Below are positions 1 through 64,000 of a stretch of 64,000 nucleotides of DNA, piece after piece. Positions within the stretch are counted from its first letter, which is position 1, and the number at the start of each line of letters is the position of its first letter. The translations under genes were made by a program, and so were the position numbers. The stretch covers positions 11,061 to 75,060 of the forward strand of contig CAVQJU010000006.1 in assembly GCA_963712905.1 (NCBI GenBank). The letters are read 5' to 3'. Origin of the DNA: an uncultured Acidobacteriota bacterium (GTDB lineage Bacteria > Acidobacteriota > Vicinamibacteria > Vicinamibacterales > CAVVIG01). Below the pieces are notes generated by a model. That model was not told the origin of the DNA. It searched no databases and was given only the letters and a program-made list of their open reading frames with translations.

Positions 1-2190
1 AAACGGCGTCCCGATGTTCTGGTCGACGTGCCCGAGGCTCAAGGGGATCGGAGCGACCTTGACGCCTGGCAACGCGATCGTCACGCCGTTCACGGTCACA
101 GAAGTGGCCGCCAGGTTCGGCACGGTGTTGGTGAGGTACGCGGACGCCATCACATATCGCAGCGCAAGCTGGAGATCCTGTGGCACGCCGCCGCTGCACC
201 GCGTGTTGCCCAGGCAGTAGGGATTGAGCGTCGCGTTGTTCGAGGCGATGTTCATGAGAAGGCCGCCCGGCAAGAGCGGATTGCCGACCTGCCCGGCCCA
301 CCCGGCAAACGTGGCGTTATGGCCGGTGTCGTAGAACACCCCAAAGCCGCCGCGTATCGCCAGCCGCGCGGTGCCTCCTGGAGCCCAGGTGAATCCAAGG
401 CGCGGCGCGATGTTGCCGTTGTTCGGGTCTACGTGATTCAGATGGGTGTTATAGGGTGCGAGCATGGCGTCAACGGCGTCATTGATCGTCGAGAGCTTCG
501 CTTCCGCATCGTAGCGAAGGCCGAGTGACAGCGTCAGCTCTCGCCCCAGCCGCCAGGTGTCTTGCGCGAAGAGCCCATACTGGCTACCGCCCAGTTCCCA
601 CCCGGGATGCGCCCCTGGCTCGAAGTTCATGGCGTACCCGATCGGATAGGTCGTCGGGCTGGCAACGTTGAAGAGGGCGAGGCTCGCCATCGTGTAGCGG
701 CCGTTCTGATTCTGCGTCTCGACCACATGATTGACCGGACGCATGAACAGGCCTCCGAATTTCAGCGTGTGCGCCCCCCGAGTCGTCGAGAACGCCTCAT
801 TCACGAACCACCCCTCCTCGAAGGCGTCGCCCCACCGGCCATTGCAGCCGAGCGTTGGCCCGCCGGAGGGATAAACGATCGTTGGAGTATTGATGGCTGT
901 AAGGGACGTGGCCCATCCGAAAAGAGTCGGGGCCGCAAAACAACCGTTCTGAATGTGATTGCGCCGAAACTCCACCCGGCTGTCGAGGAGCGAGGAGGGC
1001 GACATCACCCACGTCCACGCCACCTGCGACGAATCGTTCAGTTGATACTGCGGACCGCGCGAGGCGGTCAGCGGCACGTTCGTCGCCGTCGCCGAGCCGT
1101 TGGCGGACTGATCGAAATTGCGGACGATGAGCCGCGGCGTGACAGTATGCGCAGGCCCTGCGCGATAGTCCACCTTCGCGAAGATCGAGTGAATGTCCGT
1201 GTCCTGGTTGACCGTGCCCACGGCCTGCGTGCCGGCGGCGTTGAGCGACACGTCCGGTACGGTGTTCACGAAAATCGGCGAGATCGAGACCGGTACGTTG
1301 GTCAGCGAGTGATTGAACTCATAGCCGGCAAAATACAACAGCCGGTCCTTCACGAGAGGCCCCCCCAGTTGCACCCCACTACGCTGCTGCCCGAACGGGG
1401 CCTTGCTCGTCGCATTCCACAGCCGCGCGTTCAACGCGTCGTCTTGAAAGTACCCGAACACGCGGCCCTCGGTCCGGTTGGTCCCCGAACGCGTGACGGC
1501 GTTGATCACTCCATTCTGTGCGGCCCCGAATTCGGCCGGGAACTGGCTGCTCAGGACGCTGAACTCCTGAACCCAGTCTTGAACGAGCGGAATGGCGGCG
1601 CCTCCCAGGGTCGGTGCCTGCATCGACGTACCGTCCACCTGGAACCCCGTGCCGTTGGTCGGTCCATTGCCAATCGTGACGTTGTTGGCCGTCACTGTGA
1701 CGCCGGGTGACAGCGTCGCCAGTTGGGTGAAGTCGCGGGTGAGGCTCGGGAGCCGGTCCACCTCTTCCGTGCGCACGACCCGCGTCAGGGCGTTCGAGTC
1801 AGTCTGGACGACGGGGCTCTCCGCGGTGACTTCAACCGTTTCGCTGACCGCGCCGATCTTCAGCTTGAAGTCGAGCGCTGCAGCCTGGCCCACTTGAAAC
1901 TGCTGCGCGCGTTGCACGACCGTGACGAACGCCTGAAGCTCGGCACGGACGTCGTACGGTCCTGGAGGCAGGCCCAGAACGGTATAGCGCCCGGCGCGGT
2001 CGGTCGTCGCGGTTCGCACGAGTCCGGTCGCGACGTTGCTCGCGGTCACCGTCGCGCCGGGCAACGCGCCGCCGGTGTCATCGGTCACGACGCCTGCGAG
2101 CGTCACCGTATTGGTCTGCGCGCCCACCACGGACGTGCAGAACATGCAGGAGAGGACGAGAGCGGACAAAACGAACTGACGCGGTCTCAT
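1..2190 (-). CDS. TonB-dependent receptor with N-terminal carboxypeptidase-regulatory-like domain (runs off the window 3' end)
   Basis: Manual translation from ATG 2190 (RBS AAGGAG): MRPRQFVLSALVLSC...LAGVVTDDTGGALPGATVTASNVATGLVRTATTDRAGRY; plug motif VQEFSVLSSQFPAEFG...VINAVTRSGTN; same frame at bases 60-1. Not in the ORF track because it has no stop in the window. Confidence 0.9.
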   Translation of the reverse strand, partial: MRPRQFVLSALVLSCMFCTSVVGAQTNTVTLAGVVTDDTGGALPGATVTASNVATGLVRTATTDRAGRYTVLGLPPGPYDVRAELQAFVTVVQRAQQFQVGQAAALDFKLKIGAVSETVEVTAESPVVQTDSNALTRVVRTEEVDRLPSLTRDFTQLATLSPGVTVTANNVTIGNGPTNGTGFQVDGTSMQAPTLGGAAIPLVQDWVQEFSVLSSQFPAEFGAAQNGVINAVTRSGTNRTEGRVFGYFQDDALNARLWNATSKAPFGQQRSGVQLGGPLVKDRLLYFAGYEFNHSLTNVPVSISPIFVNTVPDVSLNAAGTQAVGTVNQDTDIHSIFAKVDYRAGPAHTVTPRLIVRNFDQSANGSATATNVPLTASRGPQYQLNDSSQVAWTWVMSPSSLLDSRVEFRRNHIQNGCFAAPTLFGWATSLTAINTPTIVYPSGGPTLGCNGRWGDAFEEGWFVNEAFSTTRGAHTLKFGGLFMRPVNHVVETQNQNGRYTMASLALFNVASPTTYPIGYAMNFEPGAHPGWELGGSQYGLFAQDTWRLGRELTLSLGLRYDAEAKLSTINDAVDAMLAPYNTHLNHVDPNNGNIAPRLGFTWAPGGTARLAIRGGFGVFYDTGHNATFAGWAGQVGNPLLPGGLLMNIASNNATLNPYCLGNTRCSGGVPQDLQLALRYVMASAYLTNTVPNLAATSVTVNGVTIALPGVKVAPIPLSLGHVDQNIGTPF

Positions 2191-2206
2191 GCATCGCTCC
2201 TTCTTG

Positions 2207-2587
2207 TCATTTCGCGGCCTCTCCTCCGACCGGGTGACCTTCGGCGTCCAGCACGGCGAGCATCAGCCCGAAGCGGGCGCCGTTCCTGGCGGGGTTCGCC
2301 GTGACCGTGACCTCGTCGCCGAACTTCAGCGAATTCTTCGTCCAGCCGTTGCGCCGGAGGACGCTGGGACTGATCATCTCGAAGGACCATTCCTCGTCCG
2401 GCCCGTTCGCGATCTTTCCCTTCACCACCAGCCACGCATGCGGATTGGTCCACTGGAATTCGGCGACCCGTCCCTTCACCGTGACCTCACGCGACTGGTC
2501 GAACGCCGCGAACGAGTGATGAGCGACGACAGGAACGCCAGCCCCCAGGAACAACGCCACCACCACCAGACAAGACCGAATGCCCAT
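2207..2587 (-). CDS. DUF6152 family exported protein
   Basis: Signal peptide then AHHSFAAFD...VKGRVAEFQWTNPH...GW...LKFGDEVTV pattern. Confidence 0.85.
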   Translation of the reverse strand: MGIRSCLVVVALFLGAGVPVVAHHSFAAFDQSREVTVKGRVAEFQWTNPHAWLVVKGKIANGPDEEWSFEMISPSVLRRNGWTKNSLKFGDEVTVTANPARNGARFGLMLAVLDAEGHPVGGEAAK

Positions 2588-2825
2588 CGGGCCTCCTCCC
2601 GCGAATACGGAATGCGCGTCAGGACCCAGCCAGAATCAGGGGCGACTGGCACGCGACGCGTGGAGGGACCTTACGGCGTCGATGGCGCGCGCGTCCTTCC
2701 CGTCCTCTGAATGCTTCGGAATAGTTCTGAACCGGAGGCCGGAATACTCGTGAAACGCGCCAGGCAGTACGACCGCGCCGCCGCCTACAAGGTGGAAAGG
2801 GGCGAAAAGGGACGGAGATTCTGGG

Positions 2826-5246
2826 TCAGCGATGATCGAAGCCGTCGAGCACCCAGATGCTCGACGATACTTCGCTGAGGGGCACGATCAGCCGGTCGCC
2901 GCCGGCCGAGACGCCGAGTTGCCTGAGGCGAGAGGGAATGGCCTGGGAGGAGCGGGCAAACGTGGTCACCTGGAACGGCGCTCCAACCGGCTCGCCGGTT
3001 ACGGGATGAAGGCGGCAACCCCAGAGGTTGAAGAACCCGGTGCGGTTCGACAGAAAATACAACGTTCCGCCGTCAGGAGACCAGCGCGGGTGATCATCGA
3101 AGGAACTGCCATCGGTGATCGAGCGCGACGCGCCGCTCTCGACATCGACAATGTGAACGGCCGAGGATCCCGCCCTGGCCACGACAAACGCCACCCATCG
3201 CTGATTGGGCGAGAGCCGCGCGAGGCGAAGATACCCGTCGCGCACGCTGGCCAACGAGCGGACACGATTCCCGGTGTGCGAGGGATCGGCGAGCACGAGT
3301 CGAACCTCGGAGAGCCCCGCCGGGCTGCGCCCTCCGCCCAGCAACCAGCGGCCATCCGGGGCCCAGTCGAACACATAGTCCAGCGTCCCGGCCACCGACT
3401 GGACGACGTGCTCGTTCCCGCCGAGCAGATCGGCGGACACCACCTCGTGCCGCGGCGGCACATCCCGCGTGTAGAACACTTCGCGGCCGTCGGCCGCCCA
3501 TCGCAGCACCGACCTGCCCCGCTGGTCGCCCTTCACGAGCAAGCTATCGGCGCCCGTTTGCAGATCGCGCACCCGCACAGCGTCAACGTCGCCCTGCTGA
3601 GCCGTGTACACCACACGCGAGCCATCCGGCGACACATCCGGCGACAACGCGTCAAAGGCCTCCGACGTCAGCGGCTGTCCCGCGCCGAGCAACTGCCCCA
3701 TCCGCGGGTCGAACGGGAACGACCACAGGCGCACACGTTCGCGCCGCGAGACAAAGGCGAGGCGCGTCCCGTCCCGTGAGAGCTGCGGCCTCGCATTGCG
3801 ATCGGACGACGTGGTCAACCGCTCGGGTCCCCGCGTCCAGGCGAGCGTCCGCGGATCGACGCCGACTTTCCAAAGGTTGTGCACGCCGCGCGACACACCT
3901 TCGAACACCAGAGCATCGCCTCGAGGCGACCAGCCGAACGCAGTGGGTGTGCCGTCGACTTCCCTGAAGCTCAAGACGCTGCGTTCGAGCTCCGCCAGCA
4001 CACCGGGAGCGGTGGCCGATTGCACGATACCGGTTCCATCCAGAGCGACCGTCCAGAAGCCGGGCCCGGTGCCTGGACGCACGCCCCACACCGAGACATG
4101 CCGCGAGTCGGGATGCCACGCAAATCGAAGCGTGGTGAACCGGCCCAGAAATTCTTCGAGCACAGGTCGAGGGGGAGTGCCGTCGAGGGCCGAGAGGTAC
4201 AGCTGTGCTGGACCCCAGTCCGAACGCGTAAACAGAATCGACGAGCCGTCGGGCGACCACTTCGGAGAGGTCCCGAACGGCGCAATCTCCTGGACAGCTC
4301 CACCCGTGCTCGACATCACACGAATGCCGCCGCCGGCTCCCAGTGTGGCGAACGCGAGCCGCTTGCCGTCTGGCGACCAGTCCGGTTCCACATCCGGCGA
4401 CGCCGACTGCGTCAGCGCCACGGCCGGTCCACCATCCACCGGCTTGAGCCAGATGTCCTCGTACCCGGATCGATCCGAGCTGTACGCGATCCTCAACCCG
4501 TCCGGCGACCACGCTGGATCGGTCTGTACGCCCTTGTCGAACGTCAACTGCCAGAGAAGGCTCGGCGAAGAACCCGGCGCAGGTACGCCGCCGCCAACAG
4601 TCATCTTGCCGATGATGGCGCCGAGCACGACGGCTCCAACCGCGGCGAACAGCGCAGAGCGGACACCGACACGGCGCGGCGGCTGGCGCAGATTGGCCGG
4701 GCCCGCGGGAAGTGGCTCCTGAGCGGCCTCCCGCTCTTCGACCTGCGCACCGAACCGGTAGCCAGTGCCGGGTACGGTGACGATGTATCGATGCGAGCCC
4801 GGCGTGTCCTCGAGCACCTTCCGGAGCAGCGAGACCTGCTTGGTCAGATTGCTCTCCTCCACGAGCAGACCGCGCCAGGCCTCGCGAAGGAAGTCCTCCT
4901 TCTCCACGACCCGGTCGCGGTGCCGAATGAGCGTGACGAGGGTGTCGAAGGCCCTGGAACCCAGGGGAACCGCGCGACTGTCGCGAAGCAGGGTTCGATT
5001 GACCGTGTCGACCGTGAACGGAGGAAACACGAAGAAACGAGGAAGGCGATCCGGGTGAGTTACCGAATCCTGGCCCCGCACAGGCGCGATTCTACTCGAA
5101 AGCCCTAACGGTTGGGAGTCCTCCGCTATGGGAGGCATCGCATCCGGATCTTGGTGCAAGACGACCCCAGATTCGTGAGCGCTGGACTTAGGTGGCGTGC
5201 CACTCGCTGACGCACGGGCCGCCGCTGTCTGCTCGTTGAGCGGCAC
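2826..5246 (-). CDS. CadC/OmpR-type winged-helix regulator with one TM segment and periplasmic TolB-like PD40 beta-propellers
   Basis: VEESNLTKQVSLLRKVL...IVTVPGTGYRF (Trans_reg_C), hydrophobic segment, repeated P.WSPDG motifs; true start may be downstream of 5246. Confidence 0.88.
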   Translation of the reverse strand: MPLNEQTAAARASASGTPPKSSAHESGVVLHQDPDAMPPIAEDSQPLGLSSRIAPVRGQDSVTHPDRLPRFFVFPPFTVDTVNRTLLRDSRAVPLGSRAFDTLVTLIRHRDRVVEKEDFLREAWRGLLVEESNLTKQVSLLRKVLEDTPGSHRYIVTVPGTGYRFGAQVEEREAAQEPLPAGPANLRQPPRRVGVRSALFAAVGAVVLGAIIGKMTVGGGVPAPGSSPSLLWQLTFDKGVQTDPAWSPDGLRIAYSSDRSGYEDIWLKPVDGGPAVALTQSASPDVEPDWSPDGKRLAFATLGAGGGIRVMSSTGGAVQEIAPFGTSPKWSPDGSSILFTRSDWGPAQLYLSALDGTPPRPVLEEFLGRFTTLRFAWHPDSRHVSVWGVRPGTGPGFWTVALDGTGIVQSATAPGVLAELERSVLSFREVDGTPTAFGWSPRGDALVFEGVSRGVHNLWKVGVDPRTLAWTRGPERLTTSSDRNARPQLSRDGTRLAFVSRRERVRLWSFPFDPRMGQLLGAGQPLTSEAFDALSPDVSPDGSRVVYTAQQGDVDAVRVRDLQTGADSLLVKGDQRGRSVLRWAADGREVFYTRDVPPRHEVVSADLLGGNEHVVQSVAGTLDYVFDWAPDGRWLLGGGRSPAGLSEVRLVLADPSHTGNRVRSLASVRDGYLRLARLSPNQRWVAFVVARAGSSAVHIVDVESGASRSITDGSSFDDHPRWSPDGGTLYFLSNRTGFFNLWGCRLHPVTGEPVGAPFQVTTFARSSQAIPSRLRQLGVSAGGDRLIVPLSEVSSSIWVLDGFDHR

Positions 5247-5254
5247 TCCAAGAA

Positions 5255-5275
5255 CGGTACGACTGAATCGTACCG
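5255..5275. promoter_or_regulatory. Perfect inverted repeat CGGTACGA-N5-TCGTACCG, candidate operator
   Basis: Seen directly, just upstream of the wHTH-TolB regulator. Confidence 0.35.
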
Positions 5276-5431
5276 GAATCGTCGGAGAGCGAGTGATGTG
5301 AGTCAGGTCACCGAAATCTGCTCATCGTCGCGTGCCTCGTACTCGAGCAACGGCACGAAATTGATGGGTTGTGTTTGTCCAGCTCCGACGGCTGCATCGC
5401 GCGGCGCTCGCCCAGCGTCGCGTCAGGTCCG

Positions 5432-5475
5432 TTGAATTATGCGTGACGTAACGCATAACGTGTGGCATTATACAC
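5432..5475 (+). promoter_or_regulatory. higBA promoter/operator palindrome TTATGCGT-N6-ACGCATAA
   Basis: 22-bp near-perfect palindrome at 5437-5458 overlapping a TTGAAT -35-like hexamer, directly before higB; typical TA autorepression. Confidence 0.65.
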
Positions 5476-5478
5476 AGG

Positions 5479-5763
5479 GTGATCATCAGCTATCGCGACG
5501 GGCGAACGGCTGACTTCGCCGCCGGGAAGCGTGTCAAGGCGCTGGCGGGCATCGACCGTCCCGCCCGTCTCAAGCTGGATCGGGTCGAGGCGGCACACAC
5601 GCTGAAGGATCTCGCGGCATTGCCCGGCAATCGCTTCGAGGCCTTGAAGGGCGACCGAAAGGGCCAGTACAGCATTCGGATCAACGACCAATGGCGGATC
5701 TGCTTTGAGTGGCCGGACAAATCGGCTGGACCAACGAACGTGGAGATTGTGGATTACCACTAG
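5479..5763 (+). CDS. higB: HigB toxin (RelE/ParE superfamily, plasmid-killer type)
   Basis: LPGNRFEALKGDRKGQYSIRINDQWRICFEW...VEIVDYH. Confidence 0.95.
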   Translation: MIISYRDGRTADFAAGKRVKALAGIDRPARLKLDRVEAAHTLKDLAALPGNRFEALKGDRKGQYSIRINDQWRICFEWPDKSAGPTNVEIVDYH

Positions 5764-5772
5764 GGAGCACAC

Positions 5773-6075
5773 ATGGCACGCATGGCAATTCACCCAGGGG
5801 AGCACCTGGCCGAGGAACTTGACGCCCTGAAGATGAGTGCGGCTGAACTGGCGCGGCGGCTCAGGGTGCCCACGAATCGCGTGACGGAGATTCTGCACGG
5901 CCAGCGGGCCATTACCGGCGACACGGCGCTCCGACTCGCTCACTTCTTCGGGACGAGCGCCGAGTTCTGGCTCAACCTTCAGAGTCTGTATGAGCTACGG
6001 TTGGCCGAGGCCAAGACCGGCAAGGCCATCAAGAAACTGCCGACCCTGAAACATCTCAACGAGGCCCATGCCTGA
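5773..6075 (+). CDS. higA: HigA antitoxin (HTH_3)
   Basis: IHPGEHLAEEL...RAITGDTALRLAHFFGTSAEFWLNLQSLYEL; toxin-first gene order. Confidence 0.95.
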   Translation: MARMAIHPGEHLAEELDALKMSAAELARRLRVPTNRVTEILHGQRAITGDTALRLAHFFGTSAEFWLNLQSLYELRLAEAKTGKAIKKLPTLKHLNEAHA

Positions 6076-6167
6076 GCGAACCGCCGTCAGCGCCGGGCGC
6101 ACACGACATGTCTCTTTCTCTTCTCTGCGCCCGGCCTCGGCGACTCATCGTTCACGAGTGATCGACG

Positions 6168-6237
6168 TTTGCTGTGGGCGTTTTTGTGGGCGCCCGAGAT
6201 AGTCAGAGCGTGAGAGAGCGTGTAAGAGGGTGACACT
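6168..6237 (+). repeat. 70-bp element-end repeat, copy 1 (contains paired TGTGGGCG arm-like sites)
   Basis: 67/70 identical to 35833-35902, same orientation. Confidence 0.9.
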
Positions 6238-6311
6238 CATCTGATCCGCTAAACGACTGCTCTGGCAGGAATAGCATTGTTTTCCGCCGTCAAAGGCTGC
6301 AACCTGTGACA

Positions 6312-6357
6312 CCCTTTCAAGGCCAACACACGGGTTCGAATCCCGTTGGGGACGCCA
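6312..6357 (+). mobile_element. 3' fragment of tRNA-Glu(TTC), att-site core of an integrative element
   Basis: CC-CTTTCAA-GGCC anticodon loop, T-arm ACGGG-TTCGAAT-CCCGT, acceptor 3' strand TGGGGAC-G-CCA; 5' half (D-arm, acceptor 5' strand) absent. Confidence 0.88.
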
Positions 6358-6490
6358 TTTGCTGAGAAATACCTAGCGAAATGGCCGCACCGAATCCCCT
6401 CGACGCCAGGCCTCGCAGGGCCAACACACAATCACGCGCCCACGGAAGATCTGGCGAGCTTTCGCGGAGTCATGAAAACGACGCCAGCAC

Positions 6491-6511
6491 TGTGGGCGCT
6501 TTTGTGGGCGC
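6491..6511 (+). repeat. Second pair of TGTGGGCG arm-like sites
   Basis: TGTGGGCGCTTTTGTGGGCGC vs TGTGGGCGTTTTTGTGGGCGC at 6173-6193. Confidence 0.75.
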
Positions 6512-6520
6512 AGCTTCGTG

Positions 6521-6721
6521 TCAGTGCGGCCGTTCGCCGCGAACGCCGGCTTTGCGAAGAATCGTCATCATCGGACACCACTGCGTAAATGCCGATTGAA
6601 ACAGGTTCAGTCCCACAAACAGCGTGAACCACAGGAAGTTGGGGTTGACGTAGATCCCCAGCAGGACACTCGCAGCCACGAAGCCGCCGGCAATCATCCG
6701 AAGCGAACGTTCGATAGTCAT
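6521..6721 (-). CDS. YgaP-like DUF2892 membrane protein
   Basis: [12 protein letters not shown]...[18 protein letters not shown]. Confidence 0.9.
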
Positions 6722-6742
6722 GATGGTTCCTCATAGTTTGGT

Positions 6743-7481
6743 TCAACGTGTCGGAATAAACAGCACGGGCAGTTGGCAGGCGCCGAGCACCTTCGCCACC
6801 GAATCCGTAATGCCCCACGACGGACGATCGTGGCTGGTCGCGATGACCACCAGCGACGCCCGCTGCATGACGCCGGCTTCGCATTTCGCGATCGGCCCTC
6901 CTTCGATGAGGCTGCCGCTCGCAATGGTCGCGAGGTGTTCAACGCAGGCGCGTGCGGCCGGCTCGGCATAGCCGTCCGTCCTGCACGAACGCGATGCGCT
7001 CGAAGAGCTCGCGCGCGGACGTGGTCGCCGCCCGTGTGACGAGAACAGGAATCGTCGCGGCGCGTACGACCCGCTCGGCCACCGAACCCAGCCACCAGCG
7101 TCCCGGCCCCCGGCGGCCATGCGTTCCGGCGATGATCAGGTCCGCCATCGCCGCCCCGCCGAGGATCGCGTCGACGGGAGGTTCGTCCACAACGAGAGAT
7201 TCGACTTTGTATGCCGCGGCCTCGGCGGCGAACTGCGCCAGGTGATCGGCGGCGGCCGCCTGTGCCACGCGCCGCTCGGCCTCCAGTCGCGCGATCTGTT
7301 CGAGCGTGAAGTAGGGTGGTGGCTCGAACCGCTCGGCATGCAGCGCGCGGAGCCGTGCGCCAAAGGCCGACGCCACCACTCCGCCGATGGCCAGCGCTCG
7401 CGCCGACGCGTCGCCGAAGTCTACGGCCACAAGCACCGTCTTCGGCGGACACTGCCAATGGGCCGCCGGTAAGGAGCTCAT
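6743..7481 (-). CDS. Universal stress protein (tandem USP), frameshifted near 6970
   Basis: [11 protein letters not shown]...GTHGRRG...[16 protein letters not shown] in one frame; C-terminal [13 protein letters not shown] in another. Confidence 0.8.
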
Positions 7482-10400
7482 GACGCGGCCTCCAGTGGCG
7501 CGGCGACAGTATTCTGGACAGTGGTTTCGTGGCGCTTCGCCATGTAGTAGAGGACAGGGACGGCCATGCGCGACAGCAGGAGCGACGCTACCTCGCCGGC
7601 CATCAGCGAAATGGCCAGGCCTTGAAAGATCGGATCGAACAGGATCACACCCGCTCCGACGATGACGGCTGCCGCGGTGAGGGCCATCGGACGGAACCTC
7701 ACCGCGCCGGCGTCAACCACCGCCTGTTCGAGCGGCGCACCGTCGCGAAGCCGCAGCTCGATGAAGTCCACCAGGATGATCGAGTTGCGCACCACGATAC
7801 CCGCGCCCGCGATGAACCCGATCATCGACGTCGCGGTGAAGAAGGCACCCATCGCCGCATGCGCCGGCAGGATGCCGACGAGCGAGAAGGGGATCGCGGC
7901 CATGATGAGGAGCGGCGTCTTGAACGACTGAAACCAGCCGACGACGAGCACGTAGATGAGCAGGAGCACCGCCGCGAAGGCGAGACCCAGGTCCCTGAAG
8001 ACTTCGATGGTGATGTGCCATTCGCCATCCCACTTCATCGCGTAGTTGGAGGTGTCGAACGGCTGGGTCGCGTTGAACACGTCCAGCCCGTAACCCTCGG
8101 GCAGCCTCAGACGCGCGATGGCCTTGTTCATCTCGAGGATGGCGTAGACCGGGCTCTCGTTGTGTCCGGCGAGATCGCCCGTGACGTAGGTCACCGCCTG
8201 CAGGTTCTTGTGATACAGGCTCGGGTCTTCCTGCGTGCGCACGACCCGGGTAAGCTCGCCGACCGCCACGGGCTTCGTCCCGCTCAGCCGCAGCGATTGA
8301 ATCGCCTCGAGACTGCGGTCGGCGCGCGGCAGACGAAGGACGATCGGGACGTCCTCGCGTGCCTGCGCATCGTGCAGCAGTCCGGCGATCTCGCCCGAGC
8401 CGGCCATCCGGACGACCGACGCCACGGCGGTCGACGACAGTCCTGCTGCCGCGGCTTTCTCACCGTCCACCACGAGCGTGACCTTCGGGTGCGGCGCTTC
8501 GACGTACCAGTCGGTATCCACGACGCCGGGCGTCTGCTCGAAGATCGCCTTGACCTGCGCCGCCACCTCCGTCCGGCGGGCCGCATCGGGCCCGTAGACT
8601 TCGGCCACCAGCGTCTGGAGCACGGGTGGTCCCGGCGGGACCTCGGCCACCTGCAGCGTGGCCCCGAACGACCGGGCAATGGGCAGCAGCCGGTCGCGCA
8701 CGCGCCGCGCCACGTCGTGGCTCTGCGCCGACCGCTCGCCTTTCGGCACGAGGTTGACCTGCAGGTCGGCCAGGTGCGGAGCCCGGCGCAGAAAGTAGTG
8801 ACGCACGAGCCCGTTGAAGTTGTACGGCGCCGACGTCCCGACGTACTGCTCCACGTTGACGACGGTCTCGTCCTCCAGGGTGGCCGAGGCCAGGGCGGAG
8901 GCGACACGCGCCGTGGTTTCGAGGGCCGTGCCCTCCGGCATGTCGACCATCACCTGGAACTCGTTCTTGTTGTCGAAGGGCAGCATCTTGACCGTCACCA
9001 GCTCGAGCGGCACGAGCGCCATGGCGGCCAGCAGCAGCGCCGCGACGCCTGCGAGAAACAGCGCGCGCATCCGGCCGCTCGCGATGAGCGGTCCCATCAC
9101 CCGCCGATAGAGACGTGTAAAGAGATCCTCCTCGCCATGGTCGTGATGGGCCGCCGGTTTCAGGAGTCGCACCGACGCCCACGGTGTGACCAGAAAGGCC
9201 ACGACGAGCGAGATGACCATCGCCGCCGACGCGCCGACCGGAATCGGCCGCATGTACGGGCCCATCAGGCCGCCAACGAAGGCCATGGGCAGAATGGCCG
9301 CCACCACGGCGAGCGTCGCCAGGATGGTGGGGTTGCCCACCTCGTCCACGGCGCGAATCGTCACGGCGGCCAGTCCGTTCGACTCGCCCGTGCTCAGCTT
9401 CGCGTGCCGCACGATGTTCTCCACCACCACGATCGCATCGTCCACGAGGATGCCGATCGAGAAGATCAGGGCGAACAGCGTGATGCGATTGAGCGTGTAG
9501 CCGTACAGAAAGAACATGAACAACGTCAGCGCCAGCGTGACCGGAATCGCGATGAGCACCACCGCCGCTTCGCGCCGGCCGAGCACGAGCCAGATGAGCG
9601 CCGACACCGAGAGCACCGCGAGCAGCATGTGCCACAGGAGCTCGTTGCTCTTCTCGGCGGCCGTCTCGCCGTAGTCGCGCGTGATCGCGAGATGCACGTC
9701 GGACGGGACGAGCGTCCCTTTCAGCGTGTCGAGCTTCTGGATCACGTGGTGCGCCACGTCGATGGCGTTGGTGCCCTTGCGCTTGGCCACGGCGATCGTG
9801 ACCGCCGGATGGGCGCCTCCCTCGCGTGATTGATAGGTCACATAGGCGGTGGGCTCGGCATCGCCGTCCGCGACCTCGGCGAGATCGCTCACGAGCACGG
9901 GACGGCCGCTGGCGGCGCTGACGACGACGCGACGAACATCGTCGGCCGTCCGCAGCCGGTTGCCGGCTTCGAGGCCGGTGATCTGCCCGCCCATGACGGG
10001 CCCCGACGCGGTGCCGCGCGCGTTGGTCGCGCCGATCGCGCGCTGAACCGCCAGCGGGTCCAGCCCGTAGGCGGCGAGCCGGGCTGGATCGACGTCCACC
10101 CGCAGCTGACGCGGTCGGCCGCCGATCAGCGTCACCTCGGACACGTCGGTGACTTCCGCGATGGCGTCGCGCAGTTGCGCGGCCAGTGCCCGCAGCTGGT
10201 CGTCGCCGTAGCGCGCCGACCACACCGTCACGGCCAGGATCGGCACGTCGTCGATCGAACGGGGCTTCACGATCGGGCCGATGACGCCGGGCGGGATGCG
10301 ATCGGCGTTGGCCGCGAGTTTCTGATTGAGCCGGACGAGGGCCGGCTCTTCGGCCTCACCGACCCTGAAGCGGACGACCACCATCGACTGGCCGGCGCTC

Positions 10401-10672
10401 GAGGTCGAGTACACGTACTCGACGCCGGGCACCTCCCAGAGGAGTTGCTCCATCGGCCGCGTCACCCGCTGTTCCACGTCGGCCGGCGTCGCGCCCGGCA
10501 TCTCCACGAACACGTCCACCATCGGGACGATGATCTGCGGCTCCTCTTCCCGAGGCAGCGCCACGACCGCCAGCACGCCGAGCGCCATCGAGGCCGCGAT
10601 GAAGAGCGGGGTCAGCTTCGAGTGGATGAACGCCGCCGCCAGCCGTCCGGCCGCGCCGTAGGAGATCGCCAT
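7478..10672 (-). CDS. RND efflux permease (AcrB/CusA superfamily)
   Basis: 1064 aa; [41 protein letters not shown]. Confidence 0.95.
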
Positions 10673-11853
10673 CAGCGGTCCCCTCCTGCCGCGACGCGGC
10701 GTCCATCGGTCAGCCCTGGAGGCGCCCCGACAATCACCACGTCGGACTCGGACAGGCCGGCCAGCACCTCGGTCCCGCTCACGTTCACGAGCCGGACGCG
10801 TGCGATGCCCTTCTCGACGACGAAGACCGACGTCATTTGCCCGCGGTGCACGAGCGCGCCCGCGGGCACCGTCAGCGCGCGTCGTGCCTGGCCGCTGAAA
10901 TGCGCCCGGCCGAACATCCCGGAACGCAGCCCGGTGGTCTCGGGCAAGGTGATCTTGACCAGAAACGCGCGCGAGTCGGCGTCCACGGCACGGCCAATTT
11001 CCGCCACCGTGCCGCTGACGTTCGAGACCCCGCCACCCGTGCCCGAGTCGAGCGAGACGGGCACGACGGCGCCGGGTGCAATCTGTCCGATCCGCGATTC
11101 GTCCACGCGGACCTCGAGCCGGAAGCCGCGCGCCTCCACCCGCATCAGCGGCGTGCCGGGTGCCGCCATGTTGCCGGGCTCCACCATTTTCTCGGTGACC
11201 ACGCCGTCGAACGGCGCCGTGATGTGGGCGAACGACTCGGTGGTGCTGGCCTCATCGCTGGCGGCTCGCGCGCTGTCCACGCCCGACACGGCGCCTTGCG
11301 CACGAGCGGCGGCGCCGGCGGCCCGCGCCTCAGCCGCGCGCAGCGCGCCGGTGGCGTCGTCGAGCTCCTGCGCCGTGGCGGACCGCTTGGCGTTCAGGCC
11401 GGCAATACGTTCGTGCGTCGCGCGCGCCAGCGCGAGGGCAGCGTCGGCCGCCTGTTGCTCGGACGCCGCGGCGCTGACGGCTTGATCAGCCGCCAGCGCG
11501 GCCGCGCGAGCGCTTCGCGCGTGGGCGGCAAGGTCGCTCCCGTCGAGGACGACCAGCACCTGGCCCGCACGCACGCGATCGCCCGGCGCCACGCGGACCT
11601 CGCTGACCGGCGCCAGGATGCGCGCCATGATCGTGGCGGTCGTCCGTGCCTGCACCACGCCCCCGGCCTCGAACGTGTCGGCGGCTTCAGCCATGGCGAT
11701 GGTCGCGACCGTGACGGGAATCGGCGCCTCCGCCTCGGCGGGTCTCGTCTTCGTGCCACTCGAACAGGCCGGCAGAACGAGGCCTGCGAAGCCGGCCATG
11801 ACGAGGGCGAGGCCGCCAGCCAGCAATGAATGTCTTCTCGCCATGTTGGTCAT
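10672..11853 (-). CDS. RND membrane-fusion (periplasmic adaptor) lipoprotein
   Basis: Lipobox-like LPAC; [30 protein letters not shown]. Confidence 0.93.
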
Positions 11854-13172
11854 CGCCTTCCCAAGGTCCGTTCGAGCGCCGCTGTTTGTGTGAGAACAGC
11901 CACCTGCGCCGCTGTTTGTTGTGTCTCGGCCTGCACCACGGCTTCGGCCGCACGGAGCAGCGACGCCACGTCGGTCAAGCCGGCCTCATAGCGATCGCGG
12001 ATGATGCGCCGGCTCTCGCGCGCCTGCTCCACGGCGGCGCGGCCGACCGTCTCGCTGGCACGGGCTGCCTCGAGCCGGGCGACGGCAACGTGTACGTCGA
12101 GGCGGGCGGCGGTCTCGGCCTTCTGACGTTCAGACGCGCGGCGCGTCGTCTGTTCGCGCGCTTCGGCGAGCCGCGCCTTGTCGGCGAAGCCATGAAACAC
12201 GTTGATGCGCGCAACGGCTCCCACGACCCAGCTCGAGGTTTGCGCGTTCCAGGCACCACCGTTGAATTCCCAGCCGCCCTGCGCCGCCACCTGGGGCAAA
12301 AAGGCGCCGCGCGCCGCCGTCTCCGTCGCGCCGGCGAGCTGTTGCTGCAGCGCCGCGAGCTTCACATCGGGCCGGTTCTTCAGCGCCTCGGCTTCGAGCG
12401 ATGCGAGATCCGTCGCATCGATCGCCACCGCCCTCGGGAAACGATCCAGAACAAAGACCTCGCCCAGTGGTTCGCCGATCAACTGGTTGAGTTGCGCGCG
12501 GGCAATCCGTTCATCCGAGGCAGCACGAATCTGCTGTTCGCGGGACCGGGAGACGTAAACGTCGAGTTGCAGGACGTCGGCGTCGGTCACCAGCCCCGCG
12601 TCGCGCCGGTTTCCCGCCAACTCGCGGTCGGCGCGCGCAGTCTCGGCGGCCGCGGCGGCAGACTGGCTGGCGGCCGCCGCGACAAGGACGCGCCCATAGG
12701 CCTCGGTCACGCTGGCCGCCAAATCGTGGTCGACCATCGTGCGACTGGCTGTCGCGATGTCGTGGCCGAGGCCCGCTGCGGTGACGTTCGCCTTGGTGGC
12801 GCCGTCAAAGAGTGACTGCTCGACCATGACCCCCGTCCGGAAGTTGTTGACGGCATCCGGATGATTGAGCGCGTCGAGCGCGAAATCGGCGGCCGTAAAC
12901 TGCCGCTGGGCCAGCAGTGAGCTGAACACGAACACGGGCTGATTGCCGCGCTGCCACGACTCCGCGACGTCCACCTTGGGCCAGTAGCCGGCCCGAGCCT
13001 GCGTGACGCGCTGCGCCGCTTCGCGCTCCGCGGCCGCGGTACTAGTGGCATCCGGGTTCTGGGCGCGGGCGCGGGCGATGGCCTCCGGCAGGGTCAGCGG
13101 AGTCTGGCCCACCGCGGGCGCAGCCAGCGCGAGCGCGGCCAGGAGGACGCAGATCGTAGGGCGACGTATCAT
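11850..13172 (-). CDS. TolC family outer-membrane efflux protein
   Basis: Signal peptide, LTLPEAIARARAQNP, ALKNRPDV, RYEAGL repeats. Confidence 0.93.
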   Translation of the reverse strand: MIRRPTICVLLAALALAAPAVGQTPLTLPEAIARARAQNPDATSTAAAEREAAQRVTQARAGYWPKVDVAESWQRGNQPVFVFSSLLAQRQFTAADFALDALNHPDAVNNFRTGVMVEQSLFDGATKANVTAAGLGHDIATASRTMVDHDLAASVTEAYGRVLVAAAASQSAAAAAETARADRELAGNRRDAGLVTDADVLQLDVYVSRSREQQIRAASDERIARAQLNQLIGEPLGEVFVLDRFPRAVAIDATDLASLEAEALKNRPDVKLAALQQQLAGATETAARGAFLPQVAAQGGWEFNGGAWNAQTSSWVVGAVARINVFHGFADKARLAEAREQTTRRASERQKAETAARLDVHVAVARLEAARASETVGRAAVEQARESRRIIRDRYEAGLTDVASLLRAAEAVVQAETQQTAAQVAVLTQTAALERTLGRR

Positions 13173-13184
13173 CTCAGTAGTAGA

Positions 13185-13256
13185 GATTCATGAAACAGAA
13201 AATGGTGACAAAGGCGGCTGCCCGCACGCGTGTCACCAAAACCCAGCGGCTGAATC
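13185..13256. promoter_or_regulatory. Back-to-back divergent ECF-type promoters TGTCACCA-N12-TGAATC
   Basis: Minus copy 13210-13185 points at tolC ATG; plus copy 13231-13256 points at sigma GTG 13271; identical boxes and spacing. Confidence 0.7.
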
Positions 13257-13270
13257 CTCTCCATGAGAGG

Positions 13271-13864
13271 GTGGCGGCGGATCCCGAGCGGGACGAGTAC
13301 ACGGACCTCGTGCGATCGGCCGCGACTGGCGATGCGGCGGCCCTGGACCGCTTACTGATGCGCGCACAGGAAGTCGCCTGGCGTTTCAGCACATCCGTGT
13401 GCGGGCATGCCGACGATGCCGAGGACGCGATGCAGGAGGCCTTGATCAAGACGTACCGCTACGTCGGACGCATCCGGGAGCCTGGAGCGTTCCGGCCCTG
13501 GCTGTATCGCACGGTGCGCAACGCCTGTCTGATGGGCCGGCGGAAGAAAGTCGGCGAGCCGACGCGCCTCCAGTCGCTCGATGAGGTACTGCCCGGCCCC
13601 GATGGTCCGCGGCGTCCGGACGTGCCGGATCCCGGAAAGAGTCCGGAACAACTGGCGGACAACGCCGGGCTCCGGCGCCGCCTGCGAAGGGCGCTCCGCA
13701 CGTTGCCCGGGCCCTACCGCGCTATCGTGTTCCTGCGAGAGATGGAAGGCTTGTCGACGCGAGAGGTCGCGAAGGTGATGGGGATGTCCGAAGACAACGT
13801 CAAGACGCGCCTGCACCGGGCTCGTGTCCAGCTCCAGGCAAACCTGGAGAGAGGCGCGAAATGA
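13271..13864 (+). CDS. ECF RNA polymerase sigma factor
   Basis: DAEDAMQEA, FRPWLYRTVRN, LREMEGLSTREVA...NVKTRLHRAR; start moved from 13190 to in-frame GTG 13271 based on the promoter. Confidence 0.92.
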   Translation: MAADPERDEYTDLVRSAATGDAAALDRLLMRAQEVAWRFSTSVCGHADDAEDAMQEALIKTYRYVGRIREPGAFRPWLYRTVRNACLMGRRKKVGEPTRLQSLDEVLPGPDGPRRPDVPDPGKSPEQLADNAGLRRRLRRALRTLPGPYRAIVFLREMEGLSTREVAKVMGMSEDNVKTRLHRARVQLQANLERGAK

Positions 13865-14166
13865 CCGCCGCGGCCCGCCCGTCCGCGCGCTGCCGCGCAC
13901 TGCTGCTGGAGGTGTCGCGCTATCTGGACGGCGACCTCACGCCTGCTCGTCGCCGGACGATCGAACGGCACATCACGACGTGCGGGTGCTGCGGGACAAT
14001 GGCCGCGCGCTTGCGAACGACCGTGGCCGCCTGCCGCGCCGAGGGAAAGCAGCGGCCGCCCCGCGACGTGATGTCGCGCGCGGCGAAGCGGATCCGGATG
14101 CTGGTTACGAGAGGGGCGCCGCGGCAAGTCGCGAGCGCCAGGCATCGCCGCGCCGGCAAGCAATGA
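13861..14166 (+). CDS. zf-HC2 zinc anti-sigma factor (soluble)
   Basis: SRYLDGDL...IERHITTCGCC (HxxxCxxC), ATGA overlap with sigma. Confidence 0.88.
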   Translation: MTAAARPSARCRALLLEVSRYLDGDLTPARRRTIERHITTCGCCGTMAARLRTTVAACRAEGKQRPPRDVMSRAAKRIRMLVTRGAPRQVASARHRRAGKQ

Positions 14167-14235
14167 CCGACATCTGCGGGTCGGGCAGCTCGCCGAGCAC
14201 ACGGGCGTCAGTGTCGATACGATTCGGCAATCACG
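14163..14235 (+). pseudogene. MerR-family HTH N-terminal relic
   Basis: ATG overlaps anti-sigma stop; shifted frame reads RHLRVGQLAEHTGVSVDTIR, then similarity ends. Confidence 0.65.
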
Positions 14236-14456
14236 GAGCACGCCACCGGCGACTCCGTCAGCGTGCAGAAGTGACGCTGGAGCGCCGTCGATCCGTGCTG
14301 TACGCTCGGCTCCGCTGGACGGCCGTGCTCAATGACGGCGTGCACGTCTCGTCCTGCCGAAGGTTCCACGCATGAGCAATATTCGCCAACGCGGCACTCT
14401 GAACCGAATGCAGCTGCGAGCAATCGATTCGGAGAAACTGCAGTGTCGAGTCTCCC

Positions 14457-14948
14457 CTACTGCTTGTCGTAGACCCTCACGTTGTAGATTGATTGACCGG
14501 CCGCGTTGACGCCCTTCGTTGTAATGGTCATCGTCTTGCCATCCTTCGTTAGAACGTTAGTGGAGGTCAAAACGATTTTTCCGGCCTTCTTGCGAATAAC
14601 CTCGTACTTCTCGGCACTGATGGGTTTCCAGGCGGTGGTTTCGTAATCGGCGTTCGGGGTGGCGTGGTCCCTGCCATCGAAGTTGATAGCCAGATTGTTC
14701 ATATCCGGATTGATCGGCTTGCCTGACGCGTCGATGCCTTGCAACAGCGCAGTCCAATGGGGTCCTGCCGACTGAAACGTCAGGGTCTGTTTCTTAGGCG
14801 GCGGACCGGGGCTGAAGGTGGATTGTGCCAAGTTGAGTTCCCACGTTCCGACGCGGGGCTCGCCTTGCGCCGCGGCCCCTGACACGACAACCACCAGGAG
14901 GACGACCGAGACGACCCACATGTCGAACGAGACGTTGAGTGCCTTCAT
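14457..14948 (-). CDS. Exported hypothetical beta-barrel-like protein
   Basis: Signal peptide, GTWELNLAQSTFSPGP...VYDKQ; RBS GAGAGG; lower GC than flanks. Confidence 0.75.
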   Translation of the reverse strand: MKALNVSFDMWVVSVVLLVVVVSGAAAQGEPRVGTWELNLAQSTFSPGPPPKKQTLTFQSAGPHWTALLQGIDASGKPINPDMNNLAINFDGRDHATPNADYETTAWKPISAEKYEVIRKKAGKIVLTSTNVLTKDGKTMTITTKGVNAAGQSIYNVRVYDKQ

Positions 14949-15049
14949 CACGTGCCTCTCTTCCGTTCCTGGGATGAACCCCAAGCGCTGTTGTCTGAGA
15001 ATTGGCCGCCCCTCCTTGAGCGAATTGGTCACGAGTCATGTCGGGTGTG

Positions 15050-16063
15050 TTACCTGCCAGCGGGAGCGGCCCGCTTGAGATCGTTGTAGATCGCCTCCAC
15101 GAACATCGCGCCCGTGTAGTCCGGATTGGAATACAGTCCGTCGTACTCCAAGGTGACCTTCGCCGCCTTGATTTGCTCGAGCGATTTTCCGGCCTTCATC
15201 GCGTCGCGCACGCGGTCGCGGACGATGGTCGCCATGTCGCGGTACTCGACCACGTCGGACTGATTGCTGATCCGGCCGTGGCCGGGAATGATGCGGGTGC
15301 CACCCTGTTGGTTGAACTCGGCCACCGCGACGTCGATGACGTGGTTCAAGACGTCCAACACACCTTGCATCGTGCCGCCCCTCGTCGGGTCGAACCGCGG
15401 ATACGACGTCGTGCTGTACGCATCTCCGGTCGCGATGACGTCGGATCGGCGAAACCAGACGATGGCGTCGCCATCGGTGTGCCCCGGCGCGTGCTGCAGC
15501 TCGATCGGCTCGTGATTGAAGAAGATCTTCTGCTTCTCCCCCGCAAACGTGTCGGTCGGCCACAACGCGTGCGGCACCGGCGATGGGCGGCCGGTCGGCG
15601 CGCTCATTCGGTTGAGCGCCTTCTCGTGCGCGAAGATCTGCGCCTGCGGGGCGTCGGTGAAGGCGAGGTTGAACAGCGGCGTGCCGGTCTTGGCCAGCTT
15701 CTCGTTCCCGCCGATATGGTCAGCGTCCGTGGTCGTGTTGACGATCGCCTTGATGGGGACGCTCGTGAGCTTTCTGATCTGGGTGAGCACGTCGTCGCTG
15801 ACGTCCAGCCGTCCCGAATCTACGAGGAAGACGCCCTGATCGTCAATCTGCGCAGCGATGTTGCCGCTCCTTCCGGTGGAGATGAGAAACACGCTCCCCT
15901 GGACCGGAAGCAACTCGACGGGGGCATCGTCCAGGTTCGGACGGCCCGGCCGGTATTTCATCTGGTCCGGCGTCAGCACGGATTGCGCGCCCGCCGCCAC
16001 ACCCAGCACCAGGACGCTCATCGCGAATGCTGCCACGGCCGACTGACGTGGACGAAGTATCAT
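15050..16063 (-). CDS. Exported MBL-fold metallo-hydrolase (cyclase-like) with degenerate metal motif
   Basis: IVNTTTDADHIGGN, PGHTDGD, VIATGD, IIPGHG; start MILRPRQ at 16063. Confidence 0.85.
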   Translation of the reverse strand: MILRPRQSAVAAFAMSVLVLGVAAGAQSVLTPDQMKYRPGRPNLDDAPVELLPVQGSVFLISTGRSGNIAAQIDDQGVFLVDSGRLDVSDDVLTQIRKLTSVPIKAIVNTTTDADHIGGNEKLAKTGTPLFNLAFTDAPQAQIFAHEKALNRMSAPTGRPSPVPHALWPTDTFAGEKQKIFFNHEPIELQHAPGHTDGDAIVWFRRSDVIATGDAYSTTSYPRFDPTRGGTMQGVLDVLNHVIDVAVAEFNQQGGTRIIPGHGRISNQSDVVEYRDMATIVRDRVRDAMKAGKSLEQIKAAKVTLEYDGLYSNPDYTGAMFVEAIYNDLKRAAPAGR

Positions 16064-16071
16064 GGACGTCT

Positions 16072-16968
16072 CTAGGGCCTGGCCCGCAGCCGCTCGATCG
16101 TGATCTGGTACTCGGGATAGGTGGTATTCGCGCCGCCCCGAGTGGCATCGAACGGGATGCCATATTTCTCCGCAGGCTCGGTGTGACGGGTGCCCAGCGG
16201 ATAGTGCGGCACCCAGCCGACGACCTTGCCCACCAGCTCGTCCACCGGCTCCCACGGCAAGGCCTGCGCGACGCTCTGGTTCGGATTGAGCACCCATGTC
16301 TGCGTGCGGATGAACGGTTCTTCGAGATAGATCGGATCCTCGATCATGGTGACGCTCGTCAGCAGCGTTCCGTGGCGGAAGAAGTGTTCGGTCATGACGC
16401 TGTACGGACTCGTGTACACGCCGACTTTCTGAATGACGCCGAGCTTCATGTGCGTCGTCGTGACCGTGAGTTCGCCCTCGTGGAAGGTGCCGGTCGAGAA
16501 GCCGGCCCACGTGTGCTCCGCGTGTTCTGAAGGGTGGGGCCGGCCGTCGAGCCAGATCGTGCGATCGGCACGGCCGAACACGCCGACAAGTCTCAACGCG
16601 ATGAGCCGATCCGTTACTGGATCTCGCACCTCGCTGATGCGAATATTCGGGCCCTCGCCGCGCATCGCGTACTGCGCCGGATGCGCCTGCGTCTGTCGCT
16701 CGGGTTGCGACAGGACATCGGCGTCCCAGCTCTCCGCCATCTGCCGGGCGGCGGCGTTGATCGGCAGTCCGGTGTAGTCGCCAAGAAAACCGCCGGCACC
16801 GCGATAGATCGCGTCCTCGTGCACCTGCGCGGCCCATTCACCGGCCAGATCAATCACGGGGCCCGGGGGTGCGTTCTGGGCGAGAACCGTCACCGGCCCC
16901 AGACATGTCGCGAGGACCAGCCATCCGATTCCGATGGTGAGCGCGGGCCACTGCCGTGTTCGACGCAC
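16072..16968 (-). CDS. Exported conserved hypothetical protein
   Basis: Signal peptide; DYTGLPIN, RTIWLDGRPHP...TWAGFSTG, IEDPIYLEEP motifs; RBS GAGGAGG. Confidence 0.8.
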   Translation of the reverse strand: MRRTRQWPALTIGIGWLVLATCLGPVTVLAQNAPPGPVIDLAGEWAAQVHEDAIYRGAGGFLGDYTGLPINAAARQMAESWDADVLSQPERQTQAHPAQYAMRGEGPNIRISEVRDPVTDRLIALRLVGVFGRADRTIWLDGRPHPSEHAEHTWAGFSTGTFHEGELTVTTTHMKLGVIQKVGVYTSPYSVMTEHFFRHGTLLTSVTMIEDPIYLEEPFIRTQTWVLNPNQSVAQALPWEPVDELVGKVVGWVPHYPLGTRHTEPAEKYGIPFDATRGGANTTYPEYQITIERLRARP

Positions 16969-16983
16969 GCGTCCTCCTCGCTG

Positions 16984-17640
16984 TCAGATCTTCACGTAGG
17001 TGAGGCCCCGCTCCTGGACCAGACCCATCGCCATGACGTGCGATGGTACCAGGCGCACGCCCGGGTTCAACCCTGCGAGCAGATCGGCACGCACCTCGGC
17101 CACCGACAGCTGCCGCGGCGCCGCCAACTGCTGGGCAATGCCGGTCAGCGCGATGTTGCACTGCCAGAAGATCGTGCCCCGCGCCTGCAGCGACTTGACG
17201 CCCATCGTGCTGTCGTCCATGAAGACGTTGCGGACGGCCGGCTTCATCGTCACCGGGTCGATGATCTTCGACCGCTCACCAAGCGCGTACTTTTCCCAGA
17301 GCCGGTCGGAGGCGTTGATGGGAAAGGCGTGGCCCGAAATGCCCACGACCGTCTTGACTTCAGGGAATTCGAGCTTGTACACGTCGCGAAACGCATCCAT
17401 GTAGTTTCTCGGAAAGCGCAGCGCGCGAGGCTCGACCGCGAGATCCACATCGGCCAGGTCGAAGACCTGCTTGTGCTGGGCCTTCAACTCATCCATCCAC
17501 CGCAGGTCCCATGTCTGGACTGACGCCGCCGGGGCTTGCGCCGCCGCCTCACGTCCGGCCGCGTGGATCACGGCCACGCCGGCGAGCGAGGTCAACACCG
17601 ACATGAACGTTCGGCGGCTTCGATCGGAATGTATCGCCAT
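16984..17640 (-). CDS. Tat-exported DsrE-like protein
   Basis: SRRTFM Tat motif; LQARGTIFWQCNIAL and VQERGLTYV resemble the DsrE fold. Confidence 0.7.
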   Translation of the reverse strand: MAIHSDRSRRTFMSVLTSLAGVAVIHAAGREAAAQAPAASVQTWDLRWMDELKAQHKQVFDLADVDLAVEPRALRFPRNYMDAFRDVYKLEFPEVKTVVGISGHAFPINASDRLWEKYALGERSKIIDPVTMKPAVRNVFMDDSTMGVKSLQARGTIFWQCNIALTGIAQQLAAPRQLSVAEVRADLLAGLNPGVRLVPSHVMAMGLVQERGLTYVKI

Positions 17641-17654
17641 GCTGGTCTCCTGCT

Positions 17655-18833
17655 TCAGCCGATCCGCACCTTGCGCGGGAACTGCGAGTTGTCTTCGAGG
17701 AACGTCTTCTTCCGAGCCAGATCGGCGACCGTCGGCTGCACGACGCCGTTCGCGTCGGTCGCGCGCGACACCAGAGTGTGCTCACCCGGCGTGGCACCGT
17801 CCCAGCGATACGTGAACAGCTTCCACGAATGCTGCGTGTTGGCGGGATCGAGCGTGGCCCGCTGCCACGCCCCGCCGTCAATCTGCACTTCGACCGACTT
17901 CAGCGGCGTGCCGTCGTTCAGCACGAAGCCCAGGACCTGGTGCGCGCCGGCCGTTCGCCTGACGCGGGCGATCACGGACTTCAGCTGCAGCCGTGTGACT
18001 TCCGTCTCGACCCATTGGGTCTCGGGGTCGGTCTCCCCTCCCGAGCCGCCCACGGTGCGCACCGTCCGGTACCAGCGAGCCTGGAAGTTGCCGAGGAACC
18101 GATCCTCCTGCAGGTGCACTTCCGACAGCCACTTCACGTTGGCGACACCGTACCAACCCGGCATGATGAGCCGGAGCGGAAACCCGCTGTCGCGCGTCAA
18201 CGGCTGACCGTTCAGCGCATAGGCCAGCAGCGGCTCCGGCTTCATCGCGTGCTCGAGCGTGATGCTGCGCGCGAACTGCTGTTCGACCTTGAACGTCTGC
18301 TGACGGAACACCACGTCTTCCTTGCCGCGGTCGGTCCCGAAGAAGACCACTTCCCGCGCCCGGTCGCCCACACCGGCCCGCTTGAGCACGTCACGAAGGC
18401 GTACGCCCGTGAACCGGCCGTTCGACGAGAGCCCCTGCATCGCGCGCGGGCTGTTGCCGGAGCATTCGTAGCCGTTGACGAGATCCACCGACTTCATGGC
18501 CTTGAGATCCGCCAGCGGCAACTCGATCGGCTTGTCGACCAGACCCGTGAGCTTCAGGCGGTACGCGGCCCCGTCGATTTCGGGCTTGTTGTAGTGCTGG
18601 ATGAAGAAGAACTGATCGTTCGGCGTGATGAGGCCGTCGATCTTCCGGATGTCGAGAAACCGGTTCGCGCCCGTGGGATTGATCGGGTTAAACGTGGCCG
18701 GGATGTCCGTGAACGGCACGTCCGCCTCACCTTGAGCCAGGGCCGGCAGCGCCCATTCCGGCACCAGCGCCAGCACACCCGCCGCCACCAGGCCTCGCTT
18801 CAGCGTTTCTCTACGGGTCAGCTGATCTGCCAT
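17655..18833 (-). CDS. Tat-exported molybdopterin oxidoreductase, sulfite oxidase family
   Basis: TRRETLK; ECSGN Mo-ligand Cys; GFPLRLIMPGWYGVANVKWL; C-terminal SRATDANG..QP. Confidence 0.92.
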   Translation of the reverse strand: MADQLTRRETLKRGLVAAGVLALVPEWALPALAQGEADVPFTDIPATFNPINPTGANRFLDIRKIDGLITPNDQFFFIQHYNKPEIDGAAYRLKLTGLVDKPIELPLADLKAMKSVDLVNGYECSGNSPRAMQGLSSNGRFTGVRLRDVLKRAGVGDRAREVVFFGTDRGKEDVVFRQQTFKVEQQFARSITLEHAMKPEPLLAYALNGQPLTRDSGFPLRLIMPGWYGVANVKWLSEVHLQEDRFLGNFQARWYRTVRTVGGSGGETDPETQWVETEVTRLQLKSVIARVRRTAGAHQVLGFVLNDGTPLKSVEVQIDGGAWQRATLDPANTQHSWKLFTYRWDGATPGEHTLVSRATDANGVVQPTVADLARKKTFLEDNSQFPRKVRIG

Positions 18834-18847
18834 CGTCTGCTCCTTGC

Positions 18848-20098
18848 CTATTTGGCCGGCTCCTGGATGAGCCGCTCGATCAAGTCGCGCATTTCCCGCT
18901 TCTGCCGCACATGCTCCTCACCGGTCGCCGCACTCGCGAAACCGGCGTGCACGCGCCTGACGCGCCCGTCACGTCCCAGAACAATCGTGGTGGGATAGAC
19001 GGCGAAGTTGACCAGTTGTGGCAGCTTCTGGGCGACCTCGCTCTCCTGGTTGGTCCCCGGCACGAGGATCGGGAACGGGACGGCGTAGCGCCTGATGAAG
19101 GCGAGCATACGCGGGCGGGCGACCGCCAGCGTCGCATCGTTCTCGAAGAACAGGCCCACGATCTCCAGGCCTCTCGCATGGTAGTCCTTGTAGAGCTCGG
19201 CCAGGAACGGCACTTCGTCGTGGCAATTCGGGCACCAGGTCCCGCCGATGGTCAAGACGACCACCCGCCCTTGAAATATCGAGTCCGTGTCCCGGACCAT
19301 CTTCCCGTCGAGATCCGGTCCGAAGAAACGAAAGCGTTCGGTCGGATCCGTCACGCTGGTGAAGCGCGACAGGTCCGGGGGCTCGGGGATGCCCTTCGCG
19401 CGCGCTTCGCTCGTACGCGCGGCGAGATAGGTCGACTTTCGATCGAGCGTCACGCTGAGTGTGCCGTCGGCGTTGGGCTGGGCCTCGAAGAGCAGCGGCC
19501 GCTCCCCGGCGAAGTGGCTCATCACCAGCCGGCCGTCGCTCCAGTGGCCGACCAGCGTCCCGGTGTCGCCCGATGTTCTGAGAATCGCGCCCGAGACTTC
19601 GGGACCGGATTGCCGGAGATACAGCCGCCACGACACGTCAAGCTTCGACCCGTCGTCGGCGGTCCGATACATGGCCCAATTGCCCTCGACCCGAGGGACA
19701 TCGGTTTCCGTCACCGGCACGGGCGCAAACCGTTGCGCCCGAAATACCTGCGGACGTGCGCCGGCGCGTTTGTTGCGATACGTGCCACGGAGCTCATCGC
19801 CTTCGAGCGTCGCTTCGAGCGTCGTATTGAGGAAATCGTACTCGAGCCTCAGCGTGCCGTCCTCGAGGCTCCCCGACGTCGAGCCCACCTTGCGATCGCC
19901 CTCGAAGAAGAAGCCTTGGACGTGGTCTTCGTTCTGCGCGATCTCGAAGCGGAATGGGACCTCTGCGTTATTGGCCACGATGACCGCGTCCCACAAACCG
20001 GACAGGGTCCGGGCGGGCGTCCGGGAGCACCCGGCCGCGAGGAGGGCCAGCGTGAACGCGCAGGCGACGCCGGAAGTACCGAGCCTAGGAGCGCACAT
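18848..20098 (-). CDS. TlpA-family thiol:disulfide reductase lipoprotein
   Basis: Lipobox LAAGC; GTWCPNCHDE; YPTT cis-Pro loop. Confidence 0.88.
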   Translation of the reverse strand: MCAPRLGTSGVACAFTLALLAAGCSRTPARTLSGLWDAVIVANNAEVPFRFEIAQNEDHVQGFFFEGDRKVGSTSGSLEDGTLRLEYDFLNTTLEATLEGDELRGTYRNKRAGARPQVFRAQRFAPVPVTETDVPRVEGNWAMYRTADDGSKLDVSWRLYLRQSGPEVSGAILRTSGDTGTLVGHWSDGRLVMSHFAGERPLLFEAQPNADGTLSVTLDRKSTYLAARTSEARAKGIPEPPDLSRFTSVTDPTERFRFFGPDLDGKMVRDTDSIFQGRVVVLTIGGTWCPNCHDEVPFLAELYKDYHARGLEIVGLFFENDATLAVARPRMLAFIRRYAVPFPILVPGTNQESEVAQKLPQLVNFAVYPTTIVLGRDGRVRRVHAGFASAATGEEHVRQKREMRDLIERLIQEPAK

Positions 20099-20175
20099 CG
20101 TCTCGCGCTAGTGTAGTGCGAGTGTTACTATGGCGCAGGTTTTTGACCGCGGCTGCGCATCTCCGAAAGACCGTT

Positions 20176-20380
20176 AAGAAGGCCATGCGTCCACGCTCCC
20201 GACCAACGGCGTGTACTCGGCCACGGCGTACCTGCCTACATCAACGGCATCGTCGGCGAGCACGACGTGCTCGATCAAACGACACTGCCACGCGTCAAGA
20301 TGCCGAACCGTGAGGGATTCGTCCCGGACACGCGGCCAGACACCGGCACGAAGCCCGCGACTCGCCGCCACGGGCGGTAA
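20176..20380 (+). pseudogene. C-terminal relic of a SoxD/SorB-like class I cytochrome c
   Basis: Across frames: KKAM / VYSATAYL / YINGIVGEHDVLDQTTLPRVKMPNREGFVPDTRP*; heme-binding N-terminus missing. Confidence 0.7.
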
Positions 20381-20468
20381 AGTGCGCCGGAAGCTCGGGC
20401 ACGGACTGAGCAAAGGCACCGTCGATCACAGGACCACTGGAGGCGGACCCTGAAGCCAAGCGCTGATG

Positions 20469-20490
20469 TTGGCCCTGACTTTGCGTTCTT
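20469..20490 (+). promoter_or_regulatory. Sigma-54 (-24/-12) promoter, copy 1
   Basis: TTGGCCCTGACTTTGCG = GG-N10-GC; 20 bp identical to 21506-21525. Confidence 0.7.
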
Positions 20491-20529
20491 TCGAAGTACC
20501 TACCTGATGCTGAAGTGGGCCGAGGAGGA

Positions 20530-20898
20530 ATGACCGTGCGATATATCCGACTGTATTCCGACAATGGCGGTGAGACCCATTTTGCCGACACCGAGCTCGC
20601 GCTCGATGAGATCGATTACCGGCCGCCTGCCCCACTCCTGTTCGTGTCGCACGCCTTCGCCGCCGGCGGCCTGCAGTTCATCAAGCTACCGGGCGGCTGG
20701 ACAGGCGAGGTTCATCTGCCCAAGCGGCAGTTCCTGATCTGCCTGGACGGCCACCTCGAGGTCACGGCCAGCGACGGCGAGAAACGGTCGTTCGGGCCCG
20801 GCGCCTGTGTCCTGATGGAAGACGTCGACGGGAAAGGCCACCGCAGCCACGTGCGCAGCGGACACGACTGCGTGGCGGCCGTGGTTCCGATCGATTGA
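20530..20898 (+). CDS. Cupin-like protein
   Basis: RBS GAGGAGG; LYSDNGGETHF...H.PKRQF...EDVDGKGHRS. Confidence 0.8.
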   Translation: MTVRYIRLYSDNGGETHFADTELALDEIDYRPPAPLLFVSHAFAAGGLQFIKLPGGWTGEVHLPKRQFLICLDGHLEVTASDGEKRSFGPGACVLMEDVDGKGHRSHVRSGHDCVAAVVPID

Positions 20899-20915
20899 AC
20901 ACAACGGAGGTTGTC

Positions 20916-21323
20916 ATGCAGACAACACGGTACGGATTGAAAGTGGCTGTAGACGTCCCCTATGACGTGGCGGTGGCACGAACGACCGATGCGCTCAAGG
21001 GCCAGGGGTTCGGCGTGTTGACCACGATCGACGTTCAGCAGACGCTCAAGGCCAAGCTGGATCGCGACTTCCGCAAGTACGTGATCCTTGGTGCGTGCAA
21101 CCCGCCGTTGGCGGATCGCGCGCTGCACGCAGAACTCGACATCGGTCTCCTGCTGCCCTGCAACGTGATCGTCTACGAGACCGGTGCCTCGTCGAGCGTC
21201 GTCGCCGCGATGGCGCCCCTCACGGCGCTCGGTATCGTGGGCGACAATCCGGCGCTCGCTGGCGTGGCGCGCGAAGCGGATCAGCGGCTCCGGGCGGCAC
21301 TGTCTCAATTGGAGGCAAAGTAA
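20916..21323 (+). CDS. DUF302 domain protein
   Basis: GFGVLTTID...YVILGACNP...IGLLLPCNVIV. Confidence 0.92.
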   Translation: MQTTRYGLKVAVDVPYDVAVARTTDALKGQGFGVLTTIDVQQTLKAKLDRDFRKYVILGACNPPLADRALHAELDIGLLLPCNVIVYETGASSSVVAAMAPLTALGIVGDNPALAGVAREADQRLRAALSQLEAK

Positions 21324-21504
21324 CGCGTCGTTCCGCGAGCCGATGGGCTTCCGGCTGAGGTTTCGGCCAATACCGTCGCCAAGAGGTGCCGGAAATACGA
21401 AGAGGCCGTGAGGTCTCTACGGAATTTTCCCCGCTCGGCCGGAGCCTTTCCCGAAACGGCGCCGCCGCCCGCGGCGAATCCACCTGTTCCTCGCCTGTCT
21501 TGTG

Positions 21505-21525
21505 CGGCCCTGACTTTGCGTTCTT
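21505..21525 (+). promoter_or_regulatory. Sigma-54 promoter, copy 2
   Basis: CGGCCCTGACTTTGCG, GG-N10-GC, about 45 bp before ORF 21568. Confidence 0.6.
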
Positions 21526-21567
21526 CTCACATGACGGCTTCATGCTGAGGCTGGTCGACTTGCAAGG

Positions 21568-21993
21568 ATGGCTTTTATGAACCTCAAAGCTGTTGGATTT
21601 CTCGTCGGGGTCACCTCGCTGGCGGTCGTATTGTCGGCAGGCGACCTCCTCGCGCAGGGGCGCGGGAGCGGGGGGCGAGGCCCCAATTACAACCTGGCCA
21701 CCGAGATCACCGTCACCGGAACGGTGCAGGACCTGAAACCCGGCCCGCAACAGGGTATGCACGTCATGCTCAAGACGGCGGACGCGACACTGGAACTCGC
21801 CCTCGGTCCGTCTTGGTACCAGACGGAGAAGAAGTACGAGATTGCGAAGGGCGATCAACTCACTGTCATCGGTGCGAAGACCACAGTCGAAGGTCATGAC
21901 GTGCTGCTCGTGCGCGAAATCAAGAAAGGTTCCGAGACGATGACCTTCCGCGACGCCAAGGGCTTCCCGATGTGGGCCGGGCGCGGTCGCTAG
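21568..21993 (+). CDS. Exported OB-fold protein (MamS/MamX-like OB domain)
   Basis: Signal peptide; YNLATEITVTGTV...LGPSWY...KGDQLTVIG...FRDAKGFPMW. Confidence 0.7.
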   Translation: MAFMNLKAVGFLVGVTSLAVVLSAGDLLAQGRGSGGRGPNYNLATEITVTGTVQDLKPGPQQGMHVMLKTADATLELALGPSWYQTEKKYEIAKGDQLTVIGAKTTVEGHDVLLVREIKKGSETMTFRDAKGFPMWAGRGR

Positions 21994-22044
21994 TAGCGAA
22001 CGGCGCTCCTGCCCCTCGACGGAATCAGTAGACTGGGATCGATC

Positions 22045-24514
22045 ATGAGCACGCAGCCGTCGGCCCCGGTCGTGCCATCGGCGGGCGCGGACGTTCACGC
22101 CGGTCTCTCGAGCGAGCAGGTCGAGGCTCGGCGACGACAGTACGGGCCGAACGAGGTCCTCGAGAAGAAACCCCACGCCCTTCTCACGTTTCTGGCGAAG
22201 TTCTGGGGCCTCTCGGCCTGGATGCTCGAGGCGATCGCCGTGCTGTCGTGGACGCTCCACCGATACGCAGACCTGGCGATCGCGACCGCGCTGCTCGTCT
22301 TGAACGCCGTCATCGCCTTCGTCCAGGAGCGACGAGCCGAGGGCGTCGTGGACACGCTTCGCCGCCGCCTGCAAGTGAACGCTCGCGTGCTGCGGGACGG
22401 TCACTGGCAGACGATGCCCGCACGGGAGCTGGTTCCGGGCGACGTCATCCGCATCCGGCAGGGTGACGTCGTCCCGGCCGACATCCGGCTGATTACAGGC
22501 ACCCTCAGCGTCGATCAGTCGGTGCTCACCGGGGAATCGCAGGACGCCGAGAAGGCCGCCGACGCCACGGTGTACTCCGGGTCTGTGATTCGTCGTGGCG
22601 AGGCGACGGGCCTCGTCACCGCCACCGGCGCGCGCACGTACTTTGGACGCACCACCGAGCTCGTGCAAATTGCGCGACCGACACTCCACGCGGAGGCACT
22701 GGTCGCGTACCTCGTCCGCTGGCTGTTCGTCATCGTGGGCGCCGTCGTGCTGGTCATCGTGGGGCTCGCGATCGCGCGCGGCATCCCGCTCGTGGACGTG
22801 CTTGCCGCTCCTGCTCGCGCTGCTGCTTGGCGCCGTCCCCGTCGCTCTGCCGGTGATGTTGACCGTGAGCATGGCCGTCGGCGCGCGCGAACTGTCCGCA
22901 TCCGGCGTCCTGGTCACGCGATTGAGCGCGACCGAGGACGCCGCCGCCATGGATGTCCTCTGCGTCGACAAGACCGGGACCATCACGGCCAACCATCTCG
23001 CCGTCGCGCGGGTGATCCCGCTCTCCGGGTTCACCGAGGAGGACGTGCTGCGCCACGCCGCGTACGCGTCGGAAGCGGCGAACCAGGATCCCATCGATCT
23101 GGCGATCCTCGCGGCTGCGCGTGATCACACGAAGATGCCCAGCGAGATTGCCGTGCTGAGCTTCGTCCCGTTCGATGCCGCGCGCCGGCGAACCGAGGCT
23201 GTGGTGCAGTCAGACGGACGGCCGATGCGTGTCGTCAAAGGCGCGGTCGACATCGTCGCGCAAGTGTGCGCGCTCGATGTCTCGGCCACCGCCGCGCTCG
23301 ACGCGAAGGCGCGCGAGCAAGCGGATCACGGCTACCGCACGCTCGCCGTCGCACGCGGATTCGATCCGTCGGCGCCGGAACCGGTGGGCCTCCTCTGCCT
23401 GTACGATCCCCCGCGCGCGGACGCCTCGGCCCTCATCACGGCGCTGCGCGGCCTGGGCGTGGCCGTCAAGATGTTGACCGGCGATGCCCTGCCGGTCGCG
23501 ACCGAGGTCGCGAGACAGGTCGGTCTCCAGAAGATTGCCGCGGCATCGAAGGCAGACGCCTCCGTGCACGGAGGTGTCGATCCGGCCACCCAGATCGACG
23601 CGGTCGACGGCCTCGCCGAGGTGTACCCGGAAGACAAATACAAGGTCGTCAAGTATCTTCAGGCGGCGGGCCACGTCGTCGGCATGACCGGCGACGGCGT
23701 GAACGACGCGCCCGCGCTTCGACAGGCCGAAGTCGGCATCGCGGTGGCCAGCGCCGCGGACGTGGCCAAAGGCGCCGCCAGCGTCGTCCTCACCAGCGAG
23801 GGTCTTTCCGGCATCGTGACGCTGGTGCATGAAGGACGCATCGTGTATCAACGCGTGCTCACGTGGATCATCAACAAAGTCAGCCGGACGATTCTGAAGT
23901 CGGCGTTCGTCGCGATCGGGTTTCTGGTGACCGGCCGGCTGGTCATGTCCGCGCTCGGGATCATCGTGCTGGTCTTCCTGACCGATTTCGTCAAGATTGC
24001 TCTGTCGACCGATCACGTCGAAGGCTCGCCACGGCCCGAGACGTGGGACATGAGAACGCCGGTGCTGGTCGGCGCCGCGCTCGGTGTGCTGATGGTTGGG
24101 GAGACGCTCGCGTTGCTGTGGGTCGGCTGGCGGCTGTTCGATCTGGGAAACCACGAGCCCCTGCTCCAGACGTTCAGCTTTCAGATGCTCTTCTACTTCG
24201 CGCTCTTCTCGATCGTGTCCGCCAGAGAGCGCCGGCACTTCTGGACGTCATGGCCGAGCGGCACGCTGATCGCCGCCCTCTGTCTCGACGGCGTCGCCGG
24301 CACGGTGCTGTCGGTCGTCGGCATTCCCGGGCTGATGCCCGTGCCGTGGCACCAGACCGTCTTCGTGCTGGTCGCGGCCATGATCTGCTCGCTCGTCATC
24401 AACGATTTCGTCAAGGCGGCGTTGTTCAGAAGAACAGCGGCCTGCCTGACGTGGGATTCGATACCGTTGGAGGCCCTGTATGTCGTTTCGCCGGATTCTG
24501 ATCGCCCTCGATGA
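22045..24514 (+). CDS. P-type H+-exporting ATPase (P3A-like), frameshifted near 22800
   Basis: LTGES, PVALPVMLTVSMAVGA, DKTGTIT, MLTGD, GMTGDGVNDAPAL across two frames. Confidence 0.88.
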
Positions 24515-24911
24515 CAGCGCGATCGCGGCGCACGCCGTGGAGGTCGGCCTCGAGCTCGCCATCTCGCTCAAGGCCCAGGCGGCCCTCGTCTATGTGGTCG
24601 ATCCAGCGCCGGCGTTGCAGACGGACAGCGGCATTCCGGCCGCCGAGTGGCTCGCGACGTTGAAACGAGAAGGTCAAGCGTTTCTCGCCACTGCAGCGCA
24701 GCGGACCGGCGAGCCACCGGCGTGGCAGTTTCTGCGCGAAGGGAAACCGGCTGACCAGATTCTCGCGGTGGCGCGTGAATGGGAAGCCGATGTCATCGTG
24801 ATCGGCACACACGGACGATCCGGCGTCTCTCGACTCGTCCTCGGCAGCACGGCGGAGTCGGTCGTGCGGCACGCATCGTGCCCGGTTCTCGTCATCAAGC
24901 CGCACGCCTGA
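24480..24911 (+). CDS. Universal stress protein
   Basis: RILIALDDS...GTHGRSGVSRLVLGSTAESVVRHASCPVLV. Confidence 0.93.
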   Translation: MSFRRILIALDDSAIAAHAVEVGLELAISLKAQAALVYVVDPAPALQTDSGIPAAEWLATLKREGQAFLATAAQRTGEPPAWQFLREGKPADQILAVAREWEADVIVIGTHGRSGVSRLVLGSTAESVVRHASCPVLVIKPHA

Positions 24912-24953
24912 CAGGTTTTCGTATGAAACAGGGTCCTCTCGCATGAGCGGCAT

Positions 24954-26558
24954 ATGAGACGACGAGACTTCCTGACCTGGATGGGCATGGGATTGGCGGG
25001 AGCGACTGGCGCTTCGTCTCGCTGCCAGACCCGCAACGGAGCCGAGACGGCCGGGCTGCCGGGACGTGACACGGCGCCGTCGTTCACGCCGGATGTCGAG
25101 ATCGCTCTCACCGCGGCACCGAGTGCGGTCCAGATTCTGCCTGGTGCGCCGACACGAGTCTGGGCCTACTCGGCCAGCGTGGTCAAAGGGCCGCCGAGTA
25201 CGATCCAAAGCATCCCGGGCTCGTACCTCGGTCCGAGCATTCGACTGCAGACGGGACAGAAAGTTCGGGTCCATTTCGCGAACCAGCTGCCAGAGCACAC
25301 GATCGTGCACTGGCACGGGCTGCACGTGCCGGAGCGGATGGACGGTCATCCCCGCTTCATCATCCCGAATGGGCAGAGCTACGTGTACGAGTTCGAGGTG
25401 ATCAATCGCGCCGGGACCTACTGGTACCACCCGCACCATCACGATCGGACCGGTCCACAGGTGTACAACGGGCTCGCCGGACTCCTGCTCGTGTCTGACC
25501 CGAAGGAAGCCGCGCTGGGCCTGCCGTCGGGAGCGCAGGAGATCGTGTGCGTCCTTCAGGACCGGACGTTCGACGCAGACAATCAACTCGTCTACGGATC
25601 AAGCATGCCGATGGAGTCGATGAACGGATTTCTCGGAAATCGGGTGCTCGTGAACGGTCAGACGCAGCCTTCGTTGTCGCTGGCGACGCGAGCCTATCGG
25701 CTCCGTCTGCTCAACGGTTCGAATTCCCGCGTGTACAAGCTCGCGTGGGGCGACGGCACGCCCGTGACCGTCATCGGCACCGATGGAGGCCTGCTGGAGC
25801 AGTTGCTGCGGCGACCGTATCTCACGCTGGCTCCCGGAGAGCGCGCAGACGTCATACTCGACCTGAGCCGACATCCCGTCGGCACGAACCTCCAGCTCCA
25901 GAGCCTGGCGTTTCCCAGCGCGCCGTTCGAAATGGGAATGGGTATGGGCCGGGGTATGCGGCGCGGCATGGGAAGGATGGGGGGCACGTCGCGGCAGACG
26001 TCAGCGGCGAACGGCGCGCCGTTCTCGATTCTGACAATTCGGGTGCAGCGTCGCGAAACCTCGAACTTCGAGCTGCCAGCGACCCTCTCGACGTTCGACG
26101 CCTCGTGGCAGCGGGACCAGACCGAACCGTCGGTCCGACGACTGACGGTACAGTTCGGCCGGATGCAGTGGCTCCTGAACGGGAGCACCTTCGAGATGGA
26201 CGCAGTCGCCCCCAATGAGACCGTGTCGCTCGATGCGAAGGAAGTGTGGGAGTTCGACAACTCCGGGCCTGCGATGATGGGTATGCGCCTGGCGCACCCG
26301 CTCCATCTGCATGGCCGGCAATTCCGCGTCCTCGACCGGCAGATCGATCCGAGGTTCGCCAGAGATGGCGATTCTCTCCGCGAGGGGTTCACCGACGACG
26401 GCTGGAAGGACACAGTCCTGGTGATGCCTGGGGAACGTGTGCAGATCCTGGTCCATTTCACCGGCTACCCCGGGATGTTCTTATATCACTGCCATAATCT
26501 CGAACACGAAGACATGGGCATGATGAGGAACTACCGGGTGGTGGCGCGGGCGGGTTGA
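24954..26558 (+). CDS. Tat-exported multicopper oxidase (CueO-like, Met-rich insert)
   Basis: MRRRDFL; HWHG, WYHPH, HPLHLHG, HCHNLEHEDMGMM. Confidence 0.95.
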   Translation: MRRRDFLTWMGMGLAGATGASSRCQTRNGAETAGLPGRDTAPSFTPDVEIALTAAPSAVQILPGAPTRVWAYSASVVKGPPSTIQSIPGSYLGPSIRLQTGQKVRVHFANQLPEHTIVHWHGLHVPERMDGHPRFIIPNGQSYVYEFEVINRAGTYWYHPHHHDRTGPQVYNGLAGLLLVSDPKEAALGLPSGAQEIVCVLQDRTFDADNQLVYGSSMPMESMNGFLGNRVLVNGQTQPSLSLATRAYRLRLLNGSNSRVYKLAWGDGTPVTVIGTDGGLLEQLLRRPYLTLAPGERADVILDLSRHPVGTNLQLQSLAFPSAPFEMGMGMGRGMRRGMGRMGGTSRQTSAANGAPFSILTIRVQRRETSNFELPATLSTFDASWQRDQTEPSVRRLTVQFGRMQWLLNGSTFEMDAVAPNETVSLDAKEVWEFDNSGPAMMGMRLAHPLHLHGRQFRVLDRQIDPRFARDGDSLREGFTDDGWKDTVLVMPGERVQILVHFTGYPGMFLYHCHNLEHEDMGMMRNYRVVARAG

Positions 26559-28255
26559 TCGTTCCCTTCAAACAATCGTTCTCGACCGTCCGTGGCGATC
26601 CTGTCTCGCCGTTCAGACGGAGACGGGGTTCGCCAGTTCCGCTGCGATCGAGCGGCATCGATCAACATGGTCCCCGCCCATCCATAGACGTTGTGGGCCG
26701 AGACCACCGCGCGCATTGATCGCATCCGGTCACGTTGCTCGGCCGGCGCCATCGCCAGCGCGGCGAAGAGCGTGTCGGCCACGCCGTCGAGGTCGTACGG
26801 ATTGACGACGAGAGCCTCCGTCAGTTCCCGAGACGCACCGGCAAAGCCGCTGAGCACCAGCACGCCGCGTTCATCGTCGCGCGCCGCCACAAACTCCTTG
26901 GCCACCAGATTCATGCCGTCGTGCAGGCTGCTGACGTAGCAAATGTCTGCCGCCCGGTAGTACCGGAAGATCTCGGGCGGCTGGCAGTGTCGATTGATGA
27001 ACACAACGGGTGGACGGCCGCCGGCGCCAAACCGCGTATTGATGCGATCGACGCATCCGCGAATGCGATCACCAAACTCCCGGTAGCGGTCTATCCGTAC
27101 GCGGCTCGGCGACGCGATCTGGACGAAGACGGGCGGCGCTTCGCTCTTTGGCCACCGCTCGAGCACTCTCTCGAGCGTGAGCAACCGCTCTTCGATACCC
27201 TTGGTGTAGTCCAGACGGTCAACCGAGACCACAACGCGCGCGTCCAGGCCGACGTCCAGATCGCGACGCACTGTCTCGCGGCATTTTGAGACGCTCGGCG
27301 ACGCCAGAGCCCATTTACTGGGCCATTCAATCGAGATTGGATAAGGCCGTACGGCCGTTGTGTGACCTTGGTGCGCAATCGCCATGGTTTCCCGGTCGAC
27401 GCGCGATTCCAGGGTCCTGTCGACCGTCTCGAGGAAATTGTGGCAGTGCGACGATGTTTGGAGGCCGACAATGGTGCTTCCGAGCAGCCCGTCCAGCAGA
27501 TCGTCCCGATAGGGGCAAATGGCGAAGCGCTCGGCGTTCGGCCAGGGAACGTGCCAGAAGGTCAGGATTGTTGCCCGCGGGAAGCGGTCGCGCAACATGC
27601 GCGGAACGAGCGCGAAATGGTAATCCTGTACCAGCACCAGTGGTTCGTCCGAACCGGCTTCGTCGGCGACGGCATCGGCGAAGCGCTGATTCACGCGACG
27701 GTAGTGCGCCCAATCGTCACGTCGGAAAAGCGGTTGCGCATGCGCCCGGTGACAGAGCGGCCAGAGCGCTTCATTGGCAAACCCGTCGTAATACCCACGC
27801 TCTTCGTCATCGGTCAACCACACTCGTTTCAAAACGTACGAGCCGCCATCGGCGGACACCGTTACCCGACCGTTCGAATCGGAAGCCTGTCGGTCGGCCG
27901 TCCCGCTGCCATGAGCCACCCAGACACCTGAACAGACCCGCATGACGGGCTCGAGTGCCGTTACCAATCCACTGACGGCGTGTTGAGGCGCGATACCGTC
28001 GCCGGTATGGATCAGGGGCTCCCGATTCGAGACGACTATCAGCCGCTGCCCAGGCAGGCGTTCACGCATGACCTGTTTGAGCCGTGAGGCGGTCCAGGGT
28101 TCAGCGTCGCCTGGCGCGAGGCGGGCGCCCTGTCGGGCACGAAACGCGGCGCTCATGACCGTTCCAGCCACCGTCGCCATCCCCAGCGCCAAGCTCGTAA
28201 GACGCCAGGGGCGGACCAGCACCGGCGTGAGCGTTCTGGCCATCGCACCCGTCAC
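26531..28255 (-). CDS. otsA: Trehalose-6-phosphate synthase (GT20)
   Basis: [40 protein letters not shown]. Confidence 0.9.
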
Positions 28256-28364
28256 TCTCTCGCGTCATCGCGCGGTTTCGCTCCGTCACTCCAGGCGCCC
28301 GATTGCCGCCAGACGGCCCACTGCTGAAAGGCAAACGTGCACAGACCGACGATGCCGTTGACGA

Positions 28365-29225
28365 TTACGAGGAACATATCCTGCGGCCGCGCTGAATCGC
28401 GTTTGAGATCTCGAGGATGGTCTCCGCCCACGCGCCCACTGAATCAGCAGCGCTGAGACGAGCTGCTGGGACGTTCGCGAGCAGACACGTTGTCTCGTCA
28501 GCGTTGTTGGATCTCACGACTAACGGAATGTCGGCGTGACGCAGGAGCGACGCGGCGCTCCGATGGTCGCCGAAGGCGACAGTCACCACCTCGCCCAAAG
28601 GCTCGACGGAACAGGCCACGGAGAAAGTGACTGCTGACGTCGTGGTGGAGCGCTCCCACGTGGTGATAGCGGCCACGACACGTGCAGCCGAAGCCGGCTG
28701 CGCGCAGGGCTTTGACCAATCGAAGGATGGCTCCGGGCTTGCCGTCGACGACACGGAACAGTTCGCTGTACTCGCGCAGCTTTGCGAGCCGCGCCTGCAG
28801 CAGTGGCACATCGCAATCGAGTGCGACATCTTCGACGGACATGTCGCTGAACCCGACGACACTGACACCAAGCCGGCCGGCTGAACGATGCAACGCAGTG
28901 ACGACTTCTGCGTACGGTCTGCCGAATTCGAATCATGTCGTAGCCCGCAACGTCGATGGACTCGCGCCGCACGAAAGGCGAAGTAACCGCGAGGCAGAAA
29001 CACGGCGGCACCGTTTTCGGAGACAAATGGATGGTTGATGCCGAGTTCCTGCTGGATGAGCTCGATTTCCGCGCGTGTCCTGCTCGAACAGAACACGAGC
29101 GGAAGCTGTTGACGCTCGAGGCGGTTCAGCGCCCGGCGCGCCGAGGCATCGACGGAAAAGGCATGAGGCTCAAACAGCGTGTCGTCCAGGTCGGAAAACA
29201 CCACAATCGGCGGCATTGGCTGCAT
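28365..29225 (-). CDS. HAD-IIB phosphatase, mannosyl-3-phosphoglycerate phosphatase-like; internal frameshifts
   Basis: VFSDLDDTL, CSSRTRAEI, PFVSENG; alternate frame carries LAKLREYSELF and GGRYHH-like RGRYHHV. Confidence 0.8.
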   Translation of the reverse strand: MQPMPPIVVFSDLDDTLFEPHAFSVDASARRALNRLERQQLPLVFCSSRTRAEIELIQQELGINHPFVSENGAAVFLPRGYFAFRAARVHRRCGLRHDSNSADRTQKSSLRCIVQPAGLVSVSSGSATCPSKMSHSIAMCHCCRRGSQSCASTANCSVSSTASPEPSFDWSKPCAQPASAARVVAAITTWERSTTTSAVTFSVACSVEPLGEVVTVAFGDHRSAASLLRHADIPLVVRSNNADETTCLLANVPAARLSAADSVGAWAETILEISNAIQRGRRICSS

Positions 29226-29364
29226 ACGGTGACCTAAATCACTCCACCCCGAGACTACTCGCCACTAAGGTCCTGGCCGTATCCTGTCGGGCCGGTATTC
29301 TCGACCCTGAAATCGTGGAGGCGCCGGCCCCAACTCCTCGGTCTGGCGATAAGATGCGGCTGTG

Positions 29365-30814
29365 ATGGAACGTGAGCAGCTCGGGCGGCCCATTCGAGCC
29401 GCGCTGTTTCTCGGATTCGGACTGATTGTCGGAATCTGGCTGTTTGCCGGCTACTTACTTCACCCGCCGGATCGCCGACGTCGAACGACAAGCGGCTGCG
29501 ATTAACGCCCGTTACATGCACGCGCAGGAGTTGCTGTCGACGGTCCGATCACAGGTCCTGCTCGGGTCCGTGTACGTGCGAGACGCGCTCATGGATCCCG
29601 ACCCGACCACGGCGAGTGACTACCGCCGCCGCCTGGAGGATTCGTATACGGTTGTCGACCAGGCGCTGCAGCAATACGTCCCAGTGCTCGACTCCGACGC
29701 GGAACGCCAGCAGGTGTCGCGGTTGCGCGGCGAGATCGGCGAATTCCGCCGCATCATGTTGGACGTCCTGGCGACGGACTCCAGCCGGTGGCCGGCCGAA
29801 GCTCGGACGTTACTGCGCACCCGCGTGATGCCGAAACGCGAGCTCGTGATTGGTCTGTCCGAACAGGCGCAGGCGCTCAACCGGGGCGCGTTCATCCAAC
29901 AACAAGTCCGCCATCGCCGACAGTGTACGGTGCGACCCAGCGTCGAATCTGGCAGAGTCTGGGCGTCGCGCTCGCCGCAAGCCTGGGCATTGCGCTGCTC
30001 GCAACGCTGTACGCCGGACGCCTCGAGGACCGGCTTCGCCGGCAGCGCGCGAAAGACGTGCAGAACACCCGCGACCTTCAGCATCTTTCGGCAAAGCTGC
30101 TGAACGCACAAGAAGAGGAGCGGCGGAGCATTGCGCGCGAGCTGCACGATGAAGTCGGTCAGGCGCTGACGGCGATCAAAGTCGAGCTCGCCATCGCCCA
30201 GCGTGCGATCGACGGCGCGGGCGGTGCGGCGAATGCCCTCGACGATGCGCGTTCAATCGCCGACGGAGTGCTTCATACGGTGCGCGATCTGTCGCACTTG
30301 CTGCATCCTGCGCTGCTCGACGATTTGGGTCTCGCCGCAGCCACGGAGTGGTACCTGAAGGGGTTCGGCAAACGGCACGGCATTCGTGCCGAACTGCTCC
30401 ACGATCGCATGGACGAACGCCTCGCGCCCGAAACTGAAGCGGCGATCTATCGGATCATCCAGGAAGCCTTGACCAACGTGGCGAAGCACGCGAAGGCGAC
30501 AAGCTGCCGCGTGTACCTCCAGCGTCTGACGAACACCCTCCTCGTCACGATCGAGGATGACGGTGTCGGGTTCGCACCCGGCGGACACGCGCTCGGCCGA
30601 CGGGACACACGGCCTCGGTCTCGTCGGTATCCGTGAGCGCGTGGCACAGCTTCGCGGCACCGTTCGCCTGGAGAGCGGTGCCGGAAAGGGCACCCGCCTG
30701 ACCGTTGAAGTGCCTGCGGACGCTCGAACCAGCGGGCAGGACATCTCGAGCGTCGGCCGGATTCGCGACGACAAGACCGTTCCAGCGACCCCTCGCGAGG
30801 TGATCGGTGGGTAA
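29365..30814 (+). CDS. Sensor histidine kinase (HisKA_3/NarX-like), three frameshifts
   Basis: TM, four-helix sensor, EEERRSIARELHDEVGQ, QEALTNVAKHA, DDGVGF, GLGLVGIRERV. Confidence 0.85.
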
Positions 30815-31458
30815 GCTGCGCATTCTGGTGGGCGACGATCATACGCTCGTGCGCCAGGGGTTTCGGAAGATCCTCGAAGAGCGGCCGGAGTGGGAAGTCG
30901 TCGCCGAAGCCAGCGACGGTCGCGATGCGGTGCGCCAGGCGATGTCAGCCCAGCCCGACATCGCGATTCTCGACATCGGCATGCCGATTCTTGAATGGCA
31001 TTGAGGCGACCCGCCAGATCGTGCGCCGCCTGCCAGCGACACGGGTCCTCATCCTGAGCATGCACGCGGACGAGGCGTACATCATCCAGGCACTGAAAGC
31101 CGGCGCCCATGGTTACATGCTCAAGGATTCAGCCGATACCGACCTGATTCGTGGCGTCGGCATCGTCGCGGCCGGCAAATCGTTCTTCAGTCCTGCGGTT
31201 GCGAAAGTCATGCTCGACGACTACGTTCGGCACTTGGCCGAAAAAGGGATCACCGATCGGTTCGATCTATTGTCCGAACGTGAACGAGAAGTCTTCCAGT
31301 TGATCGCGGAAGGACACAGCAACAAAGCCATCGCGGATCTGCTCTCGGTCAGCCCCGCCACGGTCGAGACGCATCGCGCACACATTCTGCAAAAGCTCGA
31401 CGTCCATAACGCGGCTGAACTCGTGCTTTACGCTGTCCGACGTGGTGTGATCTCCTAG
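30807..31458 (+). CDS. NarL/FixJ response regulator, frameshift near 30990
   Basis: GDDHTLVRQG, ILDIGMP / LNGIEA, LSEREREV...SPATVETHRAHI. Confidence 0.9.
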
Positions 31459-31702
31459 CGCGACCCTCAGTGAATCTGGTCGGGATCGCCGCTTGGTGGA
31501 CGGGGCTGCCCCGGATCTCGAAGGCTGTCCGCGCCTCGAACCGGCCAAAACGAAACCCAGTCCCCTGTAATGACGCTGACAAGCAGCGATCCCAACAGAA
31601 CGATATAGTGCCTGTTGATCGCACTGTATCGGGCCGCGACCGTATTCTGTTGCCGAAAGGACTGGACAATGACGGCCGCGGAGTGGGCCCTCGCTTCCGT
31701 CC

Positions 31703-32272
31703 TCATCGACGGTCGACGACGTCCCGCACGTGTCTGGCGCATGCCGGGCACAGTTCCTGGCGAAAATCGCCGGGGTGGGCCTGGATGTACGAATCCAGAG
31801 ACTGCCAGGCGTCCAGAGGTTCATCGCGGATATTCTTGCAGACGCTGCAGACACCAAGTATTCCTTCGAGCAGGTGCATGTGACGCAGTTCCAGCATCTG
31901 CCGAGCCGTCCGATCGATCAGCCAGGCAAACGACGCGAAAACGCCGATTCTAATCGCTGCGTTGATCGACGACTCGAGAAACGTCCACGGCGGATTCCAG
32001 ACTGTTCTGAAATACAGTCGACAGAGCGGTAGGACGATTGCGAGCGTCATCCCCCACCTCCGTCCGCCAAACCAGGATGCAACGCTGATCGGAGCCAGGT
32101 ACACGACAGGGAACTCGATAACCGGGCCGGCGCTGTAGTCAATCGCCAGGCAGACGAGCGACAGCGCGAGCCAATGCGCCGGCACCACTCGGCTATCTGA
32201 CGAACCAGCGACTGCGTTCAGAGACTTCGATGCTTCCATAGTCACGGAAAGGATACACCGCCGACGTTCCAC
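31703..32272 (-). CDS. Membrane protein with C-terminal CxxC...CxxC zinc module
   Basis: Three to four TM segments then VCSVCKNIRD...W...LCPAC. Confidence 0.7.
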   Translation of the reverse strand: MERRRCILSVTMEASKSLNAVAGSSDSRVVPAHWLALSLVCLAIDYSAGPVIEFPVVYLAPISVASWFGGRRWGMTLAIVLPLCRLYFRTVWNPPWTFLESSINAAIRIGVFASFAWLIDRTARQMLELRHMHLLEGILGVCSVCKNIRDEPLDAWQSLDSYIQAHPGDFRQELCPACARHVRDVVDRR

Positions 32273-32295
32273 TCGTGACCTTGGGGGACGATAGC

Positions 32296-32868
32296 TTACC
32301 CGCTCGCCAAGCTGTACGTCAGAAGCGTCAACACGGTTAGCGTGACCAGGACGTACAAGCAGTCGCGTTGTCTCGCAAACCCAATGACCGAAAATACGAC
32401 GCGCGCAATTGGCGTGGCGATCAAGAGCAACAGCCCGAGTTGAACGAGACCCCGACCACCGAGTGTCTTCGCCTCTGCGAGAATTTTCAAGATCGCCCGA
32501 GGCGTGCTGGGCTCGCCTCTGAACACGTGATACTCGGGACGCTGCATTCCATGTCGCGCCAGAAGCAGCGCGCCTCCGCAGGCGACGACGGTCGCGGACA
32601 GCATATTCGAGTAGCCCTCCTGCACGTACGCGGCGGCGGCTCCAGAGGATGTCGCAATGACCGATACCAGCGAGGCTCCGATCGCGTAGCGGATGTCCAC
32701 GCCAAATCCCAACACGAGCAGCGGGACGATCACGACGCCACCGCCGAGCCCCGTCAACGCGCCGAGGAAGCCTGCGAGAACTGATCCGAGGCCCACTGCG
32801 ACCGTGAATTCCAAAACGTTCATCGATGCGACGGGTCGATCGCCGAAGAAGAGACCGGCGCCGCTCAC
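32296..32868 (-). pseudogene. In-frame deletion fusion of TauE/SafE N-terminus and DUF1634 C-terminus
   Basis: GALTGLGGGVVIVP...VIATSSGAAAAYVQEGYSN joins directly to LSATVVACGG...FRGEP...GLLLLIATPIARV. Confidence 0.8.
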
Positions 32869-32913
32869 GGAGCGGCGCCGCGGGCCATCAATGGAGAGTT
32901 GTGCGCGGCGCGA

Positions 32914-33432
32914 TTACTGACTGAGGTCGGACACGACCGTCAAATTGACGAAGTTTTGCCCGGATGCGTACGACTCGGCATACTGCTTGTAGAGAGCTTG
33001 GACCTCGTCAGGAAACGCCTCCGACAGAATGGTCGATACCGTGTAGTCCGCACCCTTGACCGCCGGATCGATCATGAACACGTAGAGCACACTACCATTG
33101 GCGCCCGGTTCGAGTGCTCTCATGACTTTCCAACTTGCGGCCTGCCGCTTGCGCTCGGGCCTCTCACTCTTCGCCAGCGCTTCCCTGAGCTTGCCCATGA
33201 TGGCTTCGAAGTCCGCCGTCTTATCCGGCTTCACGAAATTCAGCACCAAGCCCGCATCTGATGCGAAGACCCGCACCGTCGCCGCGTGCCCGTCGTGTCC
33301 CGACGACGGTTGGGGCGTGGACTGTGACGTCTGCGCCTGGAGGCACGGTGCCCAAACGGCCGACGCCAAAACGACCGCACCTGTAAAACGAGCCACACCA
33401 GCCACGAAATCCGATACGCCTGTTCGCGCCAT
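32914..33432 (-). CDS. Exported conserved hypothetical protein
   Basis: Signal peptide; VLNFVKPDKTADFE...IDPAVKGADY. Confidence 0.75.
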   Translation of the reverse strand: MARTGVSDFVAGVARFTGAVVLASAVWAPCLQAQTSQSTPQPSSGHDGHAATVRVFASDAGLVLNFVKPDKTADFEAIMGKLREALAKSERPERKRQAASWKVMRALEPGANGSVLYVFMIDPAVKGADYTVSTILSEAFPDEVQALYKQYAESYASGQNFVNLTVVSDLSQ

Positions 33433-33718
33433 GCGACCCTCCCGGCCAAAAAGACGCGTCCGTGCGTCTAGACCGACGATACGCTGGACCGCCCTTCATA
33501 CCCATCCCGTCGGGACTGTATTTCTGGTGCAAACAGGCCGGAGAATTGGGACTCCCTTGGGGCCCCTGTTGCGTAGGCCTGGGCGCAGCCTGTTAAGCGA
33601 GTCCTGGAGAACCACCGATGAGCAACAGTCGCCGACGCAAGTCGTGTGCCGCGCTGACGCCGCATGCCGTCGGGACGAAGTAGTGAGGCGGTCGTCTTGC
33701 GTCCTGTACCCTTATGCG

Positions 33719-34510
33719 ATGCACCCTCGCCTGCTGACCACGCCGCTTCTTACGGTCCACACGTTCGGGCTGCTGCTCGCCTCCGCGTATTTCGCCGCCT
33801 TCTGGTGGCTGATTCGCCAGGGACGCCGCGAAGGGCTGGATGTCAGCGCGCTTTCTTCACTCGGATTCTGGGCGATCGGCGGCGCCATCATCGGTGCGAA
33901 AGCGTTGATGATCGCGCGAGACTTCCCGGAGTACGCGGCGGCGCCGTCCGAACTCTTCTCGCTGTCGGTGCTCACGAGCGCCGGTGATTTCTACGGCGGG
34001 TTCATTGGCGCGCTGATCGCCTCCGCGATCTTCTTCTGGCGGACTCCGCGTGTGCCGTTCTGGCGCGCAGCCGATCTCTGCGGCCCGGCCATTGCGCTTG
34101 GCCAGGTGATCGGTCGCGTCGGGTGCTTCATGGCGGGTGACGATTATGGAGGGCCGACGCAGTTGCCGTGGGCTGTCACGTTCACGGATCCGGACGCCGC
34201 GCGCATTGGCGGCGCCCCGCTTGGCGTCCCCCTGCATCCCGTGCAGCTGTACGAGTCGATCGTCTGCCTGGCGCTATTCGGGGTCCTCGTGCGACTCGGT
34301 CGGCGCAAGCGGTTCGACGGCGAGGTTATTCTGGCCTACACGTCACTGTACGCGATCGCTCGGTTCCTCCTCGAGTTCTTGCGTGGTGACGCGGACCGAG
34401 GGTTCGTGTTCGGCGGGCTGCTCTCAACGTCGCGGTTCATCGCGACGATTCTTGGGCCAGTGGCAATTGTGCTGTGGCTGGTCCGACGCCGGTACGCGTT
34501 AGCGCCCTGA
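33719..34510 (+). CDS. lgt: Prolipoprotein diacylglyceryl transferase
   Basis: IGRVGCFMAGDDYG, HPVQLYE, RFLLEFLRGD. Confidence 0.92.
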   Translation: MHPRLLTTPLLTVHTFGLLLASAYFAAFWWLIRQGRREGLDVSALSSLGFWAIGGAIIGAKALMIARDFPEYAAAPSELFSLSVLTSAGDFYGGFIGALIASAIFFWRTPRVPFWRAADLCGPAIALGQVIGRVGCFMAGDDYGGPTQLPWAVTFTDPDAARIGGAPLGVPLHPVQLYESIVCLALFGVLVRLGRRKRFDGEVILAYTSLYAIARFLLEFLRGDADRGFVFGGLLSTSRFIATILGPVAIVLWLVRRRYALAP

Positions 34511-34680
34511 TGCCCGGATCACAGCTCACAAACGCGCTTATCTAGACCGATTTCCACCCGGCGCCTAATCGAGATCGCACGGTCCGCCCGCTCTGGCGAC
34601 TCCGTTGATCGATCGCCGCTAGCAAGCGACACGGTCAGCCATCAGCACGCGTGTATATTGGGGGAGGAGGCCCGACGAGC

Positions 34681-34833
34681 ATGTGCCAGCGAGTGCAGTG
34701 CCAGAAGTGTGGGAAGCCTACCTGGGTCGGTTGCGGCCTGCACGTCGAAGACGTCCTGCGTGACGTGCCGCCCTCTCAGCGATGCGACTGCCCGCGCCCG
34801 AAGTCGTTCCTGGCGCGTCTGCTCGGTCGGTAA
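34681..34833 (+). CDS. Small Cys-rich putative metal-binding protein
   Basis: RBS GGAGG; MCQRVQCQKCGKPTWVGCGLHVE...RCDC. Confidence 0.75.
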   Translation: MCQRVQCQKCGKPTWVGCGLHVEDVLRDVPPSQRCDCPRPKSFLARLLGR

Positions 34834-34906
34834 CACAAGGACCTCGAGAGTCTCATCGGAGGCGCGATCCAGCCCTGCTCATCATCGCCCGCGACCCTCT
34901 TGCCCG

Positions 34907-35164
34907 CTACAACGACTTGCGCATGACGGTAGCACTCGAGGGACACGCCGAGCTGAATTCGAGGGAGGTCTGGACCGTCGGCGGCACGTCTGTTCGCCCG
35001 ATAGGCTCAAACCCGAACTTTGGAAAGGACCGCTCCGCCGTTGTCGTCAGGAGATAGAGCGCTGGCGTTTGCGGGACGACGGCTACGGAACGCAACAGCA
35101 CCTGGCGCGATGGCTCGCGCCCCGTCGCGTTTGAGCGACCACGCGTCGGCTGCCCTTCCATCAC
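34907..35164 (-). pseudogene. ArsN2-like GNAT acetyltransferase remnant with internal deletion
   Basis: LLRSVAV abuts LYLLTTTAE..F.KFGF...SLEFSSACPSSATVM; acetyl-CoA motif (RGxGxG) absent. Confidence 0.75.
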
Positions 35165-35586
35165 TCGCGCGGTCCGGGCTGCCCCAGGAGGCTCTGCAGA
35201 TCATAGGTGAGGCCCGAGAACGTAATCTTTCCCCCGCGAATCTCCAGCACCTCTCTGACGCGGAATGTCTTTGGCTGTCCGGTCGCCTTCAGCGTGCCGA
35301 GCTGGCCCGCGGTCCAGTCGCCCAGGTGGGTTCCTGTGGCGGAAATGTCGATTTCGACGACGGTGTCGCCGCGCTGCTCAACGTGAAGAATCTGAAGCCG
35401 GATATTGGGGAAGCTGCCGATCGCCATACGCGCCGATTCGAGGTAGCCCTCCGGCCCTTTCAACGGGCCGCTGCCTGGACGGTGTTGAATCACCGCGTCG
35501 TGCGTGAACATGTCGGCAGCGTCCTGCAGACGCCGCTCGTTGAACGACTTGATGTACTCCCGAATCAGCAGTTGTGTGTCGGCCAT
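35161..35586 (-). CDS. SnoaL-like ester cyclase (NTF2 fold)
   Basis: GPEGY...FPNI...TGTHLG...ATG...GGKI. Confidence 0.85.
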   Translation of the reverse strand: MADTQLLIREYIKSFNERRLQDAADMFTHDAVIQHRPGSGPLKGPEGYLESARMAIGSFPNIRLQILHVEQRGDTVVEIDISATGTHLGDWTAGQLGTLKATGQPKTFRVREVLEIRGGKITFSGLTYDLQSLLGQPGPRE

Positions 35587-35832
35587 CAGAATGTGAGTCG
35601 CACGCCTGCGTGCAGCGCACGAGGAGGCTGAATCGCCGTGACGGTACGATCGCCGGGCTCCGTGATGACGCGCTCGTCAGGGGTGAAGGCCAGAGTGCTA
35701 TGGATTATAGATGGGGGCGGCGTCACCGGGGTTGCTCGCGCAAAACGCCGCAGCGCTTAGCAATATCGTGCCCGCCGCACGCACCTCCTCGATATGCTTG
35801 AAGAGATCGTTCTTCTCGCGAGTTATCGGTAC

Positions 35833-35902
35833 TTTGCTGTGGGCGTTTTTGTGAGCGCTTGAGATAGTCAGAGCGTGAGAGAGCGTGTAAGAGGGTGACA
35901 CT
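35833..35902 (+). repeat. 70-bp element-end repeat, copy 2 (tRNA core not retained)
   Basis: 67/70 identical to 6168-6237. Confidence 0.9.
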
Positions 35903-35944
35903 TCCCGGTAGCTCTCCGTCGGAATTGCTTCACAAATCCTGGAC

Positions 35945-35975
35945 TTGACATCTGATATATAGCGACACTATATAT
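35945..35975 (+). promoter_or_regulatory. Sigma-70 promoter with PadR operator ATATATAG-N5-CTATATAT
   Basis: TTGACA at 35945-35950; perfect 8-bp inverted repeat over the -10, before padR. Confidence 0.75.
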
Positions 35976-35983
35976 AGGACTCC

Positions 35984-36322
35984 ATGGCATCGCTGAGTCA
36001 TTCGATCAAACGCGGCAGCGCGGAGCTGGCCATCCTGATGGTGCTCAAAGACCAGCCGCTGCACGGCTACGAGATCGCGCGCCGGATTGCGCAGGACACA
36101 GCCGGCGTCCTCCATTTCACGCTCGCGTCGCTCTATCCGCTGCTGTACCGCATGGAAAAGCGCGGCTGGACCAGGGGCGCCTGGGAAACGACGTCCGGTG
36201 GCGTCAAGCGCCGCTGCTACAGCCTCACGGCGGCGGGACTGAAGCAGCTCGCGGCGTCGCGCCGTGAATGGAGCGTGTTTTTCCGCGCGCTCGATCAGCT
36301 CGGGGGCTTAAGCCGTGCGTGA
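35984..36322 (+). CDS. PadR family transcriptional regulator
   Basis: PLHGYEIA...SLYPLLYRMEKRGW...YSLTAAG. Confidence 0.93.
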   Translation: MASLSHSIKRGSAELAILMVLKDQPLHGYEIARRIAQDTAGVLHFTLASLYPLLYRMEKRGWTRGAWETTSGGVKRRCYSLTAAGLKQLAASRREWSVFFRALDQLGGLSRA

Positions 36323-36981
36323 TTGGTCAAGCGTCGTACGCTCGCGGCTGATAGCGCTCGGTCTTGAGGCCGAGCGCGAGGAACAGATTCGCGCCGAGTT
36401 GGCCGGGCACCTGGAAGATGCCTATGCCGATGCCATCCGGCGCGGATCGCACGGAAGAAGACGCGGCCGCCCGCGCATTGGCGCAGGTGCCCGACTGGAT
36501 ACGCCTGGCGGACGCCATCCGCCGCGCCGATCAGAAAGAAGGTCCGATGAGTCCCGATGCGAAAACCCTCTGGCTGCCCGGAATGGCCGCGTTGGGGTGC
36601 GCGGCCGCGGTGATGCTCGGCCTCTCGCGGTGGCTCCCGGCTTCGCTCTGGCTCGATCCGAGAGCGACCATGCCGATGACGGCCGGGCTGCTCCTGTCGT
36701 ATCTGGCGTTCGGAGCGCTCGGCGCCTCGTGGTCGCGCCGCGCGGGCGGCGGCATCGCGGCCCGCCTCGCCGCGGGAATCTTTCCGCTGGCGCTTCATGT
36801 GTCCATTTTGGTCACGGTCGTCGTCGCGGCGATGTTTGGAGATCGCCGGAGCCCGGAGGCCATCCAGATCAACTTCCAGCTGCGTGCGGCGCTGATCTTC
36901 ATCGTCATTCCCGGGGTCGCGCTGGCCGTTGGCACGCTGCCGTTCCTGAGGGATGGCGCCAAGACACGCGCCTCCGCGTAA
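36315..36981 (+). CDS. PadR-coupled membrane protein (permease-prefix-like N-terminus), frameshift near 36445
   Basis: MRDWSSVVRSRL...ELAGHLEDAY / EEDAAARAL followed by four TM segments. Confidence 0.75.
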
Positions 36982-37360
36982 CTACGCGGGAAGTCGAAGC
37001 AGCTTGATCAGGTTTCGGACGCGTATGTCACCCGTGTGCTTCTCGAGACTGCTGTGGTCGTTCGCTGGATGATGATCGATCCGGTATACCGCCTTGACCT
37101 CGACGGCCTCTCCAGCAAACTGTCGCAACGCCACTGGGCTCACCTTGTTCAAGAGCACTTCTCCGACCATCCCGACGTGGTCGCGAAGTCGAACCGCGTC
37201 GATCTGCTTCAGCCAGGCGACGATGTGGTTCCAACTGCCAGGCATTGGGGACGCTTTTTTCGAGCAAATCTTCCGATTCGAACGCCTCCAAGAAATCCGC
37301 GACAAGGCTACCGCGTTGAAAGAACACGCGCGCCGGACTTGGCTGATTGCTGTACGAGGT

Positions 37361-37391
37361 AAAAGAGCCCCCGGCACAGGCGGGGGCCCTT
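37361..37391 (-). terminator. Rho-independent terminator of the G8 gene
   Basis: Minus strand GGCCCCCG-loop-CGGGGGC then TCTTTT, about 25 nt after the stop. Confidence 0.8.
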
Positions 37392-37413
37392 GCTCGTGCA
37401 GCAGGGTTGCTGC

Positions 37414-40123
37414 TTACCGGCTGGCCTGGAGGCTGACTCCGGCACCAGGGCCGCTACCAGGGCCGCTGCCAAGGATGTCACCGGTGGAGACAAGCTTGAC
37501 CCAAAGCGAACCGTTGCCTTTGTAGTACGAGGTGGCGCTGGCCTTGCGCAGCGCATCCAGGCTGCTCCTGCGCCGTACCCGACGATGCGGTGGTGAATCC
37601 CGGCAGCTCGAACATCACCCACGAACCGGCATCCAGTTCCTTCACGTTGATGTTCAAGGTTGGCCTTTCGGTGGTCACCTTGTACTCGGTGCCCGCTCGT
37701 ACGTTGGTTTCACCGTTGGCGGTGAACTCCTTGCCATTGCGGCTGAGAACGACTGGCGGCCCTGACGGTGCAGCGGTACCTCTGATTCGACCACCACCTG
37801 GGGCAATAGCAACGGGAGCAGGTGCAGCAGCACCGGCTCCGCGGGCACCTGCACCAGGACCGGGAGCTCCGGCTCGTGCGGGACCGGCACCAGGACCACC
37901 GGCACCACGACCGCCGCCGCCGCCGAATCCACCGAATCCAACAGCACCGCCACCGCCGCCAACAGTCATGCGCCCGATATCGCCCTTGCACACCGCGGCG
38001 TTCCAGGTGGGCTTGACCTCGCAGGCTTCGTCGATGTCGATTCCAGTGATGTTGACGATGTAGGAATTGGGGACACCGGTGATCGTGCCGTCCCTGTCGT
38101 TGAACACCGAGGTCTTGTAGACCGTATTGCCGTAATCATCGTTGCTCCACCTGTTGTCAATCGGCGGGAAATACACCGGCTTGGCGTTGATGAATTTCGC
38201 GCGCTGCACGGTGTTGTTGGAGCTCATTCCGAAGCTGGTAAACAGCAGGTAGGAGATCGCTCCCGTCTTGCGGGTGGCGTTGTCCTGGTAATTCACGAAG
38301 GTGTTGTTGTCCAGTTCATGGTGGTAGTCGTAGAACTCGTAGCCGCGGATCGGGAAATCCGCGACTGCCGGCTGCGGCAAGCTACGGCCGTACGCCATTT
38401 CCGCCGGCGTCCTGGGGTTGCCGATGTTCTCGGTTTCGCCCACGAACCGCGAGTCAACCACCCGTGACGTAAAGGCGGACTGACCGAAGTTGCCGGACGC
38501 TTGCGTGAAGCCAATTCCGTTATCGGCCATCTTCAGGTTCTTGTAGAGGCGCAACTCACCGCGGGCCCAGATGCCGCTATTGCGGTTCTTGTAGCTGGTG
38601 AAATCCTCGACGACCGACTCCGCTTGAGCGCTGTTCGCGTCAGCGGGATTGACAAGGGCAATATACCCGCCGACGGCGAAATGGCCATCGGCCCTGGGGG
38701 CGCGGTCGCCCATGAAACTGTCAAAGTTCGAATGGGCGACGTTGCCCTTGAACTCGCGGACCTTCGTGCGACGCGGCCAGGTGGCCTTGCTGATCTCCGT
38801 GCCTTCGAACTTACCCGTCGGATGCTCCGGGAAGGCGAACCAGAAACCTGTCGCGTCGGACCCCGCGGCCACGTTGTCGCGGTAGGTGTTGTCCGGATTG
38901 GTGATCCAGAAAGACGACACCGTGTTATCCGAAGGGATCAGGACGTCCTTGGAGTCCTGGCCGGTCGTATTGAAGTTCGTGCCGGCCGTCGCTCCGAACG
39001 GGGCGAGGTTAGTCGGGTCGCAGGGCTTGGACGTATGACACTTGGTCTGGATCGCCAGGTTGCGGATGTACTGGTTGCCGGTCTCGATGCCGTCTTCGAG
39101 GAAGAAGCAGTGACCGACGGTGTTGTAGGTCACATTGTTCTCAACCTGCAGATTGTTCGTGCCATGCACGGTCACGCAGCGGTTGAAGGTGTCGTGGATC
39201 GCGGCGTTCCTGATGTACTGGCCCTTGCCGTCGCCGATCAGATGCCAGTGGATCGGATACCGGGCCAGCGTCAGGTTCTGGCCCATGCGATTGAGCTCGA
39301 CGCCCTCGACGAACATCTTGCTCGCGCCCATCGCCATGATGTGGCCGCCAAAGAACGTCGTGTCCGCGTCAGACGACGCCTGGATCAGGATATTGCGCGA
39401 CAGCATGCCGACTTCGCCGCGTTCATCCACGTCGAAGGTGATCTTGCCGAAGTGCATGTAGTCCAGTTTCTTGTCGAGCGTGATCGCATTGCCACGGATG
39501 GCAGCAATGGTTCGGCGCTCCGCCTGACGGGGATCGAAATCCGTTGACGCGAGGACAATCACGTCGCCGACCCGCCAGCCAGCGGCGTTCAGGACTTCAA
39601 TCGAGTTGCTGCCGGCTGCGGCGGTCCTGGACAGCTTCGTCCAGGAGTTCGTCCGGTTACCGTGCAGGTTCAGGGTTCCACCCATCATCATGATCCCGCG
39701 ATCACTGCGGTCAGTCGTTCCACCCACTCCACTGATGTCTTCGCCTTTGACGTTGTCGGTGAGGGTAATGGTCGCCTTGCGCGTGTGGGGTTTGGCTTCC
39801 GTGCCAATCTCCAACGCCCCGTGCACCATGATCCACTCGGTGGTCAGTTCCAGATCCTTGTTATCCGCGAAGCTGAGCGTGCCGTCGAGCTTGATGCCAT
39901 GCAGCGGCGGCGGACTGACGTCGAGGATGACGTTCATATCCTTTTCAATGGTGACCACGTCGTCTTTGGCGGGCACCTTCTTGTCAGGCCAGGTGGCAGG
40001 ATCAGACCAGCGGCTGGTCGCCGGCGATCCAGCACTCTGAGCCTGAACGACAGCGAATACGCTGACGAGCAGGAATGCCGGCAGGAGCGAAGCAAGAAGG
40101 AACGAGCGATGTTGCGTACTCAC
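37414..40123 (-). CDS. Exported G8-domain beta-helix protein (CEMIP/TMEM2-like), frameshift near 37568
   Basis: GTG 40123 with RBS GGAGG; RWSDPATW, ERGEVGMLSRNI, RYPIHWH, CVTVHGT, GHCFFLEDG; C-terminus SSLDALRKA...LQASR* in shifted frame. Confidence 0.88.
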
Positions 40124-40424
40124 GGAATCAACCCTCCGTACTCGAAGATGACCGAGAACCGCAGCGGCAAAGCGAGCGCAATCCGGCGCCCAGCAAACCT
40201 CGAACCCGAAGAGAATAGCCGATTTGCGAAGATCCCGGGTATGCGACTCCCGCCCGCCCCGGTGCACGGGGTAGATGACCCTTGGGCGTTCTCCGCTTCC
40301 CACGCGAAAGGCTTGGCCGCATCGTTCGCCTTCTGACCGTCGCTGTTTGACGGCGACGATGGCAGCCTGCACAGATCGATCGCACGGTGCAGAAGAACGG
40401 AAGAATCAGGACGGAGGGAACGAG

Positions 40425-40480
40425 TCAGGCGGCCTGGCGGTCGTACCGGCGCAGGCCGCCCACCTGCGGCGTGACGATCC
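40425..40480 (-). pseudogene. C-terminal relic of an rve/integrase-core transposase
   Basis: IVTPQVGGLRRYDRQAA* resembles the PxVGGLHHRYERxAA transposase C-terminus. Confidence 0.45.
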
Positions 40481-40667
40481 ACCGCGTGAATGCGATGGCC
40501 GCGTGGACGATTCCACGCCAAATAGCCAATAGGGAGCCGCAAACGGCTTACCTAACCGCTCGGGCCAAACACCTCGCCACTGCGGCGTCAGACGTTACCT
40601 ATCGCCCGGGTCGCGTGTTAGCGCGTTTCGAAGCGCGCGAGCGGTCCCGGTCGAGCAAGAGCTTATA

Positions 40668-40797
40668 CGGCTGCTAACCAATCCCGAATCCCCTTTGGGG
40701 GGCGGAGGTCACGCAGCGATAGCCGAGAATCGCGTTTCCACCCTATCGCGAATCCTCTTGGGGACGAATCCTCCCTCGCTTCGCTCGGTCGAATCCC
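40668..40797 (+). repeat. Two degenerate tRNA-Glu 3'-end-like units in tandem plus extra CGAATCC copies
   Basis: CGGCTGCTAACCAATCCCGAATCCCCTTTGGGGGGCG (40668-40704) and ATCGCGAATCCTCTTGGGGACG (40745-40766); both align to the 41592-41656 unit. Confidence 0.7.
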
Positions 40798-40819
40798 AGG
40801 CTAAAATGCTTCGGTCCTG

Positions 40820-41252
40820 ATGGTTGGAGCTGGCTCTCGCGCTCGCCGTCCGTTGCTGGCCTTAGCAGTGGCGGTTGGAATCGCCCTGGCCGCGGCTCCG
40901 ACGCTCGCCCACCATTCCCGCGCGATGTTCGACATGGGCAAGAACATTACGTATCGTGGAGTCGTGGAGGAGTACCGGTGGCAGAACCCCCACAGCCACA
41001 TCGTCGTCAGAGTCGGGGCCGGCGCGGCGGACCGGTCCACGGTGGGGACATGGACCGTCGAGGCCTCGGCTATCAGCGTCATGACCTCCAGCGGGTGGAC
41101 TCCGAGGACGTGCCAAGCCTGGCGATCCGATTACGGTGGTGGCTCATCCGAATATGGCTGGCTCCAACCTCGTGTTGCTCTTTTACGCGATCAAGGCTGA
41201 CGGGACACGGCTCTACCGCGCGGCGCATCAATATGATGGAGAGAAAGATTGA
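40820..41252 (+). CDS. DUF6152 family exported protein, frameshift near 41112
   Basis: AHHSRAMFD...WQNPHSHI / KPGDPITVVAHP. Confidence 0.82.
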
Positions 41253-41591
41253 ACAGACCAACATCCGTGGGTGCGCGGCCGCATTCAGACAACCAAGTGA
41301 ATGGGGACGTTCCCTCGTTCTTCCCGTTCTCAGGCCCCCGCGGAGTTCGTCCGGAGTCTCGGCAGCGCACGCATGTCACTGAATTCCTGGTGCGAGCAGT
41401 ACCGAACTAGAGAGCCATCCGAAGTGATCGGCGATGGCCACGAGCGCCAAGATTACTCCGGCCGAGACTAGAGCTATCCAGTGAGACCGCTTGATCATCC
41501 CTTCCAGCCTTTCTGCTTCGGCTTAGACACCGTCCGCGTGATTTGTCGCCAGCAGGGCGGAAGGCGTCTTCACATCCTACGCCGCGCGCCG

Positions 41592-41656
41592 GTCGGATCG
41601 CCGAATCCCTTGGAAAACCGGCTGGCAATCAATCGCGAATCCACTTGGGGACGCCA
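41592..41656 (+). repeat. 65-bp unit ending in the tRNA-Glu 3' end (CGAATCCACTTGGGGACGCCA)
   Basis: 50/65 ungapped identity to 46595-46659. Confidence 0.85.
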
Positions 41657-41868
41657 CTAAACGTATTCGACCCGCGAGTAGCTTCTCCCCCGTCCCCACT
41701 CCCGAACATGTGTAGTACCCGTCAGCGTGCGGCGTGAAGGTTCGCGCTCAAGCACAATCGGTAAACGCTGCGGCGTTTCTGAGGACTAAGCATCAATTTC
41801 CATAGCGCGGTGTCTAAGGAGCTGAATCGCAGGTAGTCTCGTTTGTTGTCCCACTTCGGAGGTAAGAC

Positions 41869-42684
41869 ATGGGCCGAAAACTGAGCACTCGCCTTTCTGC
41901 GTTTTTGGTCGCAACATCCGTCGCGCGGCTGTTCGCCCAAGGCCCGACGGACCAGAACGCACTAGCATTTGAAGTCGCTTCCATCAAGCCGAACAGCTCC
42001 GATGCCGTCGGCGACGGCGGGCTGGGCTGGGGGCCCGACAGCATCAGGGCACGGAACCAGTCGCCAGCATCCCTGCTCAGGATGGCGTTTGGCGTTCAGG
42101 CTGACCAGATCATCGACACACCAGCATGGGCGGCAACCGAACGCTTCGATATCAGCGCGAAGGTCGCTCCGGGGGTCGTCTTCAATGCGATGACCATGCT
42201 CCAGCCGATGTTGCGCAATCTGCTCGAGGATCGCTTCCGGCTCAAAGTCCATCACGAGACGCGTGAGCGCAACGTGTATCGCCTCGTGCGGCTTCGCGCC
42301 GATCGGCTCGGTCCCAAGCTGGCCTCCGCCGCCGCTAACGCGTGCGCGCCGCCCGTTCAAAAGGACGTCGCGTCCTTGATAGCAGCCGGCAGAGGCTGCT
42401 CGGCCGGTCCGGTGCCGGGAGGGATAAGCGTACACGGCATGCCCATCGCGACGCTCTCAAGTCTGATAGCGCCTTCAGTCGAACGTGTGATCATCGATGC
42501 GACAGGTTTGACTGGCAACTGGGATCTGGACCTCGCCTTTGTCAATCAGGTCCAAGACGCGAACGGCGACGGTCCATCGCTTTTCACCGCGCTCGAAGAA
42601 CAACTCGGACTAAAACTCGAAGCAGCTCGCGCGCCAGTTGACGTGGTCGTGATTGACCGGCTCGAACGCCCGACGACTGATTAG
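41869..42684 (+). CDS. TIGR03435 family (acidobacterial) exported protein
   Basis: FEVASIKP, LLEDRFRLKVH, IDATGLTG, GPSLFTALEEQLGLKLE. Confidence 0.93.
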   Translation: MGRKLSTRLSAFLVATSVARLFAQGPTDQNALAFEVASIKPNSSDAVGDGGLGWGPDSIRARNQSPASLLRMAFGVQADQIIDTPAWAATERFDISAKVAPGVVFNAMTMLQPMLRNLLEDRFRLKVHHETRERNVYRLVRLRADRLGPKLASAAANACAPPVQKDVASLIAAGRGCSAGPVPGGISVHGMPIATLSSLIAPSVERVIIDATGLTGNWDLDLAFVNQVQDANGDGPSLFTALEEQLGLKLEAARAPVDVVVIDRLERPTTD

Positions 42685-42796
42685 CGATCAGTAGTGAGAA
42701 GTCGCGCAGTGTCGACCCAGGTTTCTCGCGAACCCGACCAAAGGGGCCTTTACGCCGTCCGCCGCAGTACCGAACCCGCCACGGTCAGGGGTGCGG

Positions 42797-42814
42797 CCCT
42801 TTTGGGGACGTACC
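42797..42814 (+). repeat. TTGGGGACGTACC unit
   Basis: 13 bp identical to 51821-51833; intergenic. Confidence 0.55.
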
Positions 42815-42833
42815 TCCTTTAGGCCCACGAACG

Positions 42834-43148
42834 ATGCGGCTCACAGTTCGCTGGGTGGGATGGGGCATCATTGGCATGGTCATATTGCTTTGCCTCGTCG
42901 CGACCATCGAAATCTGCTCGTCAACGTACAGGTCCTGGGAATTCATGAATCGAACGGGACGGATTCGTGCAGGCATGACGGAACGTGAAGTGAGGGCCGC
43001 GGCGGGCGTACCGGAGACACTCGTTACCGATCTCGGAAGGCCGACTGATCCGTCTGCGGTGGGGGCGTCGTGCGGAGAAGCAAACGCAACTGCTGCGATG
43101 CTGTATACCCTCGACCATCACGGCTGGCTCGGCGGGCACCTGGTATGA
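42834..43148 (+). CDS. Hypothetical membrane-anchored protein (BamE/SmpA-like motif), probably frameshifted at its end
   Basis: TM then IRAGMTEREVRAAAGVP. Confidence 0.5.
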   Translation: MRLTVRWVGWGIIGMVILLCLVATIEICSSTYRSWEFMNRTGRIRAGMTEREVRAAAGVPETLVTDLGRPTDPSAVGASCGEANATAAMLYTLDHHGWLGGHLV

Positions 43149-43310
43149 CGTCTGGAATCTCCACAGAGGTTGTATGCCTTGACGCGCGGCGCATCGTGGT
43201 CAGCACACATACGCCTGCTCCTCCTAGTGAACGCCAACGGGATCCCCATCGCGCGCTTCGACCACGCGCACGCCTAGGCATATAATCACCCACTCGCCAG
43301 GAGGTTTTAT

Positions 43311-43841
43311 ATGCGCGCTGCGCTCAGGACGGCCGTTCTCCTCGTGTTATCCGGCGTATTTGGTGGTGTTCTGCCCAGCGCCGCCCGCGCCCAGGACGGC
43401 GCACGCCTCGCCGACACCGTCGGCTTCGACATCGCCTGGAATCACGTGGCGCTGAGCGTGCCGAACATCGCGGAGTCGATTGCCTGGTACGAGAAGATGC
43501 TCGGCTTCAAGGGCACCGTGCGCGGCGGTCAGCCGAACCCAAATGCCCGGCAGCTGGTCGCGGACCTCCGTCGCGGGAACGTCACCATCGAGCTGTTTCA
43601 GCTCGCGGACGCCGCCCCGCTGCCCGAATCGCGGAAGAACCCGTCAGAAGACTTCCGGACGCACGGCGTGAAGCACTTCGGCTTCGAGGTGAAAAACCTG
43701 CCCGCTGTCCTCGCGGAGCTGAAAGCCAAGGGCGTCAAGATGGCGTTCGAGATGCGCGACACCCCAACCGAGGCATTTGCGTTCATCAGCGACAACGCCG
43801 GCAACGCGATAGAACTGATCGAGCACAAGCCAGCGCGGTGA
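43311..43841 (+). CDS. Exported VOC/glyoxalase family protein
   Basis: NHVALSV...WYEKMLGF, IELF, KHFGFEV, FISDNAGNAIELIE. Confidence 0.9.
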   Translation: MRAALRTAVLLVLSGVFGGVLPSAARAQDGARLADTVGFDIAWNHVALSVPNIAESIAWYEKMLGFKGTVRGGQPNPNARQLVADLRRGNVTIELFQLADAAPLPESRKNPSEDFRTHGVKHFGFEVKNLPAVLAELKAKGVKMAFEMRDTPTEAFAFISDNAGNAIELIEHKPAR

Positions 43842-43861
43842 ATCGTCCCGAAGTTCTGACC

Positions 43862-44899
43862 TCAACCTGGCCGCGAAATCGCCTGCAGGAATTCGGGATC
43901 GTCCTGCACGTCCTCAAACGCCGACGTCCGAAAATCGTCCGTGAGATCGCGCGGGTCGTGGTCGCGAGCCTCGCGCAGCAGGGCCAGCGTACGCGGACGA
44001 TCGCGGGTGACCTTCCACACCGCGGCCGCGTGCATCAGCCAGGCGTAGCCGTGGTCGCCATGACTGCCGCCACCCGCCGCCAGTTTCGCGTCCAGCACCG
44101 GCAGCGCCAGATCGTACCGGCCGCTCTGGTTCAGATGGTGAGCCAGGTTATGTCGGAACCCGTCCAAGGCACGCGCTGACGATCCGTTCTTTTCGAGCCG
44201 ATCGAGCAGCGACAGTGCCTCCTGGCACTTCACGGTGATGCGCGCCGCGTCGTTCCTCGCCCGCGCCAGTTCAATCTCCCAGGTCAGGATCCGTCCGTGC
44301 AGCCGCGCGGCGCTGTCCGCGTCCGGCTCCTCGTCCGCGATCGCGTGCATCAGGGGAATGCAACGCTCCGCTCGTTCGAAGTCTCCGGCGATGTGCGACG
44401 CATCGAGCGAGATTCCCAGCGCGCAGACACGAAGCTCGACGTTCTCGTTCGTCGGCGTCAGCCGCGCCAGCGCATCCTCGAACGTCGCCACATAGTCCGC
44501 GTATCGTCCGACCGCGCCGTACACGGTCGCAAACTGCACGGACTGGCTGAGAAACTCCAGGCGGATCTCGTCTGGCCCCATCGCCGGTTCGTGCGAACCT
44601 TCAGGCGCCGGATACCGGGGAAACTGCGCCAACAGCCGCGGAGAGTGGCCGGGAAGCCAACGCTCGAAGGCTTCATACACGTCCACGGCCTCTGCCGCAT
44701 GCTCGGTGCAGGCGAGCACGTTTGCGAGAGTCTGATAGGCCCAGGCGGTCTCGGAATCAGACAGCGGTTGCGAGAGGTACCGCCTTAGCAAATCAGCGTA
44801 GTCCGTCAGCAGCGAGTTGTCGTCCCATTGGCGGGTGAACCGTTGGAACTGCTCGCGTACTGTCGCGGCGTCGATCATCACCTCGCATCGTAATACCAC
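43862..44899 (-). CDS. Hypothetical alpha-helical (TPR-like) protein
   Basis: Long open frame with helical repeats, co-oriented downstream of the monooxygenase. Confidence 0.6.
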   Translation of the reverse strand: MVLRCEVMIDAATVREQFQRFTRQWDDNSLLTDYADLLRRYLSQPLSDSETAWAYQTLANVLACTEHAAEAVDVYEAFERWLPGHSPRLLAQFPRYPAPEGSHEPAMGPDEIRLEFLSQSVQFATVYGAVGRYADYVATFEDALARLTPTNENVELRVCALGISLDASHIAGDFERAERCIPLMHAIADEEPDADSAARLHGRILTWEIELARARNDAARITVKCQEALSLLDRLEKNGSSARALDGFRHNLAHHLNQSGRYDLALPVLDAKLAAGGGSHGDHGYAWLMHAAAVWKVTRDRPRTLALLREARDHDPRDLTDDFRTSAFEDVQDDPEFLQAISRPG

Positions 44900-44915
44900 C
44901 CGAACGTGCGGTCGT

Positions 44916-46114
44916 TCACCACTCCCCGAGAATCAACCGCCGCGCATTCTCGTCGCTCGGGCCGAATGGACCCTGTCCGGACGAGTCCGGGAACCCGGTC
45001 GGGTCCGCCTCCATGCGTGGCAAGACCTTGGCGCGACGCGCGTCGGCGGCGGGTCCGGCGCTCCAGATGAGCTCCGTCATCCACGACGTGATGTTGTGCA
45101 GCTTGCCCCCGTAGTCGTCGTGTGCGGCCGCATACCGCTCCAGCGCCGCGTTCCAGTCGTCGGTCTCGGCGAGGCAATTCGCAAGCGTCTCCGCGTCGAT
45201 GAGGGTCTTCGAGAGTCCGCATCCCCAGCTCGGATCCGTGGCGCCCGCAGCGTCGCCAATCAAGGCGAGGCCAGGCTTCGCCGGCGACGACACCCACTGT
45301 TCGGCACCTTCGAACTCAGCGAGCGGACCTACCACCTCGATCCGGTCGAACCACGACGACGGCACGTTCGTCGCCCGGCAACCTTCCACGAACGCCGAGA
45401 TCGCGTCCTTGCCGCTGAGTTTTCGGTCGCCCGTGGCTCCCACGTACACAAAGTAGACGCGAGCACGCTCGTTGCCGAGGGGTGCCACGAACGAACCGAA
45501 GCCCGGCGCGAGACACAGGTGGATCCCGTCGTCTGGCGCGCCGACCCCGGTCGCGAGGGCCCCTGCGATGCGGAGATTGTCGGGGTCGCGCCGCACCGTG
45601 AAGCCGCCCCATTCACGCATCCTCGAGAAGCGTCCGTCGGCGCCGATGACGACGCGCGCCGTCACCGAGCGCGTCTGGCCGCCTTCGGCGAAGGTGACCA
45701 TCCATCGGCCATCCTGCTCGGTGATGCCCTGTACGCTCGCGCCACGCTTCATCTCCGCCCCAGCCCGCGCGGCGCCGGAGAGAAGCGCCTGCTGCAGGTC
45801 CGGATGGTAAATGTTGAGGGCCGCTTCGCCGCTCGGCGTGGTCGCAGGAAATGGCCGATGCTGGGTCGGCATGCCCATGAAGTAGGTGTTGAAGAACGGG
45901 ACGATGCGGCCTCCCGCCGCAATCAGGTCGTCGAGGATGCCGAGCCGACGAGCCGCCGCGACGCCCCAGGGCAGGATGTTCTCGCCGCGGACGCGGTCCT
46001 TGAATCTGGCCTCGCGCTCGAGCACGAGTACCCTGCTCGCCCGGTCCGTGCCACCGCCGTGGCGAGCGCAGCGCCACCAATGCCGCCTCCAATCGTGACA
46101 ACGTCGACGTTCAT
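44916..46114 (-). CDS. FAD-dependent monooxygenase, frameshift near 46040
   Basis: IGGGIGG / VLVLERE..RVRGE, VIGADGRFS, LIGDAAG. Confidence 0.88.
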
Positions 46115-46594
46115 GCCCAGCTACCTCCAGACGGGTGACGATGCGGAGCCCGTTTCGCGGCGCCTCTATGGGATTGTCCAGAGTACCGGAATCGATCGCC
46201 GGGTGGCCACGGGGCGTAGATGATTGCCCTGGCGGACGCCATGTCCACATTTGAACACGCAAGCTCGACCATGCCTTCTATGCTTGAGCATCCAATGAAT
46301 CACCCCGACGAACCGCGCGAGTGTGTGCCGCGTATCGATGACCTTGTCGCCGCCCTCAAGGGGAAAGCCTTTGTGCTCAGAGAGCCGGTAACAAGTGACT
46401 TTTTCGATGCCCTCGAGCCCGCATGGCGACGGCCATCTCTCACGTTTCTAGAAGACGCGCGAGCCCTCGCTCCGCTTGCGGCCTGATTCCAGATTAAGTT
46501 ACATCGCCGAGCAGCTTCACTCAGGACAGAGTGCTCGGCCCATTGGGCTGATTCTATCGTCATGCTGATGGACCTCCAGACCAGCTGCCTGGCG

Positions 46595-46659
46595 GTCAGA
46601 TCGCCACATCCCTGGGAAAATAGGTTGGTAACCAACGCCGATTCCCGTTGGGGACGCCA
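46595..46659 (+). repeat. 65-bp unit ending in the tRNA-Glu 3' end (CGATTCCCGTTGGGGACGCCA)
   Basis: Last 17 nt identical to the fragment at 6341-6357; aligns with 41592-41656. Confidence 0.85.
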
Positions 46660-47363
46660 TCGGCATCACATTGACACAGCGATGTTTATGGCAATCGATG
46701 ACGCCGCGGTCGCACGACCGTTCCACCCCGTGTTGTCCCTCTCGTGCCCCGGATGTAGCACCTCCGTTGTGACAAGGGCGAAAGACAGCGCGCCCGTCCG
46801 CCTGTTTGGCTGCGACTGGACGCGGCAGGGCCACAACATCGCGAGCAGGAGCCCCGTCACTTCGAAGCCATCCCCGCATCGCGATTCATCAAAACTCTTC
46901 TGCCCCGCCTGATCGGGGACCGCGGACACACGAGCGCCCCCTCGACCACCTGTAGCGGGCGGAACAACTCTGAATTGATCGGGGGCTCATCGCACGCACG
47001 TCGGGTAATCACCCCACATTGACGCCCCGCGTCGCAGGCGCCGTTGGAAGATCGAACGCCCCTAGCACCGCATCGTCACACGCTGGGAGCCGTCCGGAGA
47101 ACTTCGTCGGGGTTCAACCTGTGCTCGTCAATCGTCCTCCCGGGGCATCTCTAAGCTCTTCTCCCGGGAAGGGCAACGGATTTCCTCCGTAATCCGCAGG
47201 GTCGGAGTCAAGCTGGCTTCGTCAGAAGCCGTTCAGCACCCGTCAGAGTTCGCGTGGGTATGGTGGCTTCGCTTGGGTCAGGTGCGGAGTTGTAACGCGA
47301 GAAGTGGGAGTAGACTGCCTCACGACGCCGAGAGCGGCCAGGTGACACGGTCGCAGAGGGTTC

Positions 47364-47954
47364 ATGGACCAGATCGGTCAAACCGGCGCGGTCAGTCGCT
47401 TGTTGCAGGCCTGGGGCCGCGGCGATCTGCAGGCACGCGACGATCTGGTGCCGGTCGTCTATCGCGAATTGCGGCGCAGAGCGGGCGCGTATCTGCGACG
47501 CGAACGGCAGGATCATACGCTCCAGCCAACGGCGCTCGTCCATGAGGCGTTCATGCGGCTCGTGGGACAGGAGCGCGTCGCCTGGCAGAATCGCGCGCAT
47601 TTCTTCGCGATCGCGTCGCAAACGATGCGCCGCATCCTGGTCGATTACGCGCGGGAACATCAGGCGGCGAAGCGTCCCGGCGCCGGCGTGAAGGTGATGC
47701 TGGACGACCGGATCGGCGCCGCCCAGCCACGCGCGTGCGAGTTCATCGCGCTCGATCAGGCGCTCGTCGAGCTCACGCGCATCGATCCACGGCAAGGTCA
47801 AATTGTCGAGCTCCGCTATTTCGGCGGGCTGTCGGAGCAGGAAGTCGGTGAAGTCCTGTCGATCTCGCGCGCAACCGTCACGCGGGAATGGCAAACCGCT
47901 CGGGCGTGGCTCTATCGCCGGATGACCGCCGGCCCGGCCACGCAGGACGCATGA
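47364..47954 (+). CDS. ECF sigma factor, TIGR02999/kinase-associated (ECF43-like)
   Basis: HTLQPTALVHEA, WQNRAHFF, ELRYFGGL, REWQTARAWL. Confidence 0.93.
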   Translation: MDQIGQTGAVSRLLQAWGRGDLQARDDLVPVVYRELRRRAGAYLRRERQDHTLQPTALVHEAFMRLVGQERVAWQNRAHFFAIASQTMRRILVDYAREHQAAKRPGAGVKVMLDDRIGAAQPRACEFIALDQALVELTRIDPRQGQIVELRYFGGLSEQEVGEVLSISRATVTREWQTARAWLYRRMTAGPATQDA

Positions 47955-50449
47955 CGAACGACGCGGGACGCTGGGATCGTGTGAAGCGGGTGTTTGAGGG
48001 CGCGCTCGAACGGAGCCCGGCCGCGCGGCCGGCGTTTCTGGCTGACGCGTGCGGCGACGATCGATCGTTGAGCGCCGAGGTCGAGTCGTTGCTGCGCGCG
48101 CACGAGCAGGCGGGGAGCTTCGCCGAGCAGCCGGCCGTGGACGAGCTGGCGGGCCGTCCGCTACAGCGCGGCGATCACCTCGGCCCGTACGAAATCGTCG
48201 AGCTGTTGGGCGCCGGCGGGATGGGCGAGGTGTACCGCGCGCGCGACACGAAGCTGGGGCGCGATGTCGCGATCAAGGTCCTGCCGCCGCTGTTGACCAC
48301 GAACGCCGACCGGCTGGCCCGCTTCGAGCGCGAAGGCGGCATGCTTACCGCGCTCAATCATCCGCATCTGCTCACGGTCTTCGACGTCGGAGAAGTCGAT
48401 GGCCAGCCGTATCTGGTCACGGAGTTTGTGGACGACGGCACACTCAAGACATGGGCGTTGGCGGAGAAGCGCACGTGGCGGCAGGCCGTCGAGCTCCTGG
48501 TCGGTGTCGCCGATGGCCTGGCCGCCGCGCACGCCGCGGGCATCGTCCACCGGGACGTCAAGCCGGACAACATCCTCATCTCGAAGCACGGCTACGCCAA
48601 GCTGGCCGATTTCGGCTTGGCGAAGCTGTTCGAGGCTCTCGGCGGCGCGGCGACCGCGCCGACCATGGCGGCCGTGCGCACCCAGCCGGGCATGATCGTG
48701 GGAACGATCGCCTACATGTCGCCCGAGCAGGCCGCCGGCAAACCGGCCGATGCGCGCAGTGACATCTTTGCCTTCGGCGTCGTTCTGTACGAAATGCTGG
48801 CGGGCCGGCAGCCGTTTGTAGGGGCGACCGGGCTTGAGGTGCTGGAACGCGTGCAGCACCACCCGGCCGAGCCGCTCGGCGAGGACATCCCTCCGGCGCT
48901 GCGGCTGGTCGTCGAGAAAACGCTGGAGAAACACCCGGCGGAGCGGTACCAGTCGATGCGCGACATGGTCGTCGATCTTCGAAGGGTGACGCGCACGCTT
49001 TGGGGAGACGGGCACGCCGGCCACGACGCGGTCGCGCTCACGGGTCTCGATCGCGACGGCCGCGCTGGTGGTCGTGCCGGCAAACAAGACCGACCACGAC
49101 AAACGCGCCGGCGTATTCGCTCGCTGGCCGTGCTGCCGCTCCAGAATCTCTCGCGCGATCCGGACCAGGAGTTCTTCTCCGACGGCACGACGGAAGCGTT
49201 GATCTGCAATCTGGTGCAGATCCGCTCCCTCGACATCATCTCGCGCACGTCAGTCATGCGCTACAAGGGCACGACCAAGACGATCCCGGAAATTGGCCGG
49301 GAGCTGAACGTGGACGCCATTGTCGAAGGCTCGGTGCAGCGCGTCAGAGGACGCGTCCGGATTACGGCGCAACTGATTCGCGCATCCACTGACACGCATC
49401 TCTGGGCCGGCGAGTACGAACGCGATGCCGCCGATGTGTTGAAGCTCGAGGCCGAGGTCGCGCAGACGATCGCCCATGAGATTCAAGCGCATCTCACGCC
49501 CGAGGAAGCCGGCCGGCTCGCCAGTACCCGCAGCATCAACCCGAATGCCCGAGAGGCCTACCTGCTCGGGCGCTACCACGCGAACAAAGACAATGAAGCG
49601 GACTACAGGCAAGCGCTCGAGCAGTTCCAGCGCGCCATCCGTCTTCAACCCGACTATGCGGCGGCGTATGCCGGCGTTTCGATGGCAGCGGGCTTACTCC
49701 GGAACCGGGGGTTTACGCAAGACGACGAGGGCGCGCGGGCCGCTACGCTAAAGGCGATCGAACTGGATCCGAGCCTCGGGGAGGCCCACGCAGCCCTCGC
49801 CGCGCTCAAGATCGCGGACTGGGATTGGAAGGGTGCCGAGGCCGAGGGTCGTCGAGCGCTCGAACTGAACTTCGTCAGCGATTCCTACCAGAGTGTCTTG
49901 ACGATCACGGGGCGCCATGCTCAGGCGATTGCCGCGGGCGAGCACGCGGTGAAGGTCGACCCGCTGTCCCCAATCATGCAGGAGAGTTTCGGGATCGTTC
50001 TGTTCTTCGCTCGCAGGTATGACGACGCGCTCGCTCAACTGAAACGCTCGATCGAACTCGAGCCGCGTAGCTACGGGGCCACACTCGTGCTGGGTGTGAC
50101 GTACGAGGCGCTGGGGAAGCCCCAGGAGGCGTTGGCGGTCTTCGACCGCTCCGACGAACTCCGTGAGTCTCCATACATCGCGCGAGCCTACGCAATGCTC
50201 GGGCGGCGCGATGACGCGCTCAGGGTCCTGAACAGCGTCGTCAAGCGAAGGGGCACGTTCGACCTTCAAGAAACGGCTATCGTCTATTTCGCGCTGGGCG
50301 ACAAGGATCGCGGCTTCGAGTGGCTCACCAAGGCGTTCGATCAGCGGTCCGGCTATGTGCCGTGGGCGAAGGTCCAGCCGGCGTTTGATGGCATCCGCGA
50401 CGATCCGCGCTTCAAGGCGCTGGTGGCACGGCTTAAACTTCCGGGCTAG
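47951..50449 (+). CDS. Ser/Thr protein kinase with TolB-N-like and TPR domains
   Basis: GAGGMGEVY, VAIK, HRDVKPDN, DFG, YMSPEQ, SLAVLPLQNL; ATGA overlap with sigma. Confidence 0.93.
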   Translation: MTNDAGRWDRVKRVFEGALERSPAARPAFLADACGDDRSLSAEVESLLRAHEQAGSFAEQPAVDELAGRPLQRGDHLGPYEIVELLGAGGMGEVYRARDTKLGRDVAIKVLPPLLTTNADRLARFEREGGMLTALNHPHLLTVFDVGEVDGQPYLVTEFVDDGTLKTWALAEKRTWRQAVELLVGVADGLAAAHAAGIVHRDVKPDNILISKHGYAKLADFGLAKLFEALGGAATAPTMAAVRTQPGMIVGTIAYMSPEQAAGKPADARSDIFAFGVVLYEMLAGRQPFVGATGLEVLERVQHHPAEPLGEDIPPALRLVVEKTLEKHPAERYQSMRDMVVDLRRVTRTLWGDGHAGHDAVALTGLDRDGRAGGRAGKQDRPRQTRRRIRSLAVLPLQNLSRDPDQEFFSDGTTEALICNLVQIRSLDIISRTSVMRYKGTTKTIPEIGRELNVDAIVEGSVQRVRGRVRITAQLIRASTDTHLWAGEYERDAADVLKLEAEVAQTIAHEIQAHLTPEEAGRLASTRSINPNAREAYLLGRYHANKDNEADYRQALEQFQRAIRLQPDYAAAYAGVSMAAGLLRNRGFTQDDEGARAATLKAIELDPSLGEAHAALAALKIADWDWKGAEAEGRRALELNFVSDSYQSVLTITGRHAQAIAAGEHAVKVDPLSPIMQESFGIVLFFARRYDDALAQLKRSIELEPRSYGATLVLGVTYEALGKPQEALAVFDRSDELRESPYIARAYAMLGRRDDALRVLNSVVKRRGTFDLQETAIVYFALGDKDRGFEWLTKAFDQRSGYVPWAKVQPAFDGIRDDPRFKALVARLKLPG

Positions 50450-50506
50450 ACCTCATCGCCCTTATCGGCGGGCGCAGGATCGGCCCGTCCCGGCGAATCA
50501 CTGAAC

Positions 50507-50672
50507 ATGATGGCTGACTGGGATCGCGTGAAGCAGGTATTTCAGGCCGCGCTCGAATGGAGCCTCGAGACGAGGCCGACGTTTCTCGACGAGACGTGCG
50601 GCGATGATGCCGCACTGCGCGCCGAAGTCGAGTCGTTACTGCGCGGACATGAGCAGGCGGGGAGCTTCGCGC
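50507..50672 (+). pseudogene. Truncated N-terminus of a second kinase paralog
   Basis: WDRVKQVFQAALE...CGDDAALRAEVESLLRGHEQAGSF matches the start of the 47951 kinase, then diverges. Confidence 0.8.
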
Positions 50673-50944
50673 CCGACCTCGTAATATCCCAGCTTTGGCC
50701 TGAACGGATGTCTCCGGCTAACGCCGGTTGGCACGCCGCGTGCTCGTAGCAATTCAGCAAGCCACCGAGCCGGGGACGCCGATGAATCGGGCAGGCGCGT
50801 CGGCAATGCGCGAACCCTGGACGAGCCGATTCTCGTCGAGCCCTTGATGATTCCGCTATCGGTGTCGCGCACGACCGTGATGCGGGCATGGCAGACCTCC
50901 CGCGCATGGCTATATCGGCGCCTGCGCAAGGAGCGCTCCGGAGG

Positions 50945-51523
50945 TCACCGGGGCGAGTAAGCCGTAGTGCTCGGGGACCCGTGCTCGCCGGCGCCCGTGA
51001 CGGCCTGTTTGCTCGCGTTCCGTTTATCGGCAAGCGTGCGGTCTCGTGCCCGGCGGACTTCGCTAATGTTCACGGCTGCCGTCTCGTTAAACTGGAGAAC
51101 GGCCGAAGCCTGGTTCAACTGGAGAAAGATGAGCTGCGCCTCGTAGGCACCGGCCTCGTCCGGACCGTGTCGCAGATGCCACGCTTCGTGAACGATGACC
51201 GAAGCAATCTTCAACAGACACGGGTACTGATCCCAGCGCGGGACGCTTGCGCATCGAAACGTGCGGCTGCGGGTGTACACGAAGACTCGGTCGCCCGTGC
51301 CGTGTTCGTCGTACACGGTCCAGGCTTCGGCACCCGGCGACACCGTCCGAGGCAACGTGGAAATGAGGACAATCGGCAGGTGCGCGTATAGCTGTGGACC
51401 AGCGAGCAGGAGCGCCCTGTCAAGGGCCGCGCGCTCTTCCGCGGGTGTGCTGTCGGCCGCTCGAACGGTTGATGGCACGCACCACGTTCCGACGACAAGG
51501 AACAACCAGGCAACATTCCGCAT
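50945..51523 (-). CDS. Exported protein with HExxH zinc-peptidase-like motif
   Basis: Signal peptide; ASVIVHEAWH...DEAGAY; RBS GGAGG. Confidence 0.65.
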   Translation of the reverse strand: MRNVAWLFLVVGTWCVPSTVRAADSTPAEERAALDRALLLAGPQLYAHLPIVLISTLPRTVSPGAEAWTVYDEHGTGDRVFVYTRSRTFRCASVPRWDQYPCLLKIASVIVHEAWHLRHGPDEAGAYEAQLIFLQLNQASAVLQFNETAAVNISEVRRARDRTLADKRNASKQAVTGAGEHGSPSTTAYSPR

Positions 51524-51813
51524 TGCGTCCCCTCCGGGAGCGCGTTCCGCCAGTCGGAACGCGCTGGGACGTAACGCGGAAAGCGGGAGAGAACTGCCTC
51601 AGTTGATGGGATGGGCGGCTGCTTTTAGAAGAAACTTCTCAGACCAGCAATGCTGAGATGCAGCGCTTCGAGTGGTCCTAGAAGCTCGTCACCGGGGGGC
51701 GCGCCACACGCAGCCGGGTCATCTCGCGGCCGGACGGCGGTCACTCAACACGTCGCGACTCTTCGGGACCAATCCCCACCCCGCGCGAGTGTCAACGACA
51801 AGCTCCGAGCACA

Positions 51814-51910
51814 ACTCCCCTTGGGGACGTACCCGACCGTATCGAGTCGGAATATGCCCGGCAACTGGACCTGATTCAAGCCCCTGAGTATTCAGACCCA
51901 TGGGGGCACC
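51814..51910 (+). repeat. TTGGGGACGTACC unit plus a weaker TTCAGACCCATGGGGGCACC unit
   Basis: 51821-51833 and 51891-51910, intergenic, same strand as the other copies. Confidence 0.5.
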
Positions 51911-51942
51911 GCAGAACCGTTCGGAGTTATGCTGCGAGGCGG

Positions 51943-52452
51943 ATGAGGCACGGCGGCTCAATTGCTTTTCTTGTTGCCGCGGTCCTAGCCGGCTGCGCTC
52001 GACCGATTCGCACGGGGACACTTATCGATCGGTACAACGGAGCGACCTGCATACCGGTGAGATTTGGTCCCGGAATCAAACCTCCAACGCGTACATGGGA
52101 TGACATACTGAAACTGAGGAGTGGTGCCAGCGCACACGTGGTCGGGGCGCAGCTGCCCGGTGGCCGCATCGATGTGGAATACCCTCCGGACGGACAAACA
52201 CGGACCGCGGCGAATGCGGGGGACTACATTTATCCGGCCGACGTCCGTTTCGACCAAACGGCCGACCTTTTGTACGTAAAAGCCAAGGGGGCTCCGGCAG
52301 CCTTTGGCGGACCACAGACATGGCTCTTCGAATACGATTTGCGACACGACGGCAAACCGGACGTGTCCTGGTCGATCCAGACGTGCTACCTCAAGAATGC
52401 CCGGAAACACCGTAAAGTCGGGTGCTGGCTGACGGCTGCAAACGCTGGTTAG
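51943..52452 (+). CDS. Hypothetical lipoprotein
   Basis: Lipobox LAGC; lower GC. Confidence 0.6.
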   Translation: MRHGGSIAFLVAAVLAGCARPIRTGTLIDRYNGATCIPVRFGPGIKPPTRTWDDILKLRSGASAHVVGAQLPGGRIDVEYPPDGQTRTAANAGDYIYPADVRFDQTADLLYVKAKGAPAAFGGPQTWLFEYDLRHDGKPDVSWSIQTCYLKNARKHRKVGCWLTAANAG

Positions 52453-52482
52453 CTGGCTCGTCTTGGAGCCTGGCAGTCTTTA

Positions 52483-52986
52483 TTAGGCTGCTCCGGGCAT
52501 CTGTTTGCAATGGTGGCGAGTGTGCAACGCCGAAAACCTCACGAAGTCTTCAACCGACACCGTACCGAAACCGGTGCTCATGACGTGTTGGCCACTGTCG
52601 GCCCGTCTGCGACATTCCTTATCGAACCTGGCGAGCGCCTCTTCCAGGCGGACGCGCGCCTGAGCCGGGGTGGCCGGTCCGCTGGCAGGGTCCATCGCCT
52701 TGTGGGCCTTCCACCCCTTCGGAAACACGCCCTTCTTCAAGATCCGCTTGAAGTACAGCCTGAGCAGCGGGCGCAGGAAAGCGGGGGGCATCGGGATCGA
52801 CGGAGCCCCAGAAACGATGTTGGCCGCTTCTTCCACGCCACGCGTCACATGCTCCACGACCTGGCTCGGCGACCATTTCCCCGGCGCGCGCGGCGTAGTC
52901 CAGGTCGCCGCTGATCTGTCCGCCGCCGCGAGCAGGTCGATGAAGGCGGCGCGATTGGCCGCAAGCGCGTCATTGACATCAGCCAT
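52483..52986 (-). CDS. DinB family protein
   Basis: GKWSPSQVVEHV...LHTRHHCKQM; RBS GGAGG. Confidence 0.85.
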   Translation of the reverse strand: MADVNDALAANRAAFIDLLAAADRSAATWTTPRAPGKWSPSQVVEHVTRGVEEAANIVSGAPSIPMPPAFLRPLLRLYFKRILKKGVFPKGWKAHKAMDPASGPATPAQARVRLEEALARFDKECRRRADSGQHVMSTGFGTVSVEDFVRFSALHTRHHCKQMPGAA

Positions 52987-53043
52987 GGGGCCTCCAGTGC
53001 GTGAACCGGCAATCGACTGAAATGATCTGCCACCTTCTGTCGC

Positions 53044-53241
53044 TTAGTCTGACTTGGGCCCTCCTCGCGCCTTTCTCCGCATACGAATGAGTTGGGCCGT
53101 CGCCACGGCTCCCATCGCGACCGGGACGAGACTTACTTTTTCGTGGTTCACGACGGCCAGACTAGTCGCGACCACAAGACAGCCAATCGCGACGCTCAGC
53201 AAGACGACGCCGATACGACTGCCCTGGTTCGGCTGGCTCAT
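53044..53241 (-). CDS. Small two-TM protein
   Basis: MSQPNQGSRIGVVLLSVAIG...; hydrophobic hairpin with basic tail. Confidence 0.5.
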   Translation of the reverse strand: MSQPNQGSRIGVVLLSVAIGCLVVATSLAVVNHEKVSLVPVAMGAVATAQLIRMRRKARGGPKSD

Positions 53242-53325
53242 ACGATCCCCATGCGGCTTATTCAGCTCGCCCCTCACCCTGAGCCGCTTTGCCGGGTGAT
53301 TTCGCATTGCCAGGTAAGGAGACAC

Positions 53326-53439
53326 GTGAGCACAAAGATCATGAAGCGTGACTGGTTCGAGATTCTTGTAATCGGCCTCGAGATCGCCATCATCCTCGCC
53401 GCTGCCGCCCTGGTGTACGCGGTGTTCCAGGCCAACTAG
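53326..53439 (+). CDS. Small single-TM protein
   Basis: RBS AAGGAG + GTG; KRDWFEILVIGLEIAIILAAAALVYAVF. Confidence 0.5.
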   Translation: MSTKIMKRDWFEILVIGLEIAIILAAAALVYAVFQAN

Positions 53440-53511
53440 TTCTCCTCGCTTTTCGTGGCGACCCTCGATAGCCAGCCGCCGCACCCCTCCCCGTCGAAAC
53501 GCCAAGGGCGG

Positions 53512-53818
53512 CTAGCGCAGCTGAAACGGCGGCGTATCGGGTCTGAGCCAGGCCCACGCGCGGCCAAGATTCATGAACACCTTGACCTCGAACGGGAGAC
53601 CTTGCGACCGAACCAGCTGGCCGAACGTCCGTGCGATGGCGAACGTGATCGGCTGCCGTCACGTCCGTGAAGTCGATGAGCGCGTCGGTGCAGTTCTCGT
53701 ACTGTGGCTCCCGGAGCCACGCCAGCATGGCGCTCATCCGCTCGCGTTGCGTGGTCACGCCCTGGCCGCGAATGTATAACAGACCGATGTCCGCGTAGAT
53801 GTCGTACCCGAGCGGCAT
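53512..53818 (-). pseudogene. Internally deleted inverted paralog of the 54619 STAS/SEC14-like gene
   Basis: Matches both ends of 54619-55020 but lacks about 33 codons in the middle and shifts frame near 53655. Confidence 0.85.
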
Positions 53819-54391
53819 CCCCGTAGCATAAATCAGGACGCAAGACACCGAAGTTGCGAAGCGGATCGGGCGGCTGAAGTTCTCGGTCCAGGGCCGACGT
53901 ATCAATTCGACGCCTTCTCGTACCTGGCCGTCAGGATCCAGTACGTCGAATCGTCGGCGATCTCGGACAGGGCTCCCCGGCAGGCCAATGTTCTTCCAGG
54001 TCCCTTCGAGCGCCGGATCCATGACGTCCTTGTCCCCGGTCGCGCGTTGCGCAGCCGTACTCGTGCTGTGCTGAATAAGCCGGTCGCTCCGCAGATAATC
54101 AGGCAGAGCCAATCCCGATGTCGAATCTCGATTCAACACGCGAAGCATTCAAGCGGCCGTTCGATGTCGAGACGTCCGCCTTGGATCGGTTGGTGAGCGG
54201 CTGCACTGGTCCCTGATTCGGTTCCCGATCCCACTCGAGTCGTAAGCCCATCCATCGACCTGAGCAGTGTGAACGCAATTTCTGTCCGGCTCTCCTTATG
54301 TACGGTATCGTACAGACAGGCCTGAGAGCCCCCGCCGGGACAGCACATCGCGTCCTGGTTGCTCGCCCTCATACCCATATGGGAGCGAGCC

Positions 54392-54550
54392 ATGCCGGAA
54401 TCAGAAGATCGTTCCAGCCACGACGCGGCCTGTCCGAAGTGCCCGCCCGGCGCGTCCAAGCCTGTCGTCATCGTTGAACGATTCGGCGTCAAAACGTTCT
54501 TCTGCGCCGAGTGTGAGCACGTCTGGGAAGAACGGTCCGGGCAAAGATAG
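54392..54550 (+). CDS. Small zinc-ribbon protein
   Basis: CPKC...FFCAECEHVW; RBS GGGAG. Confidence 0.6.
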   Translation: MPESEDRSSHDAACPKCPPGASKPVVIVERFGVKTFFCAECEHVWEERSGQR

Positions 54551-54618
54551 CGCCCGCCGCTCTTCTCCTGTCGGCCCCGCGAGCCCGCGGGAACTGCGCC
54601 GTGATTTATGCTATCGGC

Positions 54619-55020
54619 ATGTCGCTCGGGTTCGACATCTACGAGGACATCGGCCTCCTCTACATTCGTGGCCAGGGCGAGATCACGCAAAGCCAGCGGA
54701 TGAACGCCATGCTGGCGTGGCTCCGCGATCCAAAGTACGAGGGCTGCACCGACGCGCTCATCGACCTGGCCGACGTGAAGACGACGCCAAAGGTCGGCGA
54801 AATGCGTGAACTGATCGCGATGCTCAAGCAGCAGATGCCGGCCCGGGGCCCGCGACGGCTGGCCGTGGTCACGTCAAAGCCGATCACGTTCATCGTCGCG
54901 CGGACGTTCGAGCATCTGGTCAGGTCGCGAGGCCTCAGGTTCGAAGTCAAGGTGTTCATGAACCTTGGCCGGGCCTGGGCCTGGCTCAGGCCCGACGCGC
55001 CGCCGTTTCAGCTGCGCTAG
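54619..55020 (+). CDS. STAS/SEC14 (SpoIIAA-like) domain protein
   Basis: LIDLADV...RLAVVT...VKVF...AWAWL; TATGCT -10 just before ATG suggests a leaderless start. Confidence 0.7.
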   Translation: MSLGFDIYEDIGLLYIRGQGEITQSQRMNAMLAWLRDPKYEGCTDALIDLADVKTTPKVGEMRELIAMLKQQMPARGPRRLAVVTSKPITFIVARTFEHLVRSRGLRFEVKVFMNLGRAWAWLRPDAPPFQLR

Positions 55021-55054
55021 CCGCTCGCGGAATCCAGCCGGCCCAGTCCCCAGC

Positions 55055-56124
55055 TCACGGTCGTACGGCTTCGATGGCATCGAACGCCACGACCGATCCC
55101 GTGCCGTCCACCAGGGCGAAGAACGTCGTGACCTGCCCGCCCGGAGGCAGCGTGACGTTCAACAACGTCGCATTCGAGATGGCCACCGGCGGCGCGACTA
55201 AAAGCGGCGCAGGCGTCGTGCTCAGGCCGGTCGGCGTCACCCACAGCAGCTGGTTGTTCACGACCAGCCCCCAGAACCACGACACCGGCGCCGTGAAAGA
55301 CGATGCGCTGATGTCGAGCGTCAGCAGCATCGGCCCGGTCGTCGTGACGACCGGCGGCGCCGGATGCTGACCGTTGACTCTCAGCGTGACCGTTGGCGTC
55401 GCCGGGACGCGGTCGTATCCGACGACATCGAGAGCATTCAGCTCCACGCTCAACGCAGGATTGGCGCCACTGGTCGTTCCGTTGATCGAGAAAAAGGCCA
55501 GGCTGTTCGCCGCGGTGAACGACCGCGTATTGACCGCGCTGTACCGGTACAGATCCTGCGGGAATATCGTACCGGCGGGTACTGACGGAAGCGACGAACC
55601 GAGGCCCAGCACCTCATCGATCTCGTGTTCGACGACAGGCAGCAGGTTGAACGTGCCCGTCGAGCCGGGACTGCCGGGGCTGGTAATCGTAGTGTTGAGA
55701 CCGATGAATCCGTCAGGCTGGCCGGGAGGCGGATTGACATTGATTCCGACGGCTCTGAGGTTGGCGGTCTTGACGTTGATCGTTGTCGTCCCGTTGACGG
55801 GATTCGTCGCCACATTCGGCAGGAGTCCCACAGCGGTCGCGTCGTCGCCCGTCTTCGCATCGCCTTTCAGCGCCGCGAGGAACGTGGCGTAAGACTAAGG
55901 TCGCGAAGAACGTCGAGCTCGAACCCAGCCCGCCGGCCTTCTGGAACGTGATGTTGACGGTGATCGGATCCGAGAACCGCGACTCGATGTTCGCGATCGC
56001 GCCGTTGATCGCGGCCTCGATGGCCGCCGCGTTGGGATCGCTCGTGATGGACACGTCGAACGTCGGGTTGATATGCAGGCCGGCCGAAACCGCTTGCGGA
56101 GCGCCGGGCTCCGGCGCTGTGCAC
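55055..56124 (-). pseudogene. NF038122-like zinc metalloprotease, 5' truncated, frameshifted and internally deleted
   Basis: LHINPTFDVSITSDPNAAAIEAAI, EHEIDEVLGLGS, DLYRYS, FFSINGTT directly joined to GANPALSVELNALDVVGYD. Confidence 0.7.
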
Positions 56125-56127
56125 TCC

Positions 56128-56400
56128 TTACTCCGCGCTGAGCTTCGCGATATTCGCGCTCGCCGTGTCCGTGACTCGATCGATTGCCGCGTACAGGTCC
56201 TTCGCCTGGCCGTTCAGTTTGTCGGCGTCCGATTTCAGGCTCGCCGCAGCGCCGGCACGAATGGCTTCGACTTGCGTTTTGGCGCTCTTGATCAATTGTT
56301 CGATCTGTTTGACGCCTTCGTCCTGAGCCCGCGCAGCCCCGGTTCCCGCGATAAACATCGCGACGCTCGCCATCGCTGTCGAGAAATGACGTGGCCTCAT
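56128..56400 (-). pseudogene. In-frame deletion derivative (90 aa) of the adjacent DUF2959 gene
   Basis: Near-identical to both ends of 56840-57481; 123 central codons missing at QVEAIR|AGAAASL. Confidence 0.88.
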
Positions 56401-56635
56401 GAACGGCAAGGCCATTTCAGACGCGCGCCTTCGCCGACAGGCGGCAGGCTCTCGAATTGCAGCTCGAAACATCCTCCAGTGTCATGACTTTTGTCACTCC
56501 AGCCGAAGACTTCTTAATCCGCGATATTCCGCGCATGTTCACCGTAAAACATCAGCATCACTTGGCGTCACTTTGTGTATAGTTGAGCCGTTCGTCACTC
56601 ATGACTTTCGGCTTGTCAAACGAAAGAAGGTTGGA

Positions 56636-56833
56636 ATGCGTCTCGTCATCGCGATGTTGGGTGCGACGGTTCTTCTCGCGTTCTTGAGCGTGGCGCCAGT
56701 CCAAGCAGAGTGCGACCCGCTACGCCCCGGTTGCGTTCCCGTCACCCGCACGCCAGAACCCGCTACGCTGCTGTTGATCGGCACCGGCGCGCTGGTCACT
56801 GGTGTCGTGCGATATCGGCGCAACAAGAAGTAG
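56636..56833 (+). CDS. Minimal PEP-CTERM protein
   Basis: Signal peptide (VQA), ECDPLRPGCVPVTR, then TPEPATLLLIGTGALVTGVVRYRRNKK. Confidence 0.8.
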   Translation: MRLVIAMLGATVLLAFLSVAPVQAECDPLRPGCVPVTRTPEPATLLLIGTGALVTGVVRYRRNKK

Positions 56834-56839
56834 CTCGCA

Positions 56840-57481
56840 CTACTCCGCGCTGAGCTTCGCGATATTCGCGCTCGCCGTCTCCGTGACCCGATCGATTGCC
56901 GCGTACAGGTCCTTCGCCTGGCCGTTCAGTTTGTCGGCGTCCGATTTCAGGCTCGCCGCGGCGCCGGCGTTCAGATCGTGACCCAGATAGGTCACCTGGT
57001 CCTGCAACGTCTTCATCATCGGCGCGTAGATGTCAGCGGCCTTCTGGCCTGTCTGCCGCAGCTCGGTGAAGCGGTCCTGCGTCCTCTTCAGCCGCTGCTG
57101 GCTGCGGTCCCGCAGTTCCGGGCTCTGGATCGCGGCCGTCGTACCTTCCCAGCTCTTGAACAGCTTGTCCGCTTCGACGTTCATCTCCCTGCTGCGAGTC
57201 GCCACGTCCGCCCGTTTCTTCTCCGACGTCGCCATCTCCTTCTGCAGGGACTTGTACGCGTCGCGGCGATCTTTCACGTCTGGAGCGAGGACCGCGTTGT
57301 AGGCTGTCATCGTTTTCTCCAGCTGCTGCCTGGCATCGCGAATGGCTTCGACTTGCGTTTTGGCGCTCTTGATCAATTGTTCGATCTGTTTGACGCCTTC
57401 GTCCTGAGCCTGCGCAGCCCCTGTTGCCGCGATGAACATCACGACGCTCGCCATCGCTGTCGAGAAATGGTGCGGTCTCAT
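56840..57481 (-). CDS. DUF2959-like exported coiled-coil protein
   Basis: LFKSWE...IQSPELR..S...LQDQVTYLGHDLNAGAAASLK; RBS AAGGAG. Confidence 0.8.
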   Translation of the reverse strand: MRPHHFSTAMASVVMFIAATGAAQAQDEGVKQIEQLIKSAKTQVEAIRDARQQLEKTMTAYNAVLAPDVKDRRDAYKSLQKEMATSEKKRADVATRSREMNVEADKLFKSWEGTTAAIQSPELRDRSQQRLKRTQDRFTELRQTGQKAADIYAPMMKTLQDQVTYLGHDLNAGAAASLKSDADKLNGQAKDLYAAIDRVTETASANIAKLSAE

Positions 57482-57661
57482 GTCACAACTCCTTTGGTCG
57501 CGCTCGCGGACGGTCGCGAAAGCTCCTAACCGTACTTCGCGAAAAAGAGGTAATCAATAGCTGAAAGGGGCAGAGCTACGCCGGTGCCGGATCTCCGTCC
57601 GTTGTTGCTGCTGAGTTCCAGTCCGCCCTACCTGATCGCGCGCGTCAGAGGAACAGGCGGA

Positions 57662-57763
57662 ATGTCCTTCAGTCACATTAGCCGCGACTCCATCATGGTC
57701 GCCGCTCTGCTGGGATTCATCGTCGGCTTCGCCTGGGAGTGGTACCGACTCCGATCCGCCTGA
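57662..57763 (+). CDS. Small single-TM protein (33 aa)
   Basis: MSFSHISRDSIMVAALLGFIVGFAWEWYRLRSA*, read manually. Confidence 0.4.
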   Translation: MSFSHISRDSIMVAALLGFIVGFAWEWYRLRSA

Positions 57764-57812
57764 CGGCACGCGGCGCTGGCGCCGGGCGGCCTTCGCAGGT
57801 AGATTAGTGTCA

Positions 57813-58175
57813 ATGCCGATCACCGTACAGCACGAAAGCGCAAATATCTATCGATTGGACGTGAGCGGGCGGTTGGGCAAGCCCGAGTTCGATCGCAGTC
57901 AGGAGTCGCTCTCGGCGGAGATCCGCCGCATCGGCCGCGTCAGGCTCCTCTTCGTCCTGTCGCAGTTCGAGGGCTGGGAGCAGAATCCGAACTGGGGCGA
58001 CCTGAGCTTCTACGTGGCCCACGGCGATTCGATCGACCGCATCGCCATCGTCGGCGACGAAAAATGGCGAAACGAGACGATGATGTTCGCGTCCGCGGAT
58101 CTGCGACGCGCGCCCGTGGAGTTCTTCTCCTCGCAGGACGCGCTCGCCGAGGCGCGCGCCTGGCTGAACGCGTGA
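57813..58175 (+). CDS. STAS/SEC14 (SpoIIAA-like) domain protein
   Basis: VSGRL...FEGWE...RIAIVGDEKW...EARAWL. Confidence 0.88.
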   Translation: MPITVQHESANIYRLDVSGRLGKPEFDRSQESLSAEIRRIGRVRLLFVLSQFEGWEQNPNWGDLSFYVAHGDSIDRIAIVGDEKWRNETMMFASADLRRAPVEFFSSQDALAEARAWLNA

Positions 58176-58178
58176 GCG

Positions 58179-58871
58179 TCAGAAGCGCACAACAGGCCCG
58201 ACACTGAGCTCGAACTGTTGCGCCGCTGGTCCCGTAAGGACAACGATACAACCGCCGACTCCGACCACGCCGCACGCCCATGAACTGACTTCCGGGGCAA
58301 TCAGGATTGGCAGCCACTTCGCCTCGGCCTTTATCGCGAAGTGGGAGCCCAGGAACTGCTTCAATCCGGTGCCGAGACCGAACGAGAAGCGCGTGAAGCC
58401 GTCGTGCGCAGCGGCAATGTGCGTGGCGCCGATGCTGCCCGTCAGAAACGTTCGGAGACCTTTGACTTCGGGAATGAACCACTCGCGCGTGAAATCCCCG
58501 TGAAACTGGTCCAGCGTGACGTCGCCCAGCGACGCGCCCACAAACCCTAACGGCGCGTCGAACCGCAGCGTCGACACCGACCGCGTCCATCGAAATTCAA
58601 TCAGGGACAACTCATCGAACCGGAAGCCCGCTGCCAAGCCGTAGCTCGAGGCGTCTTTCCAGGAGGCTTGAGTCTGCGGCGGCTGGTCCCCCCGCACATC
58701 GAACGTCCCTCCGAACCTGAGGCCGACAAACGGCGTCACCTCGAACGAGTCGATCTGGACATACTGCGCTCGCGCTGGTGTCGCGAGCGCCAGCAGGGCC
58801 AGGAGCGCCTGGACCGTCAGGCAAGCGGTCCGTCCTTTCGACCGCACGCCATGGATGAGTCCGAACGGCAT
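58179..58871 (-). CDS. Outer-membrane beta-barrel protein
   Basis: FEVTPFVGLRFGG, alternating beta strands, terminal Phe. Confidence 0.8.
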   Translation of the reverse strand: MPFGLIHGVRSKGRTACLTVQALLALLALATPARAQYVQIDSFEVTPFVGLRFGGTFDVRGDQPPQTQASWKDASSYGLAAGFRFDELSLIEFRWTRSVSTLRFDAPLGFVGASLGDVTLDQFHGDFTREWFIPEVKGLRTFLTGSIGATHIAAAHDGFTRFSFGLGTGLKQFLGSHFAIKAEAKWLPILIAPEVSSWACGVVGVGGCIVVLTGPAAQQFELSVGPVVRF

Positions 58872-59255
58872 GTTGTTAGGTTACACCGGCGAGCTGAGCA
58901 GTGAGGGCGTCGCTGCTCACAAATGCCAGCAAGCCTTGCCGGCGCCACAACTGTAACGAGCATTACGTTTTGGAGACCGGTAGATCGCTCCTCTCCAAGT
59001 CGCAGATCTACTGCGCAGGCTCATATTGCATCGATAGTGAATTCGCTCGACGGACTTCTCGTGCTCGTACGAGCGAAGTCATCGGCGACGCGAGACACAC
59101 GCGATTTGGTCGAGCTGTGCTACGGAGGAGCTTGCGTGAGATTTGTTTCCGGTCAAGATCTCTTCCGTGGTGGCGCGCGCGTTGCGTACCGCCAGCTCGG
59201 ACTTCTCGCGCAGCGCAACCACTACAGCGCAGCTGACAGGCTAGAAGAGTCGTTT

Positions 59256-60016
59256 ATGAATTGCCCGCGACTACTGGCAATCGTGTCCAGGCGCGGCGCA
59301 CTGACATTGATGTCGGTGCTGCTGGCCGGCGGCGTTCTGGCCGGCTCCACGCCGCTGAACGTGATCACCTGGAATATCAAGATCAACGACAACTCCGAAT
59401 CGCACGCGCGAACGGCGATGGATCTGCTGCTCGCGACCGCGCCGCAGCCGGAAGTCATCGTGATTTGCAGCAGAGGACCGGCCGGACCTGGCAGGGCGCG
59501 TTCGCGACACACTGCGCGCCGAACAACTGGAATGGAGTGTGTGCGTCACGCCGTGGTACCAGGGCATCGGCATCTTCACCACCCACACGCTCACGAGCAG
59601 CAGTTCGACGCTCTTTCCTTTCCCGGACTGCTGGACTTCAGCGCGGGTGGGCCTGCGGGCCGCGATCGATGTCGCAACTGAAGGCGTGGGCGGGCAACTA
59701 CTCGCAGCCGCAAATCGTGGCCGGCGACTTCAACGCCGACATGGATCAGATCGACACGACGCTCGGCATGCTTCCCAACTTCGCCGATTCGTGGCCGATT
59801 GTGGGTTCCGGCCGCGGCTTCACGGCCTTTACTCCGAGTCCGACGATGAAGCTCGACTACTGGTTCTCGGATGCGGGCGGCCGCGCCCAGCCGACATCCA
59901 CGGCCGTGGTCACCTCGACAGGAACGGTGTCAGACCATTATCCCGTCCAGACCACGTTCGCGATTCAGCCCGGCGGACCGCCGTCCGCAGTCAAGGGTTT
60001 GCGGATAGTGCCGTAG
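59256..60016 (+). pseudogene. Endonuclease/exonuclease/phosphatase family protein broken by internal deletions
   Basis: VITWNI, IVAGDFN, LDYWF, SDHYPV present over three frames; QE motif and central strand/His missing. Confidence 0.78.
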
Positions 60017-60025
60017 CTCAGCCCG

Positions 60026-60664
60026 CTAGTCGCCGCCACTGCCCTTGAACTGGTCGTCCTCGTCCGCGAAGAGGACGTTGAAGCTGGTCAGCGAACCGTA
60101 GCAGCCGCTCACGTAGCTCTGGAGCTTCACCTTCGCCGAGTCGGGTAGGTCGGAGGCGTTGACCTGCTGCTCGAGGGTGCGAAGCCGGTTCCGCAGCATG
60201 ACGACCTTGTGGAAGAACGTCTCGATGGGCCACGTCTTCTCCTGCAGCCCCGCGGTACCGGGACGCAGCACGAGCGTGCCGCCGCGCCATTTGTCGGCCG
60301 GCACGACCGGGGTGATGCCGGTTTCCTCGCGGATGATCCGCCGCAGCAGCACTTCGAGATCCGCCGGCGCCTGGCTCCCGGTCATGTCTGTTGTCCTCTC
60401 GCGATCGCTGACGATGGGAAACGGTGCCCGGTTCGAGGGCGCGCGACGCGCCTCGGGCGCCGCAGCGGAGGATGCCGGCGGCCGTGACGCCGCGCCTGCC
60501 GGGCCGCCGCGATAGTTGTGCTCGCTGTGGCAATACCCGCACACGACGCGGATGGGCACGCCGTCTGCGTCGACCGCGATCACGGTGTGCAGGCGGTCCG
60601 CCTTGCACGCGCGGCAGATGTCTTCGAGGGATTCGCCGGCTCGGTACGCGCGGGTCAATGGCAT
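60026..60664 (-). CDS. Conserved hypothetical protein with N-terminal zinc ribbon
   Basis: CRACK..R.H...CGYCHSEHNY; TFFHKVVMLRNRLRTLEQ...YGSLTSFNVLF. Confidence 0.82.
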   Translation of the reverse strand: MPLTRAYRAGESLEDICRACKADRLHTVIAVDADGVPIRVVCGYCHSEHNYRGGPAGAASRPPASSAAAPEARRAPSNRAPFPIVSDRERTTDMTGSQAPADLEVLLRRIIREETGITPVVPADKWRGGTLVLRPGTAGLQEKTWPIETFFHKVVMLRNRLRTLEQQVNASDLPDSAKVKLQSYVSGCYGSLTSFNVLFADEDDQFKGSGGD

Positions 60665-60975
60665 CGCGCGAGTATTGTAGCGAACCAATCCCCTCGACCA
60701 GCCGTCTCAGCGCTCGGACGTTCGATGTCGTCGCTGCTGTTCTGCGTGGAGCCGCTTGATCCGCTGACCTTTGCCGCCGCGACGACTAGCCTGATGGACG
60801 GCAGTCGCCGCGCCACGCCCCCCAAGCCCACTCGTATCCCCGCCTCGTGCCCCGCATGGCGACGGCGTCGCACGACCGCTCCTTTCGAATGTCAAGGGGA
60901 GCTGGATATTGCACAGTTTCCAACGGCAGAGATTGACCCGCCGGGGAACCGGCACTTACAGTTGAGCTCCGACGA

Positions 60976-61158
60976 ATGGCCACCCGCAAGCGACGCCCGG
61001 CGCCGTCGCGACGCAAGAAGCAGCCGCCACCGACGCCGCCGTGCCCGGCGTGCGGCAGTGTCGGGGTCATTCCCGTGAACACGTCCCCACGATTCATGAC
61101 CGCGTGGTATTCCTGTGCGGTCTGCTATCACGTGTGGAGCGTGCTGAAGGAGAAGTGA
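60976..61158 (+). CDS. Small basic zinc-ribbon protein
   Basis: CPACGS...YSCAVCYHVW. Confidence 0.55.
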   Translation: MATRKRRPAPSRRKKQPPPTPPCPACGSVGVIPVNTSPRFMTAWYSCAVCYHVWSVLKEK

Positions 61159-61550
61159 CGCTCGAACATCCAGACATTGTCCTGGTCGCGGCCACCACCG
61201 CGGATCTGTTCAGACCATCGAAGGCGGCGTCCCTCATCGAGCAGCTCGTAACGGAAGGACATCGCCCACTGAGCGTCCGGGCTCCGCGACTCGCAGGACA
61301 TGACCAGAATGTCTCCATCCCAGTAGAGACGCGTCAGTTCCCGTTCGCCAGCGATCTCTTTTCCATCCGTGAGGCCCTCTCCGGCATGTTCGACGGGTCG
61401 ATCGCCGGCAACCATCCGGAGCTGGAAGCGAAAGACCGGGTCGTGGTGTTCGATGCGCAGGACGCCGCTCTGAAACGCAGCGGCGTTGGCGCTGAGCGCG
61501 CTCGCCTGCCGGTCCAGAATCCACTCGCCCGATAAATCGGGTTTCATCAC
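61128..61550 (-). CDS. Hypothetical beta-barrel-like protein
   Basis: KPDLSGEWILD...VWMFER; RBS GAGG. Confidence 0.7.
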   Translation of the reverse strand: MMKPDLSGEWILDRQASALSANAAAFQSGVLRIEHHDPVFRFQLRMVAGDRPVEHAGEGLTDGKEIAGERELTRLYWDGDILVMSCESRSPDAQWAMSFRYELLDEGRRLRWSEQIRGGGRDQDNVWMFERHFSFSTLHT

Positions 61551-61571
61551 GATTCCTCACTGTTCCGCGCG

Positions 61572-62369
61572 CTATGGCGGCGAGGGACGGCACCGCGAGG
61601 CGAGCAGCCCGGTGGCTGTAGTGAGATCCAGATCGGCCACGAGCAGGCCTTCCTGGCCGTACGGCTGATAGCACTGCACCGTCCCGTCAGGCCGAACGAC
61701 CGCCGACGTCGTGCCTGAACCCTCGCTCGCGCAGTTCACCGACGCGAAGTAGCACGTATTCTCCGCCGCGCGGCAGAGCATGGCTTTTTCGTGGAACGTG
61801 TTGGCGGGATCGGCGAAGGTCGCGGGCCGATAGCTTCCGGGTTCGGCGACGTGCGCATGCGGGTGAAACACAACCTGCGCACCGCGACGTACGGCCCAAC
61901 GCACCGTTTCCGGATAGCGCCAGCCTTCGTGGCAGATCACCACGCCGAACGTCAGCGGCCCCAGGGTGAACACGCGACGCTCGGTCCCGAGCGCGGGGTA
62001 GATGCCTTCCTCCGACGGGTCGATCTGGCCCTTGTCCTGCCAGCCGGCGATGGCGCCGTCGGGATTGAACACGCACGCGGCGATCTGCAGGCCCTGGTCG
62101 GTGACCCGCTCCGTACCCAGAATCACCGCGACGCCGGCAAGTCGTGCGGCGTCCCCCACCGCGGCCCACGCGCGCTCGAGGAACACGGGATCGGGCGGCG
62201 CCGCATGCCGGCCCGGCCATCGATAGCCGGGGACGAAGCATTCGGGAAAGCAGATCACAGTCGCGCCTCGGCGACCGGCTTCCGCAATGGCAGATGTCGC
62301 GAGGTGGACGGAGTCGTCCGGCGTCTTTGAAACGCGGATGTTTGCGAGGGCGATGCGAACGGTGGCGAT
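61572..62369 (-). CDS. Carbon-nitrogen hydrolase (nitrilase superfamily)
   Basis: VRIALAN, CFPEC (Glu), QDK (Lys), VICHEG (Cys); frame extends to an ATC codon behind AGGAGG. Confidence 0.9.
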   Translation of the reverse strand: MATVRIALANIRVSKTPDDSVHLATSAIAEAGRRGATVICFPECFVPGYRWPGRHAAPPDPVFLERAWAAVGDAARLAGVAVILGTERVTDQGLQIAACVFNPDGAIAGWQDKGQIDPSEEGIYPALGTERRVFTLGPLTFGVVICHEGWRYPETVRWAVRRGAQVVFHPHAHVAEPGSYRPATFADPANTFHEKAMLCRAAENTCYFASVNCASEGSGTTSAVVRPDGTVQCYQPYGQEGLLVADLDLTTATGLLASRCRPSPP

Positions 62370-62413
62370 GAGCGTCCTCCTCTCAGATCGTCAGGTAGAC
62401 GATACTATCGCCT

Positions 62414-64000
62414 GTGCTCCGAGGGCCGCAAAGCGCATTCCGATCGTCAATCGTCAACCTGTGGGTCGCGCCGCTCGCGTTCTATTTTCTCGCGTTCTGC
62501 CTGCTGACGTACCCGCTGATTCTGAGCTTCCCTTCCCACTTCTTCGCCGACGCCGGGGACGGGCTTCAGAACGTCTGGAATCTCTGGTGGGTGCGGAAAG
62601 CCATCGTCGAACTCCACACGTCGCCGTGGTACACCACCTTCCTCCACCACCCGTCCGGCGTCTCGCTGCTCGGGCACACCCTGAACCCGTTCAACGGATT
62701 CCTCGGACTGCTGCTCCAGCCGTTCCTCAGCCTCATCGCCACACACAACGCCATCGTCGTCTTCTCGTTCGTCGTGGCGGGCCTGACGGCATTCAGGCTG
62801 GCCCTGCATGTCACGAAATCGGTACTGGGGCAGCATCATCGCCGGATATGTGTTCACGTTCTCCCAGTACCATTTCACGCACGCCGAGGGACACCTTCAG
62901 CTCGTGGCACTCGAGTGGATCCCGCTCTTCACGCTCTGCTGGCTGCGACTGGTGATCAAGCCGAGCGTCGGCAGAGCCGTCGCCGCATCCCTGGCTTTGC
63001 TGCTCGTCGCGCTCTGCGACTACTACTATCTCTTCTACTGCGTGCTCGCGGGGGCGATGATTGGCGGCTGGCACGTCTGGGGCCTTCGCGCCGCGCTGGC
63101 GGAGTACGCGCGCCGCGCCTGGCGTCCGATCGCCGTGTTTACCGGCGCCACGCTGGCGACTTCCGGAGTCCTGCTCGCATCGCTGCTACGTTTGAACGCG
63201 GCGGACCCGCTCGGCGGCGAGCACCAGTCCTTCGCCTTCTCGCTCGATGCTCTCGCGCTGTTCATCCCGGGTGGGCATTGGCGTTTCGCCACCCTGACGA
63301 AGTCCTACTTCGAGCGCCTGCCCGGCAACATCCACGAGAGCAGCGTATACATCGGCCTTCCGGCCGTCCTGCTCTCAATCTATGTCTGGTGGCAGCGGGA
63401 ACGCCTTCGGCCTAAACATCCCTCGCTGTATCTGTGGTTCGGCCTCATGCTGTTCTTTGCGGCGATGGCACTCGGGCCCGTGCTGCGCTTCGCCGGCCTC
63501 GTCATTTACGACGGCCCGATGCCCTACTCCGCGCTCGAAGCCGCTTTTCCGTCCCTTCGACTCTCCGGTGTGCCGGTCCGGATGGTGGTGATGGTGACGC
63601 TGGCGGCTTCCATCATCGTGGCAATCGGCGTTCAAGCGCTGCTGGACAGACCCGTCGTCAATCCGGCGCGCCGTTCGCTGATGGTGGGGCTGGCAGGTGT
63701 CGTGATGTTTGTCGACTCGCTGCCGCAGCCGATTCCGCGGACGAGGCCGATCGTCCCCGAGTACGTCACGGTCCTCAGCCACCTGCCCCGCTCCGGGGCG
63801 GTGCTCGACCCGTTGGGAGACCAGTACCTGGCTCTCTACTACCAGACAATCCATCAGATGCCGCTGGCCGACGGATACGTGTCGCGGCTCCCGCTCAGCG
63901 TGACTCAGGCGCTGCTCAGCAAATACGACGACGCGAACGCCGGTCGATACCATGAGCTCCTTCACCGTTACAACGTCCGCTATGTCGTGACGCGTTCGAC
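62414..64000 (+). CDS. Multi-TM GT-C/YfhO-like membrane glycosyltransferase, frameshift near 62830, runs off window
   Basis: DGLQNVWNLWWV, HPSGVSL; after the shift FSQYHFTHAEGHLQL, P.RMVVM, YYQTIHQMPLADGYVSR. Confidence 0.75.

Follow-up and report, generated by a model that had tools for sequence, protein, structure and literature searches.

In composite islands of the staphylococcal cassette chromosome (SCC), large serine recombinases target the 3′ end of a single gene, rlmH/orfX. Short direct repeats delimit the tandem "cassettes", some of which (pseudo-SCC) are devoid of a recombinase. The original source of the terms cis-mobilizable element (CIME) and site-specific accretion is reportedly a set of Streptococcus studies. 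The same terms are used in the available text on the ssrA islands of Dehalococcoides, according to which several islands lie in tandem downstream of one small-RNA gene and are bounded, within 100 kb, by co-oriented direct repeats of the 3′ end of that gene (McMurdie et al., 2011, PMC3146451). A conserved motif that is not part of the gene lies just upstream of each repeat, the insertion maps to the T-loop, a reverse-strand serine recombinase adjoins attL, and 15 islands without an integration module are proposed to be cis-mobilizable elements (PMC3146451). Tandem arrays with integrase-less members are, by this account, already described in other bacteria (PMC3146451). The accessible part of a study on Prochlorococcus describes islands that adjoin tRNA genes and hold partial tRNA copies separating adjacent elements, with a model in which incoming elements push older ones deeper and leave degenerate remnants; tycheposons, in the same text, carry tyrosine recombinases and replication genes (bioRxiv 10.1101/2020.12.28.424599).

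The window considered here, i.e., the whole stretch of 64,000 nucleotides that was analysed, belongs to a 191-kb contig (C6) of G000, the genome under study; C10 is another contig of this genome and G003 is a sister genome. We consider it likely that window positions 40668-51910 represent the distal portion of an array built by tandem accretion, with a tRNA-Glu(UUC) gene as its anchor, and no paper on tRNA-Glu arrays in Acidobacteriota was found in the literature searched.

The core of the repeats, TTGGGGACG, occurs seven times in the window, always on the plus strand (6346, 37245, 40758, 41645, 42802, 46648 and 51821), and an exact motif search returns no copies on the minus strand, which reproduces the first-pass annotation. 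The chance expectation of less than one copy per strand given there also holds: shuffled windows (n = 100) contain 0.66 copies on average and three at most, none reaching seven. Across the 6.33 Mb of the genome there are 38 copies on both strands, nine of them on C6 (all plus) and 29 elsewhere; against a background of ~0.15 copies per strand per 64 kb, seven on one strand correspond, by our own arithmetic, to a Poisson p of ~3e-10. The copy at C6:75658 lacks T-arm context, and its presence is probably due to chance. The motif is the acceptor end of the tRNA-Glu(UUC) of the genus, and tRNA-Glu(UUC) of relatives terminates in ...CGGGTTCGAATCCCGTTGGGGACGCCA, in line with the proposed origin of the repeats; judging by this identity, the tRNA-Glu 3′ end is the source of the repeats. 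Two of the nine C6 copies belong to exact 43-nt 3′ parts of this tRNA (C6:7665-7707 and window 6312-6354). Displaced, co-oriented copies of a tRNA 3′ end downstream of the tRNA gene are a feature of tRNA-anchored tandem island arrays. The GC content of the array region is 60-65%, compared to 66.7% for the genome. The sites in the window are the following:

6312..6357, plus strand: S1, exact 43-nt 3′ part of tRNA-Glu(UUC) (anticodon loop through discriminator), then CCA; displaced att fragment
35833..35898, plus strand: truncated second copy of the arm found upstream of S1, holding the direct-repeat motif TGTGGGCGTTTTTGTG(G/A)GCGC
37215..37254, plus strand: S2, decayed tRNA-Glu 3′ fragment, core at 37245-37253
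40685..40703, plus strand: S3a, degenerate core copy CGAATCCCCTTTGGGGGGCG (nhmmer E 0.24)
40749..40766, plus strand: S3, T-loop/acceptor block, 16/18 identical to the tRNA
41579..41656, plus strand: S4, full L1 unit with a ~55-nt leader, CGAATCCACTTGGGGACG and CCA (nhmmer 68.5 bits)
42797..42810, plus strand: S5, short core CCCTTTTGGGGACG, then TACC
46584..46659, plus strand: S6, full L1 unit with leader, CGATTCCCGTTGGGGACG and CCA (nhmmer 74.7 bits)
51816..51829, plus strand: S7, short core TCCCCTTGGGGACG, then TACC

S1 matches the tRNA of the genus from CCCTTTCAAGG to GGGGACG with one mismatch, and the arm copy at 35833..35898 shares 97% identity with the arm preceding the fragment in G001:C1. 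The units at 41592-41656 and 46595-46659 align without gaps at 50 of 65 positions, as first reported, and the full L1 unit is present in only four copies in G000 (nhmmer profile search), which, together with the uniform orientation of the C6 copies, agrees with the description of the repeats as co-oriented and confined to one region. A relaxed scan with a 22-mer and up to six mismatches was dominated by noise and was discarded. The units at 40668 and 40745, thought to share part of the leader, have in common the T-arm/acceptor tail (17/21) and about 10 nt before it; the similarity does not extend to the entire 44-nt leader, where 21/44 positions match against a background with a mean of 19.7 and a maximum of 27. 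The TACC continuation of S5 is common to the arms that adjoin serine recombinases in relatives.

All seven sites fall outside Pfam-supported genes, one more than the six previously counted as intergenic. The next gene is on the plus strand after five of the seven, the exceptions being 6346 and 37245, where it is on the minus strand, so that the claim that the first gene after each repeat lies on the same strand stands for these five only. Co-orientation, intergenic location and the downstream plus-strand genes are the pattern expected if the repeats were functional RNA or regulatory elements upstream of genes (a leader, terminator, promoter or tRNA-like processing signal) rather than recombination scars. 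We regard this as very improbable given that no Rfam family matches the window at gathering thresholds, that the consensus fold of six units (-6.3 kcal/mol, 0/10 pairs covarying) gives no supported structure, that the distance from core to start codon varies from 32 to 716 nt, that there are only four full units in 6.3 Mb, and that, as detailed below, flanks reassort at the core and recombinase genes abut it in relatives. ARAGORN detects no tRNAs in the window.

An intact tRNA-Glu(UUC) was not found in the G000 assembly, a bin with 88% completeness and 3% contamination, and therefore the anchor is inferred from the sister genome. G003 has an intact tRNA-Glu at the position of the S1 fragment, followed by a region colinear with window 6312-34052 at 92-98% identity. 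Because this region directly follows the tRNA in G003, the 9.66 kb between the two fragments of G000 is an insertion bounded by these fragments. The 20 kb upstream of the G003 tRNA-Glu has no match in the 88%-complete G000. Thus, of the tRNA-Glu and integrase predicted upstream on the plus strand, the tRNA is there in the sister genome, and neither is in the G000 assembly. The core is widespread in the family: the 14-mer TCCCGTTGGGGACG is present in 57 of the 118 family genomes, with two hits in total for the reversed control, and 15 of the 16 contigs in this set with at least two copies have them co-oriented and clustered. Arrays headed by an intact tRNA-Glu are found in G016, G136, G014, G108 and G073.

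Comparison with relatives reveals exact reassortment of left and right flanks at the core for five of the seven sites (6346, 37245, 41645, 46648 and 51821), i.e., presence/absence differences between relatives break at the repeats. In addition to S1, the left flank of S2 (37188-37254) is identical to G003:C25 6235-6301 over 67 nt, after which G003 has an extra 3.05 kb between two TGGGGACGC cores and then resumes at window 37246 with 87% identity. The left flank of S4 (41437-41628) matches C10:703585-703776 at 93%, and the right flanks differ; the homology of G002:C3 to 46648-46841 begins exactly at the core of S6, and the leaders differ; the right flank of S7 (51821-52430) matches C10:703793-704403 at 95% and is also 83% identical to G003:C25 3843-3968, the left flanks differing in both cases. 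For S3 the only candidate junction is weak, a match of about 30 nt between its right flank and the sequence flanking the intact G004 tRNA-Glu, and for S5 none was found. The prediction that gain and loss of modules would have breakpoints at the repeats is thereby supported, including the ~3-kb indel relative to G003, and these junctions indicate that the repeats mark serial site-specific insertion. The unit-bearing locus on C10 is not near a tRNA-Glu and lies inside a 4.1-kb insertion with a 7-bp repeat on either side. The variable region ends on the right at window 56836, corresponding to G001:C1:58631, and no att remnant was detected in the preceding 500 nt.

The same junctions bear on the possibility of chance clustering or of an artefact of assembly (e.g., short repeats at which chimeric joins formed), which is suggested by the origin of G000 as a metagenome bin and by the core at C6:75658. 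We give it the least credence of all readings because no shuffled window attains the observed count and the junction sequences recur in independent assemblies (G003, with 67 nt at 100%, G002, G004 and G016); we also infer that the assembly of a 191-kb contig would not be misled by cores as short as 9-22 nt. For each of the 23 sequencing runs listed, the share of the sampled words found in it is at most 0.14, and no conclusion on habitat or strain is drawn.

Two recombinase families are linked to the core in relatives. A tyrosine integrase of 387 aa, convergent with the tRNA-Glu and overlapping its 3′ end, adjoins this gene in G039, G010, G009, G108 and six named Acidobacteriota MAG loci; in locus L072, tRNA-Glu, integrase, PIN cargo and a full L1 unit with core make up a 3.7-kb element, of which the 65-nt unit is the right-end arm. 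A large serine recombinase (PF07508, PF13408) is located 65-550 nt from the core, and convergent with it, in at least 15 genomes. Neither adjoins an attachment site on C6, where no tyrosine or serine recombinase or remnant was found by profile, blastn, tblastn and six-frame searches; PF00589 has no match on C6 at E <= 0.001, blastn and tblastn against integrase-bearing loci detect no integrase remnants beside the G000 cores, and no recombinase domains were detected in the window modules either by Pfam or by six-frame searches. No recombinase was found in the G003:C25 array. Recombinase tail remnants are present beside some cores in G136 and G016 only, and each of the G001 modules opens with a decayed serine recombinase.

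We propose that site-specific recombinases take the tRNA 3′ end as attachment core and that elements were inserted serially, such that every insertion would leave a co-oriented core copy and shift the older modules downstream. Both the tyrosine integrase and the large serine recombinase would use this core in related genomes. A junction would then consist of the right arm of one module, the core and the left arm of the next module. The L1 unit at 41645 and 46648 corresponds to the right arm seen in the family of elements with the tyrosine integrase, and the cores followed by TACC (42802 and 51821) resemble left arms of serine-recombinase elements.

The genes located between the repeats are unrelated, as initially described, and most were identified by Pfam or family matches:

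35904..37145, plus strand: Module M, PadR regulator (35984-36322) and 205-aa ORF (36364-36981)
37478..40372, minus strand: G8 and CEMIP beta-helix domain protein, 964 aa, between S2 and S3
40820..41250, plus strand: DUF6152 gene with a frameshift (1-nt insertion near 41128)
41869..42684, plus strand: TIGR03435/DUF3738 protein (186 bits)
43311-43841, plus strand: VOC/glyoxalase, between S5 and S6
43862-44899, minus strand: TPR protein, between S5 and S6
44916-46262, minus strand: FAD monooxygenase, between S5 and S6
47364-47954, plus strand: ECF sigma factor (TIGR02999), between S6 and S7
47888-50449, plus strand: Ser/Thr kinase with TPR (Pkinase-TPR), between S6 and S7
50507-50749, plus strand: 80-aa copy of the kinase N-terminus, between S6 and S7
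51943..52452, plus strand: 169-aa ORF (Cargo B) that matches no family

Module M is 98% identical in G003 and G004 and 97% identical in G074, from another genus; in G004, 420 nt separate it from the intact tRNA-Glu upstream. An intact copy of the DUF6152 gene is found in G113 (90% identity), and the 964-aa protein has paralogues with 87-95% identity in many genomes, with no cores nearby. The TIGR03435 copy in G003:C16 (94% identity) has unrelated flanks and no core, and the homology of the VOC gene to G002:C8 (97%) stops at the gene ends. The VOC, TIGR03435, DinB and TPR genes all have near-identical copies elsewhere with homology ending at the gene ends and not at cores, so that these copies are not informative on the cores, and some other process also moves genes here.

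The window modules, 0.9-5.2 kb in length, are close in size to cassettes, the same arm families (L1 and L2) terminate unrelated cargo, two cores remote from the tRNA enclose an internal indel, and no full recombinase gene is present in the C6 and G003:C25 arrays or in the first post-tRNA modules of G014 and G016. These features would fit an integron-like capture platform in which the modules never had a recombinase and are non-autonomous cassettes, the arm with core acting as attC and a recombinase in trans excising circles and inserting them at tRNA-Glu or at internal cores. No cognate recombinase was found in G003, G016, G014 and G136 (hits only 26-38% identical) or in G000, the decayed recombinases at cores of G136, G016 and G001 demonstrate that decay of autonomous elements does occur, cargo strands are mixed (TPR, FAD monooxygenase and DinB on minus), there is no folded site, and neither an excision circle nor an empty site was observed. 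We consider such a platform improbable. Slightly less improbable, albeit still doubtful, is a broader version in which the tRNA-Glu 3′ end is the shared docking site of a gene-capture platform of this Acidobacteriota family, an integron analogue where one-to-few-gene integrase-less modules, each with a 60-90-nt arm and core, would be excised, shuffled and re-inserted in trans by two unrelated recombinase families borne on transient elements. Capture in trans is conjectural. The original statement that the array behaves like an integron does not hold, given the lack of an IntI-type gene and of a folded attC-like site in the searches described here, the mixed cargo strands and the cargo homology that ends at gene ends.

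Tandem accretion, as preferred here, would account for a 60-kb variable region in an uncultured soil acidobacterium, and makes tRNA-Glu a family-wide hotspot for two recombinase families with arrays of very small recombinase-less modules. Successive insertion of small foreign DNA pieces at the end of tRNA-Glu is a known route of gene collection; the modules are unusually small and lack an insertion enzyme. For now, the array clearly exemplifies an already known process, in a phylum that has received little study. If the modules are mobile in trans, they would represent a natural cassette system outside integrons and yield two pairs of recombinase and att site (serine type and tyrosine type) whose core is delimited to 14-22 nt.

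The arrangement, in which small gene modules follow one another in order and in one orientation with recombination sites between them, is reminiscent of integrons. Unlike integrons, there is no IntI, no attI/Pc and no hairpin attC, the tyrosine integrase of relatives scores 65 bits on the integron-integrase model (cut-off 265 bits), cargo strands are mixed, and the core is a tRNA 3′ end; whereas attC sites are conserved in fold, conservation of the units is at the sequence level, and six of them show no compensatory pairs. The integrase-less modules resemble cis-mobilizable elements, and the array is not an integron. Each module has cores and arms on both sides and lacks recombinase and transfer genes, in tandem with related elements, as in CIMEs; mobilisation of CIMEs has been shown by experiment, and that of the present modules is conjectural. 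The SCC composite islands share the 3′-end insertion, the tandem modules with direct repeats and the recombinase-less members; their target is protein-coding (rlmH/orfX), their host and cargo differ, and the likeness is one of description, not of recombinase comparison. The Prochlorococcus islands, as characterized in the accessible text, are similar in the tRNA-side location, partial tRNA copies, side-by-side elements and displacement of older ones; in contrast to tycheposons, serine recombinases are also involved, and a Pfam scan covering part of the window ORFs named none of the hallmark genes. The array is like the Dehalococcoides ssrA islands, as far as the available text describes them, in its tandem islands, co-oriented 3′-end repeats, upstream motif, T-loop, serine recombinase and integrase-less members. 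Within the same scope, it differs from them in that the target is tRNA-Glu rather than tmRNA, the phylum is Acidobacteriota, tyrosine and large serine recombinase families share the core, the G000 and G003 arrays are entirely without an integration module, and the modules are as small as one gene (0.9 kb).

The core motif, TTGGGGACG, occurs on the + strand of the window at 6346, 37245, 40758, 41645, 42802, 46648 and 51821, and in zero copies on the - strand. This count, as reported in the first-pass annotation, is far above the shuffled expectation: 100 dinucleotide-preserving shuffles of the window gave a mean of 0.66 copies, and none reached seven. Genome-wide, the core 9-mer is present in 38 copies on both strands (6.33 Mb), nine of which, all on the + strand, are located on C6, the contig that carries the window at positions 11061-75060, and 29 elsewhere; this corresponds to roughly 0.15 copies on each strand in 64 kb, and the Poisson probability of seven on one strand is near 3e-10. 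The similarity of the two 65-nt units, each a leader followed by the core (41592-41656 and 46595-46659), is likewise confirmed (50/65, ungapped), and the cargo annotations hold up.

ARAGORN detected no tRNA, and Rfam no family, in the window, and the assembly of the source genome contains tRNA-Glu(CUC), whereas tRNA-Glu(UUC) was not found in it. Intact tRNA-Glu(UUC) genes were obtained by a 22-mer search of 20 relatives followed by ARAGORN; those aligned from G001-G005 and G009 have the 3' end ...CCCTTTCAAGGCCAAAACACGGGTTCGAATCCCGTTGGGGACG. Copies of 43 nt of the 3' part of this tRNA, starting from the anticodon loop, are present at C6:7665-7707, 3.4 kb ahead of the window start, and at window 6312-6354. 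At the sites within the 40668-51910 array, the T-loop/acceptor block alone is retained.

Remnants of tRNA-Glu(UUC) within the array (window start, strand, feature)
40749, + strand, T-loop/acceptor block, 16/18 nt identical to the tRNA
41636, + strand, T-loop/acceptor block with CCA, 16/18 nt identical to the tRNA
42797, + strand, 14-nt T-loop/acceptor block with one extra T
46639, + strand, T-loop/acceptor block with CCA, 17/18 nt identical to the tRNA
51816, + strand, T-loop/acceptor block, 13/14 nt identical to the tRNA

In the sister genome, G003, an intact tRNA-Glu gene is followed by sequence colinear with window 6312-34052 (92-98% identity). Hence, in the source genome, the two 43-nt fragments delimit an insertion of 9.66 kb, and at least one further insertion is situated left of it. 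The sequence that precedes the G003 tRNA-Glu gene (20 kb) has no match anywhere in the source genome; as this genome is 88% complete, tRNA-Glu(UUC) itself is probably just unassembled. The intact gene predicted upstream of the array does lie there in the sister genome, but is absent from the source assembly. On the right, backbone shared with G001 starts again at window 56836; from the tRNA fragments to this point, the contents of the two genomes are unrelated.

An IS21 element (about 5280-7525 in L001, a locus on C6), with an IstA that contains rve and Mu-transposase C-terminal domains, is separated by 130 nt from the first tRNA-Glu fragment, on the left of the latter, and has a 91%-identical copy in the G001:C1 array (52932-55191); the ORF directly downstream of istA (about 5417-6192 of L001, - strand) is, by eye, a putative istB. 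Directly upstream of the 6312 fragment, where the 9.66-kb insertion ends on the right, there is a toxin-antitoxin pair (window 5479-6075) made up of a HigB-like toxin and an HTH antitoxin. The direct repeat TGTGGGCG(T/C)TTTTGTG(G/A)GCGC (window 6170-6195, 6493-6515 and 35833-35855; L001 7831-7852) flanks the 43-nt fragments on both sides, ~130 nt away, and may be a candidate arm-type protein-binding site.

Comparison with relatives shows that, at five of the seven window sites, one flank is swapped exactly at the core while the other is retained, in agreement with the breakpoints anticipated by the first-pass annotation. At 6346, the swap is seen against G003. At 37245, window 37188-37254 is 100% identical to G003:C25 6235-6301, after which G003 has an extra 3.05 kb up to a second TGGGGACGC, followed by an 87% match to window 37246 onward. 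A second locus of the source genome, C10:703585-704403, joins the left flank of the 41645 site (93%) to the right flank of the 51821 site (95%) via one unit. At 46648, G002 homology to 46648-46841 begins at the core and is preceded by a different leader. The flank of the 40758 site resembles the G004 tRNA flank only weakly, over 30 nt, and no comparative junction was found for 42802.

Similar arrays occur elsewhere in the family. G003:C25 carries its own, with five co-oriented cores in 18 kb and zero on the opposite strand, and G001:C1 has three cores. The 14-mer TCCCGTTGGGGACG is present in 57 of the 118 family genomes (its reversed control gave two hits in total), and in 15 of the 16 contigs with at least two copies these are co-oriented and clustered rather than scattered, the exception being G085:C15, with copies 1.1 Mb apart. 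Intact tRNA-Glu genes head arrays in G016, G136, G014, G108 and G073.

A linked integrase had been predicted as well, but none is encoded on C6: six-frame searches for PF00589, PF07508 and PF00239 gave nothing, tblastn with tyrosine and serine recombinase families matched tRNA-encoded tails alone, and no recombinase remnants lie beside the cores of the source genome. We therefore consider the window modules integrase-less. Short remnants adjoin cores in G136 and G016, and a close tyrosine integrase homologue is absent genome-wide from G003, G016, G014 and G136.

In other relatives, recombinases of both types adjoin the core. A 387-aa tyrosine integrase in G039 is convergent with tRNA-Glu and overlaps the tRNA 3' end; its relatives are found in G010, G009 (decayed), G108 (frameshifted), G001:C4 (frameshifted, upstream of the tRNA) and six named Acidobacteriota MAG loci. 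Locus L072 holds a 3.7-kb element that consists, from one end to the other, of tRNA-Glu, the integrase (82 bits to PF00589), a gene with a PIN domain accompanied by small ORFs, a full unit (nhmmer, 72 bits) and the core; the small ORFs have no significant family match, with one weak DUF2281 hit below the cut-off. Given that this element ends in a full unit and core, the unit leader is the right-end arm of a tyrosine-integrase element family. The full unit has only four copies in the source genome (two each on C6 and C10), and a second arm family, L2, is common to G003:C25 and G136. At least 15 family genomes encode, at a distance of 65-550 nt from a core and convergent with it, a large serine recombinase (PF07508 and PF13408) with intact frames of 525-657 aa, among them the 657-aa frame of L083, and every module of G001:C1 begins with a frameshifted or partial copy. 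The intact tRNA-Glu gene that adjoins the serine recombinase in G024 is followed by TACC, not CCA, as are the window cores at 42802 and 51821; in G016, TACT follows.

The only large serine recombinase of the source genome (551 aa; C20:246179-247831, - strand) shares 29% identity with the tRNA-Glu-linked family and is followed by a tRNA-like fragment, identified by eye. On C14 (302226-303227, + strand), a homologue of the tyrosine integrase of the tRNA-Glu type adjoins tRNA-Ala and is frameshifted.

The integron-like character proposed for the array failed the integron tests. The units have no conserved fold, and cargo genes lie on both strands. Near-identical cargo copies occur elsewhere (VOC, 97%, in G002:C8; TIGR03435, 94%, in G003:C16; also DinB and TPR genes), with homology that stops at gene ends and no core nearby. 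Gene-sized patches (43267-43839, 41786-42707, 52463-53021 and 35904-37145) are 91-98% identical to copies with unrelated flanks that belong to different species or genera (respectively G002:C8, G003:C16, G016:C4 and G074:C11), above the backbone identity to these genomes, and the homology spans from some 45-85 nt ahead of the start codon to at or just past the stop.

A further result against a simple cassette picture comes from C10, where the unit copy is part of a 4.1-kb stretch inserted relative to G003:C17; the borders of this insertion are formed by a 7-bp CGGTGYG direct repeat instead of a tRNA core. The insertion (L002 9542-13625) contains two units, the B gene (a homologue of the 169-aa ORF at window 51943-52452) and a 641-aa ORF, and, with such borders, resembles an array segment that has been translocated. 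The second unit (L002 10487-10525; C10:704486-704524) ends in TTGGGGGATTTGAACCCGC, which resembles the T-arm of another tRNA in reverse complement and may be left over from a different att site.

The DUF6152 gene (40758-41645 module) has a 1-nt insertion at 41100-41140 compared with the intact, 90%-identical G113 copy, giving two overlapping frames; it would be a pseudogene, unless the insertion is a sequencing error. Sequence coding for the N-terminal part of the Ser/Thr kinase (47971-48123) recurs at 50518-50670 (80% identity) in an 80-aa ORF directly after the kinase gene, which resembles what would be left of a second ECF-kinase module. Past the last core, there is an inverted repeat pair (53508-53842 and 54595-54995; about 335-400 nt, 85% identity).

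Taken as a whole, the structure matches a tandem island array at a tRNA/tmRNA gene with integrase-less members, and SCC composite islands can be likened to it by analogy. Its notable aspects are the small integrase-free modules, the use of one core by two recombinase families and the spread through an uncultured family. The Dehalococcoides ssrA islands form the same kind of tandem array, including integrase-less members, with 15 islands that lack an integration module, like the window modules (PMC3146451). The Prochlorococcus islands are also of this kind, with partial tRNAs present (bioRxiv 10.1101/2020.12.28.424599). The array is of a kind already known.
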